Notes: generated by a model not told the origin, from the sequence alone. A DNA stretch of 64,000 nucleotides from an uncultured Gammaproteobacteria bacterium (GCA_963831765.1 CAWHRH010000002.1:905210-969209), one strand, 5' to 3'; counted from the stretch's first letter, positions 1-64,000 are shown. A program made the numbers and translations.

Positions 1-1
1 C

Positions 2-586
2 GGATTGCGCAACATTCGCTTCGACGCGGTCTTCACCGGTACGTTGCGCCGGCAGGCCGAAACAGCCCAGGGTATTTTCGAAGGTCATCCCGAACTCGGA
101 TCGCATTTGGCGCACGAAGCCTTCCCGGGGCTCGACGAATACAACCCCGCGGCCGTGTTGACGGCGTTCAATGAAGAGTATCCCGCACCGGCGGAGGCCG
201 CCGTACGGCGTGATCCGGTCGTGGTTCGTGAACATTTCCGTGTTCTGAGAGAGGCTCTGCTGGCCTGGGCCGAGGATCGTACTCACCCTGCGGGCATGCC
301 GGTCTGGGAGCAATTTCAAAACGGTGCGGTCGCCGCGCTCGTCGAAGCACGCCAACGCTTCCCCGATGGCAACGTGCTTATTGTCAGTTCCGGCGGGCCC
401 ATCGCCGCGATGGTGGCAGCCCTCCTCAAGGCGCCGCCTGCTACCGCCATTGATCTGAATCTGCGTATTCGCAACAGCTCACTCAGCGAATTCGCATCGA
501 CGCCGCGGCGCCACCACTTGGTCAGTTTCAACGGTCTGCCGCATCTGGATACGAATGCGGATCTATCGCTGATGACCTATGCTTAG
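2..586 (+). CDS. histidine phosphatase (phosphoglycerate mutase-like) family protein, 5' end cut by window edge
   Basis: Track ORF 5..586, frame open back to nt 2. FDAVFTGTLRRQAETA and SSGGPI segments are typical of the family. The catalytic RHG motif would lie upstream of the window. Confidence 0.65.
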   Translation, partial: GLRNIRFDAVFTGTLRRQAETAQGIFEGHPELGSHLAHEAFPGLDEYNPAAVLTAFNEEYPAPAEAAVRRDPVVVREHFRVLREALLAWAEDRTHPAGMPVWEQFQNGAVAALVEARQRFPDGNVLIVSSGGPIAAMVAALLKAPPATAIDLNLRIRNSSLSEFASTPRRHHLVSFNGLPHLDTNADLSLMTYA

Positions 587-588
587 CA

Positions 589-1713
589 CTACCAAACTTC
601 GCTGAACAATCTCGCAAAATTGGCGCCCAGGATCTTGTCGACTCGGCTGGGCTTCCAGCCCCTGCGCACCAGATCATCCGCCAACTTGAGAAATCGAAGC
701 GGTTCGTTGTATTCGGGAATCAAGGTGAACACATCCGGTGACTCACCCGGCGCGGAGATTCCTGCCTTTTGGCGCGCTTCAACGGATTTGCGAAAATACG
801 TTCTGAAAGCGTCGTTGATTTCGACGCCGGAAATCGTCCCATCCGTGCCGAGTCCGACGTGATCCTCACCGCAGACGTTCACTGCATGTTCCAAATGCAG
901 CGCGACGTCCTCCGCATGCGGCTGTCCCGAGGTGCGCAGGAAGGGCATGAAGTAGATTCCAACCACCCCGCCCTTATCCGCCAGCGCCTTGAGCGATGAG
1001 TCATCGGTGTTGCGCGGCAAGTCGGCGAGCGCCCGGCAACCCGTATGGGTGATGGCCATCGGCGCTTTTGCAGCCTCGATCCCCGCAGCTATCGTCCGGC
1101 GGCCGGCGTGACTCAGATCGAGCAGGATATGCAGCCGGTTGACCTCGCCGATGAATTGCCTCCCGAGATTGCTCAGGCCCCCGTCCGCCGGCTCAAGACA
1201 CCCATCTCCCATCAAGTTGCGAACATTGTAGGTAGGCTGGCATATCCTCAGCCCCAAATTATGAAACACCTCGAGCCGTTTCAGGTCGCCATCGAGCATG
1301 CTGGTATCTTGAAAACCATAGATGAAACCCATTCGTCCCGAGGATTTGGCCAGATTGAGATCGCTGCCGCGCAGCACCTTTAGAAAAAGGTCCGGGTGGG
1401 CCGCGATTTCGTATTCCACGCTCGCAATATCGTCGATCGTTTTCTCAAACCGGTCCGATCCGTTGCCGACCTCGTTGACGGTGATGTTGACCGCGGTGAC
1501 ACCCGATGCCTTGGCATCCGCCAGCGCCCTGGCAGAAAGCGGTGCGTCATCCGGTGCGCCCGGATCGACCACTCCCGGGCCGCCGAGCGCATCGATCACC
1601 ATGGCACCCGCATAACGGGAGGCCGGAAAAGCATTGCCGGCGCGCGCGGGTCTCCATTGGGTTGCGGCTGCTGCCGCGCCCACCCAGGCGATCGCCTCTC
1701 TTCGAGTCGTCAT
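589..1713 (-). CDS. membrane dipeptidase, peptidase family M19, Tat-type leader
   Basis: Single 374-aa ORF. Twin-arginine-like leader TTRREAIAWVGAAAAA. M19-like DLSHAGRRT, HTGCRAL and GLGTDG segments. Confidence 0.8.
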   Translation of the reverse strand: MTTRREAIAWVGAAAAATQWRPARAGNAFPASRYAGAMVIDALGGPGVVDPGAPDDAPLSARALADAKASGVTAVNITVNEVGNGSDRFEKTIDDIASVEYEIAAHPDLFLKVLRGSDLNLAKSSGRMGFIYGFQDTSMLDGDLKRLEVFHNLGLRICQPTYNVRNLMGDGCLEPADGGLSNLGRQFIGEVNRLHILLDLSHAGRRTIAAGIEAAKAPMAITHTGCRALADLPRNTDDSSLKALADKGGVVGIYFMPFLRTSGQPHAEDVALHLEHAVNVCGEDHVGLGTDGTISGVEINDAFRTYFRKSVEARQKAGISAPGESPDVFTLIPEYNEPLRFLKLADDLVRRGWKPSRVDKILGANFARLFSEVW

Positions 1714-1885
1714 CTGTTATCCCCCTCAACTAGACCCACGCACCCCCAGGCTCGGCCCAAAATAACACAAGGCGACGGCATACCGAGCCGGGCGAGAAGG
1801 TGTAAGCGATCCGTTAGCCCCATGTAAGAGCCGTGTGCCGACGGTGGCGTAATTTTCATACGGTCACCTACACACGGGGAACGCC

Positions 1886-2896
1886 ATGAAAATTCAATCA
1901 TCCGCCGGGCTTATCCTGCTCCTGCTCATCGGGGCTGACTTGGCTGCTTGCTCATCGATCCCCGAGCCCAAGATGCTCGTTGCCACCAGCGCCAACCAGC
2001 AGCAGGTGCGAGCGCTCGCCGGAAAGACCGGTGCGGTGGCGGATGTCTTGACGATCAATGGCGAGGAGCATTATTTCGTTATCGGTCCCTCCGCGGACGG
2101 CACTCTGGGCGGTCAACGCCTCAATCCCGCGGCTGGGCGCACGATCCCCGACGAAGAGGTGACCGAGCCTTTCGAGAATCTCGCGATCGTCTACTACCTC
2201 GAGCAACCCAAGAAGACACACGCTCCCGTACCCGGATACGAGGAGCGGCGGAAGGTGCCAAACAAGTACGCCTATCCGAAGCTACCGACACCCGGGACGC
2301 TGGAACAGGGGCTCTCCTGCGATGCGCTCAGCGTGGATCTCGCGCGCGCTGAAGCCGTGCGCTGGTTCGCGCGAAACGAAGGGGCGATGGGCTACACGGA
2401 GCCGCAGGCGGCCCTGCGTCATGTGACGAATGCCGCCGAGTACACCGCCATCACCGCCTTGGTCGTGCTCGCGGTCGCGGCGGGCGGCTACGTGCCCAAT
2501 TTCTCGCCTGCGCCACCGCCCGATCCGAACCGCAGCCTCAAGTCGCAGATCGGCGAAGAGAATCTGCGCTGGGCGATCACGCACGCGGATGCAAGAATCG
2601 TCGATCTTCTCAAGCTGCGGCGCGACAAGGGATGTACAGAGCAGCCCACGCTGGTCGATGGGAACGGCGATTTGCAGAATCTCGCAGCACTCGATGGCCT
2701 CGCTCACGACCCCACCGCCCTGCACATGTCGGCCGATGCAAGGATGCACGAGAAAACGCGCCTGCTCGACGAGCTTGGTCCCTTGCCGCTGCCCGAGGGG
2801 AGCAATCACGCCTGCGCCGCGTTGTTCCAGTGCCCCGTGAAAGCTTCGCCCTTGGCGTCCACGGCGGCCGCCGACAAAGCGTCGACAGAACCCTAG
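1886..2896 (+). CDS. hypothetical lipoprotein
   Basis: Single 336-aa ORF. Signal peptide with lipobox (LLLLIGADLAAC-SS). No family recognised. Confidence 0.55.
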   Translation: MKIQSSAGLILLLLIGADLAACSSIPEPKMLVATSANQQQVRALAGKTGAVADVLTINGEEHYFVIGPSADGTLGGQRLNPAAGRTIPDEEVTEPFENLAIVYYLEQPKKTHAPVPGYEERRKVPNKYAYPKLPTPGTLEQGLSCDALSVDLARAEAVRWFARNEGAMGYTEPQAALRHVTNAAEYTAITALVVLAVAAGGYVPNFSPAPPPDPNRSLKSQIGEENLRWAITHADARIVDLLKLRRDKGCTEQPTLVDGNGDLQNLAALDGLAHDPTALHMSADARMHEKTRLLDELGPLPLPEGSNHACAALFQCPVKASPLASTAAADKASTEP

Positions 2897-3519
2897 TCGA
2901 AATCCGTCGGCAGCTCCGCGTGCTCGTGATGCTGGAACATTCTCTCGATCTGCGCCGCCGTTGTTCGCCCCAGCGACAGCGGCGGCAGATCATCGCGCGG
3001 GAAAAAATCGACCTCGCTGGTCTCGTCGCTGGCGCGGGCCGCGCCGCCGTTGATCTCGCACAGGAAGAACATCTTATAGATCGAGTCGATGTGACGGGGC
3101 GGGTGGCCGCTCCTTTGATAATCATAGACTGCCGCGAGCTTGAGAACCCTGGCCGTGAATCCCGACTCCTCGGTTATTTCCCGCGCGACGCATTCGCCGG
3201 CCGATTGATTGACATCGGCCCAGCCGCCGGGAAGCGTCCACATGCCGTCGCTGAGTTCTCGGACCATCAAAATCCGGCCATCGATGAAGGCGGCGCCGCG
3301 CACATCCACTTTGGGTGTGGCATAACCCTTCTCCTGCCGCATCAATTCAAGGAGCGAATCGAAGTCGGCGGCCGATCCCTGCGCCAGCAGCAACGCGGCC
3401 AACTCGCGCACCCGCTCGTAGCGTCGCCGGTCGAAGCCGTCTGCTGTGAAGGTCAGGCCGGTTTGCGCAATGGCCCGCAGTTCGCGTGCGATGCTCAGCC
3501 ATCGCGGCTCTTGCGTCAT
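2893..3519 (-). CDS. NUDIX hydrolase
   Basis: Single 208-aa ORF. Nudix box GGWADVNQSAGECVAREITEESGF. Last gene of a tightly spaced minus-strand run. Confidence 0.8.
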   Translation of the reverse strand: MTQEPRWLSIARELRAIAQTGLTFTADGFDRRRYERVRELAALLLAQGSAADFDSLLELMRQEKGYATPKVDVRGAAFIDGRILMVRELSDGMWTLPGGWADVNQSAGECVAREITEESGFTARVLKLAAVYDYQRSGHPPRHIDSIYKMFFLCEINGGAARASDETSEVDFFPRDDLPPLSLGRTTAAQIERMFQHHEHAELPTDFD

Positions 3520-3532
3520 CGCCGCGGCGCCT

Positions 3533-3916
3533 TCAGCGCGGCGCGAAGAATTCGGTGTACGTCACGATGTGCTCGGGGGTCAGCTGCACAACATCGACGA
3601 GCTCGGTCGGTACCGTGACGCCGGTGACCTTGGAATAGATGTCCGCGCGCCAATGTGCCACAGCTCGCGGCCACTCGACGACCAGGCTGAGTAACTGATA
3701 GTTGCCGATGCGAAAGACCTTGACCATCATCGCGAGCCAGGGACGAAATTCGGGAAGATTGTTCGCTCGAATGGCTATCGATTTGTCGGCGCTCGCGCCC
3801 AGGATTTCGAAGCGGCCATCAGCCGCAAAGACCCGGCACATGCCCGCCAGATCGCCGGCAACACGGGCCGCATGCAGCTGTTGAATGAGCTTTTCCGCAA
3901 TGATGCGCTCGGACAC
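3533..3916 (-). CDS. SnoaL-like / NTF2-fold protein
   Basis: Single 127-aa ORF. Size and N-terminal pattern (LIQQLHAARVAGDLAGMCRVFAADGRFE) are typical of SnoaL/NTF2-like proteins. 13 nt upstream of the NUDIX gene. Confidence 0.5.
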   Translation of the reverse strand: MSERIIAEKLIQQLHAARVAGDLAGMCRVFAADGRFEILGASADKSIAIRANNLPEFRPWLAMMVKVFRIGNYQLLSLVVEWPRAVAHWRADIYSKVTGVTVPTELVDVVQLTPEHIVTYTEFFAPR

Positions 3917-3928
3917 GTTATCTCCTTC

Positions 3929-4861
3929 TCAGGTCATCAGCGCGGCGCGAATCTCGCCGCCGATCTGTTCAAATGCTGTGCGCGCATAGGGAATGATGGC
4001 TCCCAATCCATAGAAAAGATGGATCATACCTGGATGGCAAGTGTAGGACACTTCGTTGCGCGCTTGGGCCAGGCGCTCGAAATAATTTCGTCCCTCGTCG
4101 CGCAGTGGATCGAATTCGGCGGTATGAATGAGCGTTCGGGGCAGGCCGGTCACATCGTCGGCACGAAGGGGTGATACCAGCGGGTCCGCGGGATCCGTCC
4201 CCGGGGGCAGGTAGTGCATGAGATCGTGATCCAGAGTGGCTTCATCGACAAGGAACCCGCTTGCCAGTTCGCGCCGCGACGGCGTCAGTCGGCTGTAGTC
4301 GAGAATGGGGCAGATCAAAAGCTGCAGCTTGAGCGGCGGGCCGCCGATCCGCGCCGCTTGGGCTGTCGCGGCCGCCAGCGTGGCGCCGGCCGAGTCTCCG
4401 CATATGCCGATGCGCGACGCATCGATGGCGAAATCCGCGGCATTCGCGCTGATGTGCCGTAGCGCGGCCATGGCATCATCCAGTGCCGCGGGAAAGGGGT
4501 GCTCCGGCGCCAGCCGATATTCAACCGAGATGACGCGTGCGCCGCTGCAATTGGCGAGTGCGCGTGCGATCGAGTCATGTGTCGTCAAACTGCCGGCAAC
4601 CAATCCGCCGCCGTGAAAGTAGAGCAGCGCGGCCGGCATTCCAGATGCATTCGCCGGCGAGTACAGCCGCACCGGCAGTGCGCCTCCCGGTCCCGGCAAT
4701 GAACGATCTTCCGTCGCGCCGATCGGCTCGGCGGGACCTGCCAGTTTCATCAGTGCTGCGAGGCCTGTACGTCGCTGCTCGACGGTGGCGCTGCGCGCAT
4801 CGGGAGGGTTGCCGGCGGCGAGAAGATCCAGAAAGCGCTTGACGCGCGGGTCGAGCGGCAC
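3929..4861 (-). CDS. alpha/beta hydrolase, hormone-sensitive-lipase-type esterase
   Basis: Single 310-aa ORF. HGGG oxyanion motif (LLYFHGGGLVAGS) and GDSAG nucleophile motif (ICGDSAGATLAA). Confidence 0.8.
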   Translation of the reverse strand: MPLDPRVKRFLDLLAAGNPPDARSATVEQRRTGLAALMKLAGPAEPIGATEDRSLPGPGGALPVRLYSPANASGMPAALLYFHGGGLVAGSLTTHDSIARALANCSGARVISVEYRLAPEHPFPAALDDAMAALRHISANAADFAIDASRIGICGDSAGATLAAATAQAARIGGPPLKLQLLICPILDYSRLTPSRRELASGFLVDEATLDHDLMHYLPPGTDPADPLVSPLRADDVTGLPRTLIHTAEFDPLRDEGRNYFERLAQARNEVSYTCHPGMIHLFYGLGAIIPYARTAFEQIGGEIRAALMT

Positions 4862-4879
4862 GTCCGGCGCCTGCTAAGT

Positions 4880-5793
4880 CTAAAGGGCCAACGCCTGCCG
4901 AGTCGCCGCCGGCCACTTTCCCAGGTCCAAGCCATGATTTGCGAATAACGCCACTGCCAGCCGATCGATGCCGAAGGCGACGCAACTGGTGTGCGCCAAC
5001 TCGCCCTTGTCGTCATGAATGCCCCAAACGTTTCCGAAATGCTCGCGGTGATAGTTGAAGCTCATGCAGGCGGTGGGCGACGCGCCCGGGTAATAAGGGA
5101 TCAACAGCTCGAATTTCAGCGCCTGCTGCCGCTGGCTGACGGCCATCACCTGGCCCACTCTGCCGAAAAACGGATCGTTTGCAACATCGATGGTGTGCGG
5201 CAGCCCGAGTTCAGCTGCCAGAATCGGGGCCTTCGCCATCCATTTCTCGCGAAAATCCACGATTTCCTCAGGCGCACCGATTCTCACGAATTCGCGCATG
5301 CGGAATGATTGCAGCCGATCGAGACTCTGCGACGGCTCGTGTCTGAACACATCGGCTTCGATGTCGAACTGCAACCCGCCGCGCGGCAGTTTGCCGCGTG
5401 CCGCGACGATCGGATACACCGGATAGCACGCCGCCGGCGACAGCACGAGGTCCGATGATGTCAGTGACGTGGTCCAGTCGCCGCCGCTGTCGTGGCGCTC
5501 CACCGCCGATCGGATCGAAGCTTCCGAGCCGTGCAAGGGCGCAGACGCAACCGAGCAGATTGGGGAAACTCTTGAGATACCCGGATTTTTCAAGCTGGGT
5601 ACGGCTCATCACGGGCGGGAAGCGCATGATTTCCGCCTTGGGGTCGCGTTGCCGCGTGATGTATTGTTCGAGGCGCTCGACCAGGTCCACATACAGCGAG
5701 GTGCGCGCATAGACGCCATCGACACCCATGCGGCTTGAAAAGCCGATCAGTCAGATGCGCGAGCGGGTATTGCGATGTGCCGTCGGGAGACAT
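4880..5793 (-). pseudogene. amino acid:[carrier protein] ligase (truncated seryl-tRNA-synthetase homologue), two frame breaks as assembled
   Basis: Joined from minus-strand track ORFs 5590..5808 (MSPDGTSQYPLAHLTDRLFKP), 5268..5729 (GVDGVYARTSLY...SGYLKSFPNLLGCVCAL) and 4880..5593 (HGSEASIRS... to stop). ATG 5793 is preceded by GAGGG. Class II aaRS core elements: FRHE, FRMREF, SCVAFGIDRLAVAL. About 304 aa, with no N-terminal tRNA-binding arm. Confidence 0.75.
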
Positions 5794-5800
5794 GGTGCCC

Positions 5801-7010
5801 TCAACCACTGATCGAAGTTGGCAACGGCGTCATGAGCGACGTCGTGGCGAGATTGGAAAGAATGCGATCGTTGCTGATCATGATCGGCGCCGAGAGCACA
5901 TCGCGAAGCAATCTGCCGATGGTGAACTCGGTGTCGTTGCGGTAGCCCGACAGGCCGCAGGCGCGCAGCGAACTCAACACGGTGGTTACCGCCAGCTCCG
6001 AAACCTGCACTTTCGTCAGTGTGATCATCGCCTGAAACTCCAAGGACGAAATCGCCTTCTCGTCGCCCATGATGGTCTCGTAATTGCGCAGATTGGCGGC
6101 CAGCACGCCGCGCAAAGTGCGCAACTGCGATACCGCCTGAGTGAAGTGCGCCGCGCCGGGCGGCATCTGGCCGTTGGACTGGCGCACGACGTGGCGAATG
6201 AAGCCTTGAGCCTTCGCGGCAGCCGCGGCGGCGATTCCCGCCCACACCGAACCCCACAGAAGGTGAGCGAACGGCACCATGGTTTGCGCGTGGATTCTCT
6301 CGTACGGTTCGGGCAGGAGCTGGCCGGCCGCGGCGCGTGCGCGCAGGGTGAATCCCTCGCTATGTGTGCCGCGCATGCCGAGCGTATCCCACACCTGCAG
6401 TCGTTCGAGCGTGTAATCCGCTTTCAGCAGCACCAGCAAAACCTGGTCATTGCCCGCGGCATCGGCCGCGCGCCGCGCCGTGGTCACGATCCCGTCCGCT
6501 TCCACCGCATAGGATATGACGGTAGCCTTGCGTTCGAGGGTCACCTGCCCGCCGTCGTGTTCGACCGCCGCTTCGCTCGAGCGGACGTTGCCGCCGGCCT
6601 GGCCCTCGGTGGTGGAGGACGCCATGAGCAATTGCTCCGCGGCGATCCGGCGCAGCACGCGTTCGAGAACGGCAGCATTCTTGTAGTGACGCACGATGCA
6701 CGCGATCTTGATCTGGTGCATGGCGTAGATCAGGGCGGTCGACGAACACGCCTGTCCCAGGATGTAGCATACGTCCGCGATTTCTCGCGATGGTGGCGCC
6801 TTCGCCGTCCAGGGCTTGCGGAACCTGGATGCCGAGTAGCCGCTGCTTGCGAAGTTCCGCGAATGCCTCGCTCGGAAAACGGGCTTCCGCGTCCACCGCC
6901 GAGGCGTTGGCGCGGGCCACGTCGGCCGCGGCACGGGCGCGCGCCGTCAAGTCGCTCTGGCGAGCGCTGGGTACACGCGATCCGGGTATTCGATGAGACT
7001 CTACTGACAT
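5801..7010 (-). pseudogene. acyl-CoA dehydrogenase-family flavoprotein, one frame break
   Basis: N-terminus from track ORF 6447..7010 (MSVESHRIP...FAELRKQRLLGIQVPQALDGEGATIA), remainder from 5801..6934 (REIADVCYILGQACSSTALIYAMHQ... to stop). The stop lies 7 nt before the ligase ATG. Confidence 0.75.
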
Positions 7011-7078
7011 GCTTGGGTGCCCTTCTTTGAAGTCCCTATGGGCAAGACCGGGGGATTATGCGGGCCCCAGAGCGCCCG

Positions 7079-7107
7079 AACAATAACTGGGACGTCAAAT
7101 TATTGTT
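7079..7107. promoter_or_regulatory. AT-rich inverted repeat AACAATAA-N13-TTATTGTT in the divergent ACAD-like / ACP intergenic region (candidate operator)
   Basis: Arms at 7079..7086 and 7100..7107 are perfect reverse complements. The spacer contains GACGTC. It is conspicuous in an otherwise GC-rich window. Confidence 0.3.
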
Positions 7108-7217
7108 ACTTAGTGACGCCTGACTCAATTTCTGAAACATATGTAAAACCTTGCATGTATTCCGTATCCTGCGCTACACGGTATGATCGGTCCCGTTTTT
7201 CTTCGGAGAATCATCGA

Positions 7218-7493
7218 GTGGAGCAGCAGACGCAGGAGGAGGTGAGCGATCGATTGATCGCGCTCGTAAAGGCCGTGCTGGGCGCAGGCAGCGCTATTCC
7301 GGCCCCATTTCCGTTGGATGCTCAACTCAGCGACTTGGGGATAAGTTCCTTGAAGATGGTCAATCTCATGCTGGCAGTCGAACTGGAGTTCGATATTGCC
7401 ATTGCGCAGACCGACATCACGCCGGAGAATTTCCATTCGTTGGAGTCGATCGAGACTCTGGTCACGCGCACCTTGAAGCAACGCAACAATTAG
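7218..7493 (+). CDS. stand-alone acyl/peptidyl carrier protein
   Basis: GTG at 7218 inside track ORF 7017..7493, with GGAGA 8 nt upstream. 91 aa. Phosphopantetheine-attachment-type motif DLGISSLKMVNL. Its stop overlaps the convergent decarboxylase stop. Confidence 0.7.
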   Translation: MEQQTQEEVSDRLIALVKAVLGAGSAIPAPFPLDAQLSDLGISSLKMVNLMLAVELEFDIAIAQTDITPENFHSLESIETLVTRTLKQRNN

Positions 7494-8915
7494 GCGGGCG
7501 CTTCCCGCTCATTGAGCGCGGCCACCAGGGCGTTCACGTCTTCCAATCTGGTTTCGCCGTTGGTGGCGCAGATCCGCACCACCTCTTGACCTTCAAACAG
7601 GGTGGGCGCAACCCAGGCTCGACCTGAGGCCACCACTCGGCGCACCAAAGCCCGCGCGTCTCCCAGTTCAGCGGGCGGAACTGCCGCAAGCACCGCCAGC
7701 GGCGAGTCGTTCGCAATGCGCCAGCCTGAGGCGAGCAGCCGCTCTTTGATGCGCTCGATGATCTCGACGCCGCGATCAACGTGCGCCCCCAGTCCCTCCC
7801 AACCCGCAGCAGCCAACGTCAGGAACAAGCGCAGTCCCAGGAACCGCCGCGACCACTGCACGCTGTTGAGGTAGGGATCGACGCCGGAAATGCTCGACGG
7901 CATGAAACTCGTGGAGGCGTGAAAGGCTTGCGACAGCAGATCGGCGCGCCGGGTGATGAAGAGGGCGCATCCCATCGTCGTCGCCGGCCATTTATGCGCA
8001 TCGATGGTGAGCGAATCGGCGCGTTCGATGCCGTCAAGCACGCCGCGCAGGCGATTCGATGCCAGCGCGGCGCCGCCCCAGGCCGCGTCGACGTGCAGCC
8101 AAAGATCCTGCCGGCGCGCAATATCCGCGCAGGCGTGCAAGGGATCGATCATGCCGCCGCCAGTGGTTCCCGCGGTCGCGACGATCATCACGGGAATGGC
8201 GCCCGCGGCGCGGTCCTCGGCAATGACTCGCAGCAGTGCGGCCGGATCCATGCGCCCGTGCCCGTCGGTATCTACCAAACGCAACGCGCCGCGGCCGACG
8301 CCCGCCTGGTGCGCTATTTTCAGCCAGGCGATGTGGCAGTCGCGGGATGTATAGAACTTGACCGGACCTGTAAAGGCGCGTACACCGTCGGCGGAGAAAT
8401 TGGCATGGGCCGCCGTCAATGCGCAGAGCAGCGCTGTGTAGTTCGCCTCGGACCCACCGGTGGCGAAATGCCCGCCGGCTTCCTCGCCGAATCCGGCGCG
8501 GCGCGCCACCGCTCGAATGACATGACTTTCCAGAGCAACCGGTACGGGCGAGGAGGCCGAGCTTGCGAGCTGCGGATTGAACGATCCCGCAATACGGTCC
8601 GCGCATTGCGAGGGGAAATTGGCGCCGGGATTGAACAGCCCAAAGTAGCGCGGATTGGACATTTGCACGATGCCGTATTGCATGCGCTCGATGGTCCAGC
8701 GCAAGGACTCTTCCAGCGGATCGTGGCGCGCTGAAATCGAAGCCATCGAGTTCCGTCCGGAACTTTTGCATGTCGATGGTGGGTACCACAGATCCGGATT
8801 GAACGCGCAGCATCGCCGCCTGCAGCTCGTCGGTCAGCCAGTCCGAGATCCGCTCCCGGTCGGAAGACGGCGGGAATAACGCCGGGATGGCTTCCGGCAA
8901 CGTCCGTTGATTCAC
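7490..8915 (-). pseudogene. group II pyridoxal-phosphate-dependent decarboxylase, one frame break
   Basis: N-terminus from track ORF 8034..8915 (MNQRTLPEAIP...TELDGFDF), remainder from 7490..8746. TGGSEANY segment and PLP-lysine context LTIDAHKW. GTG start at 8915 overlaps the upstream stop (GTGA). Confidence 0.7.
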
Positions 8916-10186
8916 GCTGCCGCGCCGAGCGCTTGATCCAGGTCGGCGAGGATGTCATCGATGTGTTCGATGCCCACGCTCAAGCGAATGCTGCCGGGTC
9001 CCACCCCGGCGGCAAGCTGTTCCTCCGCCGTCATCTGTCGATGCGTGGTCGACGCCGGATGACAGGCCAGGGACTTCGCGTCGCCCAGGTTGACCAAGCG
9101 CTTGAACAGCTTGAGCGAATTGTAGAATTTCATTCCCGCCGGCAGGCCGCCGCGTATTTCGAATGTCATCAGCGAGCACGCCTTACCGCCGAGATACTTC
9201 TGCACCAGGGGATAGTAGGGATTGTCGGGAAATCCCGCGAAGTTCACCGATTCGACGCGCGTATCGGCGCGCAGGAAGTCGGCAACCTTGAGCGCATTTT
9301 CGACATGCCGCTCGATGCGCAGCGCCACCGTCTCGATGCCCTGCAGCAGCAGAAACGCATTCATCGGCGCCAGCACCGCGCCCATGGTGCGTTGATAGAC
9401 GCTGCGGCAGCGGCCGATGAAGGCGGCGGCGCCGTAGTGCTCGCTGTAGACCAGGCCGTGATACGACTCATCGGGCTGCGTGAACATGGGGTAGCGAGCC
9501 GCATGCTCGGTCCATGGAAACCGGCCGCAATCGACGATGATGCCGCCGAGCGTGGTGCCGTGGCCTCCCATGAATTTGGTCAGCGAATGCACGACGATGT
9601 CCGCGCCATATTCGACCGGCCGCACCAGCATCGGCGTCGCCACCGTGTTATCGACGATCAGCGGCATGCGGTGACGATGCGCCACTTTGGCGAGCGCTTC
9701 GAGGTCGCACACGTTGCCGGCAGGATTGCCGACGGTTTCGCAGAATATCGCGCGCGTGTTCTCATCGATCAGCGCTTCCAAATCCGCGGCGCGGTCGGAT
9801 TTGGCGAATCGCACCGAGATCCCCATCTTCGGAAAAATATGCGCGAAGAGCGTGTACGTCGTGCCGTAAAGCTGCGGAACGGATACGAGATTGCGGCCCA
9901 TCTCCAAGGCATTCATCGCAGCGAAGTAAAGCGCGGTCTGTCCCGAGCTCACGCTCAGTGCGCCCAATCCGCCTTCCAGTTCACAGACCCGCGCCTCGAG
10001 AACCTCCAACGTCGGATTGCTGATCCGGGTGTATCGAAAACCCGGAATCTCGAGGTTGAACAATGCCGCGCCATGCTCGGCGCTGTCGAAGGAATACGCA
10101 GCCGTCTGATAGATCGGGACAGCGACAGCCTTGGTGGTAGGGTCCGAGTCGAAGCCCCCATGAATTGCGATGGTTTCCCGCTTCAT
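8912..10186 (-). CDS. metY: O-acetylhomoserine sulfhydrylase / aminocarboxypropyltransferase family (MetY-like) PLP enzyme
   Basis: Single 424-aa ORF. Cys/Met-metabolism PLP family throughout (IHGGFDSDPTTKAVAVPIYQTAAY, HSLTKFMGGHGTTLGG). Confidence 0.8.
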   Translation of the reverse strand: MKRETIAIHGGFDSDPTTKAVAVPIYQTAAYSFDSAEHGAALFNLEIPGFRYTRISNPTLEVLEARVCELEGGLGALSVSSGQTALYFAAMNALEMGRNLVSVPQLYGTTYTLFAHIFPKMGISVRFAKSDRAADLEALIDENTRAIFCETVGNPAGNVCDLEALAKVAHRHRMPLIVDNTVATPMLVRPVEYGADIVVHSLTKFMGGHGTTLGGIIVDCGRFPWTEHAARYPMFTQPDESYHGLVYSEHYGAAAFIGRCRSVYQRTMGAVLAPMNAFLLLQGIETVALRIERHVENALKVADFLRADTRVESVNFAGFPDNPYYPLVQKYLGGKACSLMTFEIRGGLPAGMKFYNSLKLFKRLVNLGDAKSLACHPASTTHRQMTAEEQLAAGVGPGSIRLSVGIEHIDDILADLDQALGAAA

Positions 10187-10228
10187 TCCTGCAGATTTTC
10201 GTGAGCTGAGAATCCTAGTGTATCTCGA

Positions 10229-12055
10229 ATGATGCGGGTAGTCGTGGTATGGTTCGCAATTGTGACGCAGCCCCGCGCCGTCGATTCAAAATTCGCTCGC
10301 GACGCCTGGCTGAGAGCGCTGGGAAAAACGGCAACCATTGGCGATCGTGGAGAGACGTTGCCGGTGCTGATTGATCGTCTGGCCGGCGAATTCGATGCCG
10401 CGCCGGCGTTGCTCTCCGTCGAAACCTCCATGACTTACCGCCAGTTGGCGCATCGCGCCAACCAGTATTCGCGTTGGGGTGCCGCGCACGAACTTGGTCC
10501 AGGCGATGCCGTGGCACTGATGATGTCAAACTGCGCTGAATATGTCGCGCTGTGGCTGGGGCTGACGCGCATCGGCGCGGTGGTTGCGCTGATCAACTCG
10601 CAGCTCGCGGGCGACGTGCTGGCGCATTCAATCAACATCGTGCATCCCAAGGCATTGCTCGTGGGAGCGGATCTCGCGCCGCGGGTCGCCGCAATCCGCG
10701 CGCGGCTGCCGGCCGGCCTGCTGTGCGCGGTCCATGGATCAAGCATCGAGAACTTCGCGCCGCTGGATCCGGAACTTGCCGGGATTTCGGGAACGCGATT
10801 GGATGTATCGGAACACGCAGCGCCGCCGATCGATGCCACCGCTCTTTACATCTACACCTCCGGCACCACCGGATTGCCGAAGGCAGCCAAGGTGAGTCAT
10901 TACCGGCTCATGCAGTGGAGCCATTGGTTTGCCGGCATGATGGATACCAAACCCAGCGATCGGATGTTCAACTGTCTGCCTCTCTATCACAGCGTTGGCG
11001 GCGTGGTGGCGACCTTCGCAACGCTGGTTGGCGGCGGCTCCGTGGTGATCCGGCCCCGGTTCTCCGCTTCCGACTTTTGGCGCGACGTGCGCGATGAACG
11101 CTGCACTCTGTTTCAGTACATCGGCGAGCTTTGCCGCTACCTGGTCAATTCGCCGCCGCAGGCAATCGAGACCGAACACTCGCTGCGGATGGCCTGCGGC
11201 AACGGGTTGCGACCGGAGGTGTGGCTGCCTTTCCAGGAGCGCTTTCGAATTCCTCGAATTCTCGAGTACTACGCCTCCACCGAAGGTAATTTTTCCTTCT
11301 ACAACTGCGAAGGCCAGCCCGGCGCCATCGGCCGCATCCCACCTTTTCTGGGCAATCGACTCCCCGTGGCGCTGCTGCGATTCGATATCGAAAAATCCGA
11401 AGCCTGGCGCAATGCCGACGGGTTCTGCGAACCCTGCGCAACAAACGAGATTGGTGAAGCTGTCGGCCTCATGCCGGCAGAGGGGGGCCAGCGGGCGGGA
11501 CGATTCGAGGGCTACGCTGATCCCGAGGCGTCGGCTCGCAAGGTACTGCGCAACGTCTTCAAGGAAGGAGACATGTGGTATCGCACGGGCGACTTGATGC
11601 GGCGGGATGAACGGGGCTTCTATTATTTCGTCGATCGTGTCGGAGACACCTACCGTTGGAAAGGCGAGAATGTGTCGACTGCGGAGGTACTCACCGCGCT
11701 CACCGCCAGCCGCGGCGTGCTCGACGGGGTGGTGTACGGCGTCGAGGTTCCAGGCGCCGATGGACGTGCCGGCACCGCGGCGCTCCTGGTCAATGATGGG
11801 TTTGATCTGGCAGCGTTTCGAGCCGAGGTCAGCGCGCGTCTGCCGCCTTATGCGCGCCCGGTATTCTTGCGCATTCTGACCACGCTCGAGGCGACGGGGA
11901 CTTTCAAGCCGCGCAAGCAAGATCTCGTGCAGGCGGGGTTTGACCCCGGCCGCATGACCGATCCTCTCTATTTTGACGATCCGCGATCGCAGCGTTACGT
12001 GCCTCTGGATGCGGCGCTGTTCGCCGCGATCTTGAGCGGACGCGTGCGGATCTGA
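10229..12055 (+). CDS. FATP / very-long-chain-type acyl-CoA synthetase (acyl-adenylate-forming ligase)
   Basis: Single 608-aa ORF. AMP-binding motifs YIYTSGTTGLPKAAKVSH and YRTGDLMRRDERGFYYFVDRVGDTYRWKGENVS. The true start may be the in-frame GTG at 10262. Confidence 0.8.
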   Translation: MMRVVVVWFAIVTQPRAVDSKFARDAWLRALGKTATIGDRGETLPVLIDRLAGEFDAAPALLSVETSMTYRQLAHRANQYSRWGAAHELGPGDAVALMMSNCAEYVALWLGLTRIGAVVALINSQLAGDVLAHSINIVHPKALLVGADLAPRVAAIRARLPAGLLCAVHGSSIENFAPLDPELAGISGTRLDVSEHAAPPIDATALYIYTSGTTGLPKAAKVSHYRLMQWSHWFAGMMDTKPSDRMFNCLPLYHSVGGVVATFATLVGGGSVVIRPRFSASDFWRDVRDERCTLFQYIGELCRYLVNSPPQAIETEHSLRMACGNGLRPEVWLPFQERFRIPRILEYYASTEGNFSFYNCEGQPGAIGRIPPFLGNRLPVALLRFDIEKSEAWRNADGFCEPCATNEIGEAVGLMPAEGGQRAGRFEGYADPEASARKVLRNVFKEGDMWYRTGDLMRRDERGFYYFVDRVGDTYRWKGENVSTAEVLTALTASRGVLDGVVYGVEVPGADGRAGTAALLVNDGFDLAAFRAEVSARLPPYARPVFLRILTTLEATGTFKPRKQDLVQAGFDPGRMTDPLYFDDPRSQRYVPLDAALFAAILSGRVRI

Positions 12056-12056
12056 T

Positions 12057-12075
12057 GGTAACCCGTTCGGTTACC
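12057..12075. terminator. short hairpin GGTAACC-cgttc-GGTTACC between convergent genes
   Basis: 7-bp perfect stem directly after the ligase stop (12055) and before the minus-strand stop (12090). No clear U-tract. Confidence 0.25.
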
Positions 12076-12089
12076 CCGAGGCCTTAGGA

Positions 12090-14420
12090 TCAGTACGTGG
12101 CCAAGTTCACCGTGTCGGCAACATCGTCGATTTCGAAGGCAACCGGTACGGCGACCACCGGCACGCGATCCTTGCCCTCGAGCCACTTCTCGAGCGCTTC
12201 GCGGGTCATGGGCTTCGCGTAGAGGTAGCCTTGCGCATTGTCGCAACGGAACTCGCGCAGCAGATTCGCCGACGCCTCGGTCTCGATGCCCTCGGCCACC
12301 ACCTTCAGCCCCAAACCATGTCCCATATCGATGGCCGAGCGGACCACCGTCGCGAACTCGGGGTCGGACTCCAGGCCCTGTATGAAGCTGCGGTCGATTT
12401 TCACCTCGTGGACCGGCATGCGGGCGAGATGGCTCAGCGAGGAATAACCGGTGCCGAAGTCATCGATCGACAAACACACGCCCAACGCTGCCAAGGCGTC
12501 CAGCACCCGCAGCGCGCGGGTCGGATCCTCGATGAAGCCGCTTTCCGTAACCTCCAGGGTGAGGAGCGCCGGCGGGAATTGATGACGGCTCAACAGCGAC
12601 GCCACGCGTGAATCCAAGCGCACATCGGCAATATCCTCGGCGCTGATATTGACAGCCAGACTCAGCGGCCTGCCGGCGCGTTGCCATTCCGCGCCTTGGG
12701 CGATCGCATGATCCAGGGTCCAGCGCGTCAAACGTCGAATGAATCCGGTTTGTTCGGCGAACGGGATGAAGTCCGCGGGAGACAGCAGACCTCGTTTGGG
12801 GTGCTGCCAGCGTAACAGCACCTCGGCACCGGCGATGCGATTTGTGGCCAGTTCGATCTTCGGCTGAAAGTACAAGCGCATCTCGTCGTGCTCGACCGCA
12901 TGTCCCAGCTCACCCAACAATGAGAGCTGATCGCGGGCGGCCGGCTTGAGAGCTTCTTCGTAGATCGCGAGCGCGCGCTTTTCGCGGCGCGCACTCTCCA
13001 GGGCGAGGTCCGCACAGCGCATCAGTTCATCTGCGAACACGTTGTTGCCGGTCGCCATCGCCAAACCCAGTGTCGGGCTGATGTCGATGGGCTGGGCTTC
13101 CACATAAATGGGATCGGCCAGCGCCACCAACAGCGACGTACCCCATGCGTGAAGTCCGCCGCGATCGCCGACACGAGTGAACGCCGCAAACTGATCAGCC
13201 GCCAGCCGTGCCACCGAAGAGTTGACGGACGGCACGGCCGCAATGCGGGCGGCAATTTTGGTGAGCACCGCGTCGCCGACCGAATACCCCAGATGTTCAT
13301 TGATGCGGCGAAAGCGATGCAAATTGATGACCACGACGCCGACACCCGAGTCTTCGGTATCCTTCAAGGCAACACTCAGCGCAGCACCGAATGCCGTGCG
13401 ATTCATGACCCCGGTCAGGGCGTCTTCATATGCCAGGCGCCGGATGGATTGATCCCGGGATTGGACCGCCGTCTGCATCAGGTGCAGTCCTTCGGCCAGC
13501 ACGCCCAGTTCGTCGCGCCGCTGGACGATTTGCGCTGCGTCGTAACTGCCGGCGCGCATCTTGTCGACCACCCGGGTCAAATCCCGCAAGGGCCGCGTAA
13601 TGTTGCGCGCCAGCCAGAAAGCAGCCAGGGCAAAGGCGACCAAGCTCACGGCCGCGATCACGAACAAGGCCTTCGTCAAGCGCTCGAACGGAGCGCGCGC
13701 TTCCGCCAGCGAGCGCGATAGAACCGCGACGACCTCGGTGTCGCCTACCTTGGACAGCTCCATTCGTCGCGTGACCGTGTCCGCGGCGGGAAGGCCGCCT
13801 TCCGGCAGCGTGCTGACGACATTCGTCCAATGTCCCGCGGAGTTCAGCGAGAGGGTTACATACAGGCCGGTGATATCTGCCAGCTCACGGGCGGCTTTGC
13901 TGTCAAGCTCGAAACCCATGGCAATCCACGCCACGGGCAGCGGACTGCGCACCGGCACCGTCACGAACTGATAGAGACGTCCGCCATCCATCATCATGGT
14001 GGTGGCGCTGTCCTTGGCGCCGGCGGTATCCTCAAAACTTGCGATGGGAAAGGGCGCGCCTGCCGCGAGATGTGTGCCGGAGGCGGCAATCACCTCACCG
14101 TCGAGCGAGATGAGCACCACCATCGCGGCCCCAATGCGTTCACCGCTGTTTTCCAGCGCGGAAGCCAGAGTGCCGGTATCGTGCGCCGCAACCGCCTCAC
14201 GAAACCCGTAGTCTGCGGCAACTGCTTGCGCTGCCTGGGTCAGCTGCTTGCGATTGCTTTCCAGCAAGCGCGAGAATACCAGCGCGCCGACATCGAGCTG
14301 CCGTTTGACTTCCCGCCCCGCACTGTCGCGGTTCGTCGCCAGCACGGCACCGAGCGCCGCGGCCAGCACGGCAGCAAGCAACAGCAAAAAAGTAACCGCA
14401 ATTCGGGTTCGCAGCGCCAA
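12090..14420 (-). CDS. membrane sensor protein with HAMP, degenerate GGDEF and EAL domains (probable c-di-GMP phosphodiesterase)
   Basis: Single 776-aa ORF. N-terminal TM plus periplasmic region and a second TM. HAMP (RNITRPLRDLTRVVDKM). GGDEF signature replaced by LAADQF. EAL domain with EVLLRW and DDFGTGYSS. Confidence 0.85.
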   Translation of the reverse strand: MALRTRIAVTFLLLLAAVLAAALGAVLATNRDSAGREVKRQLDVGALVFSRLLESNRKQLTQAAQAVAADYGFREAVAAHDTGTLASALENSGERIGAAMVVLISLDGEVIAASGTHLAAGAPFPIASFEDTAGAKDSATTMMMDGGRLYQFVTVPVRSPLPVAWIAMGFELDSKAARELADITGLYVTLSLNSAGHWTNVVSTLPEGGLPAADTVTRRMELSKVGDTEVVAVLSRSLAEARAPFERLTKALFVIAAVSLVAFALAAFWLARNITRPLRDLTRVVDKMRAGSYDAAQIVQRRDELGVLAEGLHLMQTAVQSRDQSIRRLAYEDALTGVMNRTAFGAALSVALKDTEDSGVGVVVINLHRFRRINEHLGYSVGDAVLTKIAARIAAVPSVNSSVARLAADQFAAFTRVGDRGGLHAWGTSLLVALADPIYVEAQPIDISPTLGLAMATGNNVFADELMRCADLALESARREKRALAIYEEALKPAARDQLSLLGELGHAVEHDEMRLYFQPKIELATNRIAGAEVLLRWQHPKRGLLSPADFIPFAEQTGFIRRLTRWTLDHAIAQGAEWQRAGRPLSLAVNISAEDIADVRLDSRVASLLSRHQFPPALLTLEVTESGFIEDPTRALRVLDALAALGVCLSIDDFGTGYSSLSHLARMPVHEVKIDRSFIQGLESDPEFATVVRSAIDMGHGLGLKVVAEGIETEASANLLREFRCDNAQGYLYAKPMTREALEKWLEGKDRVPVVAVPVAFEIDDVADTVNLATY

Positions 14421-14568
14421 CGCCTTTGCTCCCAGTGTTGGCTAGGTAGGCTTCCAGCGATTAGGTTAAGCGGCCTAAGGTCTTCAGGCTGTGCGCTCGA
14501 ACACGTATTCCACCCGGCCGGGACCGGCCTTCGTGACCCAAGTCTCACATCGCTTACACTACCTGTTC

Positions 14569-16374
14569 ATGCCCATCGTTCGCCTCGAAAAAGTCAGCTT
14601 GAGCTTCGGTCTGAAACCCCTGTTGGACGACGTCGGTCTGCAGCTGCGCAAGACTGAGCGCGTATGTCTTCTGGGCCGCAACGGCGAAGGAAAATCTTCC
14701 CTGTTGCGCATCATTTCGCGCGAGCTTCCACCCGACAGCGGCGAGGTATGGGTTCGGCCGGGGGCGCGCATCGCAAGCCTCGCGCAGGAGGTTTCGCCCA
14801 CCAGCGATACGCGGGTGCGCGATGTGGTGCGTGACGGGGTGCTTGCCAGGACGCCGGAAGAGGACTGGCAGGCGCAACTGCAGGTCGATCAGGTCATGTC
14901 GCGTCTGGGGCTCGATGGCGATGCGCTGATGAGCACCTTGTCCGGCGGTTGGCGCAGGCGCGTCATGCTGGGCCGCGCGCTGGCCGGCGCTCCCGACATA
15001 TTGCTCTTGGATGAACCGACCAATCATCTCGATATCGACGCCATCAGCTGGCTCGAGAATATGATGCTCGATTTCGCCGGGGCCCTGTTTTTCGTCAGCC
15101 ATGACCGCGCCTTTGTCCGCCGTCTGGCGACGCGGATCGTCGAACTCGATCGCGGCCAGCTACGCGTTTGGCCCGGCAGTTACGACGAATATGTTTTGCA
15201 GAAGCGAGCCGCGCTCGAGGTCGAGGCAAAACATGCGGCTTTGTTCGACAAGAAGCTGGCTCAGGAAGAGGCGTGGATTCGTCAGGGCGTGGAGGCGCGG
15301 CGCACGCGCAACGAGGGCAGGGTGCGGGCGCTCGAACAATTGCGATTGGAGCGCCGCGAGCGGCGCGAGCGGGCCGGAAATGTGTCGCTGCGGGCACAGG
15401 ATGCGGCGCCCTCAGGCAAATTGGTTTTCGAAGCGCAGCATGTAACCCATCGCTTCGATGGCGCTCCGATCATTGCGGACTTCTCCACTCGAATCATGCG
15501 CAAGGATCGCATCGGCATCATCGGACCCAATGGCTGCGGCAAGAGCACGCTGATCAAACTGCTGGTGGGCGAACTTGACGCCCACTGACGGGCTGATCAA
15601 GCGCGGCACCAACCTGGTGCCGGCGTATTTCGATCAGCAACGCGAACAACTCGATCCGACAGCATCCATCATGGACAACGTCACCGGCGGCAGCGGCGAC
15701 ACCGTGACCATCGATGGTCAAACACGCCATGTCTCCGGCTATCTGCGCGATTTCCTGTTTCCGCCGGAGCGGCTGAATGCACCGGTGAGCATGCTCTCGG
15801 GCGGGGAACGCAATCGGCTTCTGCTGGCGCGCCTGTTCGCACGACCCAGCAATCTATTGGTCATGGACGAGCCGACCAACGATCTTGACGCGGAAACCCT
15901 GGAACTTCTGGAGGAGCTGGTCGCGCAACTATGCGGGAACCTTGCTGCTGGTCAGTCACGATCGAGCACTTTCTCGACAATGTGGTCACCAGCACGCTGG
16001 TGTTCGAAGGCGCCGGCCGCGTTAACGGAGTACGTTGGCGGCTACAGCGATTGGCTGCGGCAGCGCAGAAGTATGCCCGCACCGATCGCCGCCGCTTCCC
16101 CGGCGCCGGCGAAAGCCGCCGCGCCCACGGCTGCGCGCGCCTGTCGTACAACGAACAGCGCGAGCTGGCGCAGCTGCCCGAGAGGATCCAGCACCTTGAG
16201 GCCGAGCAGGCACAGCTGCACTCACTGATCAGCGATCCGTCGATCTTCCAGCGGAACAAGGATCAGTCCACGGCTGCGCTGCAGCGCCTCCAGGTATTGA
16301 CGACGGAACTGGAGGCGGCCTATTCGCGGTGGGACGCGCTGGAATCATCCGCGAATTCGACGCCGCGCATCTAA
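14569..16374 (+). pseudogene. uup: ABC-F family ATPase (Uup-like), at least four frame changes
   Basis: ATG 14569 (MPIVRLEKVSLSFG) inside track ORF 14491..15588, then 15575..16228 and 15931..16374, with reading alternating between the last two. Walker A GRNGEGKSS and GPNGCGKST. Signatures LSGGWRRR and LSGGERNR. C-terminal coiled coil. Confidence 0.8.
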
Positions 16375-16770
16375 CGGCGCGGCCGCCCGCGGCCGAGCAG
16401 ATCGCTCGGATTGGGCAGACTCGCGCCCGCCGCATCGGGGATCACCAGCGAGGAGGCTTGCTCGCGGCGCATTTCCTGCAGCTCCCGCATGGTTTGCTGC
16501 ACCGCCTGTTCCGCCGCCGCGCCGAATTTCTCGATCGCCGCGCTCAATGTGGCGGCTTCCAGCTCGAAACTGATCGGCACCGCCCCCATCGGGGTCATCA
16601 CCTGCGCCTGTCCCACGAATATGACCGGCCGCGCGCCATCCACGCGCGCCGTCCGCGGTGACCGGCGTCATTCTGCGAATCGTGCCGACCTTGCGATCGG
16701 TAAATGTCTCCTCGCGATATACCTGCGCCGAGTCCATGGTTGCCTGGCGGCCGTCGTTGGCGGAACTCAT
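16371..16770 (-). pseudogene. conserved hypothetical protein, one frame break
   Basis: N-terminus from track ORF 16345..16770 (MSSANDGRQ...YREETFTDRKVGTIRRMTPV), C-terminus from 16371..16643 (DGARPVIFVGQAQVMTPMGAVPISFELEA...). No family assigned. Confidence 0.4.
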
Positions 16771-16888
16771 GAGAACCTCACCCCTTGTGATCCATTCGAA
16801 AGCTCAACCCTAGCAGTTTTCGGCCTTGTCATGGAGGCCTGATACGATAGCCAGCTTGGCACACTCGACGACAGCACACAGAGTTCCC

Positions 16889-19423
16889 ATGGACGACCCT
16901 ACTGGGAATCGTTCTATTTGGGGCAGCCCTGTTCTTGCTCCACCATCTGCTCGGTCAATATCGATGGAGCGACATTCTGGCCCGCATGCGGGCGATTCCG
17001 AACGTGAAGCTGCTGCGCGCCGCTTTCTTCACCTGCGCCGGATACGGTTGCCTGACCCTGTATGACGCGCTTGCGGTGCGATTCGCCGGCGCGCGAGTGC
17101 CCTATCCGCGCATCGCCCTGATCTCGTTCATGGGCTATGCCGTCGGCCACAACGTCGGACTGAACTCCTTGAGCGGCGGCGCCGTTCGCTATCGCGCTTA
17201 CTCCGCCCTGGGCCTGAGCGCGAAACAGATCGCGACCATCATCGCGTTCGGCACGTTGACCTTTTTTCTCGGCGCGGGGGTGCTGCTCGGGCTGTCGTTG
17301 TTGTCGAACGCCGGATTGTCCGGCTCGGTGCTGCATGTTCACGCCTGGCTGGCCCTGGTTGCCGGCGCATTGCTGCTGGCGGGCGTTGCATCATACTTAT
17401 GGCTGGTGTGTACGCGCCATGCGCCTTTGCGGTTCCGGCACTTTCAAGTTCCGGTGCCGAAGCCGCGGGTCGCATTCGCGCAGATCGGCATCAGCTGCCT
17501 TGACATGCTGTGCGCTGCCGCGGTCTTGTATGTGCTTGCTCCCGCCGCAGGCGGCGCTCAGCTTCGCGGCCTTCGCCGGTGTGTACCTGCTCGCCCTGGC
17601 GGCGGGCGTGATCAGCAATGTTCCCGGCGGCATCGGCGTGTTCGAGTTCGTCCTGCTGCTGTTGTTGCCGAACGTGCCCCAGGATCGGTTGCTGGGCGCG
17701 CTGCTGGCTTACCGGGCCATCTACTACTTCGCGCCCTTCGCCGTGGCTCTCGTGCTTTTGGGGGTGCACGAACTCTGGGTGCATCGCGCGCCCGTGGTGC
17801 GCATGGCAACGCTGCTGCGGGCTTTTCTCACCGCAGTCACCCCGCAGGCCATCGCGATCGCGGTGTTTCTCGCCGGCGCGGTGCTGCTGTTCTCGGGCGC
17901 CACGCCGGCGCTCGGCAATCGCCTCGCGCTGCTGCGGGATTTCGTGCCGCTGCCGGTGCTGGAGTTGTCGCATTTGCTCGGCAGTGCGGTCGGGGTGGGC
18001 CTGCTGATCATCGCGCATGGATTGTATCGGCGACTGCACACCGCGTGGTGGCTGACGATCTGGCTGCTGTGCGCCGGCATCCTGTTGTCGCTGCTCAAGG
18101 GCTTCGACTACGAGGAGGCCTGCGTGCTCGCCGTCGTGGTTGTCATGCTGCTGTCGGCGCGCGCGCGTTTTCGGCGGCGCGCTTCGTCTGCTTGAGCAGC
18201 ATTTTTCCGCCGCGTGGATCGTGGCTTTTTTCGTGGTGCTGCTGACGGCGGGCTGGCTGGTGCTGTTCGCCTATCGGCACCTGCCCTACGACAACGAATT
18301 GTGGTGGCAATTCGCCTTTCAGGCCACGGCGCCGCGCAGCCTGCGCGCTTCGCTGCTGGCGGTCATGATTGCCGCAGCCTACGGCTTGTGGCGCGTGCTG
18401 CGGCCGGCGCCTCCGCGTTTCTCCGCGCCGCGCGCAGCGGATCTTGAGTGCGTCGCAGAATTGATAGAAAAAGGCGAGGACACCACGGCGAATCTGGCGC
18501 TGCTCGGCGACAAGAACCTGCTGTTCAACCACGAGCACAGCGCCTGCATCATGTTCCAAGCCTCGGGCAGCAGCTGGGTGGCGATGGGCGACCCCATCGG
18601 TCCGCCGGAACTCGGCGAGTCATTGGCCTGGAAATTCCTGGAGGATTGCGATTCGATGGCGGTTTCGCCGGTGTTCTACCAGGTCACGCCGGACCGCTTG
18701 CCGCTGTACGTCGACCTGGGTCTGAATTTGAGCAAGCTCGGCGAAGAGGCGCGGGTGCCGCTCGACAGTTTTTCCCTGGACGGGGCGGCACGCGCGGACC
18801 TGCGCCAGGCGCATCGGCGCGCAGGCCGCGACGGCGCTTCATTCGAGCTGATCGCCGCGTGGTGATGTGGCCCGACTGTTGCCGGAACTGCGCGCGGTCT
18901 CGGACGCCTGGCTCGCGGAGAAAAAGACCGCGGAGAAGCGGTTTTCCCTGGGTTTTTTCGACGAGCGCTATCTCGAGAACTTCGACGTGCGGCGTGGTCC
19001 GATGCAACGGGGCGGTGGTCGCCTTCGCCAACCTATGGCGCGGAGGCTCGTACCGAATTGTCGGTGGATCTCATGCGCTACAACCGCGCGGCACCGAAGG
19101 GCGTCGTCGATTTCATGCTGGTCGAGTGCATGCTGTGGGGCCAGAGCGCAGGGCTTCAAGTGGTTCAATTTGGGGATGGCGCCGCTCGTCCGGCCTGGAA
19201 GAACACGCTCTGGCTCCGGCCTGGCACAAGCTCGGGCGCATGGTGCAGCGCTACGGCGAAATGTTCTACAACTTCGAGGGTCTGCGCAAGTACAAGGAAA
19301 AATATCAGTCCGGTGTGGCGTCCGCGATATCTGGCCGCGCCGGATGGCCTGGCCATGGCCGGCGCTCTGCTCGATGTCACCGCGCTGATTTCCGGCGGCG
19401 TGCGCAAGGTGCTGCGAAAGTAA
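16889..19423 (+). pseudogene. mprF: MprF-like aminoacyl-phosphatidylglycerol synthase/flippase, at least eight frame changes
   Basis: Joined from track ORFs 16935..18245, 17335..18195, 18140..18865, 18867..19388, 18448..19434 and 19058..19423. Long polytopic N-terminal half. C-terminal synthase-type segments (SLGFFDERYL, FKWFNLGMAPL, FYNFEGLRKYKEKYQPVW). ATG 16889 is out of frame by one base with the downstream TM segment. Confidence 0.7.
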
Positions 19424-19430
19424 TCCGCCT

Positions 19431-20255
19431 CTAGCGAATTCGCTCTCGATCTTGTGTGCGAACTCGCGCATCTTGGGCAGGAATTGCTCCACGGCGGTAC
19501 GCAGCGGCACCGCAGTGGCGGCGTAGCGTACCGTGACCGTGGCGAGGATTCGGTCCTTGGCGCGCACCGGAATGGCCAGGCTGGTTTCCTCCGACACGCG
19601 CCGCGCGCGATGCGCCATGCCGTAGCCTTGCGTGCGCGTTTCGCTGAGCAGACGCTCGACTTCGGTTCGATTGCGCGCCAGGCGATCCTCGGGCAGCGAC
19701 GAGCGCGCCAATACGCTCCAATAGCGCATCGCGTTGCGCCGCCGGGCAGAAGGCCAGGTAGGCGCGTCCTGCGGCCGAAGCCAGCATGGGCACGCGCACA
19801 CCTGCGCTGTACTGCTCCAGAGCGAGGGGACTCGAGGCGTCGGTGGTTTCTCGAATCATCATGGTCGAGCCGGACGGCGTTGCGACCGCCACCGGCCAAA
19901 CGATTTGCTCGCCCAGTGCGGCGAGCAGCGGTTTCGCGATATGCGCCACCAGGGCTTCATCGTCGAACCCGTCCGACAGCGCGCGCACCATGATGGTCGG
20001 TCGATAGCAATCATCATGCGCATCGCGATCGACATAGCCGGCCAGGCGCAGAGTTTCCAAAATGCGATATGTCGTGGTACGCGGCAGGCCCGCCGCCGCG
20101 GCGAGCGTGTTGATGGCCGCCCGCTCCAGGCGATTGAGTTCGGTGAGGACCTCGAGTCCGCGATTCAAGGCTCGGATCGGCCGGGTCGACTCGCGTGTGC
20201 CGTCATTCCCCGAGTTCAACGGTCGCGCGGAACGCGGCATAACTTGTGCGTGCAT
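19431..20255 (-). pseudogene. IclR-family transcriptional regulator, C-terminal frame break
   Basis: Track ORF 19431..20255 gives the HTH (LAAAAGLPRTTTYRILETLRLAGYV). The effector-domain end is in the frame of 18968..19801 (LPEDRLARNRTEVERLLSETRTQGYGMA...TVTVRYAATAV). The exact stop is uncertain. Confidence 0.7.
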
Positions 20256-20346
20256 AGTTTTCCCTTACTAAACATAGGTTTATGCTCGATGAGAACATCG
20301 GCTTCCATTGCGCGCTAAACGCACCGGTACTCAAGGGACCGGTCTC

Positions 20347-20358
20347 GTACATATGTAC
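20347..20358. promoter_or_regulatory. perfect 12-bp palindrome GTACATATGTAC in the iclR / fnr divergent intergenic region
   Basis: Read directly from the sequence. Preceded by two ACCGGT hexamers. Possible regulator site, with no experimental analogue known to me. Confidence 0.2.
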
Positions 20359-20451
20359 CATTAGGATCGAATCTGGTTGCCTGCGTAACCGGTTGGCGCT
20401 CAGCTACAATTCGCGACCGATTTACGCTGTCATTTAAGGAATCAGGCAATC

Positions 20452-21499
20452 ATGTCGGAACAAGTACGTCGAAACGGTCATTATCGGCGCCGGGCCCGTG
20501 GGGCTGTTCCAGATCTTCGAACTCGGACTCCTCGGAATTATCGACGCACATCATTGATTCTCTGGCGCAGCCCGGCGGTCAGTGCACCGAGCTGTATCCC
20601 GACAAGCCGATCTATGACATCCCTGCGCTGCCGGTGTGCGGTGCCCAGGAATTGATCGATCGGTTGCTGGAGCAGGCGAAGCCCTTCAACGCCATTTTTC
20701 ATCTGGGGCAGGAAGTCACCGAATTGCGTGTGCTGGAGAACGGCAAGTTTCATGTGGCGACCTCCACCGGCACGCGGCTCACCGCGGGCGCGGTGGTCAT
20801 CGCTGGCGGCGTGGGTTCATTCCAGCCCCGGCGTCTCGGCATACCCGGCGTCGAGCAATTCGAAGGCACGCACGGTTCACTATCGCGTGAGGTCGGCCGG
20901 TGATTTCTTACGATCGAGAATCTGGTGATCTGCGGCGGCGGAGATTCGGCGCTGGATTGGACGGTGGCATTCTGCGACAAGGCACGTTCGTTGACGCTTG
21001 GTGCATCGTCGCGCGGAATTTCGCGCCGCGCCCGCCACGGTCGCGCGCATGCGCGACCTGGTTGCGGCAGGTAAGATGCAGCTGCTGGAGGGAAATGCCG
21101 TCGCCATGCAAGAAGGACAATGAGAAGCTGGTGGGACTCGAGGTGCAATGCGCCGACGGGACCACTCAGCAGGTGCCGGTGGATCATGTGCTTGCATTCT
21201 TCGGCCTGCATCCGAAGCTGGGTCCCATTGCAGAATGGGGACTGGAACTCGAGAAGAAGGCGCTCAAGGTCGACACCGAAAAATTTCAGACCAGCATCCC
21301 GGGAATCTTCGCGATCGGCGACATCAACACCTATCCCGGCAAGAAGAAGCTCATCTTGAGCGGCTTTCACGAAGCGGCGCTGACGGCGTTTGCGATTCAA
21401 CATCACCTGTTTCCGGAGAAGCGCCAGTTTTTGCAGTACACCACCACCAGTCCCATCATGCAGAAACGTCTGGGCGTTGCCGGCACGGATTCGGCCTGA
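20452..21499 (+). pseudogene. thioredoxin-reductase-like ferredoxin-NADP+ reductase, at least four frame changes
   Basis: Pieces in track ORFs 20452.., 20634..20903 and 20900..21499, plus unlisted frames. VIIGAGPVGLF after the first break, [12 protein letters not shown]-terminal [25 protein letters not shown]. Confidence 0.75.
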
Positions 21500-21509
21500 G
21501 ACCTTAAGG

Positions 21510-22368
21510 ATGAATCAACTACTCGAAGATCTGATCAAGGTCATGACGCTCGAGCGCCTCGAGATCAATCTGTTCCGCGGCCAGAGCCGCGACATCGGCA
21601 TCGCCGCAGGTATTCGGCGGCCAGGTGCTTGGGGCAGGCGCTGGTGGCGGCGACGGCGACCGTCGAAGATCGGCAGGTGCACTCGCTGCACGCTTATTTC
21701 CTGCGCCGCGGCGACTTCAATTCCCCGATTGTGTACGAAGTCGACCGGGCCTGGGACGGCAAGCATTTCTGCCACGCGGCGCGTCGTGGCGATTCAGCAC
21801 GGGCAACAGATCTTCAACATGTCGGCATCGTTCCAAATTCCCGAGGCCGGTCTGGATCATCAGATCCCCATGCCGGACGTGCCGTCGCCCGAGGCGCTGC
21901 CCGATCTGGATCGCTATCTCGCCTCGCTGCCCAACCTGCCGCCGTTCATGCAGAAGATGCTCGATCAGAAGCGCCCCTTCGAATTCAAGACTGGTGCAGC
22001 CGCCGAGTCTGGAGCGGCCGGCAAAGGCGCCGCCGCTCAAACATGTCTGGATACGCGCCGTCGATAAGCTCCCGGATGATGAGGCTCTGCATCGCTGCCT
22101 GCTGGCCTATGCGTCCGACTTTCAATTGCTGGATACGGCGCTCAAGCCTCATGGCCTGTCCATGATCAAGGACAAATTGGTCATCGCGAGCATCGATCAT
22201 GCGATGTGGTTCCATCGCAGCGTGCGCGTCGATGACTGGTTGCTGTACGCCATGGATAGTCCGAGCGCCTCGGGCGCCCGCGGTTTCACGCGCGGCAGCG
22301 TGTTTGCGCGCGACGGCCGTCTTGTGGCAAGCGTCTCGCAGGAAGGCTTGATTCGAGTGATGTCCTGA
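21510..22368 (+). pseudogene. tesB: acyl-CoA thioesterase II, at least three frame changes
   Basis: ATG 21510 (MNQLLEDLIKVMTLERLEINLFRGQS) in track ORF 21390..22067, then 21629..22165, back to 21390..22067, then 21625..22368 (...DHAMWFHRSVRVDDWLLYAMDSPSASGARGF). Confidence 0.75.
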
Positions 22369-22539
22369 TGCTCAAGGTCATCATCATCTTCGTGATCGTT
22401 CTCGCCATTTGGTCGGCGGCATGCTGACCCTGCGCAGCAGCCGGAACTGGGAATGCCCAACGATGACGTGCTGAAGCGGGCGGCGGAACGCGCGCGCGAG
22501 CAAAAGGCCAAGGACGAGGCCGATGCGTTAGGCTCCTAG
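22368..22539 (+). pseudogene. small single-TM protein (DUF2897-like), two frame changes
   Basis: ATG 22368 overlaps the tesB stop (TGATG). MLKVIIIFVIVLAI, then VGGMLTLRSS, then LGMPNDDVLKRAAERAREQKAKDEADA lie in three frames. Below the track size cut-off. Confidence 0.3.
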
Positions 22540-23107
22540 CGTGTCGCGGGGCTGAGCCGCGACGCTTCCCACACCTCGCGCGGCAGGACGAAAAGATGGC
22601 AGTCCCACCAGCGGTTCTTGGCGCGCCGGTGTTTGCGGTACACCGCTTCCCAGCGCATGCCGATTTTCTCCAGCACGCGGATCGATGCAGCATTGTTGAC
22701 GTCGACGGTCGAGATCACGCGCTCGGCGCGCAATTCGAGAAACGCCGCTTCGATCAGGGCGAGGGCGATTTCCGTGGCATAGCCCTTGCCCCATTGTTCG
22801 CGCCTCGAGCATGTAGCCCAGGTCCACCACATTGCGTTCGATCCAGGACAGATCGCACGCCCCGATCAGCCTGCCCGAGGCGATTTCCTCGACGCCGAGT
22901 TCGAATCGCGTACGCGGCCGCTCGCGCTGCGAGGCAAGCAAGTTCCTCGAGATACTCGGCGGTGCTCTCCTCGTCGCGGGGGCCGAAGAAAAGATAGCGG
23001 GTGACGCGCGGATCCGATGAATAGGCATGCACGGCGTCGAAATCCGCCATGACGAACTCGCGCAAATTCAGTCGCGCCGTGCGAACCGGCACGGTCAGTT
23101 TGCGCAC
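22536..23107 (-). pseudogene. GNAT-family N-acetyltransferase (RimJ/RimL-like), frame changes
   Basis: Joined from track ORFs 22754..23107 (GTG start, MRKLTVPVRTARLNLREF), 22528..23028 and 22536..22832 (QWGKGYATEIALALIEAAF...). Confidence 0.65.
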
Positions 23108-24536
23108 AGCACCTTACCCGGATTCAATATCCCTTTCGGATCGAGCGCACGCTTCAGTTCGTGCATGACAGCGAGTTCCACGGGATCCGCGCGGCGCGCG
23201 AATTCCCCGGCCTTGAGCCGGCCGATGCCGTGCTCGGCGCTGATGCTGCCGCCCAGGCTTTCGACCAGATCGAACATCGCGACTTCGAGCGGCGTGCGTC
23301 CTGCCATGGAAACGTGCGAGATCGGCGCCGGGCTTTTGACTCAAATTGAAGTGCAGATTGCCGTCGCCGGCGTGCCCGTAGGACACCACGTCGCCCTCAG
23401 GAGCCAATGCGCGGCGCGAGCGCGCTGCCTCTTTCGATGAGCGTCGGGAATGGCGGACAGCGGAACCGACACGTCGTGCTTGATGCTGGCGCCGTGGCGG
23501 CGTTGAGCCTCCGGCACGGATTCACGCAACTTCCACATGGCCTGCGCCTGCGCCAGGGAGGTGGCGAGCATGGCATCCTTGATGATGCCGGCGGCCGCGG
23601 CGTCCTCGAGTTCCGCAGTCAGGAGCCCGGTCAGGTTCTGATGCGGAATTCGGCGAGGCCAGCTCGATCAGCAAGAACCATGGCGCTGTCGAACTCCAGC
23701 GGATTTGCGACGCCGGTGACGTGCTTCACGGTCATTTCGACCGCGATGCGCGGCATCAACTCGAACGAGGTTAGCTGATCGCCTGCTGCGGCGCGCAGAC
23801 GAGCCAGCAGATCGCAAGCGCATGCTGGGGCGAATCGATGCCGACCAGCGCGGTCGCGGTATCGGCCGACGGCGGGAACAGCTTCAGGGATGCCGCGGTG
23901 ATGATGCCGAGCGTGCCTTCGGCGCCGATGAACAGGGACTTCACGTCGTAGCCGGTGTTGTCCTTGCGCAGGCTCTTCAGCGCTGACAGCACACGGCCGT
24001 CCGCCAGCACCACCTCGAGTCCGAGCACCAGATCGCGCATCATGCCGTAGCGCAAGACGGCCGTGCCGCCGGCATTGGTCGAGAGATTGCCGCCGATTTG
24101 CGCCGTGCCCTCTGACCCCAGACTCAAGGGAAACAGGCGCTCCGCTTCGCGCGCTGCGGCTTGCGCTCCGGCGAGCGTGCAGCCCACCTCGACGATCATG
24201 GAGTAATTGGCCGCGTCGATGTGCCGCACGCGATTCAGGCGCTGCATCGACAGCACGATCTGCGAGCCGCTCTCGTCGGGGGTGGCGCCGCCGCAGTAGC
24301 TGGTATTGCCGCCGTGCGGCACCACGGCGACTTCGTCGCGATTGCAGATGGCGCAGGATCCTGCGCGACTTCGCTCGGCGCTGCGCGGCAGCAGCACCAG
24401 CGGCGTGGCGCCGTGGTAGAGGCGGCGAAAGTCGCTGAGGTAGGGTGCCAGGTCGTCGGGCGACTCGAGCCAGCCGCCGTCGCCGACCGGCGACTTCGAG
24501 CTCCGCCAGGGTCGCGGCGCTAGGCGGGCGAGGCAT
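23095..24536 (-). pseudogene. FAD-linked oxidase (GlcD / D-2-hydroxyacid dehydrogenase family), at least five frame changes
   Basis: Pieces in track ORFs 23631..24536 (start), 23771..25396 (VVPHGGNTSYCGGATP, IGGNLSTNAGG), 23341..23571, 23114..23407 (YGHAGDGNLHFN) and 23095..23307 (SAEHGIGRLK...ILNPGKVL). Confidence 0.7.
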
Positions 24537-24561
24537 GGGCGGTGCCGATCGCAGAGGGCAT

Positions 24562-25553
24562 TTAGATGCGCTTGGCCGCTCCGTCGCGCACCGCCGCCGG
24601 CACCGGTTTCAAGTCCCAGATCAGTCCGACAGAACGACATCAGCTTCAGCAGGTAGAAGGTGATGTCGAATTCCCACCAGTAAAAGCCCTGACGCACCGA
24701 TGCGGGGTAGTGATGGTGATTGTTGTGCCAGCCTTCGCCCAGGGTGATGATGGCCAGCCAGCACGTTATTGCGGCTGGCATCGCCGGTCTTGTAGCGCTG
24801 GCGCCCGAATACATGCGACAGGGAATTGATGGTGTAGGTGCCGTGGTAAACCAGCCACGGTGGAGATGAAGAATCCCCACACCAACATCTGCCAGCCGGT
24901 GGTGTGCAAGTCCCGGCGCCACGTGCTTGAGCAGCACGCCGAGCAGGAACACGCCGACTCCGAGAAGCGTCGGAACGACGACGTCGAAGCGGTCCAGGAA
25001 GCGCAGCTCCGGGATACTTGAGCAAATCCTTGACCCGCGACAGATCCGCCGCGAAGTGCTTGTGCGACATGAACCAGCCCATGTGGCTCCAGAAAAAGCC
25101 GTGCTGCACGGGCGAGTGCACGTCCTCCGGCTTGTCCGAATGCACATGGTGGTGGCGATGATGGGCCGCCCACCAAATCGGACCGCGCTGCACCGCCGAG
25201 GCGCCCAGCAGGCCGAAGATGAACTGGCCGACGCGCGAGGTCTTGAAGGTGCGGTGCGAAAAGTAGCGATGATAGAAACCGGTGATGGCGAACATGCGCA
25301 CCAGGTACAGCGCGAACGTGACCAGCCAGCGCCACCCAGCTGAAGCCCACCCAGATCACCGCGAGACAGGCGAGCATGCATCAGCAGGAAGGGCACGACG
25401 CGCGCCCAATCGATGTGCCTGCCGGCTTCGCGTAGCGCGGCAGCGTCGCGTCGGCCGCGTCGCGAAATCGCTGTTGCCGAACCAGCGCGATAGCTCCCGG
25501 CCCACGCGCACCGCGGTCGGCGGCTCGATCACGATTTCATTTTCTGGGGTCAT
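24562..25553 (-). pseudogene. acyl-CoA (delta-9-type) fatty acid desaturase, multiple frame changes
   Basis: Pieces in track ORFs 25356..25553, 24766..25377, 24621..25301 and 23771..25396. Histidine boxes YHRYFSH, HHRHHHVHSD and WHNNHHHYP. The start lies 3 nt after the htpX stop. Confidence 0.75.
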
Positions 25554-25556
25554 CTT

Positions 25557-26442
25557 TCAGTTCCTCAAGACTTGTAGTGCCGCGATCCGCTCATCGAGCG
25601 GCGGGTGGCTCATGAACAGCCGCATGAAGCCGTCCGCGCTGCCCGTGTTGATGCCGAAAGCCTGCAGCTGCTGCGGCATCGGCTCGCCCTGGCTGCGCTT
25701 CAACATCTGCAGTGCATCGATCATGCTGCCGGTGCCGGCCAGATCGGCGCCGCCGCGGTCGGCGCGAAATTCCCGCCGCCGCGAATACCAACAGACGATC
25801 ATGCTGGCGAAAATGCCCAGCACGAACTGCGCCACCATGGTGGTCATGAAAAAACCGATGCCGGATCCCTGCCGGTCGTTCCTGCAACACCGCCCGATCG
25901 ACGATGCCGCCGATGATGCGCGCGAGAAAGATCACGAATGTATTTAGCACACCTTGCAACAGCGCAAGGGTAACCATATCACCGTTTGCGACATGGGTGA
26001 TTTCGTGACCCAGTACCGCCTCGACCTGCGTGCGCGACATGCTGCGCAGCAGGCCGCTGCTCACGGCCACCAAGGCCGCATTGCGCCGCGCGCCGGTGGC
26101 AAAGGCATTCATTTCCTCGGCGTCGAAAATGCCGACTTCCGGCATGCCGATCTGGGCCTGCTCAGCCAGACGTTTGACCGCGCCGACGAGCCAGCGTTCC
26201 AGATCCGATTGCGGGGCCGTGATCACGCGCACCCCCATCATGCGCTTGGCGGTCCACTTGGACAGCGCCAGCGAAATCAGCGAGCCGCCGAAACCGAAAA
26301 TCGCCGCAAACACCAGCAGACCGCCCAGTGCCGCCCTGCGCCAAGTGCACGCCGAAAACCCGCTCTCGACGATGAACAGCACCACGCTGAGCAGGGCCAG
26401 GACCGCCAGGTTCGTGAGGACGAACAGGAAAATGCGTTTCAT
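25557..26442 (-). pseudogene. htpX: protease HtpX (M48), frame break in the C-terminal third
   Basis: ATG 26442 ([15 protein letters not shown]) in track ORF 25591..26472. [10 protein letters not shown] zinc motif. C-terminus in 25557..25847 ([12 protein letters not shown]...[13 protein letters not shown]). Confidence 0.8.
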
Positions 26443-26493
26443 GGGGCTTTTCTTCGCGAAAAAGAGCCGCAATATGGTAACGCGGCATACCGG

Positions 26494-26522
26494 AGGTCGG
26501 GACGTTGCTGTTCAATTTCAAG
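26494..26522 (-). promoter_or_regulatory. sigma32-like promoter candidate upstream of htpX: CTTGAAA-N14-CCCGACCT
   Basis: Minus-strand reading of 26516..26522 gives CTTGAAA and of 26494..26501 gives CCCGACCT. Compare the heat-shock consensus CTTGAAA-N13-15-CCCCATNT. Confidence 0.3.
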
Positions 26523-26630
26523 CTCGGAATTCGACGGCGCGGCGAGGGCGGGTTCTGATTCGACCACCAGGCGGCCGAGATTAGCATAAGTAGCTGTAAA
26601 ATAAAGAATTAATCTTTCTAGAGGTAGGGC

Positions 26631-27506
26631 ATGCAATATAAGGACTATTACGAAATACTGGGCGTGACTCGCGGCGCCGATGCCGATGAGGTGAAGCGCG
26701 CCTACCGCAAGCTGGCGCGCAAATATCCACCCGGATGTCAGCAAGGAAAAAAACGCCGAGGACAAGTTCAAGGAGGTCCAGGAGGCGTACGAGGTGCTGC
26801 GCGATCCGGATAAGCGCGCCGCCTATGATCAATCTGGGCCGGGATTTTCGCAACGGCCAGCAGTTTCGCCCGCCGCCCGACTGGTCGCAGCGGTTCGGAC
26901 AATCGCGGCGGCCAGCGATTCTCGGACCTCAATGGCTTCAGCGATTTTTTCTCCAGTCTGTTCGGCGGCGCGGCGGGATCGGCGCCGCCGCAGCGCAACC
27001 GGAGGCGGATGCGGGCCATCTGGACGTCACCGTGGAGGAGGCCTTCGCCGGCACCAAACGCCGCGTCACGCTCAACGAGAATGCGCGCCCGCGCCAGGTC
27101 GACGTGCAAATACCGGCCGGCGTCAGCGAGGGCCAGTCGCTGCGCATCGGCACCGGCGGCCGCGCCTCGCTGATTTTTCGAATCAGACTGCGTCCGCACC
27201 ATCTCTACGAGGTGTCGGGCAAGGACGTGCAGATCGAATTGCCCTTGGCGCCGTGGGAGGCGGCCCTGGGCGCCAAGGTGGCGGTGCCCACGCTCGGCGG
27301 CACGGTGGAGCTGACCGTGCCGGCCGGCGCGCAATCGGGTCAGAAGCTGAGGCTTGCGCGGGCGGGGACTTCCGGGCAATCCGGGCGGCGACCAGATCGT
27401 CATCATCAAGCTGGTGACGCCGGCGGCGCAATCGGCCACGGCGAAGGAGGCCTACGAGCGCATGAAGCGCGAGTTCGATTTCGATCCGCGCGCCGACTGG
27501 CCCTAG
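26631..27506 (+). pseudogene. cbpA: curved-DNA-binding protein CbpA (DnaJ homologue), at least four frame changes
   Basis: J-domain start [12 protein letters not shown]...AYRKLARKY breaks just before the HPD motif. Later pieces lie in track ORFs 26735..28534 and 26794..27417. C-terminus [11 protein letters not shown]...FDFDPRADWP ends at TAG 27504..27506. Confidence 0.75.
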
Positions 27507-27533
27507 TTGAAGTTTCGAGCGCCAGCCCCAACA
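27506..27533 (+). promoter_or_regulatory. sigma32-like promoter candidate upstream of htpG: GTTGAAG-N13-CCCCAACA
   Basis: 27506..27512 and 27526..27533, about 40 nt before the htpG ATG. Confidence 0.3.
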
Positions 27534-27574
27534 AACGCGGTTCACAATTCAAAGACAATGGTGATCCTCAGACC

Positions 27575-29454
27575 ATGACCACCGAAACACAGCCGCAAGT
27601 CAAAGAGTTCCAAGCCGAAACCAAGCAGGTGTTGCGCTTGGTGATTCATTCGCTGTACTCGCACAAGGAGATATTCCTGCGCGAGCTGATCTCGAATGCC
27701 TCGGATGCCTGCGAGAAGTTGCGCTTCGAGGCGCTCGCCAAACCGGAGCTTCTGGGCGCGGACTCCCTGTCGATCACGCTGACGCCGGACACGCGCCGCC
27801 GGCACCTTGAGCATCAAGGACAACGGCATCGGCATGAGCGAGGCCGAAGTCATCGACAACCTGGGCACCATCGCGCGCTCCGGCACCAAGAAATTTCTCG
27901 AGACCTTGAGCGGCGATTCCGCCAAGGACGCGCAGCTGATCGGCCAGTTCGGCGTCGGCTTTTATTCCGCCTTCATCGTCGCCGACAAGGTCACGGTGCT
28001 CAGCAAACGCACCGACGCCGGGCGGTGCGCTGGGATTCGGACGGCGAGGGCCAGTACGAGATTCAGCCGAGCGACAAGACCGATCGCGGCACCGAGGTCA
28101 TCCTGCATCTGCGCGATGAGGACAAGGAATTTCTGGAAGCCGCGCGCCTGCGCCAATTGGTGCGCAAGTACTCGGATCACCTGAGCATTCCCATCGTGTT
28201 GAAATCGGCCGACAGCGACGAGACGCTGAATCAGGCGAAGGCTTTTTGGACGCGTGCGAAAGCCGAGCTGAAGGACGAGGACTACCAGGCGTTCTACAAG
28301 CACCTCACGCACGACTCGCGAGGGCGCGCGACTCTGGGCGCACAACAAGGTCGAAGGCAACATCGAATACACCTCGCTCCTCTACCTGCCGAAGCATGCG
28401 CCGTTCGATCTGTTCGAGCGCGAGCAAAAAGGCGGCGTGCAGCTGTACGTCAAGCGCGTGTTCATCATGGACAAGGCGGCGGAATTGCTGCCGCCGTACC
28501 TGCGGTTCATGCGCGGGCTGGTGGATTCATCTGACTTGCCGCTGAACGTGTCGCGGGAACTGCTGCAGAACAATCGCACCGTCGAGAAGATCAAGTCGGC
28601 GCTGGTGAAGCGAACCTTGGACATGCTCGAGGAACTCGCGGCGAACAAGCCGGAGGAATATGCGGAATTCTAGAAAACCTTCGGCATGGTATTGAAGGAG
28701 GGGATCATCGAGGATCCCGCGCAACAGGTTGCGAATCGCCAAACTGCTGCGCTTTCATTCGACGGCCGCGACCGGCGATGCCGCGGAGGTCACGCTCGAG
28801 GCCTACGTTTCGCGGATGAAGGCCGATCAAAAGGCCATCTACTACCTCACCGCCGACACGCTCGCAGCCGCGCGTAACAGCCCGCATCTGGAGGGATTTC
28901 GCGCCAAGAACATGGAAGTGCTGTTGCTCACCGATCGCATCGACGAGTGGGTGGCCGCGCACCTGCACGAGTTCGAAGGCAAGTCCCTCGCGAACGTCGC
29001 GAGCGCGGCGGCCGACGTGGCATCCGCCATCGAGACTCCGGAAAAGGCGGCGGCGGAAAGCACATTCAAGAGCACCCTGGAGCGCCTGGCCAAGAGTCTG
29101 ACCGGCAAGATCGCGAGTGCGCAGGTTTCAGCGCGTCTCACCGATTCGCCCGCGGTGCTGGTCGCCGGGGAGTTTGGCGTGAGCTTGCGCATGGGTCGCA
29201 TCCTCAAGCAGGCGGGACAGAACAATCCCTTCGCGACGCTGCCGATTCTCGAGGTGAATCCAAAGCATCCGCTGGTGCTGCGCCTCAAGGACACGGCCGA
29301 CGACGCGGCGTTCGCGGATCTTGCTCACGTGCTCTTCGACCAGGCGATGCTGGCGGAAGGCGGCGAACTGGATGATCCGGCGACATTCGTACGGCGCGTG
29401 AATCGGCTGATCGTGGAAGGCCTGTCCGCGCAGCCGAAAATCATCCTGAGCTGA
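27575..29454 (+). pseudogene. htpG: chaperone HtpG (Hsp90), several frame changes plus one in-frame TAG
   Basis: ATG 27575 (MTTETQPQVKEFQAETKQVLRLVIHSLYSHKEIFLRELISNASDA). Pieces in track ORFs 26735..28534, 27807..28184, 28437..28673 and 28729..29454. TAG at 28671..28673 sits where Trp is expected. Confidence 0.85.
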
Positions 29455-29491
29455 GCTGCTGCAGTGCTGACGCCGCAGTGGGCTGCGAACG

Positions 29492-30484
29492 ATGAGGCGC
29501 CGGTCGATGACGCGCGCGTTGCTCGATGCGTACTCCGGCGCGGTCATCGGTGCCTTGGAGCGGGTGTCTCCGGCGGTAACCTACATCGAGGTGACGCGCC
29601 GCGGCGGCGCCGCGAGCGCGCGGCGCGCCGTGCGGTGCAGGGCAGCGGTTCGGGGTTTCTGTTCACGCCCGACGGCTACCTGTTGACCAACAGCCATGTG
29701 GTCGACGGCGCGGGCGAAATTCTGGTGCGTCTCAATGACGACGCCCGCTTACGCGCCGACCTGGTGGGCAATGATCCGGACTCGGATTTGGCGGTACTGC
29801 GCATCGGCTCCCCGGTCGCGCTGCCCTTCGTGGAATTCGGCGATTCCTCGCGCTTGAAAGTGGGGCAGGTCGCGATCGCCATCGGCAATCCTCTGGGCTA
29901 TGCGAAGACGGTGACCACCGGTGTGGTTTCAGCGTTGGGCCGCACCTTGCGGGCGACCTCAGGCAGGCTCATGCACGATGTCATCCAAACCGACGCCGCG
30001 CTCAATCCGGGAAACTCCGGCGGACCGTTGGTGGATTCCAAGGGACGCGTGATCGGCGTCAATACCGCGATGATCCCGCAGGCCCAGGCGATTTGTTTTG
30101 CCACCGGGATAAACACGGCAAAATGGGTGATCGGCCAGCTGTTCGCCCATGGCCGGGTGCGCCGTGCCTATATCGGCGTGTCGGGCGCGACCGTGCCGAT
30201 GGCGACCCGCGTGGTCCGGCATTTCGGTTTGCCGGGCAACAAGGCGGTCCATGTCTCGGAGGTCGTGCCGGGCAGCCCCGCGGCGCAGGCCGGCGTGGAA
30301 CAGGGGGATCGCATGATTGCGCTCGATGGCTCGAGCATCGATGGTATCGATGGCTTGCAGCGCCGGCTCGATGCCAGCCTGCATCGGCCGCGAATGCGAG
30401 TTGCAACTGCTGCGCAGGTCGAGTGTGATACGGGTGAGGATCAGGCCGGTCGAGATGCCTGCACATCGATCCGCCGGCCGCTAA
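29492..30484 (+). pseudogene. trypsin-like serine protease with PDZ domain (HtrA/DegP family), two frame changes
   Basis: N-terminus from track ORF 29492..29686, core from 29464..30489 (DLAVLRI, GNSGGPLVD, PDZ VSEVVPGSPAAQAGV). The C-terminus probably ends at TAA 30482..30484 in a third frame. Confidence 0.7.
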
Positions 30485-30508
30485 CATGAAACTTGAGGAA
30501 GCGAATCG

Positions 30509-31060
30509 ATGACCCCGACGCCGCAGCCGGTTACCTTGGCGGTCCCACCCGAACCGACCGATCACAGCCAGGGCTCCGAACACGCGCGGGTGACCGTGAT
30601 TGAGTATGGGGACTTCGAATGCCCGAGCTGCAAAGTCGCGGCCACCACACCTGCCTTGCTGCTGGATCGATTCCCCAATCAGGTGCGATTCATCTTTAGA
30701 AATTTTCCGCTGGAGGAGGCGCATCCGCACGCGCTGCTGGCGGCGGAAGCCGCCGAGGCGGCCGGCGCGCAGGGAAAATTTTGGCCGATGTACGATGTGT
30801 TGTTCCGCAATCAAGCGCATCTCAAAGGCGCGGATCTGCAACGCCATGCCGCCGGCCTGGGGTTGGACATGGCGCGCTACGTGGCTGAGATGGACGATCA
30901 CATCTACCTGCAGAAGGTGCGCGAGCACACCGCGGGCGGCCGCCGCAGCCATATTCGCGCGACCCCGACCTTCTTCATCAACGGCGTGGTGCAGGACATC
31001 TCGTTCGGCATGAAGGCGCTGCACGACGCCGTGGCGGCCGCGGTGGCTCACCACCATTAG
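30509..31060 (+). CDS. DsbA-family thiol:disulfide oxidoreductase (thioredoxin fold)
   Basis: Single 183-aa ORF. CPSC active-site motif in VIEYGDFECPSCK. Confidence 0.75.
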   Translation: MTPTPQPVTLAVPPEPTDHSQGSEHARVTVIEYGDFECPSCKVAATTPALLLDRFPNQVRFIFRNFPLEEAHPHALLAAEAAEAAGAQGKFWPMYDVLFRNQAHLKGADLQRHAAGLGLDMARYVAEMDDHIYLQKVREHTAGGRRSHIRATPTFFINGVVQDISFGMKALHDAVAAAVAHHH

Positions 31061-31078
31061 CACGCAGGAGAACAATAA

Positions 31079-31843
31079 ATGCGACTCAGCGACTACCCGG
31101 CGGGGATTTTCCTGCTTTCCATCCTCCTGTTGTCCGCATCGGTGTGGGTGGGCCTGATTTTGCGAGGCGACAAAGAGCTCAAGGGCGAGATTCGCGAGGA
31201 CTTCGGCGTGGTACTGGCCGCCGCACTGACGCTCCTCGGCCTCATCATCGGATTCAGTTTTTCCATGGCGACCACCCGCTACGATCAGCGTAAGAACTTC
31301 GAAGAGGCGGAAGCCAATGCCATCGGTACCGAGTACGTCCGGGTGGAATTCCTGCCTGCCGCGGACGCGGCGGCCGCAAAGAAACTGCTGAAGTCCTATC
31401 TGGACCAGCGTGTGCTCTGGTATGAAGAGCGCGATTCGCAAAGCGTACGGCAGACCAATGCCAAAACCGGGCTGCTGCAAAATGAACTTTGGGCCGCAGT
31501 GAAGACTCCGGCTGCGGCCGCCCCGAATCCGGTGCTCGCGCTGATGGTCTCCGGGATGAATGATGTGCTGAACTCGCAAGGCTACACCCAGGCGGCCTGG
31601 TGGAACCGCATACCGCCGGCGGCATGGTTCCTGATGTTCGTGATCGCGGTGCTGTGCAACGCAATGATCGGTTACGCCGAAGGCAAGCTCAAGCTCAAAC
31701 GAAGGCTTGTCATGCCGATTATTCTCCCGGTCATCGTGTCGATCTCGTTTTATATGATTGCCGACATCGACAGCCCGCGCAGCGGCTTGGTCCGCGTGGT
31801 TCCGCAGAATTTGCTGAGTCTTGAGGCCGGCCTGCACGAGTAG
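31079..31843 (+). CDS. membrane protein (DUF4239-like)
   Basis: Single 254-aa ORF with two N-terminal and two C-terminal hydrophobic segments. Family assignment is from memory only. Confidence 0.45.
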   Translation: MRLSDYPAGIFLLSILLLSASVWVGLILRGDKELKGEIREDFGVVLAAALTLLGLIIGFSFSMATTRYDQRKNFEEAEANAIGTEYVRVEFLPAADAAAAKKLLKSYLDQRVLWYEERDSQSVRQTNAKTGLLQNELWAAVKTPAAAAPNPVLALMVSGMNDVLNSQGYTQAAWWNRIPPAAWFLMFVIAVLCNAMIGYAEGKLKLKRRLVMPIILPVIVSISFYMIADIDSPRSGLVRVVPQNLLSLEAGLHE

Positions 31844-31886
31844 CCGCTGGAGCGAGTAAGGCTGACGGGGTTGAAGCCGAAATAAA

Positions 31887-31910
31887 AAGGGCGCCCATTT
31901 GGGCGCCCTT
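31887..31910. terminator. bidirectional rho-independent-type terminator hairpin AAGGGCGCCC-attt-GGGCGCCCTT
   Basis: Perfect 10-bp GC-rich stem between convergent genes. An A-run on the 5' side gives a U-tract for the minus-strand transcript. Confidence 0.6.
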
Positions 31911-31951
31911 AGGCAAAAGTCCGACCAGGGTTCAGATCGGGCGCTGGACGG

Positions 31952-32767
31952 TTAGCTCCAGTCGTCTCCGCCGCCCCCACCCAGGCCACCGCCGTCATCC
32001 CAGGAGCCGGAATCGTTGACCCCGAAATCGGCTCCGCCCATGTCGTTATTGCTGCATCGGCGCCTCGGCCGCGTCCGCAGCGGGTATCACGCCGCCGTCG
32101 CGCCGTCCGCCATCCAGGAAGTGATGCGCCAGTTCTTCGCCGGCCACCACGCCCGCGCCCACCGCCAGGCCCGACGCAAGACCGCCCGCGATCCCCGAGC
32201 CGATGCCGCCGCCGCCCATGGGCGCGGGACCGTATCCGGGGCCATATCCGCCCGGCGCGCCGCCCATGCCGGGGCCGGCGCCCGGTCGCCGGAGTATTGG
32301 ACGCATAGGTGTTGCGCCGACGGAAAACCATCATCAGCAGGGCCACCGACCACGACGCCGATGAGCAGCGCGCCCCACGGGAAACTGCGCTCGCGTGCGG
32401 TATCCGAAACCGGCAGGCCCGTCGGTCCCCTCGCGCTAAGCCCAAGCTGCGATTTCAATTCTTGAACCGAACGCGGGCTGAACGAGGTCAAGCCCGGATT
32501 GAGGCGCTCGGCGATGCCCAGTTCGACGCGCGCCATGGGAGTCTTGCCTTCCTTCGCGTACAGCTCCGCCTGCACGTAGTGCGCCTTGGCGCTGTTCGGA
32601 TGATCGGCCAGAACCTGCGTGATCATCTGCTGCGCCTGATCGAGATGACCCGCGGCGGCCGCCTCATAGATTTGATTCATGGTCGGATCGGCTTGCGCAA
32701 ACACCGGCGATGAGAACGCAAGAACGGCGCCCACGCTCAATGCAGCAGCAAGTATTAATTTCCGCAT
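31952..32767 (-). pseudogene. TPR-like secreted/membrane protein with Gly-rich C-terminal half, frame changes
   Basis: Signal peptide and TPR-like region from track ORF 32087..32767, a TM segment, and a Gly-rich part from 32046..32306 (GGAPGGYGPGYGPAPMGGGGIGSG). A possible G/D-rich tail runs to TAA 31952..31954. The protein may instead end at 32046. Confidence 0.45.
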
Positions 32768-32874
32768 TACAGGCCCCTTATGGGTCGAATTGACCCTCGG
32801 CCAGTTAGATATGGGCGTTCAGCCGAAGTTCAACGCCGCGGGCACGCAGCGACCCGGCGAACGGCCAGACGGGC

Positions 32875-33911
32875 TCAAATGACGCCGCGGCGCTTCTGGT
32901 CCAATTCAATGGATTCAAACAGCGCCTGAAAGTTTCCTTCGCCGAACCCCTCATTGCCTTTGCGCTGAATGATTTCGAAGAAGATGGGGCCGATGGCGTT
33001 CTTGGTGAAAATTTGCAGCAGAATGCCGCTGTCGAGACTGCCATCGATCAGTATTCGGCGCCGCTTGAGCTCTGCAGGGACTCATGATGACCCGCGACCC
33101 GTGCATCCACGCCTTCGTAGTATGTGTCGGGGGTGTCTTGGAACTCGACGCCGCGGCCGCGCAGGGCATCGACGGTCCGGTAGATGTCATCGCTTGCCAG
33201 CGCGATGTGCTGGATGCCTTCGCCCTTGTATTCGTTCAGGTACTCTTCGATCTGGCTCTTGTCGTCCTGGCTCTCGTTGATGGGGATGCGGATCTTGCCG
33301 CAGGGCGAGGTGAGCGCGCGCGAGAACAAGCCGGTCTCCTTGCCTTCGATGCTGAAGTAGCGAATTTCGCGGAAGTTGAAGAGCTTTTCGTAGAAGCCGG
33401 CCCACACATTCATGTTGCCGCGCCTGACGTTGTGGGTCAGATGATCGATGCGCGTGAGCCCGACCGGGGCCGGGTCGCGGCCGGCCGGTCCGGATGCGGA
33501 GGCTACCGGGACGAAGTCCACATCATAGATGGTGCGCTCGCCATAGCGATCGACGAGGTAGATCAGGCTGCCGCCGATTCCCTCGATCGACGGGATGTTC
33601 AGTTCCATCGGGCCCGCGGTGGCGGGTCCGGGCTTCGCACCCAATTCCAGCGCGCGCGAAAAGGCGAAGCGCGCATCGGCGACGCGAAACGCCATGGCGC
33701 AGGCGCAAGGCCCATGCGCGCGCGCGAACTTCTGCGCGAAGCTGTCGTGCTCCGCGTTGATGATGAAATTGATGTCGCCCTGGCTGTGCAGCGTGACATT
33801 CTTGGAGCGATGACGCGCGACCGCCGGCAATCCCATGCTCTCGAACAAACGCCGCAGCAGGTCCGGATCGGGCGCAGCGTACTCGACGAACTCGAAGCCG
33901 TCGGTGCGCAT
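32875..33911 (-). pseudogene. hppD: 4-hydroxyphenylpyruvate dioxygenase, one frame break
   Basis: Track ORF 33048..33911 (GFEFVEYAAPDP...IDHLTHNV...GEGIQHIALASDDIY). C-terminal ~60 aa lie in another frame ([50 protein letters not shown]), ending at TGA 32875..32877. Confidence 0.85.
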
Positions 33912-33941
33912 CGGATTCGCCGCATCGCTGCAGCTGTGCGT

Positions 33942-34547
33942 TCACGACGAGACGATGGCTTTGCTTTGCGTGGAGATGGCGGTGCCGAATACGTGATCCC
34001 ACAGAGACGTGGTCACGCCGAAGTTGCCGCGCTTCGGGCGAATGGTGGTGGCGCATGTGCCAGGCGCGAAGGTCGCTGAAATAGGCCGAGCGTGCGTTTG
34101 TGGGCGTGGTGATGGATGACGTGATGCACGTAGCCGTACCACCAGTAGCCGACCATGACCCCCACGGTCAGACCGTCCGCGACGTTGAATCCCAACCACC
34201 ACCACGACGGGCAACAATATGACGCTGAGCCACACCGTGACGCTGACCCAGGACGGCGTGCCGATGTAGGCCAGCGGCGCTCCATGGTGCAGGCTATGCA
34301 TGGGTGAAAAGACCGGCATCCGGTGCAAGGCGATCCGGTGAATCACGTATTCCAAAAACGTCCACAGCGTCAGACCCACCAGGCAGGCGGCGAGCCATTC
34401 CCAGCCGCTGTGCCAGGTGACATGGTTGACATTGACTGCCGTCAGCGCGATCACCGTGATGGGATACACCACGAAGTCGGAGTAGTAGGTGATTTGCTGG
34501 GTCGCATCGTTGCCCCTCGACTTATAAGGACTGCGCCATTTGACCAC
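33942..34547 (-). pseudogene. fatty acid hydroxylase / sterol desaturase-family membrane protein, frame changes
   Basis: Pieces in track ORFs 33942..34640, 34013..34285 and 33523..34056. Histidine clusters HRIALH, HSLHH, HHVIHHHAH and HMRHHH. The start is uncertain (GTG near 34547 proposed). Confidence 0.5.
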
Positions 34548-34626
34548 AGCCCGGCTCAAATGGTAGCGGAAGAATACTCTCCTCGCACGGCCTTCTCGTC
34601 TTACGCCCTTGTTACACTTCCCAAAT

Positions 34627-36004
34627 ATGCGAAAAACCATCGCTATTGTCGGTGCGGGATTCTCGCGGTACGGTGCTGGCCGCCAATCTATTGCGCCTTC
34701 CCGCCGGTTCGCGCCACCGACATCGTGCTGATCGAGCGTGGGGTCGCCATGGGCCGTGGTGTCGCGTATGCGGCCGATGAATTCCCCTATCTTCTGAACG
34801 TGCCGGCGGCGCGCCTGTCGGCCGATTCGCGCGATCCGCAGCAGTTCCTACGCTTCGCGCAAAGCCAGGCTGCAAAATGCCGACGGTGAGGATTTTCTGC
34901 CGCGCGCCCTCTACGGCGACTACTTGCAGGACGTGCTGCTGCGAGGCCGAGCGCGCGGCGCCGGCGCATGTTCGGTTGCAACGGGTATTCGGCGAGGTCA
35001 CCAACATTGTGCGTGCCCAAACCGGGCAGCCGTTGGTGGCGCATTTCAAGGATCGACCGCCGATATATGCAGACTCGGTGGTTCTGGCACTCGGTAACCC
35101 GCCGCCGGCGCCGCAGCCATGGGCCGCGAATGTACTGGAGCATGGGGCATTCCGGCAAGATCCCAGGGATTTGCCGAAGACCCTCACCGAGCAGCATTCG
35201 GTACTGATCGTCGGCAACGGATTGACGATGGCGGATGCGGCATCCGTCCTGGGCGCAGACGGCAGCGGCGGCCCGATGCTGCATACGATTTCGCGGCGCG
35301 GTCTCTTGCCGCGCCCGCAAGGTATTTTTCATACCAGCGCTGTGCGCGGCGGCGATGCGCTGCTGGCGTGCGCGCAGTCGCTGAGGCAGGTGCTCCGGGC
35401 CTGTCGGGCGATGGTGGGCGAGATAGAGAAAATGGGGGGCGATTGGCGCGAGGCCATCGCGCACATTCGAAGTTTGGTGCCGGTCCTCTGGAGCAGGCTG
35501 CCGGAGATCGAACGGCGTCGCTTCGTGCGTCACCTGCAAACTCATTGGGACATTCACCGGCACCGGCTTCCGCCGCAGTTGGTCACGCGCATCGAGCATT
35601 TGCGCCTTGCCGGCAGACTGCGCGTCAGCGCGGGGCGCATTCAGCACATTACCGCCATGGAACAGAGGCTGAGAGTATCGTGGCGCCCTCGCGGCAGCGC
35701 AGAATCCAAGACCCTGGTGGCGGATCTGGTGGTCAATGCGACCGGGCCCAATTATGCGATCGAGCGGTCGCGGGACCCGCTCACGAGCGCGCTGCGCACG
35801 GCCGGGCTGATCACGCCCGATGCCTTGCATCTGGGCATTCGCACGGCATCCTATGGGGCATGCCTGGACGCGCAGGGCCGCCCGGCCGGGGATCTTTATT
35901 ACCTGGGACCCATGCTGCGCGCCGATCATTGGGATGCAACCGCGGCCATCGAACTTCGCGATCACGCCGAGAAGCTCGCGGCTCATCTGGCGCGTTTAGC
36001 TTAG
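34627..36004 (+). pseudogene. FAD/NAD(P)-binding oxidoreductase-like protein, at least four frame changes near the 5' end
   Basis: ATG 34627 (MRKTIAIVGAGFSG dinucleotide-binding motif after frame repair). Then the frame of 34323..34889, an unlisted frame, and 34877..36004 (second VLIVGNGLTMAD motif). Confidence 0.6.
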
Positions 36005-36038
36005 GCCAGCGAGCCCGGCTCAGGCCAGCGGGCTCGAC

Positions 36039-37266
36039 TTACGCCAGCTCCTCGATCCCCTGCAGCAAACGCTGCAGTTCCTCGCGTGAGCTGTACATCG
36101 AGATACCGGTACGCAGCAAGCCGCCCCGCTCGGCGAGTCCCAGCACTTGTACCGCCCGTGCCGCATAGAAATGTCCGTCCCACACGCAAATGCCCCGCTT
36201 TGCCAGCGCCTCAGCCGCCGTGGCAGCGCTGGCGCGATTCAAGGTGATCGACACGGTCGGCGCACGCGCGCCGCCGCTGAAATCCGGTCCCCAAACCTGC
36301 ACGCCGGGAATGCGTGCGAACCGTGTCGTGATAGAACCTGGCCAGTTCGTGTTCGTAAGCGGATATGCCATTCATGGCATCGACGATGCGCTCTCTCAGT
36401 GTGGTGCCGCTGCCCCAGAGCGCGATGTATTCGACCGCGGCGCGCAGCCCGTCGATCGCCGCATGATTCAACGTGCCGGTTTCGATCCGGTAGGGAGCGG
36501 CCGGATCCTGCACGCTCAAGGCATCCGTCGGCAGCCGCTCGAGCGCGCCCGGCCGCGAATAGAGCACGCCGACGTGCGGACCGTAGAATTTATAGCCCGA
36601 ACACAGCAGAAAATCCGCGCCGAGCGCGGCGGCATCGATCAGAAAATGCGGCGCGTAATGCACCGCATCCACCACCAACAGCGCGCCGACGCTCAACGTG
36701 AGGCGGCGCGCCAGCGCGAGATCATTGACGGTGCCGAGCGCATTCGATGAAGCGCCCAACGCAAATATCTTAGTGCGAGGCGTGATCTTGGCGGCCATGT
36801 CGGCGCTGTCCAACAACCCCGACGGCAGCAGCCGCACCTCTCTGACGACGATGCCGCGCTCCTCCAGACGCAGCCAGGGTCCGCGATTGCCCTCGTGATC
36901 GAGCTGCGTGATGAGCACTTCGTCGCCCTGGGTCAGGGTGCGGGCAATCGCGCCGCTCAGCGCATAGTTGAGGGAGGTCATGTTTTGACCAAACGAGATG
37001 CAGCTTGCGGACTCGGCGCCCAAAAAGGCCGCCACGACTTCGCGCGCCCGGTCCATGCGCCGATCCACTTCCTGCGATGGCCAGAATTTGCCGTGTGTGT
37101 TGACGTTGCAGGTGCTGTAGAAATCGCCGATGGTGTCGATGACGACCTGCGGGACCTGGCTGCCCCCGGGGCCATCGAGATAGGCGAGATTCGCCCCCTG
37201 GCCGGTGCGCGTCAGAGCGGGAAAATCCTGGCGGCAGCGAAGGGAGTGTGCGGCGGTGAATGCCAT
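36039..37266 (-). pseudogene. class V aminotransferase / cysteine desulfurase-like PLP enzyme, one frame break
   Basis: Track ORFs 36211..37266 (LYSTCNVNTHG-type region, PLP-lysine context LLCSGYKFYGPHVG) and 36039..36371 (C-terminal domain). Confidence 0.7.
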
Positions 37267-37315
37267 TATAAAGTATGCAGGCGCTCACCGGGCGTGGCAA
37301 GGCGAATAGGGTGCT

Positions 37316-38485
37316 ATGAAATTTTCACCGTTGGTCGAGCGTGTCGCGGGCGAGAGCGTCGATGCGTGGACCATTCACTTGGCGGCCCGCGAGGCACAAC
37401 TGCGCGGAGAGGATGTCGTTGTCCTGAGCATCGGCGATCCGGATTTGCCGACGCCCGCGCCGGTATTGCAGAGGGCCATCGAAAGCCTGCGCGCCGGCGA
37501 CATTCGCTACACGCCCGCGGCCGGCCGCCTGGCCTTGCGCGACGCCATCGCGCATGCGCATCGGCAGCGCACGGGACAATCCGTGACGGCGGAGAATGTG
37601 ATCTTTCTGTCGGGGACGCAGAATGCGCTGTTTACCGCCTCCCTGTGCATCGCGAGCGCCGGCGATGAAGTGCTGGCGCTCGAGCCCTTGTATGCGAGCT
37701 ACCCTGCCACCATTCGCGCATCGGGCGCCCAGTTGGTGCGCGTGCCTGCCCCGGCGTCGCGCGCATTTCGTCCCGACTTGAAACTGCTCGAGGCGGCGAT
37801 CACGCCGCGCACCCGCGCCCTGTTCTTCGCGACGCCGAATAACCCAAGCGGCGTCATACTGAACGAAGAGGAACTGGATGCGATCGGCGAACTCGCGCGG
37901 CGTCATTCCTTGTGGCTGGTGGCGGACGAGGTGTATTCCGGACTGGCGCCCGATGGCAGGGTGCCCGGCCTGGCGGCGCGCCTGCCGGATCAGGTCATCA
38001 CCGTCGGCAGTCTTTCCAAGTCGCATTCGATGCCGGGACTGCGTGCGGGTTGGCTCGTGGGGCCCTCGCAGCTGGTGAAGCACGCGGAAGCGCTCTCGAT
38101 GTGCATGCTGTTCGGCTTGCCGGGCTTCATTCAGGAGGCGGCGATCACGGCGCTCGCACAATCCGCGACGGCGGAATCGAGGATTCGAGAATTTTGCAGG
38201 ACGCGGCGCGAGCAGCTGCTTGCGGGACTCGACGGCACGCCGGGAATACGCTGCTCCGTACCGGACGCCGGCATGTTTACGTTGATCGACGTGCGCGGCA
38301 CAGGTCTTAGCGGCAATGAATTCATGCATGGTCTGTATCGCGCGGAGCGTGTTTCAGTCATCGATGGCGGAGCGTTCGGCACCGAGACACGCGGGTTTGT
38401 GCGCTTGTGTTTTGCCACGGATGAGGCAACCTTGAGCGAAGGTGTGGCGCGCATCCGCCGCCACGCGGCCACTTTGACGAGGTAG
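37316..38485 (+). CDS. class I/II PLP-dependent aminotransferase
   Basis: Single 389-aa ORF. PLP-lysine context SLSKSHSMPGLRAGW. Confidence 0.8.
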   Translation: MKFSPLVERVAGESVDAWTIHLAAREAQLRGEDVVVLSIGDPDLPTPAPVLQRAIESLRAGDIRYTPAAGRLALRDAIAHAHRQRTGQSVTAENVIFLSGTQNALFTASLCIASAGDEVLALEPLYASYPATIRASGAQLVRVPAPASRAFRPDLKLLEAAITPRTRALFFATPNNPSGVILNEEELDAIGELARRHSLWLVADEVYSGLAPDGRVPGLAARLPDQVITVGSLSKSHSMPGLRAGWLVGPSQLVKHAEALSMCMLFGLPGFIQEAAITALAQSATAESRIREFCRTRREQLLAGLDGTPGIRCSVPDAGMFTLIDVRGTGLSGNEFMHGLYRAERVSVIDGGAFGTETRGFVRLCFATDEATLSEGVARIRRHAATLTR

Positions 38486-38486
38486 C

Positions 38487-39476
38487 ATGACGAAGCCAGC
38501 GGCGGATTTTGGCATCCTGGCGAGAACCGCCGGCGGTCCCGAGATGCTCGAATGGAGCGCGCTCGAAACCGCGCCACCGGGGCGCGGCGAAGCACGCGTC
38601 GCACAGCGCGCCATCGGCGTTAATTTCATCGACACCTATTACCGCAAGGGAGCTTATCCCTGGCCGACGTCGCCGTTGATACCCGGCGGCGAAGCGTCGG
38701 GAGTCGTCGAAGAGATCGGCGAGGGGGTCGCGGATATTCGCGTCGGCGATCACGTGGCGTACACGATGCCAATCGGCGCCTATCGCACGCGGCGGGTACT
38801 GCCCGCCGAGCGGCTGGTGAAACTGCCAGACGGAATTGACTTCGACGTGGCCGCTTCCCTGATGTTGAAAGGCATGACCACGCAGTTCTTGCTGACTTCA
38901 TGTTATCCGGTCAAGAAGGGCGATGTCGTGCTGGTGCATGCGGCGGCGGGCGGCGTCGGGTCGTTGATGGGGCAGTGGCTGAAATCCTTGGGCGCAATCT
39001 CCATCGGCACCGTGGGTTCGCCGGAGAAAGTCGCGGCCGCCAAGGCTGGCGGCTACTCCCACGCCATCGACTATCGCGCGCAGGACTTTGTCGCCTGCGT
39101 CAAGGAGATCACTTCGGGCAGGGGCTGCGATGTGGTCTACGATTCGGTGGGTCACGATACCTGGCGCGGTTCACTCAAATGCCTGCGCACGCGCGGCATG
39201 TTCGTGTGCTTCGGACAATCGTCGGGACCGATCACCGATTTTAAATTCTCGGATCTGGTCGCCGGCGGATCGCTCTTTGCCACCCGGCCGACGCTGTTCG
39301 ACTACATCAAGGCCCGCGATGAACTGCACACGCGTGCCGCGGATCTATTTGCAAAGGTGTTGGCGGGAGACGTCAAGGCGCATATCGGGCAACGTTTCGC
39401 GCTTCGCGAGGCAGCGCAGGCGCACCGGGAGCTCGAGGGCAGGCGCACCATCGGATCCACCGTGCTCCTGCCGTAG
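38487..39476 (+). CDS. qor: NADPH:quinone oxidoreductase (zeta-crystallin-type MDR)
   Basis: Single 329-aa ORF. VLVHAAAGGVGSLMGQWLK nucleotide-binding motif. Starts 1 nt after the preceding stop. Confidence 0.8.
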   Translation: MTKPAADFGILARTAGGPEMLEWSALETAPPGRGEARVAQRAIGVNFIDTYYRKGAYPWPTSPLIPGGEASGVVEEIGEGVADIRVGDHVAYTMPIGAYRTRRVLPAERLVKLPDGIDFDVAASLMLKGMTTQFLLTSCYPVKKGDVVLVHAAAGGVGSLMGQWLKSLGAISIGTVGSPEKVAAAKAGGYSHAIDYRAQDFVACVKEITSGRGCDVVYDSVGHDTWRGSLKCLRTRGMFVCFGQSSGPITDFKFSDLVAGGSLFATRPTLFDYIKARDELHTRAADLFAKVLAGDVKAHIGQRFALREAAQAHRELEGRRTIGSTVLLP

Positions 39477-39504
39477 TCTCCCGGCGGCCATTGGCGCGCG
39501 GCGG

Positions 39505-39987
39505 TCAAACATTCAACGGCAGCGCGGTTGATTCCTTGATCACGGTGACCGCCACCGAGGAATTCACGGATCGCACGCACGGGATGCGCGACAGATAGTC
39601 GAGGTAGAACGCCTCGTAGGCCTTGATGTTCCGGGTGACGATCTTCAGCAGGAAATCCCATTCGCCGGTGAGCGTGTAGCATTCGAGCACTTCCGCGCGG
39701 TCGCGGATCGCTGCTTCGAAATCGGCAAGGGCATCGCGGCCGGTGGTGGCCAGTTTGACGTGGGCGAAGATGGTCACATCCAGTCCCAAAGCATTGCGGT
39801 CCAGCAGCGCGACACGAGCCTTGATCACGCCGTTTTGTTCGAGCTGCTGGATGCGACGCCAGCAGGTGGTGGTCGACAGCTTCGTTTGCGCCGCCACCTC
39901 GGCAACCGACAAGGCACCGTGCCTCTGTAGAATGTCGAGGAGACGCAAATCCAGACGATCGATGGCTATTCGGTTGTTTTGTTCCAT
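39505..39987 (-). CDS. bkdR: Lrp/AsnC-family regulator divergent from the branched-chain keto acid dehydrogenase operon
   Basis: Single 160-aa ORF. HTH (LDLRLLDILQRHGALSVAEVAAQTKLSTTTCWRRIQQLE). Its position mirrors Pseudomonas bkdR. Confidence 0.75.
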   Translation of the reverse strand: MEQNNRIAIDRLDLRLLDILQRHGALSVAEVAAQTKLSTTTCWRRIQQLEQNGVIKARVALLDRNALGLDVTIFAHVKLATTGRDALADFEAAIRDRAEVLECYTLTGEWDFLLKIVTRNIKAYEAFYLDYLSRIPCVRSVNSSVAVTVIKESTALPLNV

Positions 39988-40072
39988 ATATTACTATTTT
40001 TCGGAATGAACATACCGGATTATTGGGGTGATCCCTAATGAATGCAACACATAAGGACTGGAGACGTAAATT

Positions 40073-42337
<2,265 letters not shown>

Positions 42338-42341
<4 letters not shown>

Positions 42342-43582
42342 GCCAATACACGTTCAAGATGCCGGACTTGGGTGAAGGTACGGTGGATGCTGAGATCGTC
42401 GCCTGGCACACCAAGCCCGGCGATGTGGTGACCGAGGATCAACTCATCGTCGAGGTGATGACCGACAAGGCAGCCGTGGAAGTGCCGGCGCCGGTGAGCG
42501 GCCGGGTGCTGTCCGTGACCGGCGCGCCGGGCGACAAGGTGGCGGTGGGATCTCCGCTCATCGTGTTCGAATTGAGCGATGGCGCGGTCGCGGCGCCATC
42601 CGGCCGGCGGCCCCTGCTGCGCCGGCCAAAGACAAAGCCGCATTCCGCAGCCGGCAGTGAACGACAGTGCCGCTGCGCCGAAGGCGACGACCGACCGTTC
42701 ACCAGGGCCGGGTGATGACATCGCCCGCCAATCGGCGCCGCGCGCGCGAAGCGGGCATCGATCTTGCCACGGTCGCAGGATCAGGCCCGGGGGGCCGCAT
42801 CGTGCGCGGCGATCTCGAAAGGACCGCGCCGGGCCTGAGCGGCGCGCCGGCATCGCGTGCTGCGGTGTCGGAAGTTACGGAAATCAAAGTGATCGGCTTG
42901 CGCCGGCTGATCGCTGAGCGCATGAGCGAGGCAAAGCGCAACATTCCGCACTTCGCCTACGTCGAAGAAGTCGACGTAACCGAACTTGAGTCGCTGCGGC
43001 TGCATTTGAATGCATCGCTACCACCGGGCGCGGGCTCCCTGAGTTATCTGCCGCTGGTGGTCATGGCGCTGACGCGGGTGCTGGAATCGTTTCCGCAATG
43101 CAACGCCTTGTACGACGCGGCGCGCGGCGTGCTGGTGCGCCATCGCGCCGTACACGTCGGCATCGCCACGCAGACCCCGGATGGCCTGAAGGTTCCGGTG
43201 CTGCGCAACGCGCAAGCGCTGGGGCTGTGGGAGTGTGGCCGCCGAAATTCGCCGGCTGGCCGATCGCGCACGCACCAACAAGGCGACCCGCGAGGAATTG
43301 GCCGGTTCCACCATCACGGTGACCAGCCTGGGCAAGCTCGGCGGCATCGCCTCCACGCCCATCATCAATGCGCCGGAAGTGGCGATCATCGGACTGAACA
43401 AGGCGGTCGAACGGCCGGTCGTGCATCAAGGCAGCGTGGCGGTGCGTCGAATCATGAACTTGTCGTCCTCATTCGATCATCGCTTCGTGGACGGTTATGA
43501 TGCAGCTGCAATGATTCAGGCTTTGAAAGAACTGCTCGAGCATCCGGCGACGATATTTATTCCTACGGTGAAATCCCCATGA
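42338..43582 (+). pseudogene. bkdB: dihydrolipoamide branched-chain transacylase E2, at least two frame changes
   Basis: Lipoyl domain from track ORF 42275..42715 (MSQYTFKMPDLGEGTVDAEIVAWH...EVMTDKAAVEV), E3-binding and core from 42667..43500, and catalytic end from 43235..43582 (SSSFDHRFVDG). Confidence 0.8.
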
Positions 43583-44589
43583 CCTCGCAACCTCAACGAC
43601 CCGCATTCGGCACCTTACTCACCTCGCACATGGCGGTGGCCTCACTATCGCGAAGGTCAATGGAGTCAAAGCGAGATCAAACCCGTCGCGCCGATCGAGA
43701 TCAGCCCCGCCGCGCATGTGCTGCACTACGCCAGCACCTGCTTCGAAGGTTTCAAGGCGTTTCGCCGCGCGGATGGCTCCGTGCATGTGTTTCGCATGGA
43801 TCGGCATATTCAGCGATTGCAGCAAAGCGCCCGCCAGCTGGTGCTTCCCGAGCCCGATGCCAAACAGGTGGCCGACATGGTGCGCGCCGTCATCACCCGC
43901 TGCCGCGACGCCGTGCCGGAAGCGCCGGGTGCACTGTACTTGCGCCCGATTCTGTTTGGCACGACCGCGAACATCGGCGCCGCGGCCACGCCCACGGCCG
44001 AGGCCTTGTTGATCGTGCTGGCGAGCCCGGTATGGGATTACTTCTCCGGCGGCATGAAGCCGCTGCGCATCCTCGTCGATGACGCAGAACACGCGCTCGG
44101 CGGAGCATATGGGCATGGTGAAGACCGGCGGCAATTACGCTGCGGCGCTGGGACCCACTTTGGCCGCCAGGGCGAAATATCAGGCGGATCAGGTGCTGTT
44201 CTGCCCCGGAGGGCAGGTGCAGGAGACAGGCGCGGCGAATTTTTTCCTGATCCGCGACGGCGAACTACTGACCCGCAGCCTCGATTCCACCTTCCTGCAC
44301 GGTGTGACGCGCGATTCGCTGCTGACGCTGGGGCGCGACATGGGTTATCGCGTGTCCGAGCGGAAGTTCGACGTGCTGGAAATGCTCGACTGGGTGCATA
44401 CCGGCGAAGCAGCGCTGTCAGGCACGGCCGCCGTGCTGGCGGGCGTGGGCACGTTGATCTATGCCGGCACAGAGCATCGGGTGGGATCCGGTGAAGTCGG
44501 GACACTTGACGCGCGCGCTGCGCGCGCAATTGGTCGCGGTTCAGCAGGGTGAGGCGCCCGATCGGCACGGATGGTTGGAACGCGTATAG
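43579..44589 (+). pseudogene. ilvE: branched-chain amino acid aminotransferase (class IV), at least four frame changes
   Basis: ATG 43579 overlaps the E2 stop (ATGA). Pieces in track ORFs 43579..44082, 43718..44494 (HVLHYASTCFEGFKAF) and 44079..44552 (MGMVKTGGNYAAAL), plus an unlisted C-terminal frame ending at TAG 44587..44589. Confidence 0.75.
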
Positions 44590-44641
44590 GAGCCTCGGGC
44601 ACGCTCCTAGTATTCCTCGCGGTCCTCTTCATCCTCATCGT

Positions 44642-44926
44642 CTAGTCGTCGTCGTCCTCGTCGTCTTCATCCTCGTCCCAGTCCTCGTCGTCTTCGTCCT
44701 CTTCCGCATCCTTTTCCGCCTTGGAGCCTGACCAACCCTCAGGCTCCTCGGTGAGTTCCAGATCGAGTTCCGCCCACTCGTCGACGTCCAGTTCTTCGGT
44801 GTCGCCGTCGAGGTGTTGAATCTCAACGGTTTCCTTGTCCTCATCGACCTTGAGCACTTGGAAGGTTTCATCGTTTTCCAGGTCCTCGTACCACTGTCCG
44901 ACGGTCGGTTCGTACTCTCTTCCCAC
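44642..44926 (-). CDS. hypothetical highly acidic protein
   Basis: Single 94-aa ORF. The C-terminal third is almost entirely D/E (EEDEDDEDWDEDEDDEDDDD). Confidence 0.5.
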   Translation of the reverse strand: MGREYEPTVGQWYEDLENDETFQVLKVDEDKETVEIQHLDGDTEELDVDEWAELDLELTEEPEGWSGSKAEKDAEEDEDDEDWDEDEDDEDDDD

Positions 44927-45015
44927 GGTTCAGTCCTTATTTGAGACGAGCGCTATCGCCTGCGCGAATATTAGGGGAGGCCGCTTGCTCAAGTAAATGG
45001 CAATATTGAGATCTT

Positions 45016-46166
45016 ATGACCATTGCCGACCGTAAAGTCGCCGCTCGCCGCTTAGTCGATGCAAAGCGCGTCGTCGTCAAAGTCGGCTCGACCTTGTTGG
45101 TGGATGGCGACAAGGGTCGGCTGAATCGAGCCTGGCTCGAGAGCCTGGCGGCGGATGTGGCCCTGTTTCGCAAGCGCGGGCAGGAAGTCATCTTGGTGTC
45201 CTCCGGCGCCATTGCGCTGGGCAGGCGCCACCTGAAGTTGGGATCCGGCAAGCTCAAACTGGAGGAAAGCCAGGCCGCCGCCGCCGTGGGACAAATACGC
45301 CTGGCGCACGCCTACAAGGAACTATTGGAGGCGCATGAAATCACGGTGGCGCAAATTTTGTTGACCTTGGGCGACACCGAACAGCGCCGCCGTTATCTGA
45401 ATGCGCGCGGCACGCTCATCCACTTTGCTGGCGCTCGGTGCCGTGCCGGTCATCAACGAGAACGATACCGTGGCAACCGCGGAGATCCGCTATGGCGACA
45501 ACGACCGATTGGCGGCTCGCGTCGCGCAGATGGTGGGGGCTGACTGTCTGGTGTTGCTGTCGGACATCGACGGCTTGTATACCGCGGATCCCAATGAGGA
45601 TCCCGATGCGCAGTTCATCGCGCGGGTACTGGAAATCACGCCGGCGATCGAGGCGATGGCCGGCGGGGCGGGCAGCGACATGGGCTCGGGCGGCATGCAT
45701 ACGAAGATCGCCGCCGCCAAAATTGCGGTGGGCGCCGGGTGCCATCTGTGCATCTCCAAGGGTGCCCTGCAGCATCCCCTGCAGAGCATCGAGGAGGGCG
45801 CGCGTTGCACCTGGTTTGTGCCGTCCTCGACTCCGCTGGCGATGCGCAAGCAATGGATCGCCGGCACGCTTGAAACCCGCGGGAGCCATTGCCGTCGATG
45901 ATGGCGCGGTTCGTGCATTGATGGGCGGCAAGAGTCTGTTGCCCGCCGGCGTGACCCGTGCGCTGGGGCGATTCGATCGCGGCGACACGGTGAGCATCAT
46001 CGGTCCGGACGGCACCGAGGTGGCGCGCGGCATCTGCGCTTATTCGGACGCAGACGCCGCCCGCATTATCGGCCGCAAGTCCGCCGACATCGAAAGTGTT
46101 CTGGGGTTCAGAGGCCGCGACGAAATCGTTCATCGGGACGATTTGGTGCTGTTGAGGATCGTTTGA
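45016..46166 (+). pseudogene. proB: glutamate 5-kinase, two frame changes
   Basis: Track ORFs 45016..45543 ([10 protein letters not shown]), 45401..45901 ([25 protein letters not shown]) and 45438..46166 (PUA-domain end). Confidence 0.85.
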
Positions 46167-47424
46167 GCAGCGTAAGGGATTTGATGCAGGGCATCGGCGT
46201 TGCGGCGCGGGCGGCTGCCCGGGTCCTGGCTTTCGCGCCGGAGCAACAAAAGAATCGCGCGCTGCTCGAGGGCGCGGCGGCGCTGCGCGGGTCGCGCGCC
46301 GCGATACTGGCCGCCAACTCAGAGGATTTACGCGAAGCAGGCGAGGGCCTGTCAGCGGCACTGCTCGATCGGCTGCGTCTCGACGAGGTGCGCGTTGAGT
46401 CCATGGCGCAGGGTTTGAGCGACATCGCCGGACTCGCGGATCCCATCGGGGTTCGACTGGCGCATTGGTCGCGCCCCAACGGGATGCGAATCGAGCGCGT
46501 CCGCGTGCCCTTGGGAGTGATCGGCATCATTTATGAGAGCCGGCCCAATGTCACTGCCGATGCCGGCGCCCTGTGTCTGAAGTCCGGCAATGCCGTGATC
46601 CTGCGCGGCGGCTCGGAGAGCGCGAAATCCAGTGCGGCAATCCATGCCTGTCTGCAACAGGGACTGAAAGTTGCGGGCTTGCCGGACGCATCGATTCAAG
46701 GCGTGCCGACCACGGATCGGGCGGCGGTCGGCCACATGCTGGCCGAGATGACGGATAGCATCGATGTCATCGTGCCGCGGGGCGGCAAAAGCTTGATTGC
46801 GCGTGTGCAGAAGGAAGCACGCGTGCCGGTGATCGGGCACCTGGAAGGCGTTTGCCATGTTTTTATCGATCGCGGCGCAAATCTCGATATGGCGCGGCGC
46901 ATCGTGGTGAATGCCAAGATGCGGCGCACCGGCGTGTGCGGCTCGGCGGAGACCTTGCTGGTCGATCGCGCCTGCGCGCCAACTCATCTTGCGCCTCTGA
47001 TCAAGGCCCTGCTCGATGCCGGCTGTGAAGTTCGCGGCGATGAGCTGGCCGCCAAATCGGACGCCCGGGTGAAGACCGGCCGTCGAGCAAGACTGGTATG
47101 CCGAATATCTCGACGCCATTATCGCGGTGCGTGTCGTCGACGACGTGGCCGCGGCCATTGCGCACATCGCCCAATACGGTTCGCAGCACACCGACTGCAT
47201 CGTTACGGACGATCTGGCGGCGGCCGAACGGTTTCTTACGCGAGGTCGACAGCGCCATCGTGCTTCACAATGCCTCGACGCAGTTTGCCGATGGCGGCGA
47301 ATTCGGCATGGGTGCCGAAATCGGCATTAGCACCGACAAGTTCCATGCGCGCGGCCCGGTCGGCGTTGAACAACTGACCAGTTATAAGTATCTCGTCCGG
47401 GGAAGCGGCCAAATCCGCGAGTAG
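46163..47424 (+). pseudogene. proA: gamma-glutamyl phosphate reductase, two frame changes
   Basis: TTG 46163 overlaps the proB stop. Track ORF 46163..47377, then 47098..47424 (...[42 protein letters not shown]). Confidence 0.85.
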
Positions 47425-47552
47425 GAGCCTTTCCGCCGCGCGGATTGCTCGGAACGGCTCCCTGACCGCCCGCCATTATGTAAATTTGTCGGACGCCGCA
47501 CAGAATTCCGCCCGCCGAGGCGGTGCAATGCCGACACCTCCTGAATCGATAG

Positions 47553-50692
<3,140 letters not shown>

Positions 50693-50695
50693 TGA

Positions 50696-51265
50696 TCACC
50701 GGCCGCGAATACCCCGAGCGGACCGTGCTCGATCAGGACCATGCCGCAATTGGGCGGCACATGCGCTGCCTCCCACGTCGCGCGCGACATACGCCCAGAG
50801 CGTCATCATCACGCCCGCCGTGGCTGACCACGACGATGTCCTGGCCGGCATGCGTCTGCGCCAAGCGATCAAGAATCGGGCCGACGCGCGCCTGCACCTC
50901 CTCGTAGCTCTCGCCGCCCTCGGGTTTCCACGCCCACGGCCGCGCCGGATCGTAGTCCGGCGTCCTGCAGAAATGAATCGTATGGCCTGCCCCGATGCAC
51001 GCCGATCTCGCGCTCGTGCAGATTGACTTCGACTTCGAGCGGTACGCCGAGCGCGCCGGCAATGATGCGCGCGGTCTCGCTGGCGCGCACATAGGCGCTC
51101 GTGACCACCAGCTTGGGATGAAACAGCTGCGCGATGCGGCGCGCGGCCGCTTGCGCCTGTGCAGTAGCCCAATTCGGTCAGCGGCAATTCATGCGGCTGA
51201 ATCGCAAAAATGCGCTCGCGATTGCCCGAGCTTTCGCCATGCCGGACCAGGATCAGTCTGCTCAT
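50696..51265 (-). pseudogene. histidine phosphatase family protein, several frame changes
   Basis: ATG 51265 (MSRLILVRHGESSGN) in track ORF 50696..51694. Further pieces in 50869..51108 and 50733..51092. The exact stop is uncertain. Confidence 0.6.
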
Positions 51266-52017
51266 GCGCGATGCGAATCGTGCAGGGCGGCAATCGCCCG
51301 CAGCCAGGCGCGCACCGCCGGCGACATCGTCCAGGCTGATATTGCCCGTGCACGCGATCGCCGACGCCGATCGAGATGCCGCCGTGCGCCTCGACCATGG
51401 CGAATCCGTCCTGGTCGGTGAGATCATCGCCGAGCGAATACCGGCCGCCTGCCGCTGAACGGCGGCTCCTTCATGAACGCCTTGATCGCGGTGGCCTTGT
51501 TGAATCCGCGCGGCTTGATTTCCAACAGCATGTTTCCGTCTTGGATGTGATAGTTGCTGCCGAGCGGTCTTGGCGATCTCGACATCGCCTCGGCGAATCG
51601 ACGTTCGTGAATTGCGGCGCCATGCGGAAGTGTACGGCGATGGTCCGCTCCTTGTCCTCCATGAGCGTTCCCGGGGTGCGCCTCGACCAAGCATCGGATC
51701 GCCGCGCGCGCGCGATCGAGCTGGGAGTCAACAAAGCTCGCGCCCTGCATTCGCTCCGCCGGCCTTGCGCCGCTCCACTCCATGCAGACCGGCCGCCGGC
51801 ATTGCAGCGGCGCAAACAGTTCATCGAGGTTGCGAATCGTCCGGCCGCTCACCAGCGCGAGCGCGCCTCCAAGACGATCCGACACGTCGCGCAGCAGCGT
51901 CTTGATCTCAGGATCGGCATCGCTTTGCGACGGCGTATCGGTCAGTTCGATCAGCGTTCCATCAACATCCAAAAACAAGCACCAATCGAGCGAGGGCGGC
52001 GGTGGAGCTTGCTTCAT
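51262..52017 (-). pseudogene. HAD-IIB phosphatase (trehalose-6-phosphate phosphatase-like), several frame changes
   Basis: ATG 52017 (MKQAPPPPSLDWCLFLDVDGTLIE) in track ORF 51424..53058. Later pieces in 51471..51824 and 51189..51398. TGA overlaps the next ATG (ATGA). Confidence 0.55.
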
Positions 52018-53185
52018 GCAGCGGCTTTTGCGAATGCATCGAGGCGCTCGGCCGCGGCCTCGAGCGTGGTCATCGCGCTTCGCGATGCACAGCCGCACCA
52101 GGGTCATGCGCGGCGGCTCCGCGTAGAACGGCGACAGCGGAATCGTGGCAACTTTCGCCTCGCGGATCAGGCGGTCGGCGAAAGTCGATCGTCTTCTCTG
52201 GCTCAAGGCTCCGTAATCCACCAGCTGAAAATAGGTGCCGGCCGCCGGTACCGGTTCGAGATCCCGAGCCACGCAGCAGCCCGGCAGCAGATCGCGCTTG
52301 ACCTCGAAGAACGCCGACAGACCGTGCCAGGCATCGGGATAGGCGCGAAAGATAGCGGGCGATGGCGTGCTGCAGCGGGGACGACGATGCTGAAGGTGTT
52401 GAACTGGTGCACTTTGCGAAGTTCGCGCGTCAATGCGGGTGGCGCGACGCAGTAGCCGATTCGCCATCCGGTTGCGTGCAGTGTTTTGCCGAAGGAGAAA
52501 CACCGCGTAGCTGCGCTCGCGCAATTCCGGATGCGCGAGCACCGAGTGCATGCCGCCGCCCATCGAACAGCACGTGTTCATACACCTCATCGGCAAGAAC
52601 GGTGATCGGGCCGATCGCGCATGCACGCGGCGAGGGCGTCGAGGTCCTCGCGCGGCCGCCACCGTGCAGCTGGGATTTTGCGGACTGTTGATGATGATGA
52701 GCCGGGTGCGCTCGCTCAAGTGCGCGCCGCACCTCGTCCCAATCGAAGCGAAATGCCGGGGGCGCAAACGCGATGCGCACGCAGCGGCCGCCCGCGAGGC
52801 GCACCGCCGGCTCGTAGGCATCGTAGGCGGGATCGAAAATGATGACTTCGTCGCCCGGCTCCCACGACCGCTTGGATGGCATCGTACAGAGCTTCGGTGG
52901 CGCCGCAGGTGACCGTGATCTCGGCTGCGGATCGAAGCGGCGCTGATAGCAGGTGAATCGAGCTTGGCGGAGATTTGCTCGCGCAGTTCGATCGCGCCTT
53001 CCATCGGCGCGTATTGATTGCGACCCTCGCCGACCACCTCGATCAGCGAGCTCGCCAAGCGCGGATCGATCGCGATAGTCCGGAAATCCCTGGCCGATGT
53101 TGAGCGCGTTCTCCTCCAGCGCGCGGCGCGACATCACGGTGAATATCGTGGTGCCAACGTCGGGCAATTTGCTGGTGAATCGCAA
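52014..53185 (-). pseudogene. class I/II PLP aminotransferase (YbdL/MalY-like), several frame changes
   Basis: TTG 53185 (MRFTSKLPDVGTTIFTVMS) in track ORF 52430..53185. Pieces in 51424..53058 and 52203..52433 (TRELRKVHQFNTFS). TGA overlaps the HAD phosphatase ATG. Confidence 0.65.
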
Positions 53186-53186
53186 C

Positions 53187-54242
53187 TCAATGCTCCAAGC
53201 TTCTGCAAGCCCGCCGAGCGAGCGAGCGCACCGCGACTCCGCGTTTGCGCAACTCGCGCGCCGCCGCCAAGCTGCGCTTGCCCGATGCGCACACCAGCAG
53301 CACCGCGCGTGCCGGATTCAAGCAGCTCGGGATCCGCCAGCAGCGTCTGCATGGGAATATGCCGCGACGTGATGGGCTGAGCGGCGAATTCCTCCGCGGT
53401 TCGAATATCGATCACTTCGAGGCCGCGCGCCGCGGCAGCGCAGCAGAGCGATCGGCAGCGCCATCTCGATATCGGGTTCCTCACGCGGCATGCGCTGGAT
53501 ATGCGCGCACGCTGGCGCACGGCACTCGGCGCGGCGCGGCGCCTTGATGCTTCAGTGCTGGAGAAATTCATGAAGTCCAGCAGCAGCAATTCACCTTCGA
53601 GCTGGCCGGACATGCGCAGCAGAATTTTCAAGCGCCAGCAGCGCCTGCAGCGCGCCGAAACGTCCGGGCACGGGCCCCAGGACGCCGGCTTCGGCACAGT
53701 TGCCGACCACGCCGTCGGCCAGTGGCATCCGGCCACAGGCAGCGCAGACAGGCGTGCTCGCGGCTCCGGTTTGTAGACTTGCAGCTGTCCTTCGTATTGG
53801 TAGACGCTGGCGAATACGGCGGGCCGTTGCGCCAGCACGGCGGCATCGTTGATCAAGTACTTGGTGCGAAAATTGTCGCTGCAATCGACGACGATGTCGT
53901 AGGCCGGATCAATTCGAGCGCATTGTCGGCGTTGAATCGAGCGCCGTGAATTTCGACCTGCACCTGCGGGTTGATGCCGCGCGATGGCCGCGCGCGCCAG
54001 ATCGACTTTGGGTTTGCCGATGTCGGCCAGCGCGTAAATCGGCTGCCGGTGCAGGTTGCTGGCATCCAGGATGTCGGCATCGACCAAACCCAGCAGTCCC
54101 ACTCCGGCGCCGGCCAGGTACTGCATCACCGGACTGCCGAGGCCGCCGAGACCGACGATCAGCACGCGCGCTTGCGCAAGCGCGCTTGGCCTTGTGCGCC
54201 GATTTCCTTGAGCAACAGCTGCCGTGAATAATCGGGCTGCAT
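53187..54242 (-). pseudogene. moeB: MoeB/ThiF-type adenylyltransferase fused to a C-terminal rhodanese domain, at least six frame changes
   Basis: ATG 54242 (MQPDYSRQLLLKEIG) with AGGA upstream. VLIVGLGGLGSPVMQYLAGAGVG in track ORF 53134..54306. Further pieces in 53853..54080, 53628..53846 (CLRCLWPD) and 53591..53884. Rhodanese part LEVIDIRTAEEF. TGA 53187..53189 lies 1 nt before the next start. Confidence 0.7.
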
Positions 54243-54244
54243 TC

Positions 54245-54722
54245 CTACTTGGAATCAGCCATCGCAGCGTGATCATGCGGGTGCTTGTGCTGCGGCGCCG
54301 CGGCACAGCGCTCGCAGTTCACCCAGCCGGAGTCGCCGCTGCGATAGTGCTCCTTCTTCCAGATGGGCACGCGGTGCTTCACTTCGTCGATGATGAAGCG
54401 GCAGGCATCGAAGGCTTCGCCGCGGTGTGCGGAACTGACGCCGACCCACACGGCCATCTCACCCAGACTCAACGAGCCCACCCGATGAATGCACAGGGCG
54501 TGCTTCACTCGGGAAGCGCCGCAGCGCTTCGGCGACGATGCGATCGCCTTCCTTCACCGCCAGCTCCTGAAATGCCTCGTATTCCAGCCGCGTGACCTCT
54601 TGCCCTTCATTTTGATCGCGCACCCAGCCCTCGAAGCTGACGTAGCCGCCGCAGCCGAGATCCTGCAGTTCCGCCGCGTGCACCTGCGTGTCGATGGCTG
54701 CGTTGGTGAAGCGAAATCGCAT
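54245..54722 (-). pseudogene. moaE: molybdopterin synthase catalytic subunit MoaE, one frame break
   Basis: ATG 54722 (MRFRFTNAAIDTQV...YVSFEGWVRD) in track ORF 54459..54989. C-terminus from 54245..54508 (CIHRVGSLSLGEMAVWVGVSSAHRGEAF...PIWKKE). Confidence 0.75.
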
Positions 54723-54962
54723 CAGCCGCCCGCCACCGGAGGAATGAAGACCACTGCGTCGCCCGCGGCTAAGTTTTCGCGACCAGTCGCTGAATTCGCT
54801 GTTGACCGCCACTTTCAACTGCTCGCGCGACAGCGTGAAGCCGTAGCGGGCGACCAGTTCGCCGTACAGGTCCGCCGGCGTGGCTGCCGAAGTTTCGAGC
54901 GTTTCCTCGGAGCGGCCGGCCTGCTCGCGCATCAAGGCGTAGTACTGAATTTTCAATTGCAT
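54722..54962 (-). pseudogene. moaD: molybdopterin synthase sulfur-carrier subunit MoaD, one frame break
   Basis: ATG 54962 ([16 protein letters not shown]) in track ORF 54459..54989. The C-terminus AGDAVVFIPPVAGG-stop is in another frame. TGA overlaps the moaE ATG (TGATG). Confidence 0.65.
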
Positions 54963-55570
54963 GGCGGGCTGGTGCTCCGAGAGTCGCAACGAGCTTGCGC
55001 ATATTCCTCGGGAGTATTGACGTTGTCGAGTGCGCGCGGATCAAAGGGCTCGAGCAAGCGCGCGCCGTGGCGCATGAGAAATTTTCGCGGACAGTGGCCG
55101 CCGCCGGCTTGATATTCGGCCAGCGCCCTCGCCGCGGCGGGTTCCCAGATGGCGCACAGCGGCTCCGGCAAGCCATCGTGCGCGCTGCTGTAGGCGGTGG
55201 CGCAAACGCGCCGCGGATCGCGCTCGCGCAGCAGCTGTTCGAGCGCCGCGTCGGACAGAAACGGCAGATCGCACGCCAGCACCAACCAAGCAACCTCGGG
55301 ATGCGCGGCGAGCGCGGAGCGAATGCCGACGATCGGCCCCTCGCCTGTCACCGAATCGACGATCATGGGCTGCTGCGCGCGCAGCGGATCAAGCGTTTGA
55401 TCGGCGCGCACCGATACAAAAACCTGCGGGACATGCCGGCTCGCAAGTGCGAAGGCGCGATCCAGCTGCGTGCTGCCCCTGTAGTGGAGCGCGGCTTTGT
55501 CGCGATGCATGCGCGAACTGGAGCCGCCGGCGAGGATGAGGCCGTAGATCGTCCTGGGCGCCATGCTCAT
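54953..55570 (-). CDS. mobA: MobA-like molybdenum cofactor nucleotidyltransferase
   Basis: ATG 55570 ([21 protein letters not shown]...LACDLPFL) within track ORF 54953..56005. Overlaps the moaC stop (ATGA). The C-terminal residues are uncertain. Confidence 0.65.
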
Positions 55571-56045
55571 GGCGTCCCTGCCGAGTAGCTGCTCTTGCCG
55601 CCTTCCTTGGCCAGCAGGCGCACATCGCCGATGACGATGTCGTGCGATAGACGCCTTGCACATGTCGTAAACCGTCAGCGCGGCGATGCTGGCGCCGGTG
55701 AGCGCCTCCATCTCGACGCCGGTTTTGTGATGCACGCTCACCGTGCAGCGAATGACGGCCGAATCGCCGTCCAGATCGATGGCGATGCGGCAATTCTCGA
55801 GCCCCAGCGGGTGGCAGAACGGAATGAGTTCGTGCGTGCGCTTCGCCGCCATGACGCCGGCGACGATCGCGGTATCGAACACCGGGCCCTTCGGCGAGCG
55901 CAGGCCGCTGTCGCGCAGCGCCGCGGCGACCCCGGCCGGAAACTGCACGCGCGCCTCGGCGGTGGCGGTGCGCTTGGTCGCCGCCTTGTCGCTGACGTCG
56001 ACCATGGTGGGACGCTGATCGGCAGTCCAAATGAGTGAAGGTCAT
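55567..56045 (-). pseudogene. moaC: cyclic pyranopterin monophosphate synthase MoaC, two frame changes
   Basis: ATG 56045 (MTFTHLD). Core from track ORF 54953..56005 ([14 protein letters not shown]...[10 protein letters not shown]...[22 protein letters not shown]). C-terminus [20 protein letters not shown] in a third frame. Confidence 0.8.
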
Positions 56046-56049
56046 GACT

Positions 56050-57105
56050 TCAGCCGCCGATGTAGTACATCTCGATCTTCTTCGATCTCGGCGTCCTTGC
56101 CGCGCAATTCCTCGCGAAGCTCGCTGTAGCGATCGGTGCGCCCGTTCCAGACGCCGCGAATCAGACTTGCAGCATTTCGGCATCGTCGGCGCCCGCCGCG
56201 CAGCGGCGCGCGCAGATCGATTCCCTGGGTGGCGAACAGGCAGGTGTAGAACTTGCCTTCGGAGGACAGGCGCGCGCGGCTGCAGGCGCCGCAAAACGGC
56301 TGCGACACCGAGGATATGAAGCCGACTTCGCCGCCGCCGTCGTCGAAGCGCCAGCGCTGCGCGACTTCGCCATGGTAATTTTCCGATATCGGGTGCATCG
56401 GCCAGCGCGCGTTGATGCGGGCCGCCAGTTCGCGCGACGGCACCACCATGTCGGGCCGCCAGTGATTGCGATTGCCGACATCCATGAATTCGATGAAGCG
56501 CACGATCACCGGCGAGCCGCGAAAGCGCTCGACCAGATCGAGCGCCGTGTGATCGTTCACGCCGCGCTCGATCACGGCGTTGATCTTGACCGGCGACAAG
56601 CCGGCGGCGATGGCAGCGTCGATGCCGCCCAAGACCTGGTCGAGCGCGCCGAATCCGCCGCTCAAGCGCGCGAAAATTTCCTTGTCCAGGGTATCCAAGC
56701 TGACGGTGACGCGCTGCAGGCCGTTGGCGTGAAGATCGACGGCATGCTTGGCCAGCAGTACGCCGTTGGTGGTCAGCGCGATGTCGTCGATGCCCGGGAA
56801 TGCCGGTCAAGTCGCCGACCAGATCAGCGAGATTGGCGCGCAGCAGCGGCTCGCCGCCGGTGAGGCGCAGCTTGCGCACGCCCAAGCGCGGCGAACAGTT
56901 TCGCCAAGCGCACGATTTCATCGAACGACAGGCGCTCGTGAGATTTCAGAAACTGATAGTTCTCGTGAAACTGCTCCTTCGGCATGCAGTAGGGGCAGCG
57001 AAAATTGCAACGGTCCATGACCGAGATGCGCAAGTCGTGCAGCGGACGGCCGAGCCGATCGAGCGGATTCTGCGCGCCGCGAATGTCGTGAATGATGGAA
57101 GTCAT
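56050..57105 (-). pseudogene. moaA: GTP 3',8-cyclase MoaA (radical SAM), at least four frame changes
   Basis: ATG 57105 (MTSIIHD...[18 protein letters not shown]) in track ORF 56824..57393. Pieces in 55389..56921 and 56042..56698. The family-typical end KIEMYYIGG-stop is in another frame (TGA 56050..56052). Confidence 0.85.
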
Positions 57106-57116
57106 GGCGATTGAGG

Positions 57117-58336
57117 TTACCAGCGGTAAACGCTGGTGACGAAGCCTTTCGGGTAGGTGTTGGGACCCGGCGGCAATTCCACAAAACCGTCGGTGCCCGC
57201 CAGGCTCAAGAAAATCCCCCGATCCATTCGGCGGCCGCGGATTTGCCCACGGACGGCCCCAATCATCGTGCTCGATGATCGACCGGCAGGAAGTAGGCCA
57301 GCGCCGGCTTGAAGGTGACCGGCGCGGCCAGCGCCAGGCGCTCGGGCGGCGCGCGCTTGGTGCCCATCGCTTCGGCGATGGCGGGAATGACATAGCGGAT
57401 CAGGCACACCAGGGTCGAGACCGGATTGCCGGGCAATCCAAAGACCGACTGTCCCTGCGGGCCGATGCCAAACCACATCGGCTTGCCCGGCCGTTGCGCG
57501 ACGTTGTGAAACACCTCTTGCACGCCGAGCTGCATCAGCACCTTGGGCACGAGATCGAACTTGCCCATGGACACGCCGCCGCTCAAGACCACCACTTCGT
57601 GGGTGGTCAGATGCAGTGCAAGCCGCTCGCGCAGCATGTTTTCATCATCGGGCACATGATCGTCGCCGACACGGCCGAATCCGCGCCTGCGCAAGGTGGC
57701 GGCGACGGCATAGGCATTGGAGCGGCGCACTTGAAAGTCGGCGATCGGATCGCCGGGTTCGATCAACTCATCGCCGGTCGAGACACGACCATGATCGCCG
57801 GTTGACTGCTCACACGCACGCGCGCCATTCCGGCCGAGGCGGCCACGGCGATTTCCGGCGCGCGCAGCAGAGTCCCGGACTCCAGCAGACAGTCGGCCCT
57901 GACGGCTGTCGCGCCGCGCCGGTGAATGTTGTGATAGGGCGAGTTGACGACCGTCGCATTGAGCGAGGCGAAGCCATCGATCACATCCAACTGTTCGATC
58001 GGGAATGACGTTGTCGCAGCCGAGCGGCAGAATCGCACCCGGTCATGACTTCGATCGCCTCGTCGCTGGTGCTGAGCTTGAGGGGCGGCGCGCCGGCCGC
58101 TTGGACTCCCTGAATGCGAAAGCGGCGCTGGCCCTGCGCAGCGCCTCGCTGTCCACCGCGATGCCATCCATGGTGACGCGGTCGAACGGCGGATGGTCGC
58201 GTTCCGCATAAATATTCTCGCGCAGTGTTCCCCCGACACACTGCGTGAGCGGCAGTGATTCGATCGGCAAACACGTCAGCCGAGAGTAGATCGCCTCTTC
58301 GGCCAGACGCGGCGTAATGAGCGTACCAGCCTGCAT
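57117..58336 (-). pseudogene. moeA: molybdopterin molybdenumtransferase MoeA, at least four frame changes
   Basis: Track ORFs 58043..58336 (start), 57981..58274, 57763..58239, 57263..57766 (VVVLSGGVSMGKFD, GLPGNPVS), 56824..57393 and 57117..57476 (end). Confidence 0.8.
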
Positions 58337-58376
58337 AGTTTCAAAGTGGCGGCGGAGCGATCCGCCGCACTGAACG

Positions 58377-58756
58377 TCATGACTTCTGCTGTTTCGCTTT
58401 GAAAATCTTCAGCTGTTCGTTGAAGCGGCCAACCACCGCCTGCAGTTCATCGACGGCCGCGTTGTGCTTCTGCACCAGAGCCTTCTGTTGCTGTCCGCCT
58501 TTTTCTTCTCGTCCGGCGTCAGCTTCGACGGATCCTTTGGGCGCGGCATCCATTTCCAGCTTGCAGGCAGTCCAGATAGGCATTCATTTCGCCGTTGTAG
58601 CGGTCGAAAGTCGTGCTTGGCGGCGATCATTTCATCCTTGGTGGCGGTGCTGCCGTCGGGGGGCGCATCGGGCGATTGCGGATAAGAGCAGGTCGCCTGA
58701 GCATGGGCGGCGAAGCCGAAGGCGAAAACAAGCGTGAGCGGTATCCAAGCCTTCAT
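58377..58756 (-). pseudogene. hypothetical periplasmic protein, frame changes
   Basis: Signal peptide MKAWIPLTLVFAFGFAAHAQA in track ORF 58409..58756. C-terminal coiled part in 58377..58583. AAAGAGGA Shine-Dalgarno before the ATG. Confidence 0.4.
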
Positions 58757-59050
58757 CGGGAATCCTCTTTATCGGTACGATATGAGTGAAACGGACCCAG
58801 TATGATCTTACGGCCAAGGGCGAAGGCCGCCAGCGCGGCAACGCTGCCTGTAAGCATCTGATTTGGAGCTTTATTTGATCATCGGCGGATCAGGATAGTT
58901 CCCGTGAACCGGCCGCCGCGCCAGGGTAGCCGGGACAGCTAATTCAGCTCACAATGCCGCAAAATCCTGCGCCGGCGGGATGTCGAGATCGTGTCGTCGC
59001 CGTTCGACTAGGTAACGGCGAATCGCGCCGCAACGGCTTAGGAACTCGAT

Positions 59051-59405
59051 ATGAACTACCTATTACTCATTTACAGCAACGAAGCAGGAGACCATGGCGC
59101 TGCGGCGAATCCGAGCTCAAGAAAGATGACGGATGAATACATGGAATTTACCAAATCGATCGTGCAGGCCGGCCAATTCAAGGCCGGCGACCGGCTCAAG
59201 CCGGTCATCGACGGCCTCCACCGTGCGCGTGCGCAACGGCAAGGTGGCGATCACCGATGGACCCTTTGCGGAAACGCGCGAGCAATTGGGCGGCTACTAC
59301 CTGATCGAGGCCAAGAATCTCGACGAGGCCACTGCGATCGCAGCACGCATCCCCGGCGCCCGATACGGCAGCATCGAAGTGCGGCCGGTGTGGCCGATGA
59401 GCTGA
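59051..59405 (+). pseudogene. YciI-family protein, two frame changes
   Basis: MNYLLLIYSNEAG in track ORF 59051..59710. C-terminal two thirds in 59133..59405 (VAITDGPFAETREQLGGYYLIEAKNLDEA). Confidence 0.65.
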
Positions 59406-60672
59406 CGACAACTGCGGTCATTGCAATAGCGCGGCACCGGGCAGTGATCGAGGAAATCTTTCGCCGGGAGGCAGGTCGGGTGCTCGCGACCTTGATCCGC
59501 TTGCTCGGCGATTTCGACTTGGCCGAAGAAGCGCGGCAAGAGGCGTTCGCCGCGGCCATCGAACAATGGCCGGCGCATGGCATCCCGCACAATCCGTGTG
59601 CGTGGCTGATCAAGACCGGCCGCAACAAGGCGGTCGACCGCATTCGCCGCGATGTCGTTGTTCCGGACAAAGATCGTCGATCGAGAACTGGCCGCGGCCG
59701 CCGCGGATGAAGCGGGCTCGACGACGCCGACGAGGCGGTGTTCGGCGACGATAGGCTGCGTCTCATATTTCACCTGCTGCCATCCCGCGCTCAACCCCGA
59801 GGCGCAGATCGCACTGACGTTGCGCGAAGTGTGCGGACTGATCCACGCAGGCGGTGGCGCGCGCATTTCCTGGTCGGCGAAGAAACCATGGCGCAGCGCC
59901 TGGTGCGCGCCAAGAAAAAGATTCGCGACGCCGGCATTCCCTACGAAACGCCCGATCCGTCGGTGCTCGATCAGCGAATCGAAGGCGTGCTGGCGGTGGT
60001 GTACGGCGTGTTCACGGAAGGCTATGCGGCAACCGCGGGCCCGAACTGATCGATGTCGAGCTGTGCGGCGAAGCCATCCGCCTGGGCACGGTTGCTCGAT
60101 GCACTGCTGCCGAACAATGCCGCCGTGATGGGACTGCTGGCGCTGATGCTGTTGCACGATGCGCGCCGCCCCTCCCGGGTGTCCGACGCCGGCGACGTGG
60201 TCTTGCTCGATGATCAGGATCGATCGCGGTGGGATCAGCGCGAAATCGAAGAAGGCCTGATTCTGGTGGACAAGTCCTTGAGCATTCCGGGATAGGTGAG
60301 TGCCTATGCCGTGCAAGCGGCGATCGCCGCCTTGCACGTCAGGGCCGGAGAACAAGCAGGCCACCGACTGGCCGCAGATCGTGGGGTTGTACGAGGTGCT
60401 GCTGCGGCTGCAACCCACCCCCGTGATCGAATTGAATCACGCCGTTGCCGTTTCGATGGTCGACGGCGCGGCGCGCGCACTGGATTTGGTCGATTCACTC
60501 GCCGCGCGCGGCAGGGTCGATGCAGTATCACCTGCTGCATGCGGCGCGCGGCCGCTTTCTGCAGCAACTCGGGCGTCTTGATGAGGCACGCGAGGCTTAC
60601 GCAACCGCGTTGAATACCGCGACGCTGGAGCCGGAGCGCCGCTTTCTCGCGGGGCGAATCGCAGCCATCTAA
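59390..60672 (+). pseudogene. ECF-type RNA polymerase sigma factor with long C-terminal extension (YciI-associated type), at least nine frame changes
   Basis: GTG 59390 overlaps the YciI end. Region 2 EEIFRREAGRVLATLIRLLGDFDLAEEARQEAF. IFTCCHPALNPEAQIALTLREVCGL and MAQRLVRAKKKIRDAGIPYE lie in alternating frames of track ORFs 59051.., 59652.., 59738.., 59854.., 60053.., 60296.., 60300.. and 60445... Confidence 0.7.
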
Positions 60673-60754
60673 GTTTTCAGGTCGATTCGGCTTCGGTGGC
60701 GGGTGGCGCTCGTGAGGTTTCCGAATCGCCTCGCGAACGCTACACTGCGCGCGG

Positions 60755-60828
60755 GCGCCCGTAGCTCAGCTGGATAGAGCACCTGGCTTCGAACCAGGTG
60801 GTCGGCGGTTCGAATCCGTCCGGGCGCG
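60755..60828 (+). tRNA. tRNA-Arg, anticodon UCG
   Basis: 74-nt cloverleaf read by eye: acceptor GCGCCCG/CGGGCGC, D arm GCTC-AGCTGGATA-GAGC, anticodon stem CCTGG/CCAGG with loop CTTCGAA, T arm GGCGG-TTCGAAT-CCGTC, discriminator G. No encoded CCA. Confidence 0.9.
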
Positions 60829-60842
60829 CGCTAAAAATAAAA

Positions 60843-62012
60843 CTAGATCAATGAGTTAGCGCCTCCGTCGCCACTCGACTTGCGCCTCAACCACGTCATT
60901 GCGGCACTTTTGCGTGACTGCGACGCACAAACTTTCTCCGCGGCCTCAATTAGGTTCGTCAATTCCGCTTGAGAGTAGTGCGTCGTGATGCGGCCACTAC
61001 GATGCCCCAGCAAATCTTGACGATCCTCGAACGACACACCCGCCGCGCGCAGTCTGCGGCCAAAGGTGTGTTTGAGATCGTGGACACGAATCCTTCTAAA
61101 TCCCGCCGGCGCCACTTCCCCGTGCTCTTTAGCCCAAGCATCCGCCGCGCGTTCTCGAGCCGCCTTCCAAGCCGTGTTGTTGATCTTGGTTATCGGTCCT
61201 GAATTGCCGTCTTTCTTATGGGCGTGCACGAATACGTACGCTGGATGCAGCCCGCGAACGCTCTCCACGACAGACTTTGCCACCCGATTGAGTACGACCA
61301 GGCGTTCCTCGCCATTTTTTATGCGCTGACCTGGAATGATGAACACCGATGTATCGAGCTCCGGCACTTTCACTTCATAGTCCCACTTCATTCCGCAAAC
61401 TTCCTGCTCTCGCAAACCCGTATTCACTTTGAAGATCGCCATGCGAGCGAGGTGGTCGGGCAACTCCTGAAACAAGAGCGCCTGTTCCTCGCGGGTGAGC
61501 GGATAGGGCGGCCGGGCGTCCTTGACTGAAAACAGCTTGATCTTGGGTGCCGTTTCCAGCCAGGTTTTGCCTTGTCGATCCATCCACTCGGAGGCGGCAA
61601 GATTTAAGACCCTGCGCACCACGCCGAGCGCCAGGTTCAGAGTCTTGGTCTTGACGCCATCCCGCCGCCGCTGCGCGATGAACTCCTGCAGGCTTCCCAT
61701 GTGCACTTGTTTCAGCTCCATCTCGCCGATGAAGGCATCAAGCTGCTTCAAGTGCAGCGCGTCGTCCTTGATGCGCCTCTTGTAGCCATATTCCTGCAGG
61801 TATTTCGTCGCCGCGGACCGGAACGAGCGAAGTTCGCGCGCGCCGTAGAGTCTGGTTTCGCGAAGCTCGATTACGCGCTTCGCGAGATACTCTTGGGCTT
61901 GCCGGAGGTCGCTTGTTCCAGTGCTTTCGCAAATGCGTGCTCCTCGGAACGTTTTATCGATGTGCCAGATCCCACCTCGTTTGGTGAGACCCGGCGTTCT
62001 TTGGTTTCCCAT
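60843..62012 (-). CDS. tyrosine-type site-specific recombinase (phage/island integrase)
   Basis: Single intact 389-aa ORF ending 15 nt from the tRNA 3' end. C-terminal catalytic region with RIRVHDLKHTFGRRLRAAG and LLGHRSGRITTHY. Confidence 0.85.
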   Translation of the reverse strand: MGNQRTPGLTKRGGIWHIDKTFRGARICESTGTSDLRQAQEYLAKRVIELRETRLYGARELRSFRSAATKYLQEYGYKRRIKDDALHLKQLDAFIGEMELKQVHMGSLQEFIAQRRRDGVKTKTLNLALGVVRRVLNLAASEWMDRQGKTWLETAPKIKLFSVKDARPPYPLTREEQALLFQELPDHLARMAIFKVNTGLREQEVCGMKWDYEVKVPELDTSVFIIPGQRIKNGEERLVVLNRVAKSVVESVRGLHPAYVFVHAHKKDGNSGPITKINNTAWKAARERAADAWAKEHGEVAPAGFRRIRVHDLKHTFGRRLRAAGVSFEDRQDLLGHRSGRITTHYSQAELTNLIEAAEKVCASQSRKSAAMTWLRRKSSGDGGANSLI

Positions 62013-62290
62013 AGCTTTTCCCTTTCAGGTTGAGCCGCGGGATGCCCGTTGCGGCTCTTATAGTCGTCGGCCCAGGAATCGAGGTCAAGCCGGTCAAAAG
62101 CGATCCCCTGCGTGCCGATGGGGATCACATCGAGGAGCGGGCGAACGTCGCGATTGAAGCGATTTTTGTCCATCCCGAGATACAACGGCGCATCACGCAG
62201 CCGAATGAAGCGCGGCAGAAACCGAGACGATTCCGCAGGACGGCTCGTCCGCTGTGCGAGCGCACTGGGTGAGGGGCTGTGTTCGATCAT
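61871..62290 (-). CDS. putative excisionase/AlpA-like DNA-binding protein (3' limit doubtful)
   Basis: Track ORF of 139 aa. The central part (FIRLRDAPLYLGMDKNRFNRDVRPLLDVIPIG) looks like a small HTH. The last 142 nt overlap the integrase start. Confidence 0.35.
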   Translation of the reverse strand: MIEHSPSPSALAQRTSRPAESSRFLPRFIRLRDAPLYLGMDKNRFNRDVRPLLDVIPIGTQGIAFDRLDLDSWADDYKSRNGHPAAQPEREKLWETKERRVSPNEVGSGTSIKRSEEHAFAKALEQATSGKPKSISRSA

Positions 62291-62486
62291 CGACGACCTT
62301 ACGAACCCTGTGGTTCCGGCCGTTTAGGGGCAAGTCGTCACGTAATGGAAATTGTCTCAGAGAATCGCAAGAAAGTTGGTTTGGGTTTCGCTCTATTTTC
62401 AGCGAAACTCAAACGAAGCGGATGCGAGAACGTGATGCCGCGCAAGTCCAGACCGAATAGATGCGATGGCAAGCGCTCGTCGCGAT

Positions 62487-63146
62487 TCAAATCCGGGTTC
62501 TGGCCCACACACGCATGGCAAGAACAGTCAAGAGGAGCCCCATGCCGATAGGCAGCGCGTATCGATCGATATCAATATGCAGTAGCTCTACGGAGGCGAG
62601 GCCGAATGAAGCTAGAACGACCACGATGCCGAGGGCTGTCGAGGCGAATTGGGCTCTACTTGATCCCGCAGTGGCCATCGATTGAGTGGACGCTGCCAGG
62701 TAGCCATCTAGCCCATCGACGAGAATCATTCCCCCGCAGAAAGCGGCCGCAAGTTCCCACGTGTTGGTGCGCGTGACAAGAACTAAGGCGGACAGCTGTG
62801 AGGCCGTTTCGAAGCCCGCGGCAAGCAACATTCCAAGCAGGAATGGCTGAGCGATGATGGGCCCGCTGGGCCTGACGGCGGGCGCCGGACGGCGCAGCAA
62901 CCTGTAGAGGCTGACCAGGCCGATCCCGATTAGCAACCATGGGCCCAGGAATTCAACGCGGCTTGCGATCGTCGCTCCAACCCCCACAGCCAGCAGCGAC
63001 ACGATCAATCCATGCCCGAGGGCAAAATATAATCCATTGGTCACGCGAGGTTTGATCCGACACAAGCCATCGATGGCAGTAAGGTGATCGGCATCGACAC
63101 CGTGGCGCATCCCCAATGCGACACCGATTAGTAGAGTTGCGTCCAT
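62487..63146 (-). CDS. NicO/NiCoT-like metal (nickel/cobalt) transporter family membrane protein
   Basis: Single 219-aa polytopic ORF. N-terminal GMRHGVDADHLTAIDG resembles the NiCoT RHA-DADHI signature. Confidence 0.6.
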   Translation of the reverse strand: MDATLLIGVALGMRHGVDADHLTAIDGLCRIKPRVTNGLYFALGHGLIVSLLAVGVGATIASRVEFLGPWLLIGIGLVSLYRLLRRPAPAVRPSGPIIAQPFLLGMLLAAGFETASQLSALVLVTRTNTWELAAAFCGGMILVDGLDGYLAASTQSMATAGSSRAQFASTALGIVVVLASFGLASVELLHIDIDRYALPIGMGLLLTVLAMRVWARTRI

Positions 63147-63152
63147 TAGCCG

Positions 63153-63674
63153 TTAGGGTTTGTAGTGTGCGAACACAAAGTCACGACTCTTAACGGGCAC
63201 GTGACAGGCAAAACACCCCGTGAGTCCAGCCTCATCGATAGGTTTGCCGTCGTTGAACTGAGCGAATCCCCAGCCCCCGGTCGCGGCGTATTTCATGGAG
63301 TCCTTCACCATGAACTGAACGTTCGTGGGGTCGCCAGCGACGAATGATTGAGGGCGACCAAAAGCCTTGTTATTTTCTTCCGACGGGACGTATTGCCAAG
63401 CCAAACGGGCGATAATTGCGCCATCCGGAAACGGCAGTCTACCTTCACGATAAGCTTTGATCGCAATATCGTTCCCTAAAATGGCGCGAATGTCATTGAG
63501 TTTGCCTTCTTCGTGCGCTACAGAAATCAGCCGCCAGTCGCGATAGCCGGCGGGCAGTTTGATGTCGAAAGGCGGAGCGCCCGCCGCTACCGCATGCCCC
63601 GGCGCTAGACTGATGAAGGTTAATCCCGCCATCAGCGCAACGTCCGCAACCAGCACGTATCCGATCCGTTTCAT
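63153..63674 (-). CDS. cytochrome P460-family haem protein
   Basis: ATG 63674 with AAAGGAGAGG upstream, inside track ORF 63153..63731. Signal peptide. C-terminal CFACH haem-binding motif followed by VPVKSRDFVF. Confidence 0.7.
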   Translation of the reverse strand: MKRIGYVLVADVALMAGLTFISLAPGHAVAAGAPPFDIKLPAGYRDWRLISVAHEEGKLNDIRAILGNDIAIKAYREGRLPFPDGAIIARLAWQYVPSEENNKAFGRPQSFVAGDPTNVQFMVKDSMKYAATGGWGFAQFNDGKPIDEAGLTGCFACHVPVKSRDFVFAHYKP

Positions 63675-63745
63675 GATTGCCTCTCCTTTGGCGTACTCAT
63701 TGTCGGAATGGTCAAAATGTCGAGGAATCATTTCACTGCGCCGCT

Positions 63746-64000
63746 TTAGATCTGAGATATCCCGCCATCCACAAAAAGCTCGATCCCATTGACGTAACTG
63801 CTTTCGTCGGACGCCAAAAAAAGCACCGCCTTGGCGATTTCCTCGACTGAGCCGACCCTTCCTAATGGAATGGCAACGATCTGCGAGGCCAGAAAGCCCC
63901 TCATTTGCTCCGCCGACAGTCCGAGTTTGTCGTATCCCGGTGTTGGCACCGTTCCAGGACTGATAGCGTTTACTCGGATGTTCCGTGCCTTCAAATCGAC
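63746..64000 (-). CDS. short-chain dehydrogenase/reductase, C-terminal part only (5' end beyond window)
   Basis: Frame open to the window edge. SDR C-terminal pattern IRVNAISPGTVPTP...LFLASDESSYVNGIELFVDGG. Confidence 0.75.
   Translation of the reverse strand, partial: VDLKARNIRVNAISPGTVPTPGYDKLGLSAEQMRGFLASQIVAIPLGRVGSVEEIAKAVLFLASDESSYVNGIELFVDGGISQI

Follow-up and report, generated by a model that had tools for sequence, protein, structure and literature searches.

The window, a 64,000-nt stretch of DNA from an uncultured Gammaproteobacteria bacterium, contains a group of nine genes between positions 2893 and 12055, which are organized as follows:

2893..3519, minus strand: NUDIX hydrolase (208 aa; Nudix_N and NUDIX), last gene of the minus-strand operon
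3533..3916, minus strand: SnoaL_2/NTF2-like protein (127 aa; 27.5 bits versus a cut-off of 27)
3929..4861, minus strand: HSL-type (family IV) alpha/beta serine hydrolase, Abhydrolase_3 (310 aa; HGGG and GDSAG motifs)
4880..5793, minus strand: amino acid:[carrier protein] ligase, SerRS-core class II (303 aa when repaired; NF005479)
5801..7010, minus strand: ACAD-superfamily flavoprotein (402 aa when repaired), 7 nt upstream of the ligase gene
7011..7217, no strand: divergent intergenic region, with the ACAD-ligase operon on one side and the carrier gene on the other
7218..7493, plus strand: stand-alone aminoacyl carrier protein (91 aa from GTG 7218; PP-binding, E 5e-7)
7490..8915, minus strand: group II PLP-dependent decarboxylase (474 aa when repaired), GTGA-coupled to the MetY-like gene
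8912..10186, minus strand: MetY-type PLP gamma-replacement enzyme (O-acetylhomoserine sulfhydrylase-type; 424 aa, intact; TIGR01326)
10229..12055, plus strand: FATP/FadD6-type long-chain acyl-adenylate/CoA ligase (608 aa, intact; NF006134)

All nine genes lie where an earlier note on this DNA had placed them, as our ORF and frame check shows, and all of its gene family calls hold in profile searches. It had given a spacing of 7–18 nt for the minus-strand genes, borne out by gaps of 7, 18, 12 and 13 nt, and the GTGA coupling is seen as an overlap of the MetY stop and the decarboxylase start at 8912–8915. The carrier protein and decarboxylase genes are convergent with a 4-nt overlap, and the FATP-like and MetY-like genes diverge from each other, 42 nt apart. 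Within the divergent intergenic region (7011..7217), a single weak sigma-70-like match was detected on the minus strand (7128–7099), and a search for a riboswitch found none. As claimed, there is no NRPS or PKS megasynthase: judged by ORF length and a non-exhaustive domain scan, no ORF in the window exceeds about 800 aa, and the sole adenylate-forming gene in the cluster is that of the stand-alone FATP-like ligase.

Three genes, encoding the ligase, the ACAD-like protein and the decarboxylase, are broken, as had been noticed before. The ligase gene carries two +1 insertions (about 5733 and about 5534), and the ACAD-like and decarboxylase genes carry one each (about 6785 and about 8717, respectively). 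All four lesions are single-base insertions relative to a metagenome contig (L002; 94.6% identical), in which every cluster gene is intact. Elsewhere in the window, an MprF-like gene (16.9–19.4 kb) and a sensor kinase gene (47.5–49.7 kb) are likewise split across several frames, and dN/dS is 0.065–0.082 for the broken genes versus 0.01–0.24 for their intact neighbours. Gene breakage is a window-wide feature without sign of relaxed selection. Since unrelated genes are affected too, orthologues are intact and dN/dS is low, the four frameshifts most likely represent sequence errors or very recent lesions rather than decay, and the same observations point to cluster genes that were functional until recently.

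The repaired ligase reaches 445.2 bits with NF005479, the NCBIfam model of amino acid--[acyl-carrier-protein] ligases (cut-off 357), compared to 57–73 bits with SerRS models (cut-offs 490–611). In Bradyrhizobium, Bll0957 is glycine:[carrier protein] ligase 1, Bsr0959 is aminoacyl carrier protein 1 and Bll0958 is the protein named 'acd' (PDB 3MEY, 4H2S-4H2V); the Bll0957/Bsr0959 system of B. japonicum/diazoefficiens was reportedly described by Mocibob and colleagues in 2010 and 2013. Bll0957 (3MEY) aligns to the repaired ligase over its whole length and nearly gap-free (E 2e-137), and similarity to methanogen-type SerRS is limited to the catalytic core, i.e. residues 306–504 of the 527-aa type-2 SerRS 3W3S. 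The N-terminal tRNA-binding arm is absent from the frame-repaired protein, whose 303 aa equal the length of intact orthologues. The active-site zinc ligands of Bll0957 are reportedly Cys131, Glu176 and Cys279 (Mocibob 2010), and the repaired translation contains PAACYPVYP, FRMREFV and HTSCVAFG at these Cys/Glu/Cys positions; among 27 diverse family members both cysteines are invariant and the glutamate is at least 90% conserved. The sequence of the CP-binding helix is retained as well. By profile and alignment, the ligase is a member of the known aa:CP ligase family, and the earlier core reading was right: a tRNA-independent, SerRS-core aa:CP ligase encoded together with a dedicated carrier protein and an ACAD-like partner. 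Bll0957 has been shown to prefer glycine (Mocibob 2010/2013, cited in PMC9437257). By extrapolation from this close homologue, the substrate of the ligase is most likely a small amino acid, glycine, although in the cell it might be a non-proteinogenic one.

Among PDB structures, the carrier protein best matches 4H2S (E 3.5e-17), the B. japonicum aminoacyl carrier protein 1 that is cognate to Bll0957. The carrier serine is located within DLGISSL. The start of the gene is uncertain: relatives start at an ATG (100 aa) that a 2-nt difference removes here, and translation from GTG 7218 yields 91 aa.

The ACAD-like flavoprotein is matched by the Pfam ACAD N, M and C domains, mostly below gathering scores, and its full-length profile alignments to ACAD structures range from E 2e-19 to 1e-14, the best whole-length PDB profile match of the family being the dehydrogenase 7P98 (E 2e-19). 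The canonical catalytic glutamate was sought at the MCAD-E376-type and IVD-E254-type positions and is absent from both. An invariant Ile within the conserved motif RDVLSAPIMI(S/N)NDRI takes the place of MCAD Glu376 (the YEG Glu), and Ala241, adjoining an invariant His, that of IVD Glu254; the motif also occurs in a member whose ligase shares 40% identity. NCBIfam and PDB matches fall partly on dehydrogenases and partly on DszC/SfnB/nitrososynthase-type oxygenases. Among the former database's models are SfnB (5e-13), 3-sulfinopropanoyl-CoA desulfinase (4e-10) and DszC (3e-9), all scoring far below the family cut-offs and no better than to ordinary ACADs; the PDB matches include structures of DszC and methanesulfinate monooxygenase, and DnmZ is the top PDB match for the N-terminal and middle domains of one type-A family member (E 2e-13). 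Assignment as an L-prolyl-carrier protein dehydrogenase of the PigA/RedW/PltE/AnaB type was rejected, as the equivalog cut-offs are missed by far (PigA 43 bits versus 500, RedW 28 bits versus 650) and the match to AnaB (4IRN; E 2e-9) is weaker than those to generic ACADs. The AF2 model was unusable (pLDDT 40). Of about 170 loci, 3 (L075, L082 and L087) have a flavin reductase gene within the cluster, in one case directly upstream of the ACAD-like gene, and none was found in the window. In sequence, the ACAD-like protein resembles ACAD-fold monooxygenases as closely as dehydrogenases. The parallel to PltF/PltL/PltE drawn in the earlier note is valid as regards architecture and probably fails as regards chemistry: both catalytic-base positions are non-acidic and the protein is equally close to the monooxygenases.

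To place the locus among its relatives, we surveyed 84 loci from genomes and 80 from metagenomes, and also counted over 16 dereplicated lineages; as the loci were picked by ligase similarity and share ancestry, the counts are not those of independent events. An ACAD-like gene immediately precedes the ligase gene in all 16 lineages and in each of the 84 genome loci whose DNA reaches that far; it was found in 54 metagenome loci, for 61 ligase ORFs called, and also accompanies distant ligases of 35–40% identity. The carrier gene was detected by tblastn at nearly all 84 genome loci. Recurrence of accessory genes was counted among loci with at least 59% ligase identity. A MetY-like gene lies within 10 kb of the ligase gene in 13/16 lineages, in varied positions, and the HSL-type hydrolase and the FATP-like ligase are each present in 12/16, the hydrolase also at distant type-B metagenome loci. 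The divergent FATP/MetY pair is kept in gammaproteobacterial and several alphaproteobacterial loci, and, rearrangements notwithstanding, the ACAD, MetY, FATP and hydrolase genes stay associated in Gamma- and Alphaproteobacteria alike. Thus the expected synteny was recovered for these four and the carrier protein, and only in part for the remainder: a SnoaL-like gene follows the hydrolase gene in 8/16 lineages, the PLP decarboxylase is found in 8/16, and NUDIX, a lineage-specific add-on, in 2/16, close relatives only. Retention of the NUDIX and decarboxylase genes is not universal. The arrangement as such is far beyond chance and recurs in every related lineage sampled. In B. diazoefficiens, co-expression of Bll0957 and Bll0958 is documented at the protein level (PMC10888616).

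The neighbourhoods also vary. MetA accompanies MetY in many relatives and in some loci is co-transcribed with the carrier protein. A GNAT-like protein of 290 aa is encoded directly after the ligase in alphaproteobacterial clusters, and DUF1839 or a thioester reductase occupies the hydrolase/GNAT slot in more distant ones. Second acyl-activating/ACP/FabG-like modules recur among related loci, as do FATP-like genes. The MetY-like protein itself scores 586.8 bits with TIGR01326 (cut-off 495.1), remains below the PRK06084 equivalog cut-off (635.6 versus 790), and its gene is extremely conserved (dN/dS 0.01); MetY and MetA may belong to the housekeeping methionine pathway, tied to the module metabolically or by regulation rather than acting as pathway enzymes. 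The FATP-like ligase scores 699 bits with NF006134 (cut-off 625). Judged by profile, the decarboxylase is a group II PLP enzyme without an assignable substrate, and the HSL-type hydrolase is presumed to be a thioester-cleaving or off-loading enzyme.

We lean towards regarding the locus as the Steroidobacteraceae-lineage copy of the Bradyrhizobium Bll0957/Bll0958/Bsr0959 module, supplemented with lineage-typical accessory genes and acting stepwise. The zinc-dependent SerRS-core ligase would adenylate a small amino acid, most likely glycine, and attach the aminoacyl group as a thioester to the phosphopantetheine arm of the carrier protein, whose gene is divergent, a loading step strongly suggested by the characterised, closely related homologue. 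The ACAD-fold flavoprotein would then modify the carrier-tethered aminoacyl group, as we infer from the universal adjacency of the genes. Oxidation at the alpha-amino group or alpha-carbon is favoured, because glycine has no beta-carbon and both catalytic-base positions are non-acidic. Going by its sequence, the enzyme would somewhat more probably than otherwise perform flavin-dependent N- or C-oxygenation; C-N dehydrogenation to an imino or 2-oxoacyl thioester is a serious though less probable option, and classical alpha,beta-dehydrogenation as in PltE is less likely. The HSL-type serine hydrolase would release or transfer the modified acyl group, with the SnoaL-like protein perhaps processing the product once it is set free. 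Finally, the MetY-type enzyme, the coupled decarboxylase and the FATP-type ligase could conceivably supply or consume a second building block, i.e. an amine, thiol or acyl unit linked to homoserine/methionine metabolism. The fate of the aminoacylated carrier had been called unknown, in agreement with a 2022 review (PMC9437257), and nothing later on this subject was found in the literature searched.

The observations were also weighed against other readings of the locus. A glycyl-S-carrier could donate its amino acid to a lipid or polysaccharide, with the FATP-like and ACAD-like proteins acting on the lipid acceptor, for which AlmEFG and DltABCD provide precedents (DltA and AlmE are mentioned in PMC12930378). 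One distant relative (L089; 39% ligase identity) encodes a PPTase-carrier-ligase set and a large hydrolase inside a glycosyltransferase/flippase locus, and no ACAD gene was found at this locus; the GNAT-like protein of the alphaproteobacterial clusters and the recurring FATP-like and second acyl-activating/ACP/FabG-like modules would also fit. However, the cluster in the window has no membrane-bound transferase of the DltB/AlmG type, its hydrolase is a soluble family IV esterase, and the near-universal, tight ACAD-ligase adjacency is hard to explain if the ACAD-like protein acts elsewhere, which makes such a transfer unlikely. We consider it similarly improbable that the ACAD-fold protein, being SfnB/DszC/desulfinase-like, acts on a sulfur-containing (amino)acyl thioester in an organosulfur or methionine pathway, in which MetA/MetY would recapture sulfide or methanethiol into homocysteine or methionine and glycine activity in vitro would reflect a surrogate substrate. 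MetY-like and MetA (HTS) genes do adjoin the module in differing arrangements, the Bradyrhizobium module lies next to MtnP/MtnA/HAD methionine-salvage genes, and the matches to SfnB, 3-sulfinopropanoyl-CoA desulfinase, DszC and methanesulfinate monooxygenase point the same way. Yet these matches fall far short of the family cut-offs and do not exceed those to ordinary ACADs, only a single closely related lineage, in Bradyrhizobium, shows the Mtn adjacency (1/16), and the glycine preference of Bll0957 (Mocibob 2010/2013, cited in PMC9437257) speaks against it.

That only the ligase and carrier genes belong together, in a chance neighbourhood undergoing pseudogenisation in this genome, appears very improbable. 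A 3.2-kb stretch with four frameshifts in three genes, and a NUDIX gene that is not conserved past close relatives, could be read in this way, but frameshifts also occur in unrelated, far-off genes of the window, the broken genes have a dN/dS as low as their neighbours, orthologues sharing 95% nucleotide identity carry no such breaks, and the ACAD, MetY, FATP and hydrolase genes are conserved in Gamma- and Alphaproteobacteria through rearrangements. The cluster is real and widely conserved; its enzyme family is known, its purpose is orphan, and the conserved neighbours offer testable leads.

Among known systems, the Bradyrhizobium module shares with the window the ligase family (NF005479) and length class, the missing tRNA arm, the Cys/Glu/Cys set and the CP-binding helix, as well as the ACAD-like gene directly upstream of the ligase gene and the divergent carrier gene. 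In contrast, at the B. diazoefficiens-type locus (L036) the ligase gene is followed by that of the GNAT-like 290-aa protein, and methionine-salvage genes adjoin the carrier gene, whereas the window, from a gammaproteobacterial host of a Steroidobacteraceae-like lineage, has HSL-type hydrolase, SnoaL-like, NUDIX, MetY-decarboxylase and FATP-like genes instead. DltABCD and AlmEFG employ a dedicated ligase to load D-Ala or Gly on a carrier, which serves as donor for envelope polymers or lipid A. They resemble the window in placing an amino acid on a small carrier, and one distant aa:CP ligase member resides in a polysaccharide locus; however, DltA and AlmE are ANL-type adenylating enzymes, and these systems include membrane transferases and no ACAD-like enzyme.

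The prolyl-carrier modules PltF/PltL/PltE, RedM/RedO/RedW, PigI/PigG/PigA and AnaC/AnaD/AnaB likewise combine a stand-alone loader, a carrier and an ACAD-superfamily flavoprotein, and tailoring of the tethered amino acid is expected in both cases. Their loader is an ANL adenylation domain, whereas that of the window is a class II aaRS core; moreover, the ACAD-like protein has Ala for the catalytic Glu of AnaB/IVD and Ile at the MCAD-type position, and its probable substrate glycine is incapable of alpha,beta-dehydrogenation. The nitrososynthases DnmZ/ORF36/KijD3 and DszC/SfnB also lack the catalytic Glu and show comparable sequence similarity, and three clusters related to that of the window contain a flavin reductase gene; the window differs in having no such gene, in matches far below the cut-offs and in the dehydrogenase 7P98 as best whole-length match of its ACAD family. 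Two-component hydroxylation of a carrier-tethered substrate is performed by SgcC with SgcC2/SgcE6. Valanimycin biosynthesis involves the decarboxylase VlmD, the ACAD-fold N-hydroxylase VlmH, the reductase VlmR, the SerRS paralogue VlmL and the seryl transferase VlmA. VlmL differs from the window ligase as a full SerRS that charges tRNA, with no carrier protein involved; nevertheless, a PLP decarboxylase, an ACAD-fold flavoenzyme and a SerRS-derived amino-acid activator would here, too, meet in one small-molecule pathway, a likeness that we regard as a lead at the superfamily level rather than a claim of membership.

The nine-gene map of the earlier note was reproduced with an ORF list and three-frame translations, and all of its family assignments were confirmed by Pfam and NCBIfam. 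The cluster comprises the following genes:

3519 to 2893, minus strand: NUDIX hydrolase
3916 to 3533, minus strand: SnoaL_2-like protein
4861 to 3929, minus strand: Abhydrolase_3/HSL-type hydrolase with HGGG and GDSAG motifs; family IV esterases are the nearest structures
5793 to 4880, minus strand: amino acid:[carrier protein] ligase (aa:CP ligase); two frame changes needed
7010 to 5801, minus strand: ACAD-like flavoprotein; one frame change needed
7218 to 7493, plus strand: PP-binding carrier protein, divergent from the five-gene minus-strand run
8915 to 7490, minus strand: group II PLP decarboxylase; one frame change needed
10186 to 8912, minus strand: MetY-like protein, passing TIGR01326 (587 bits, cut-off 495)
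10229 to 12055, plus strand: AMP-binding FATP-like protein, passing NF006134 (699 bits, cut-off 625)

From the NUDIX through the ACAD-like gene, the minus-strand genes are separated by 13, 12, 18 and 7 nt, the stop codon of the MetY-like gene overlaps the decarboxylase gene in the sequence GTGA, and 42 nt separate the start codons of the divergent FATP-like and MetY-like genes. The decarboxylase could not be placed with any one of the DABA, CSAD, GAD or aromatic types, as the protein is equally distant from all four. An Rfam scan of the cluster and its flanks detected no riboswitch or other RNA family, either at the gathering level or at E values up to 1, and thus gave no riboswitch hint at a ligand. 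The sole tRNA or Rfam family detected in the window is a tRNA-Arg (anticodon TCG) at 60755-60829 on the plus strand.

The repaired ligase (303 aa) scores 445 bits on NF005479 (cut-off 357), while SerRS models yield 57-73 bits only, and its alignment with the Bradyrhizobium ligase Bll0957 (PDB 3MEY) is nearly gap-free (E = 2e-137). In a methanogen-type SerRS of 527 aa, the match is confined to residues 306-504, and therefore the frame-repaired ligase lacks a tRNA arm, in agreement with the tRNA independence claimed previously. A Cys/Glu/Cys triad, which we take to be the zinc ligands, is present; among 27 diverse relatives both Cys residues are invariant and the Glu is conserved in at least 90%. 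The helix GRVGQ...SQRQQALKF closely resembles that of Bll0957, and the same stretch differs in the variant entry 4H2W. In PDB, the carrier protein best matches the cognate carrier of Bll0957, aminoacyl carrier protein 1 (4H2S; E = 3.5e-17), and the alignment pairs the serine. In every respect that can be judged from sequence, the enzyme qualifies as a member of the aa:CP ligase family.

Conservation extends beyond a ligase-carrier pair to a triad that includes the ACAD-fold flavoenzyme. Tblastn searches with the proteins of an intact metagenome contig (L002) as queries served to compare 84 loci from genomes and metagenomes, and all called ORFs were also clustered free of assumptions. Wherever a locus offers enough sequence, the ACAD-like gene directly precedes the ligase gene in the same orientation, and in nearly all 84 the carrier gene is divergent and located 2-3 kb upstream of the ligase. 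Dereplication at 80% ligase identity left 16 lineages with loci of at least 18 kb. The earlier note had asked whether the neighbouring genes accompany the ligase elsewhere, which holds for the ACAD-like gene (16/16 lineages), the carrier (13/16, an ORF-based undercount), the MetY-like gene (13/16) and the HSL hydrolase and FATP-like genes (12/16 each), is seen in 8/16 lineages each for the SnoaL and decarboxylase genes, and fails for the NUDIX gene (2/16). The MetY gene is found anywhere between -6.7 and +9.7 kb relative to the ligase and in differing orientation, but its proximity is kept, which argues for selection on linkage and not for inherited order alone. The divergent FATP/MetY pair is a conserved unit in itself.

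Several recurrent partners in relatives are absent from the whole 64-kb window: a MetA gene (8/16 lineages), an additional carrier accompanied by an adenylating enzyme and a FabG-like SDR, a GNAT-like protein of 290 aa that immediately follows the ligase, a class IV aminotransferase, a TPP enzyme and a cupin. Searched as a profile, the GNAT-like protein had no match among PDB sequences even at E = 10. In four related loci (L021-L024), a gap of 7 nt separates the MetA/HTS homoserine O-acyltransferase gene (for example 7346-8617 in L021) from the co-transcribed carrier gene that follows it; this coupling raises the question of whether this MetA employs an acyl-carrier rather than an acyl-CoA donor.

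Beyond the FATP-like gene, the window (around 12056-12090) lacks a gene for a 337-aa protein that L002 carries between its FATP-like and GGDEF/EAL genes (2715-3728); the absence is a clean 1-kb indel, and the protein looks secreted, with faint cytochrome c matches. A dCache/HAMP/GGDEF/EAL protein (window 12090-14420, minus strand) flanks the cluster in the gamma lineage, and a PAS-GGDEF-EAL protein flanks the triad in Bradyrhizobium (L034/L036 and 12 other loci). Being 36% identical, the window and Bradyrhizobium proteins are not orthologues. A c-di-GMP-I riboswitch is located 5 kb downstream in L023 (16085-16169). The module may have a recurring connection to c-di-GMP.

The triad persists in four loci at 35-40% ligase identity, with the gene orders PPTase-carrier-ACAD-ligase-DUF1839 (L085), ACAD-ligase-DUF1839 (L088), carrier-ACAD-ligase-DsbA (L091) and PPTase-x-carrier-ACAD-ligase-thioester reductase-hydrolase-x-formyltransferase-flavin reductase (L087). 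One distant member (L089), inside a polysaccharide locus, is without the ACAD-like gene. A metagenome scan seeded with the distant members added 80 loci, in which an ACAD-like ORF was present in 54, compared with 61 in which the ligase ORF was called. Two architectures dominate: type A consists of carrier-ACAD-ligase-DUF1839-GH2-like-double alpha/beta hydrolase, and type B, which includes the window, of MetA/MetY/HSL-hydrolase/SDR/adenylating-enzyme. The slot after the ligase is variously filled by an HSL hydrolase, a GNAT-like protein, DUF1839 or a thioester reductase, which are candidates for interchangeable off-loading enzymes. In four type-A loci (L161, L163, L167, L171), two genes lie directly upstream of carrier-ACAD-ligase-DUF1839 (~4.0-6.1 kb in L161), encoding an EpmA/PoxA-like class II aaRS paralogue (tRNA-synt_2, 354 aa) and a radical SAM protein (350 aa).

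The ACAD-like protein represents an orphan clade. Its best NCBIfam match, Rv1679/FadE16, reaches 84-108 bits against a cut-off of 600, followed by SfnB, acryloyl-CoA reductase, desulfinase, DszC and PigA. Among structures, the family profile matches 7P98 best (E = 2e-19), ordinary ACADs at 1e-14 and, more weakly, DszC (2e-11), nitrososynthases (1e-10) and AnaB (2e-9); when the query is the N-terminal and middle domains of one type-A protein, the nitrososynthase DnmZ ranks first. An AlphaFold2 model reached a pLDDT of 40, the alignment comprising 20 sequences at >=86% identity only. In the motif ...RDVLSAPIMI(S/N)NDRI..., an invariant Ile occupies the position of the MCAD-type catalytic Glu, and the IVD/AnaB-type position is Ala, adjoining an invariant His. 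The stretch of the 7P98 sequence that aligns with the family's AMHQxK motif, likewise invariant, contains Asp91, presumably the unusual base of that enzyme. Flavin reductase genes (Flavin_Reduct) are found inside three related clusters (L075, 2537-3088; L082, 4836-5285; L087, 12177-12728), the one in L075 immediately preceding the ACAD-like gene, and no ETF genes were seen among the annotated recurrent neighbour families. L087 also carries formyltransferase and thioester reductase genes, a set that would fit an N-hydroxy-N-formyl product. The FATP-like protein additionally matches the C-terminal half (positions 467-985 of 994) of the acyl-CoA synthetase model NF005898/PRK07868. We take this model to correspond to M. 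tuberculosis Rv1683, a fusion protein with a lipase at its N-terminus and an acyl-CoA synthetase, which is presumably encoded near Rv1679 (FadE16); the two matches may hint at a remote counterpart of this gene set.

Because of the mixed structure matches, the Ile and Ala at the Glu positions, the flavin reductases and the lack of ETF genes among the annotated neighbours, an oxygenase-type reaction at the alpha-carbon or amino group of the carrier-bound residue appears somewhat more likely than dehydrogenation. Its residues set the flavoenzyme apart from canonical dehydrogenases; a classical alpha,beta-dehydrogenation is improbable and, with glycine, impossible. In the pathway that the data favour, the ligase would charge the carrier with an amino acid, as shown for its homologue; the ACAD-like protein, given its universal adjacency, would oxidize the tethered residue; the HSL hydrolase, by position and recurrence, would off-load the product; and a tie to O-acylhomoserine/methionine chemistry and fatty-acyl activation may, more loosely, complete the scheme. 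A bolder version, tentative and on balance unlikely, casts the ACAD-fold protein as a flavin-dependent N-oxygenase converting glycyl-S-carrier to an N-hydroxy-, oxime- or nitroso-acetyl thioester. In this cluster, that product would be coupled to a partner derived from O-acylhomoserine (MetA/MetY, decarboxylase) or to a fatty-acyl unit (FATP), and the HSL-type hydrolase would set it free. If this were true, aa:CP ligase modules would constitute a widespread, unrecognized means by which soil Proteobacteria make small molecules with N-O (or N-N) functional groups. We regard a Dlt/Alm-like role in aminoacyl transfer as quite unlikely, and consider equally doubtful a role in organosulfur metabolism or methionine salvage with sulfur recaptured by MetY; in B. 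diazoefficiens-type loci the triad abuts MtnP/MtnA/HAD methionine-salvage genes.

That the cluster is a decaying set of chance neighbours is highly improbable. Three genes are indeed broken, as the earlier note had stated, and compared with L002 all four lesions in the window (at about 5534, 5733, 6785 and 8717) are one-base insertions, none of them in a homopolymer. However, the genes are all intact in four JGI metagenome contigs (L001-L004; ACAD 395-402 aa, ligase 303, carrier 100, decarboxylase 474) with 94.6% nucleotide identity to the window and the same gene order. Outside the cluster, frameshifts were sought by Pfam tests on suspicious ORF pairs, codon-bias and GC3 scans being too noisy at 62% GC. 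An MprF-like gene (16935-19434, plus strand) occupies at least three reading frames, with its LPG_synthase_C domain split over two, and a GAF/PAS/HisKA/HATPase sensor kinase gene (47553-49666, plus strand) is broken up among three or more overlapping frames; frameshifts are therefore window-wide and not peculiar to the cluster. Between the window and L002, dN/dS is 0.065-0.082 for the broken genes and 0.01 to 0.24 for intact neighbours, so the broken genes were under selection until very recently. Pseudogenization was rejected on these two grounds; errors of sequencing or assembly are the simplest explanation of the frameshifts, and we treat the genes as functional in the lineage. The MprF-like gene, with its aminoacyl-phosphatidylglycerol synthase domain, is a second user of activated amino acids in the window without a link to the cluster; an AT skew of -0.41 at 17-18 kb within it is consistent with a membrane domain.

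The aa:CP ligase family is large: an exhaustive search among 50%-identity representatives yielded 2,302 ligase clusters, 263 of them at E < 1e-30, and 7,822 of 8,000 scored candidates from a 90%-clustered metagenome protein collection match the ligase at E <= 0.001. The nearest ligases (82-90% amino-acid identity) occur in soil Steroidobacteraceae/Gammaproteobacteria MAGs, the next (59-70%) in Bradyrhizobium, Rhodopseudomonas, Methylocystis, Stellaceae, Xanthobacteraceae and Phenylobacterium. Among the cultured strains that carry the triad are B. diazoefficiens USDA110, Methylocystis parvus and Rhodopseudomonas telluris. In a 2010 study, aa:CP ligases reportedly loaded amino acids onto carrier proteins. 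Their downstream fate and biological role were called unknown in a 2022 review (PMC9437257), and in the literature that we searched, no relevant later work on a function of aa:CP ligases or on intermediates of the glycyl-carrier kind came up. A phaR mutant shows joint upregulation of bll0957 and the neighbouring bll0958, the latter listed as an acyl-CoA dehydrogenase (PMC10888616). Since both the pairing of ligase and carrier and the position of bll0958 ('acd') next to them had been described before, the window adds a further member, with accessory genes specific to its lineage. There is nothing unusual about the locus itself; the value lies in the comparative picture, in which MetA/MetY-type homoserine chemistry and FATP-type acyl activation accompany the module in one major branch, and which makes an old question experimentally tractable. 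The best experimental entry is not the window, as the same triad is carried by cultured Bradyrhizobium.
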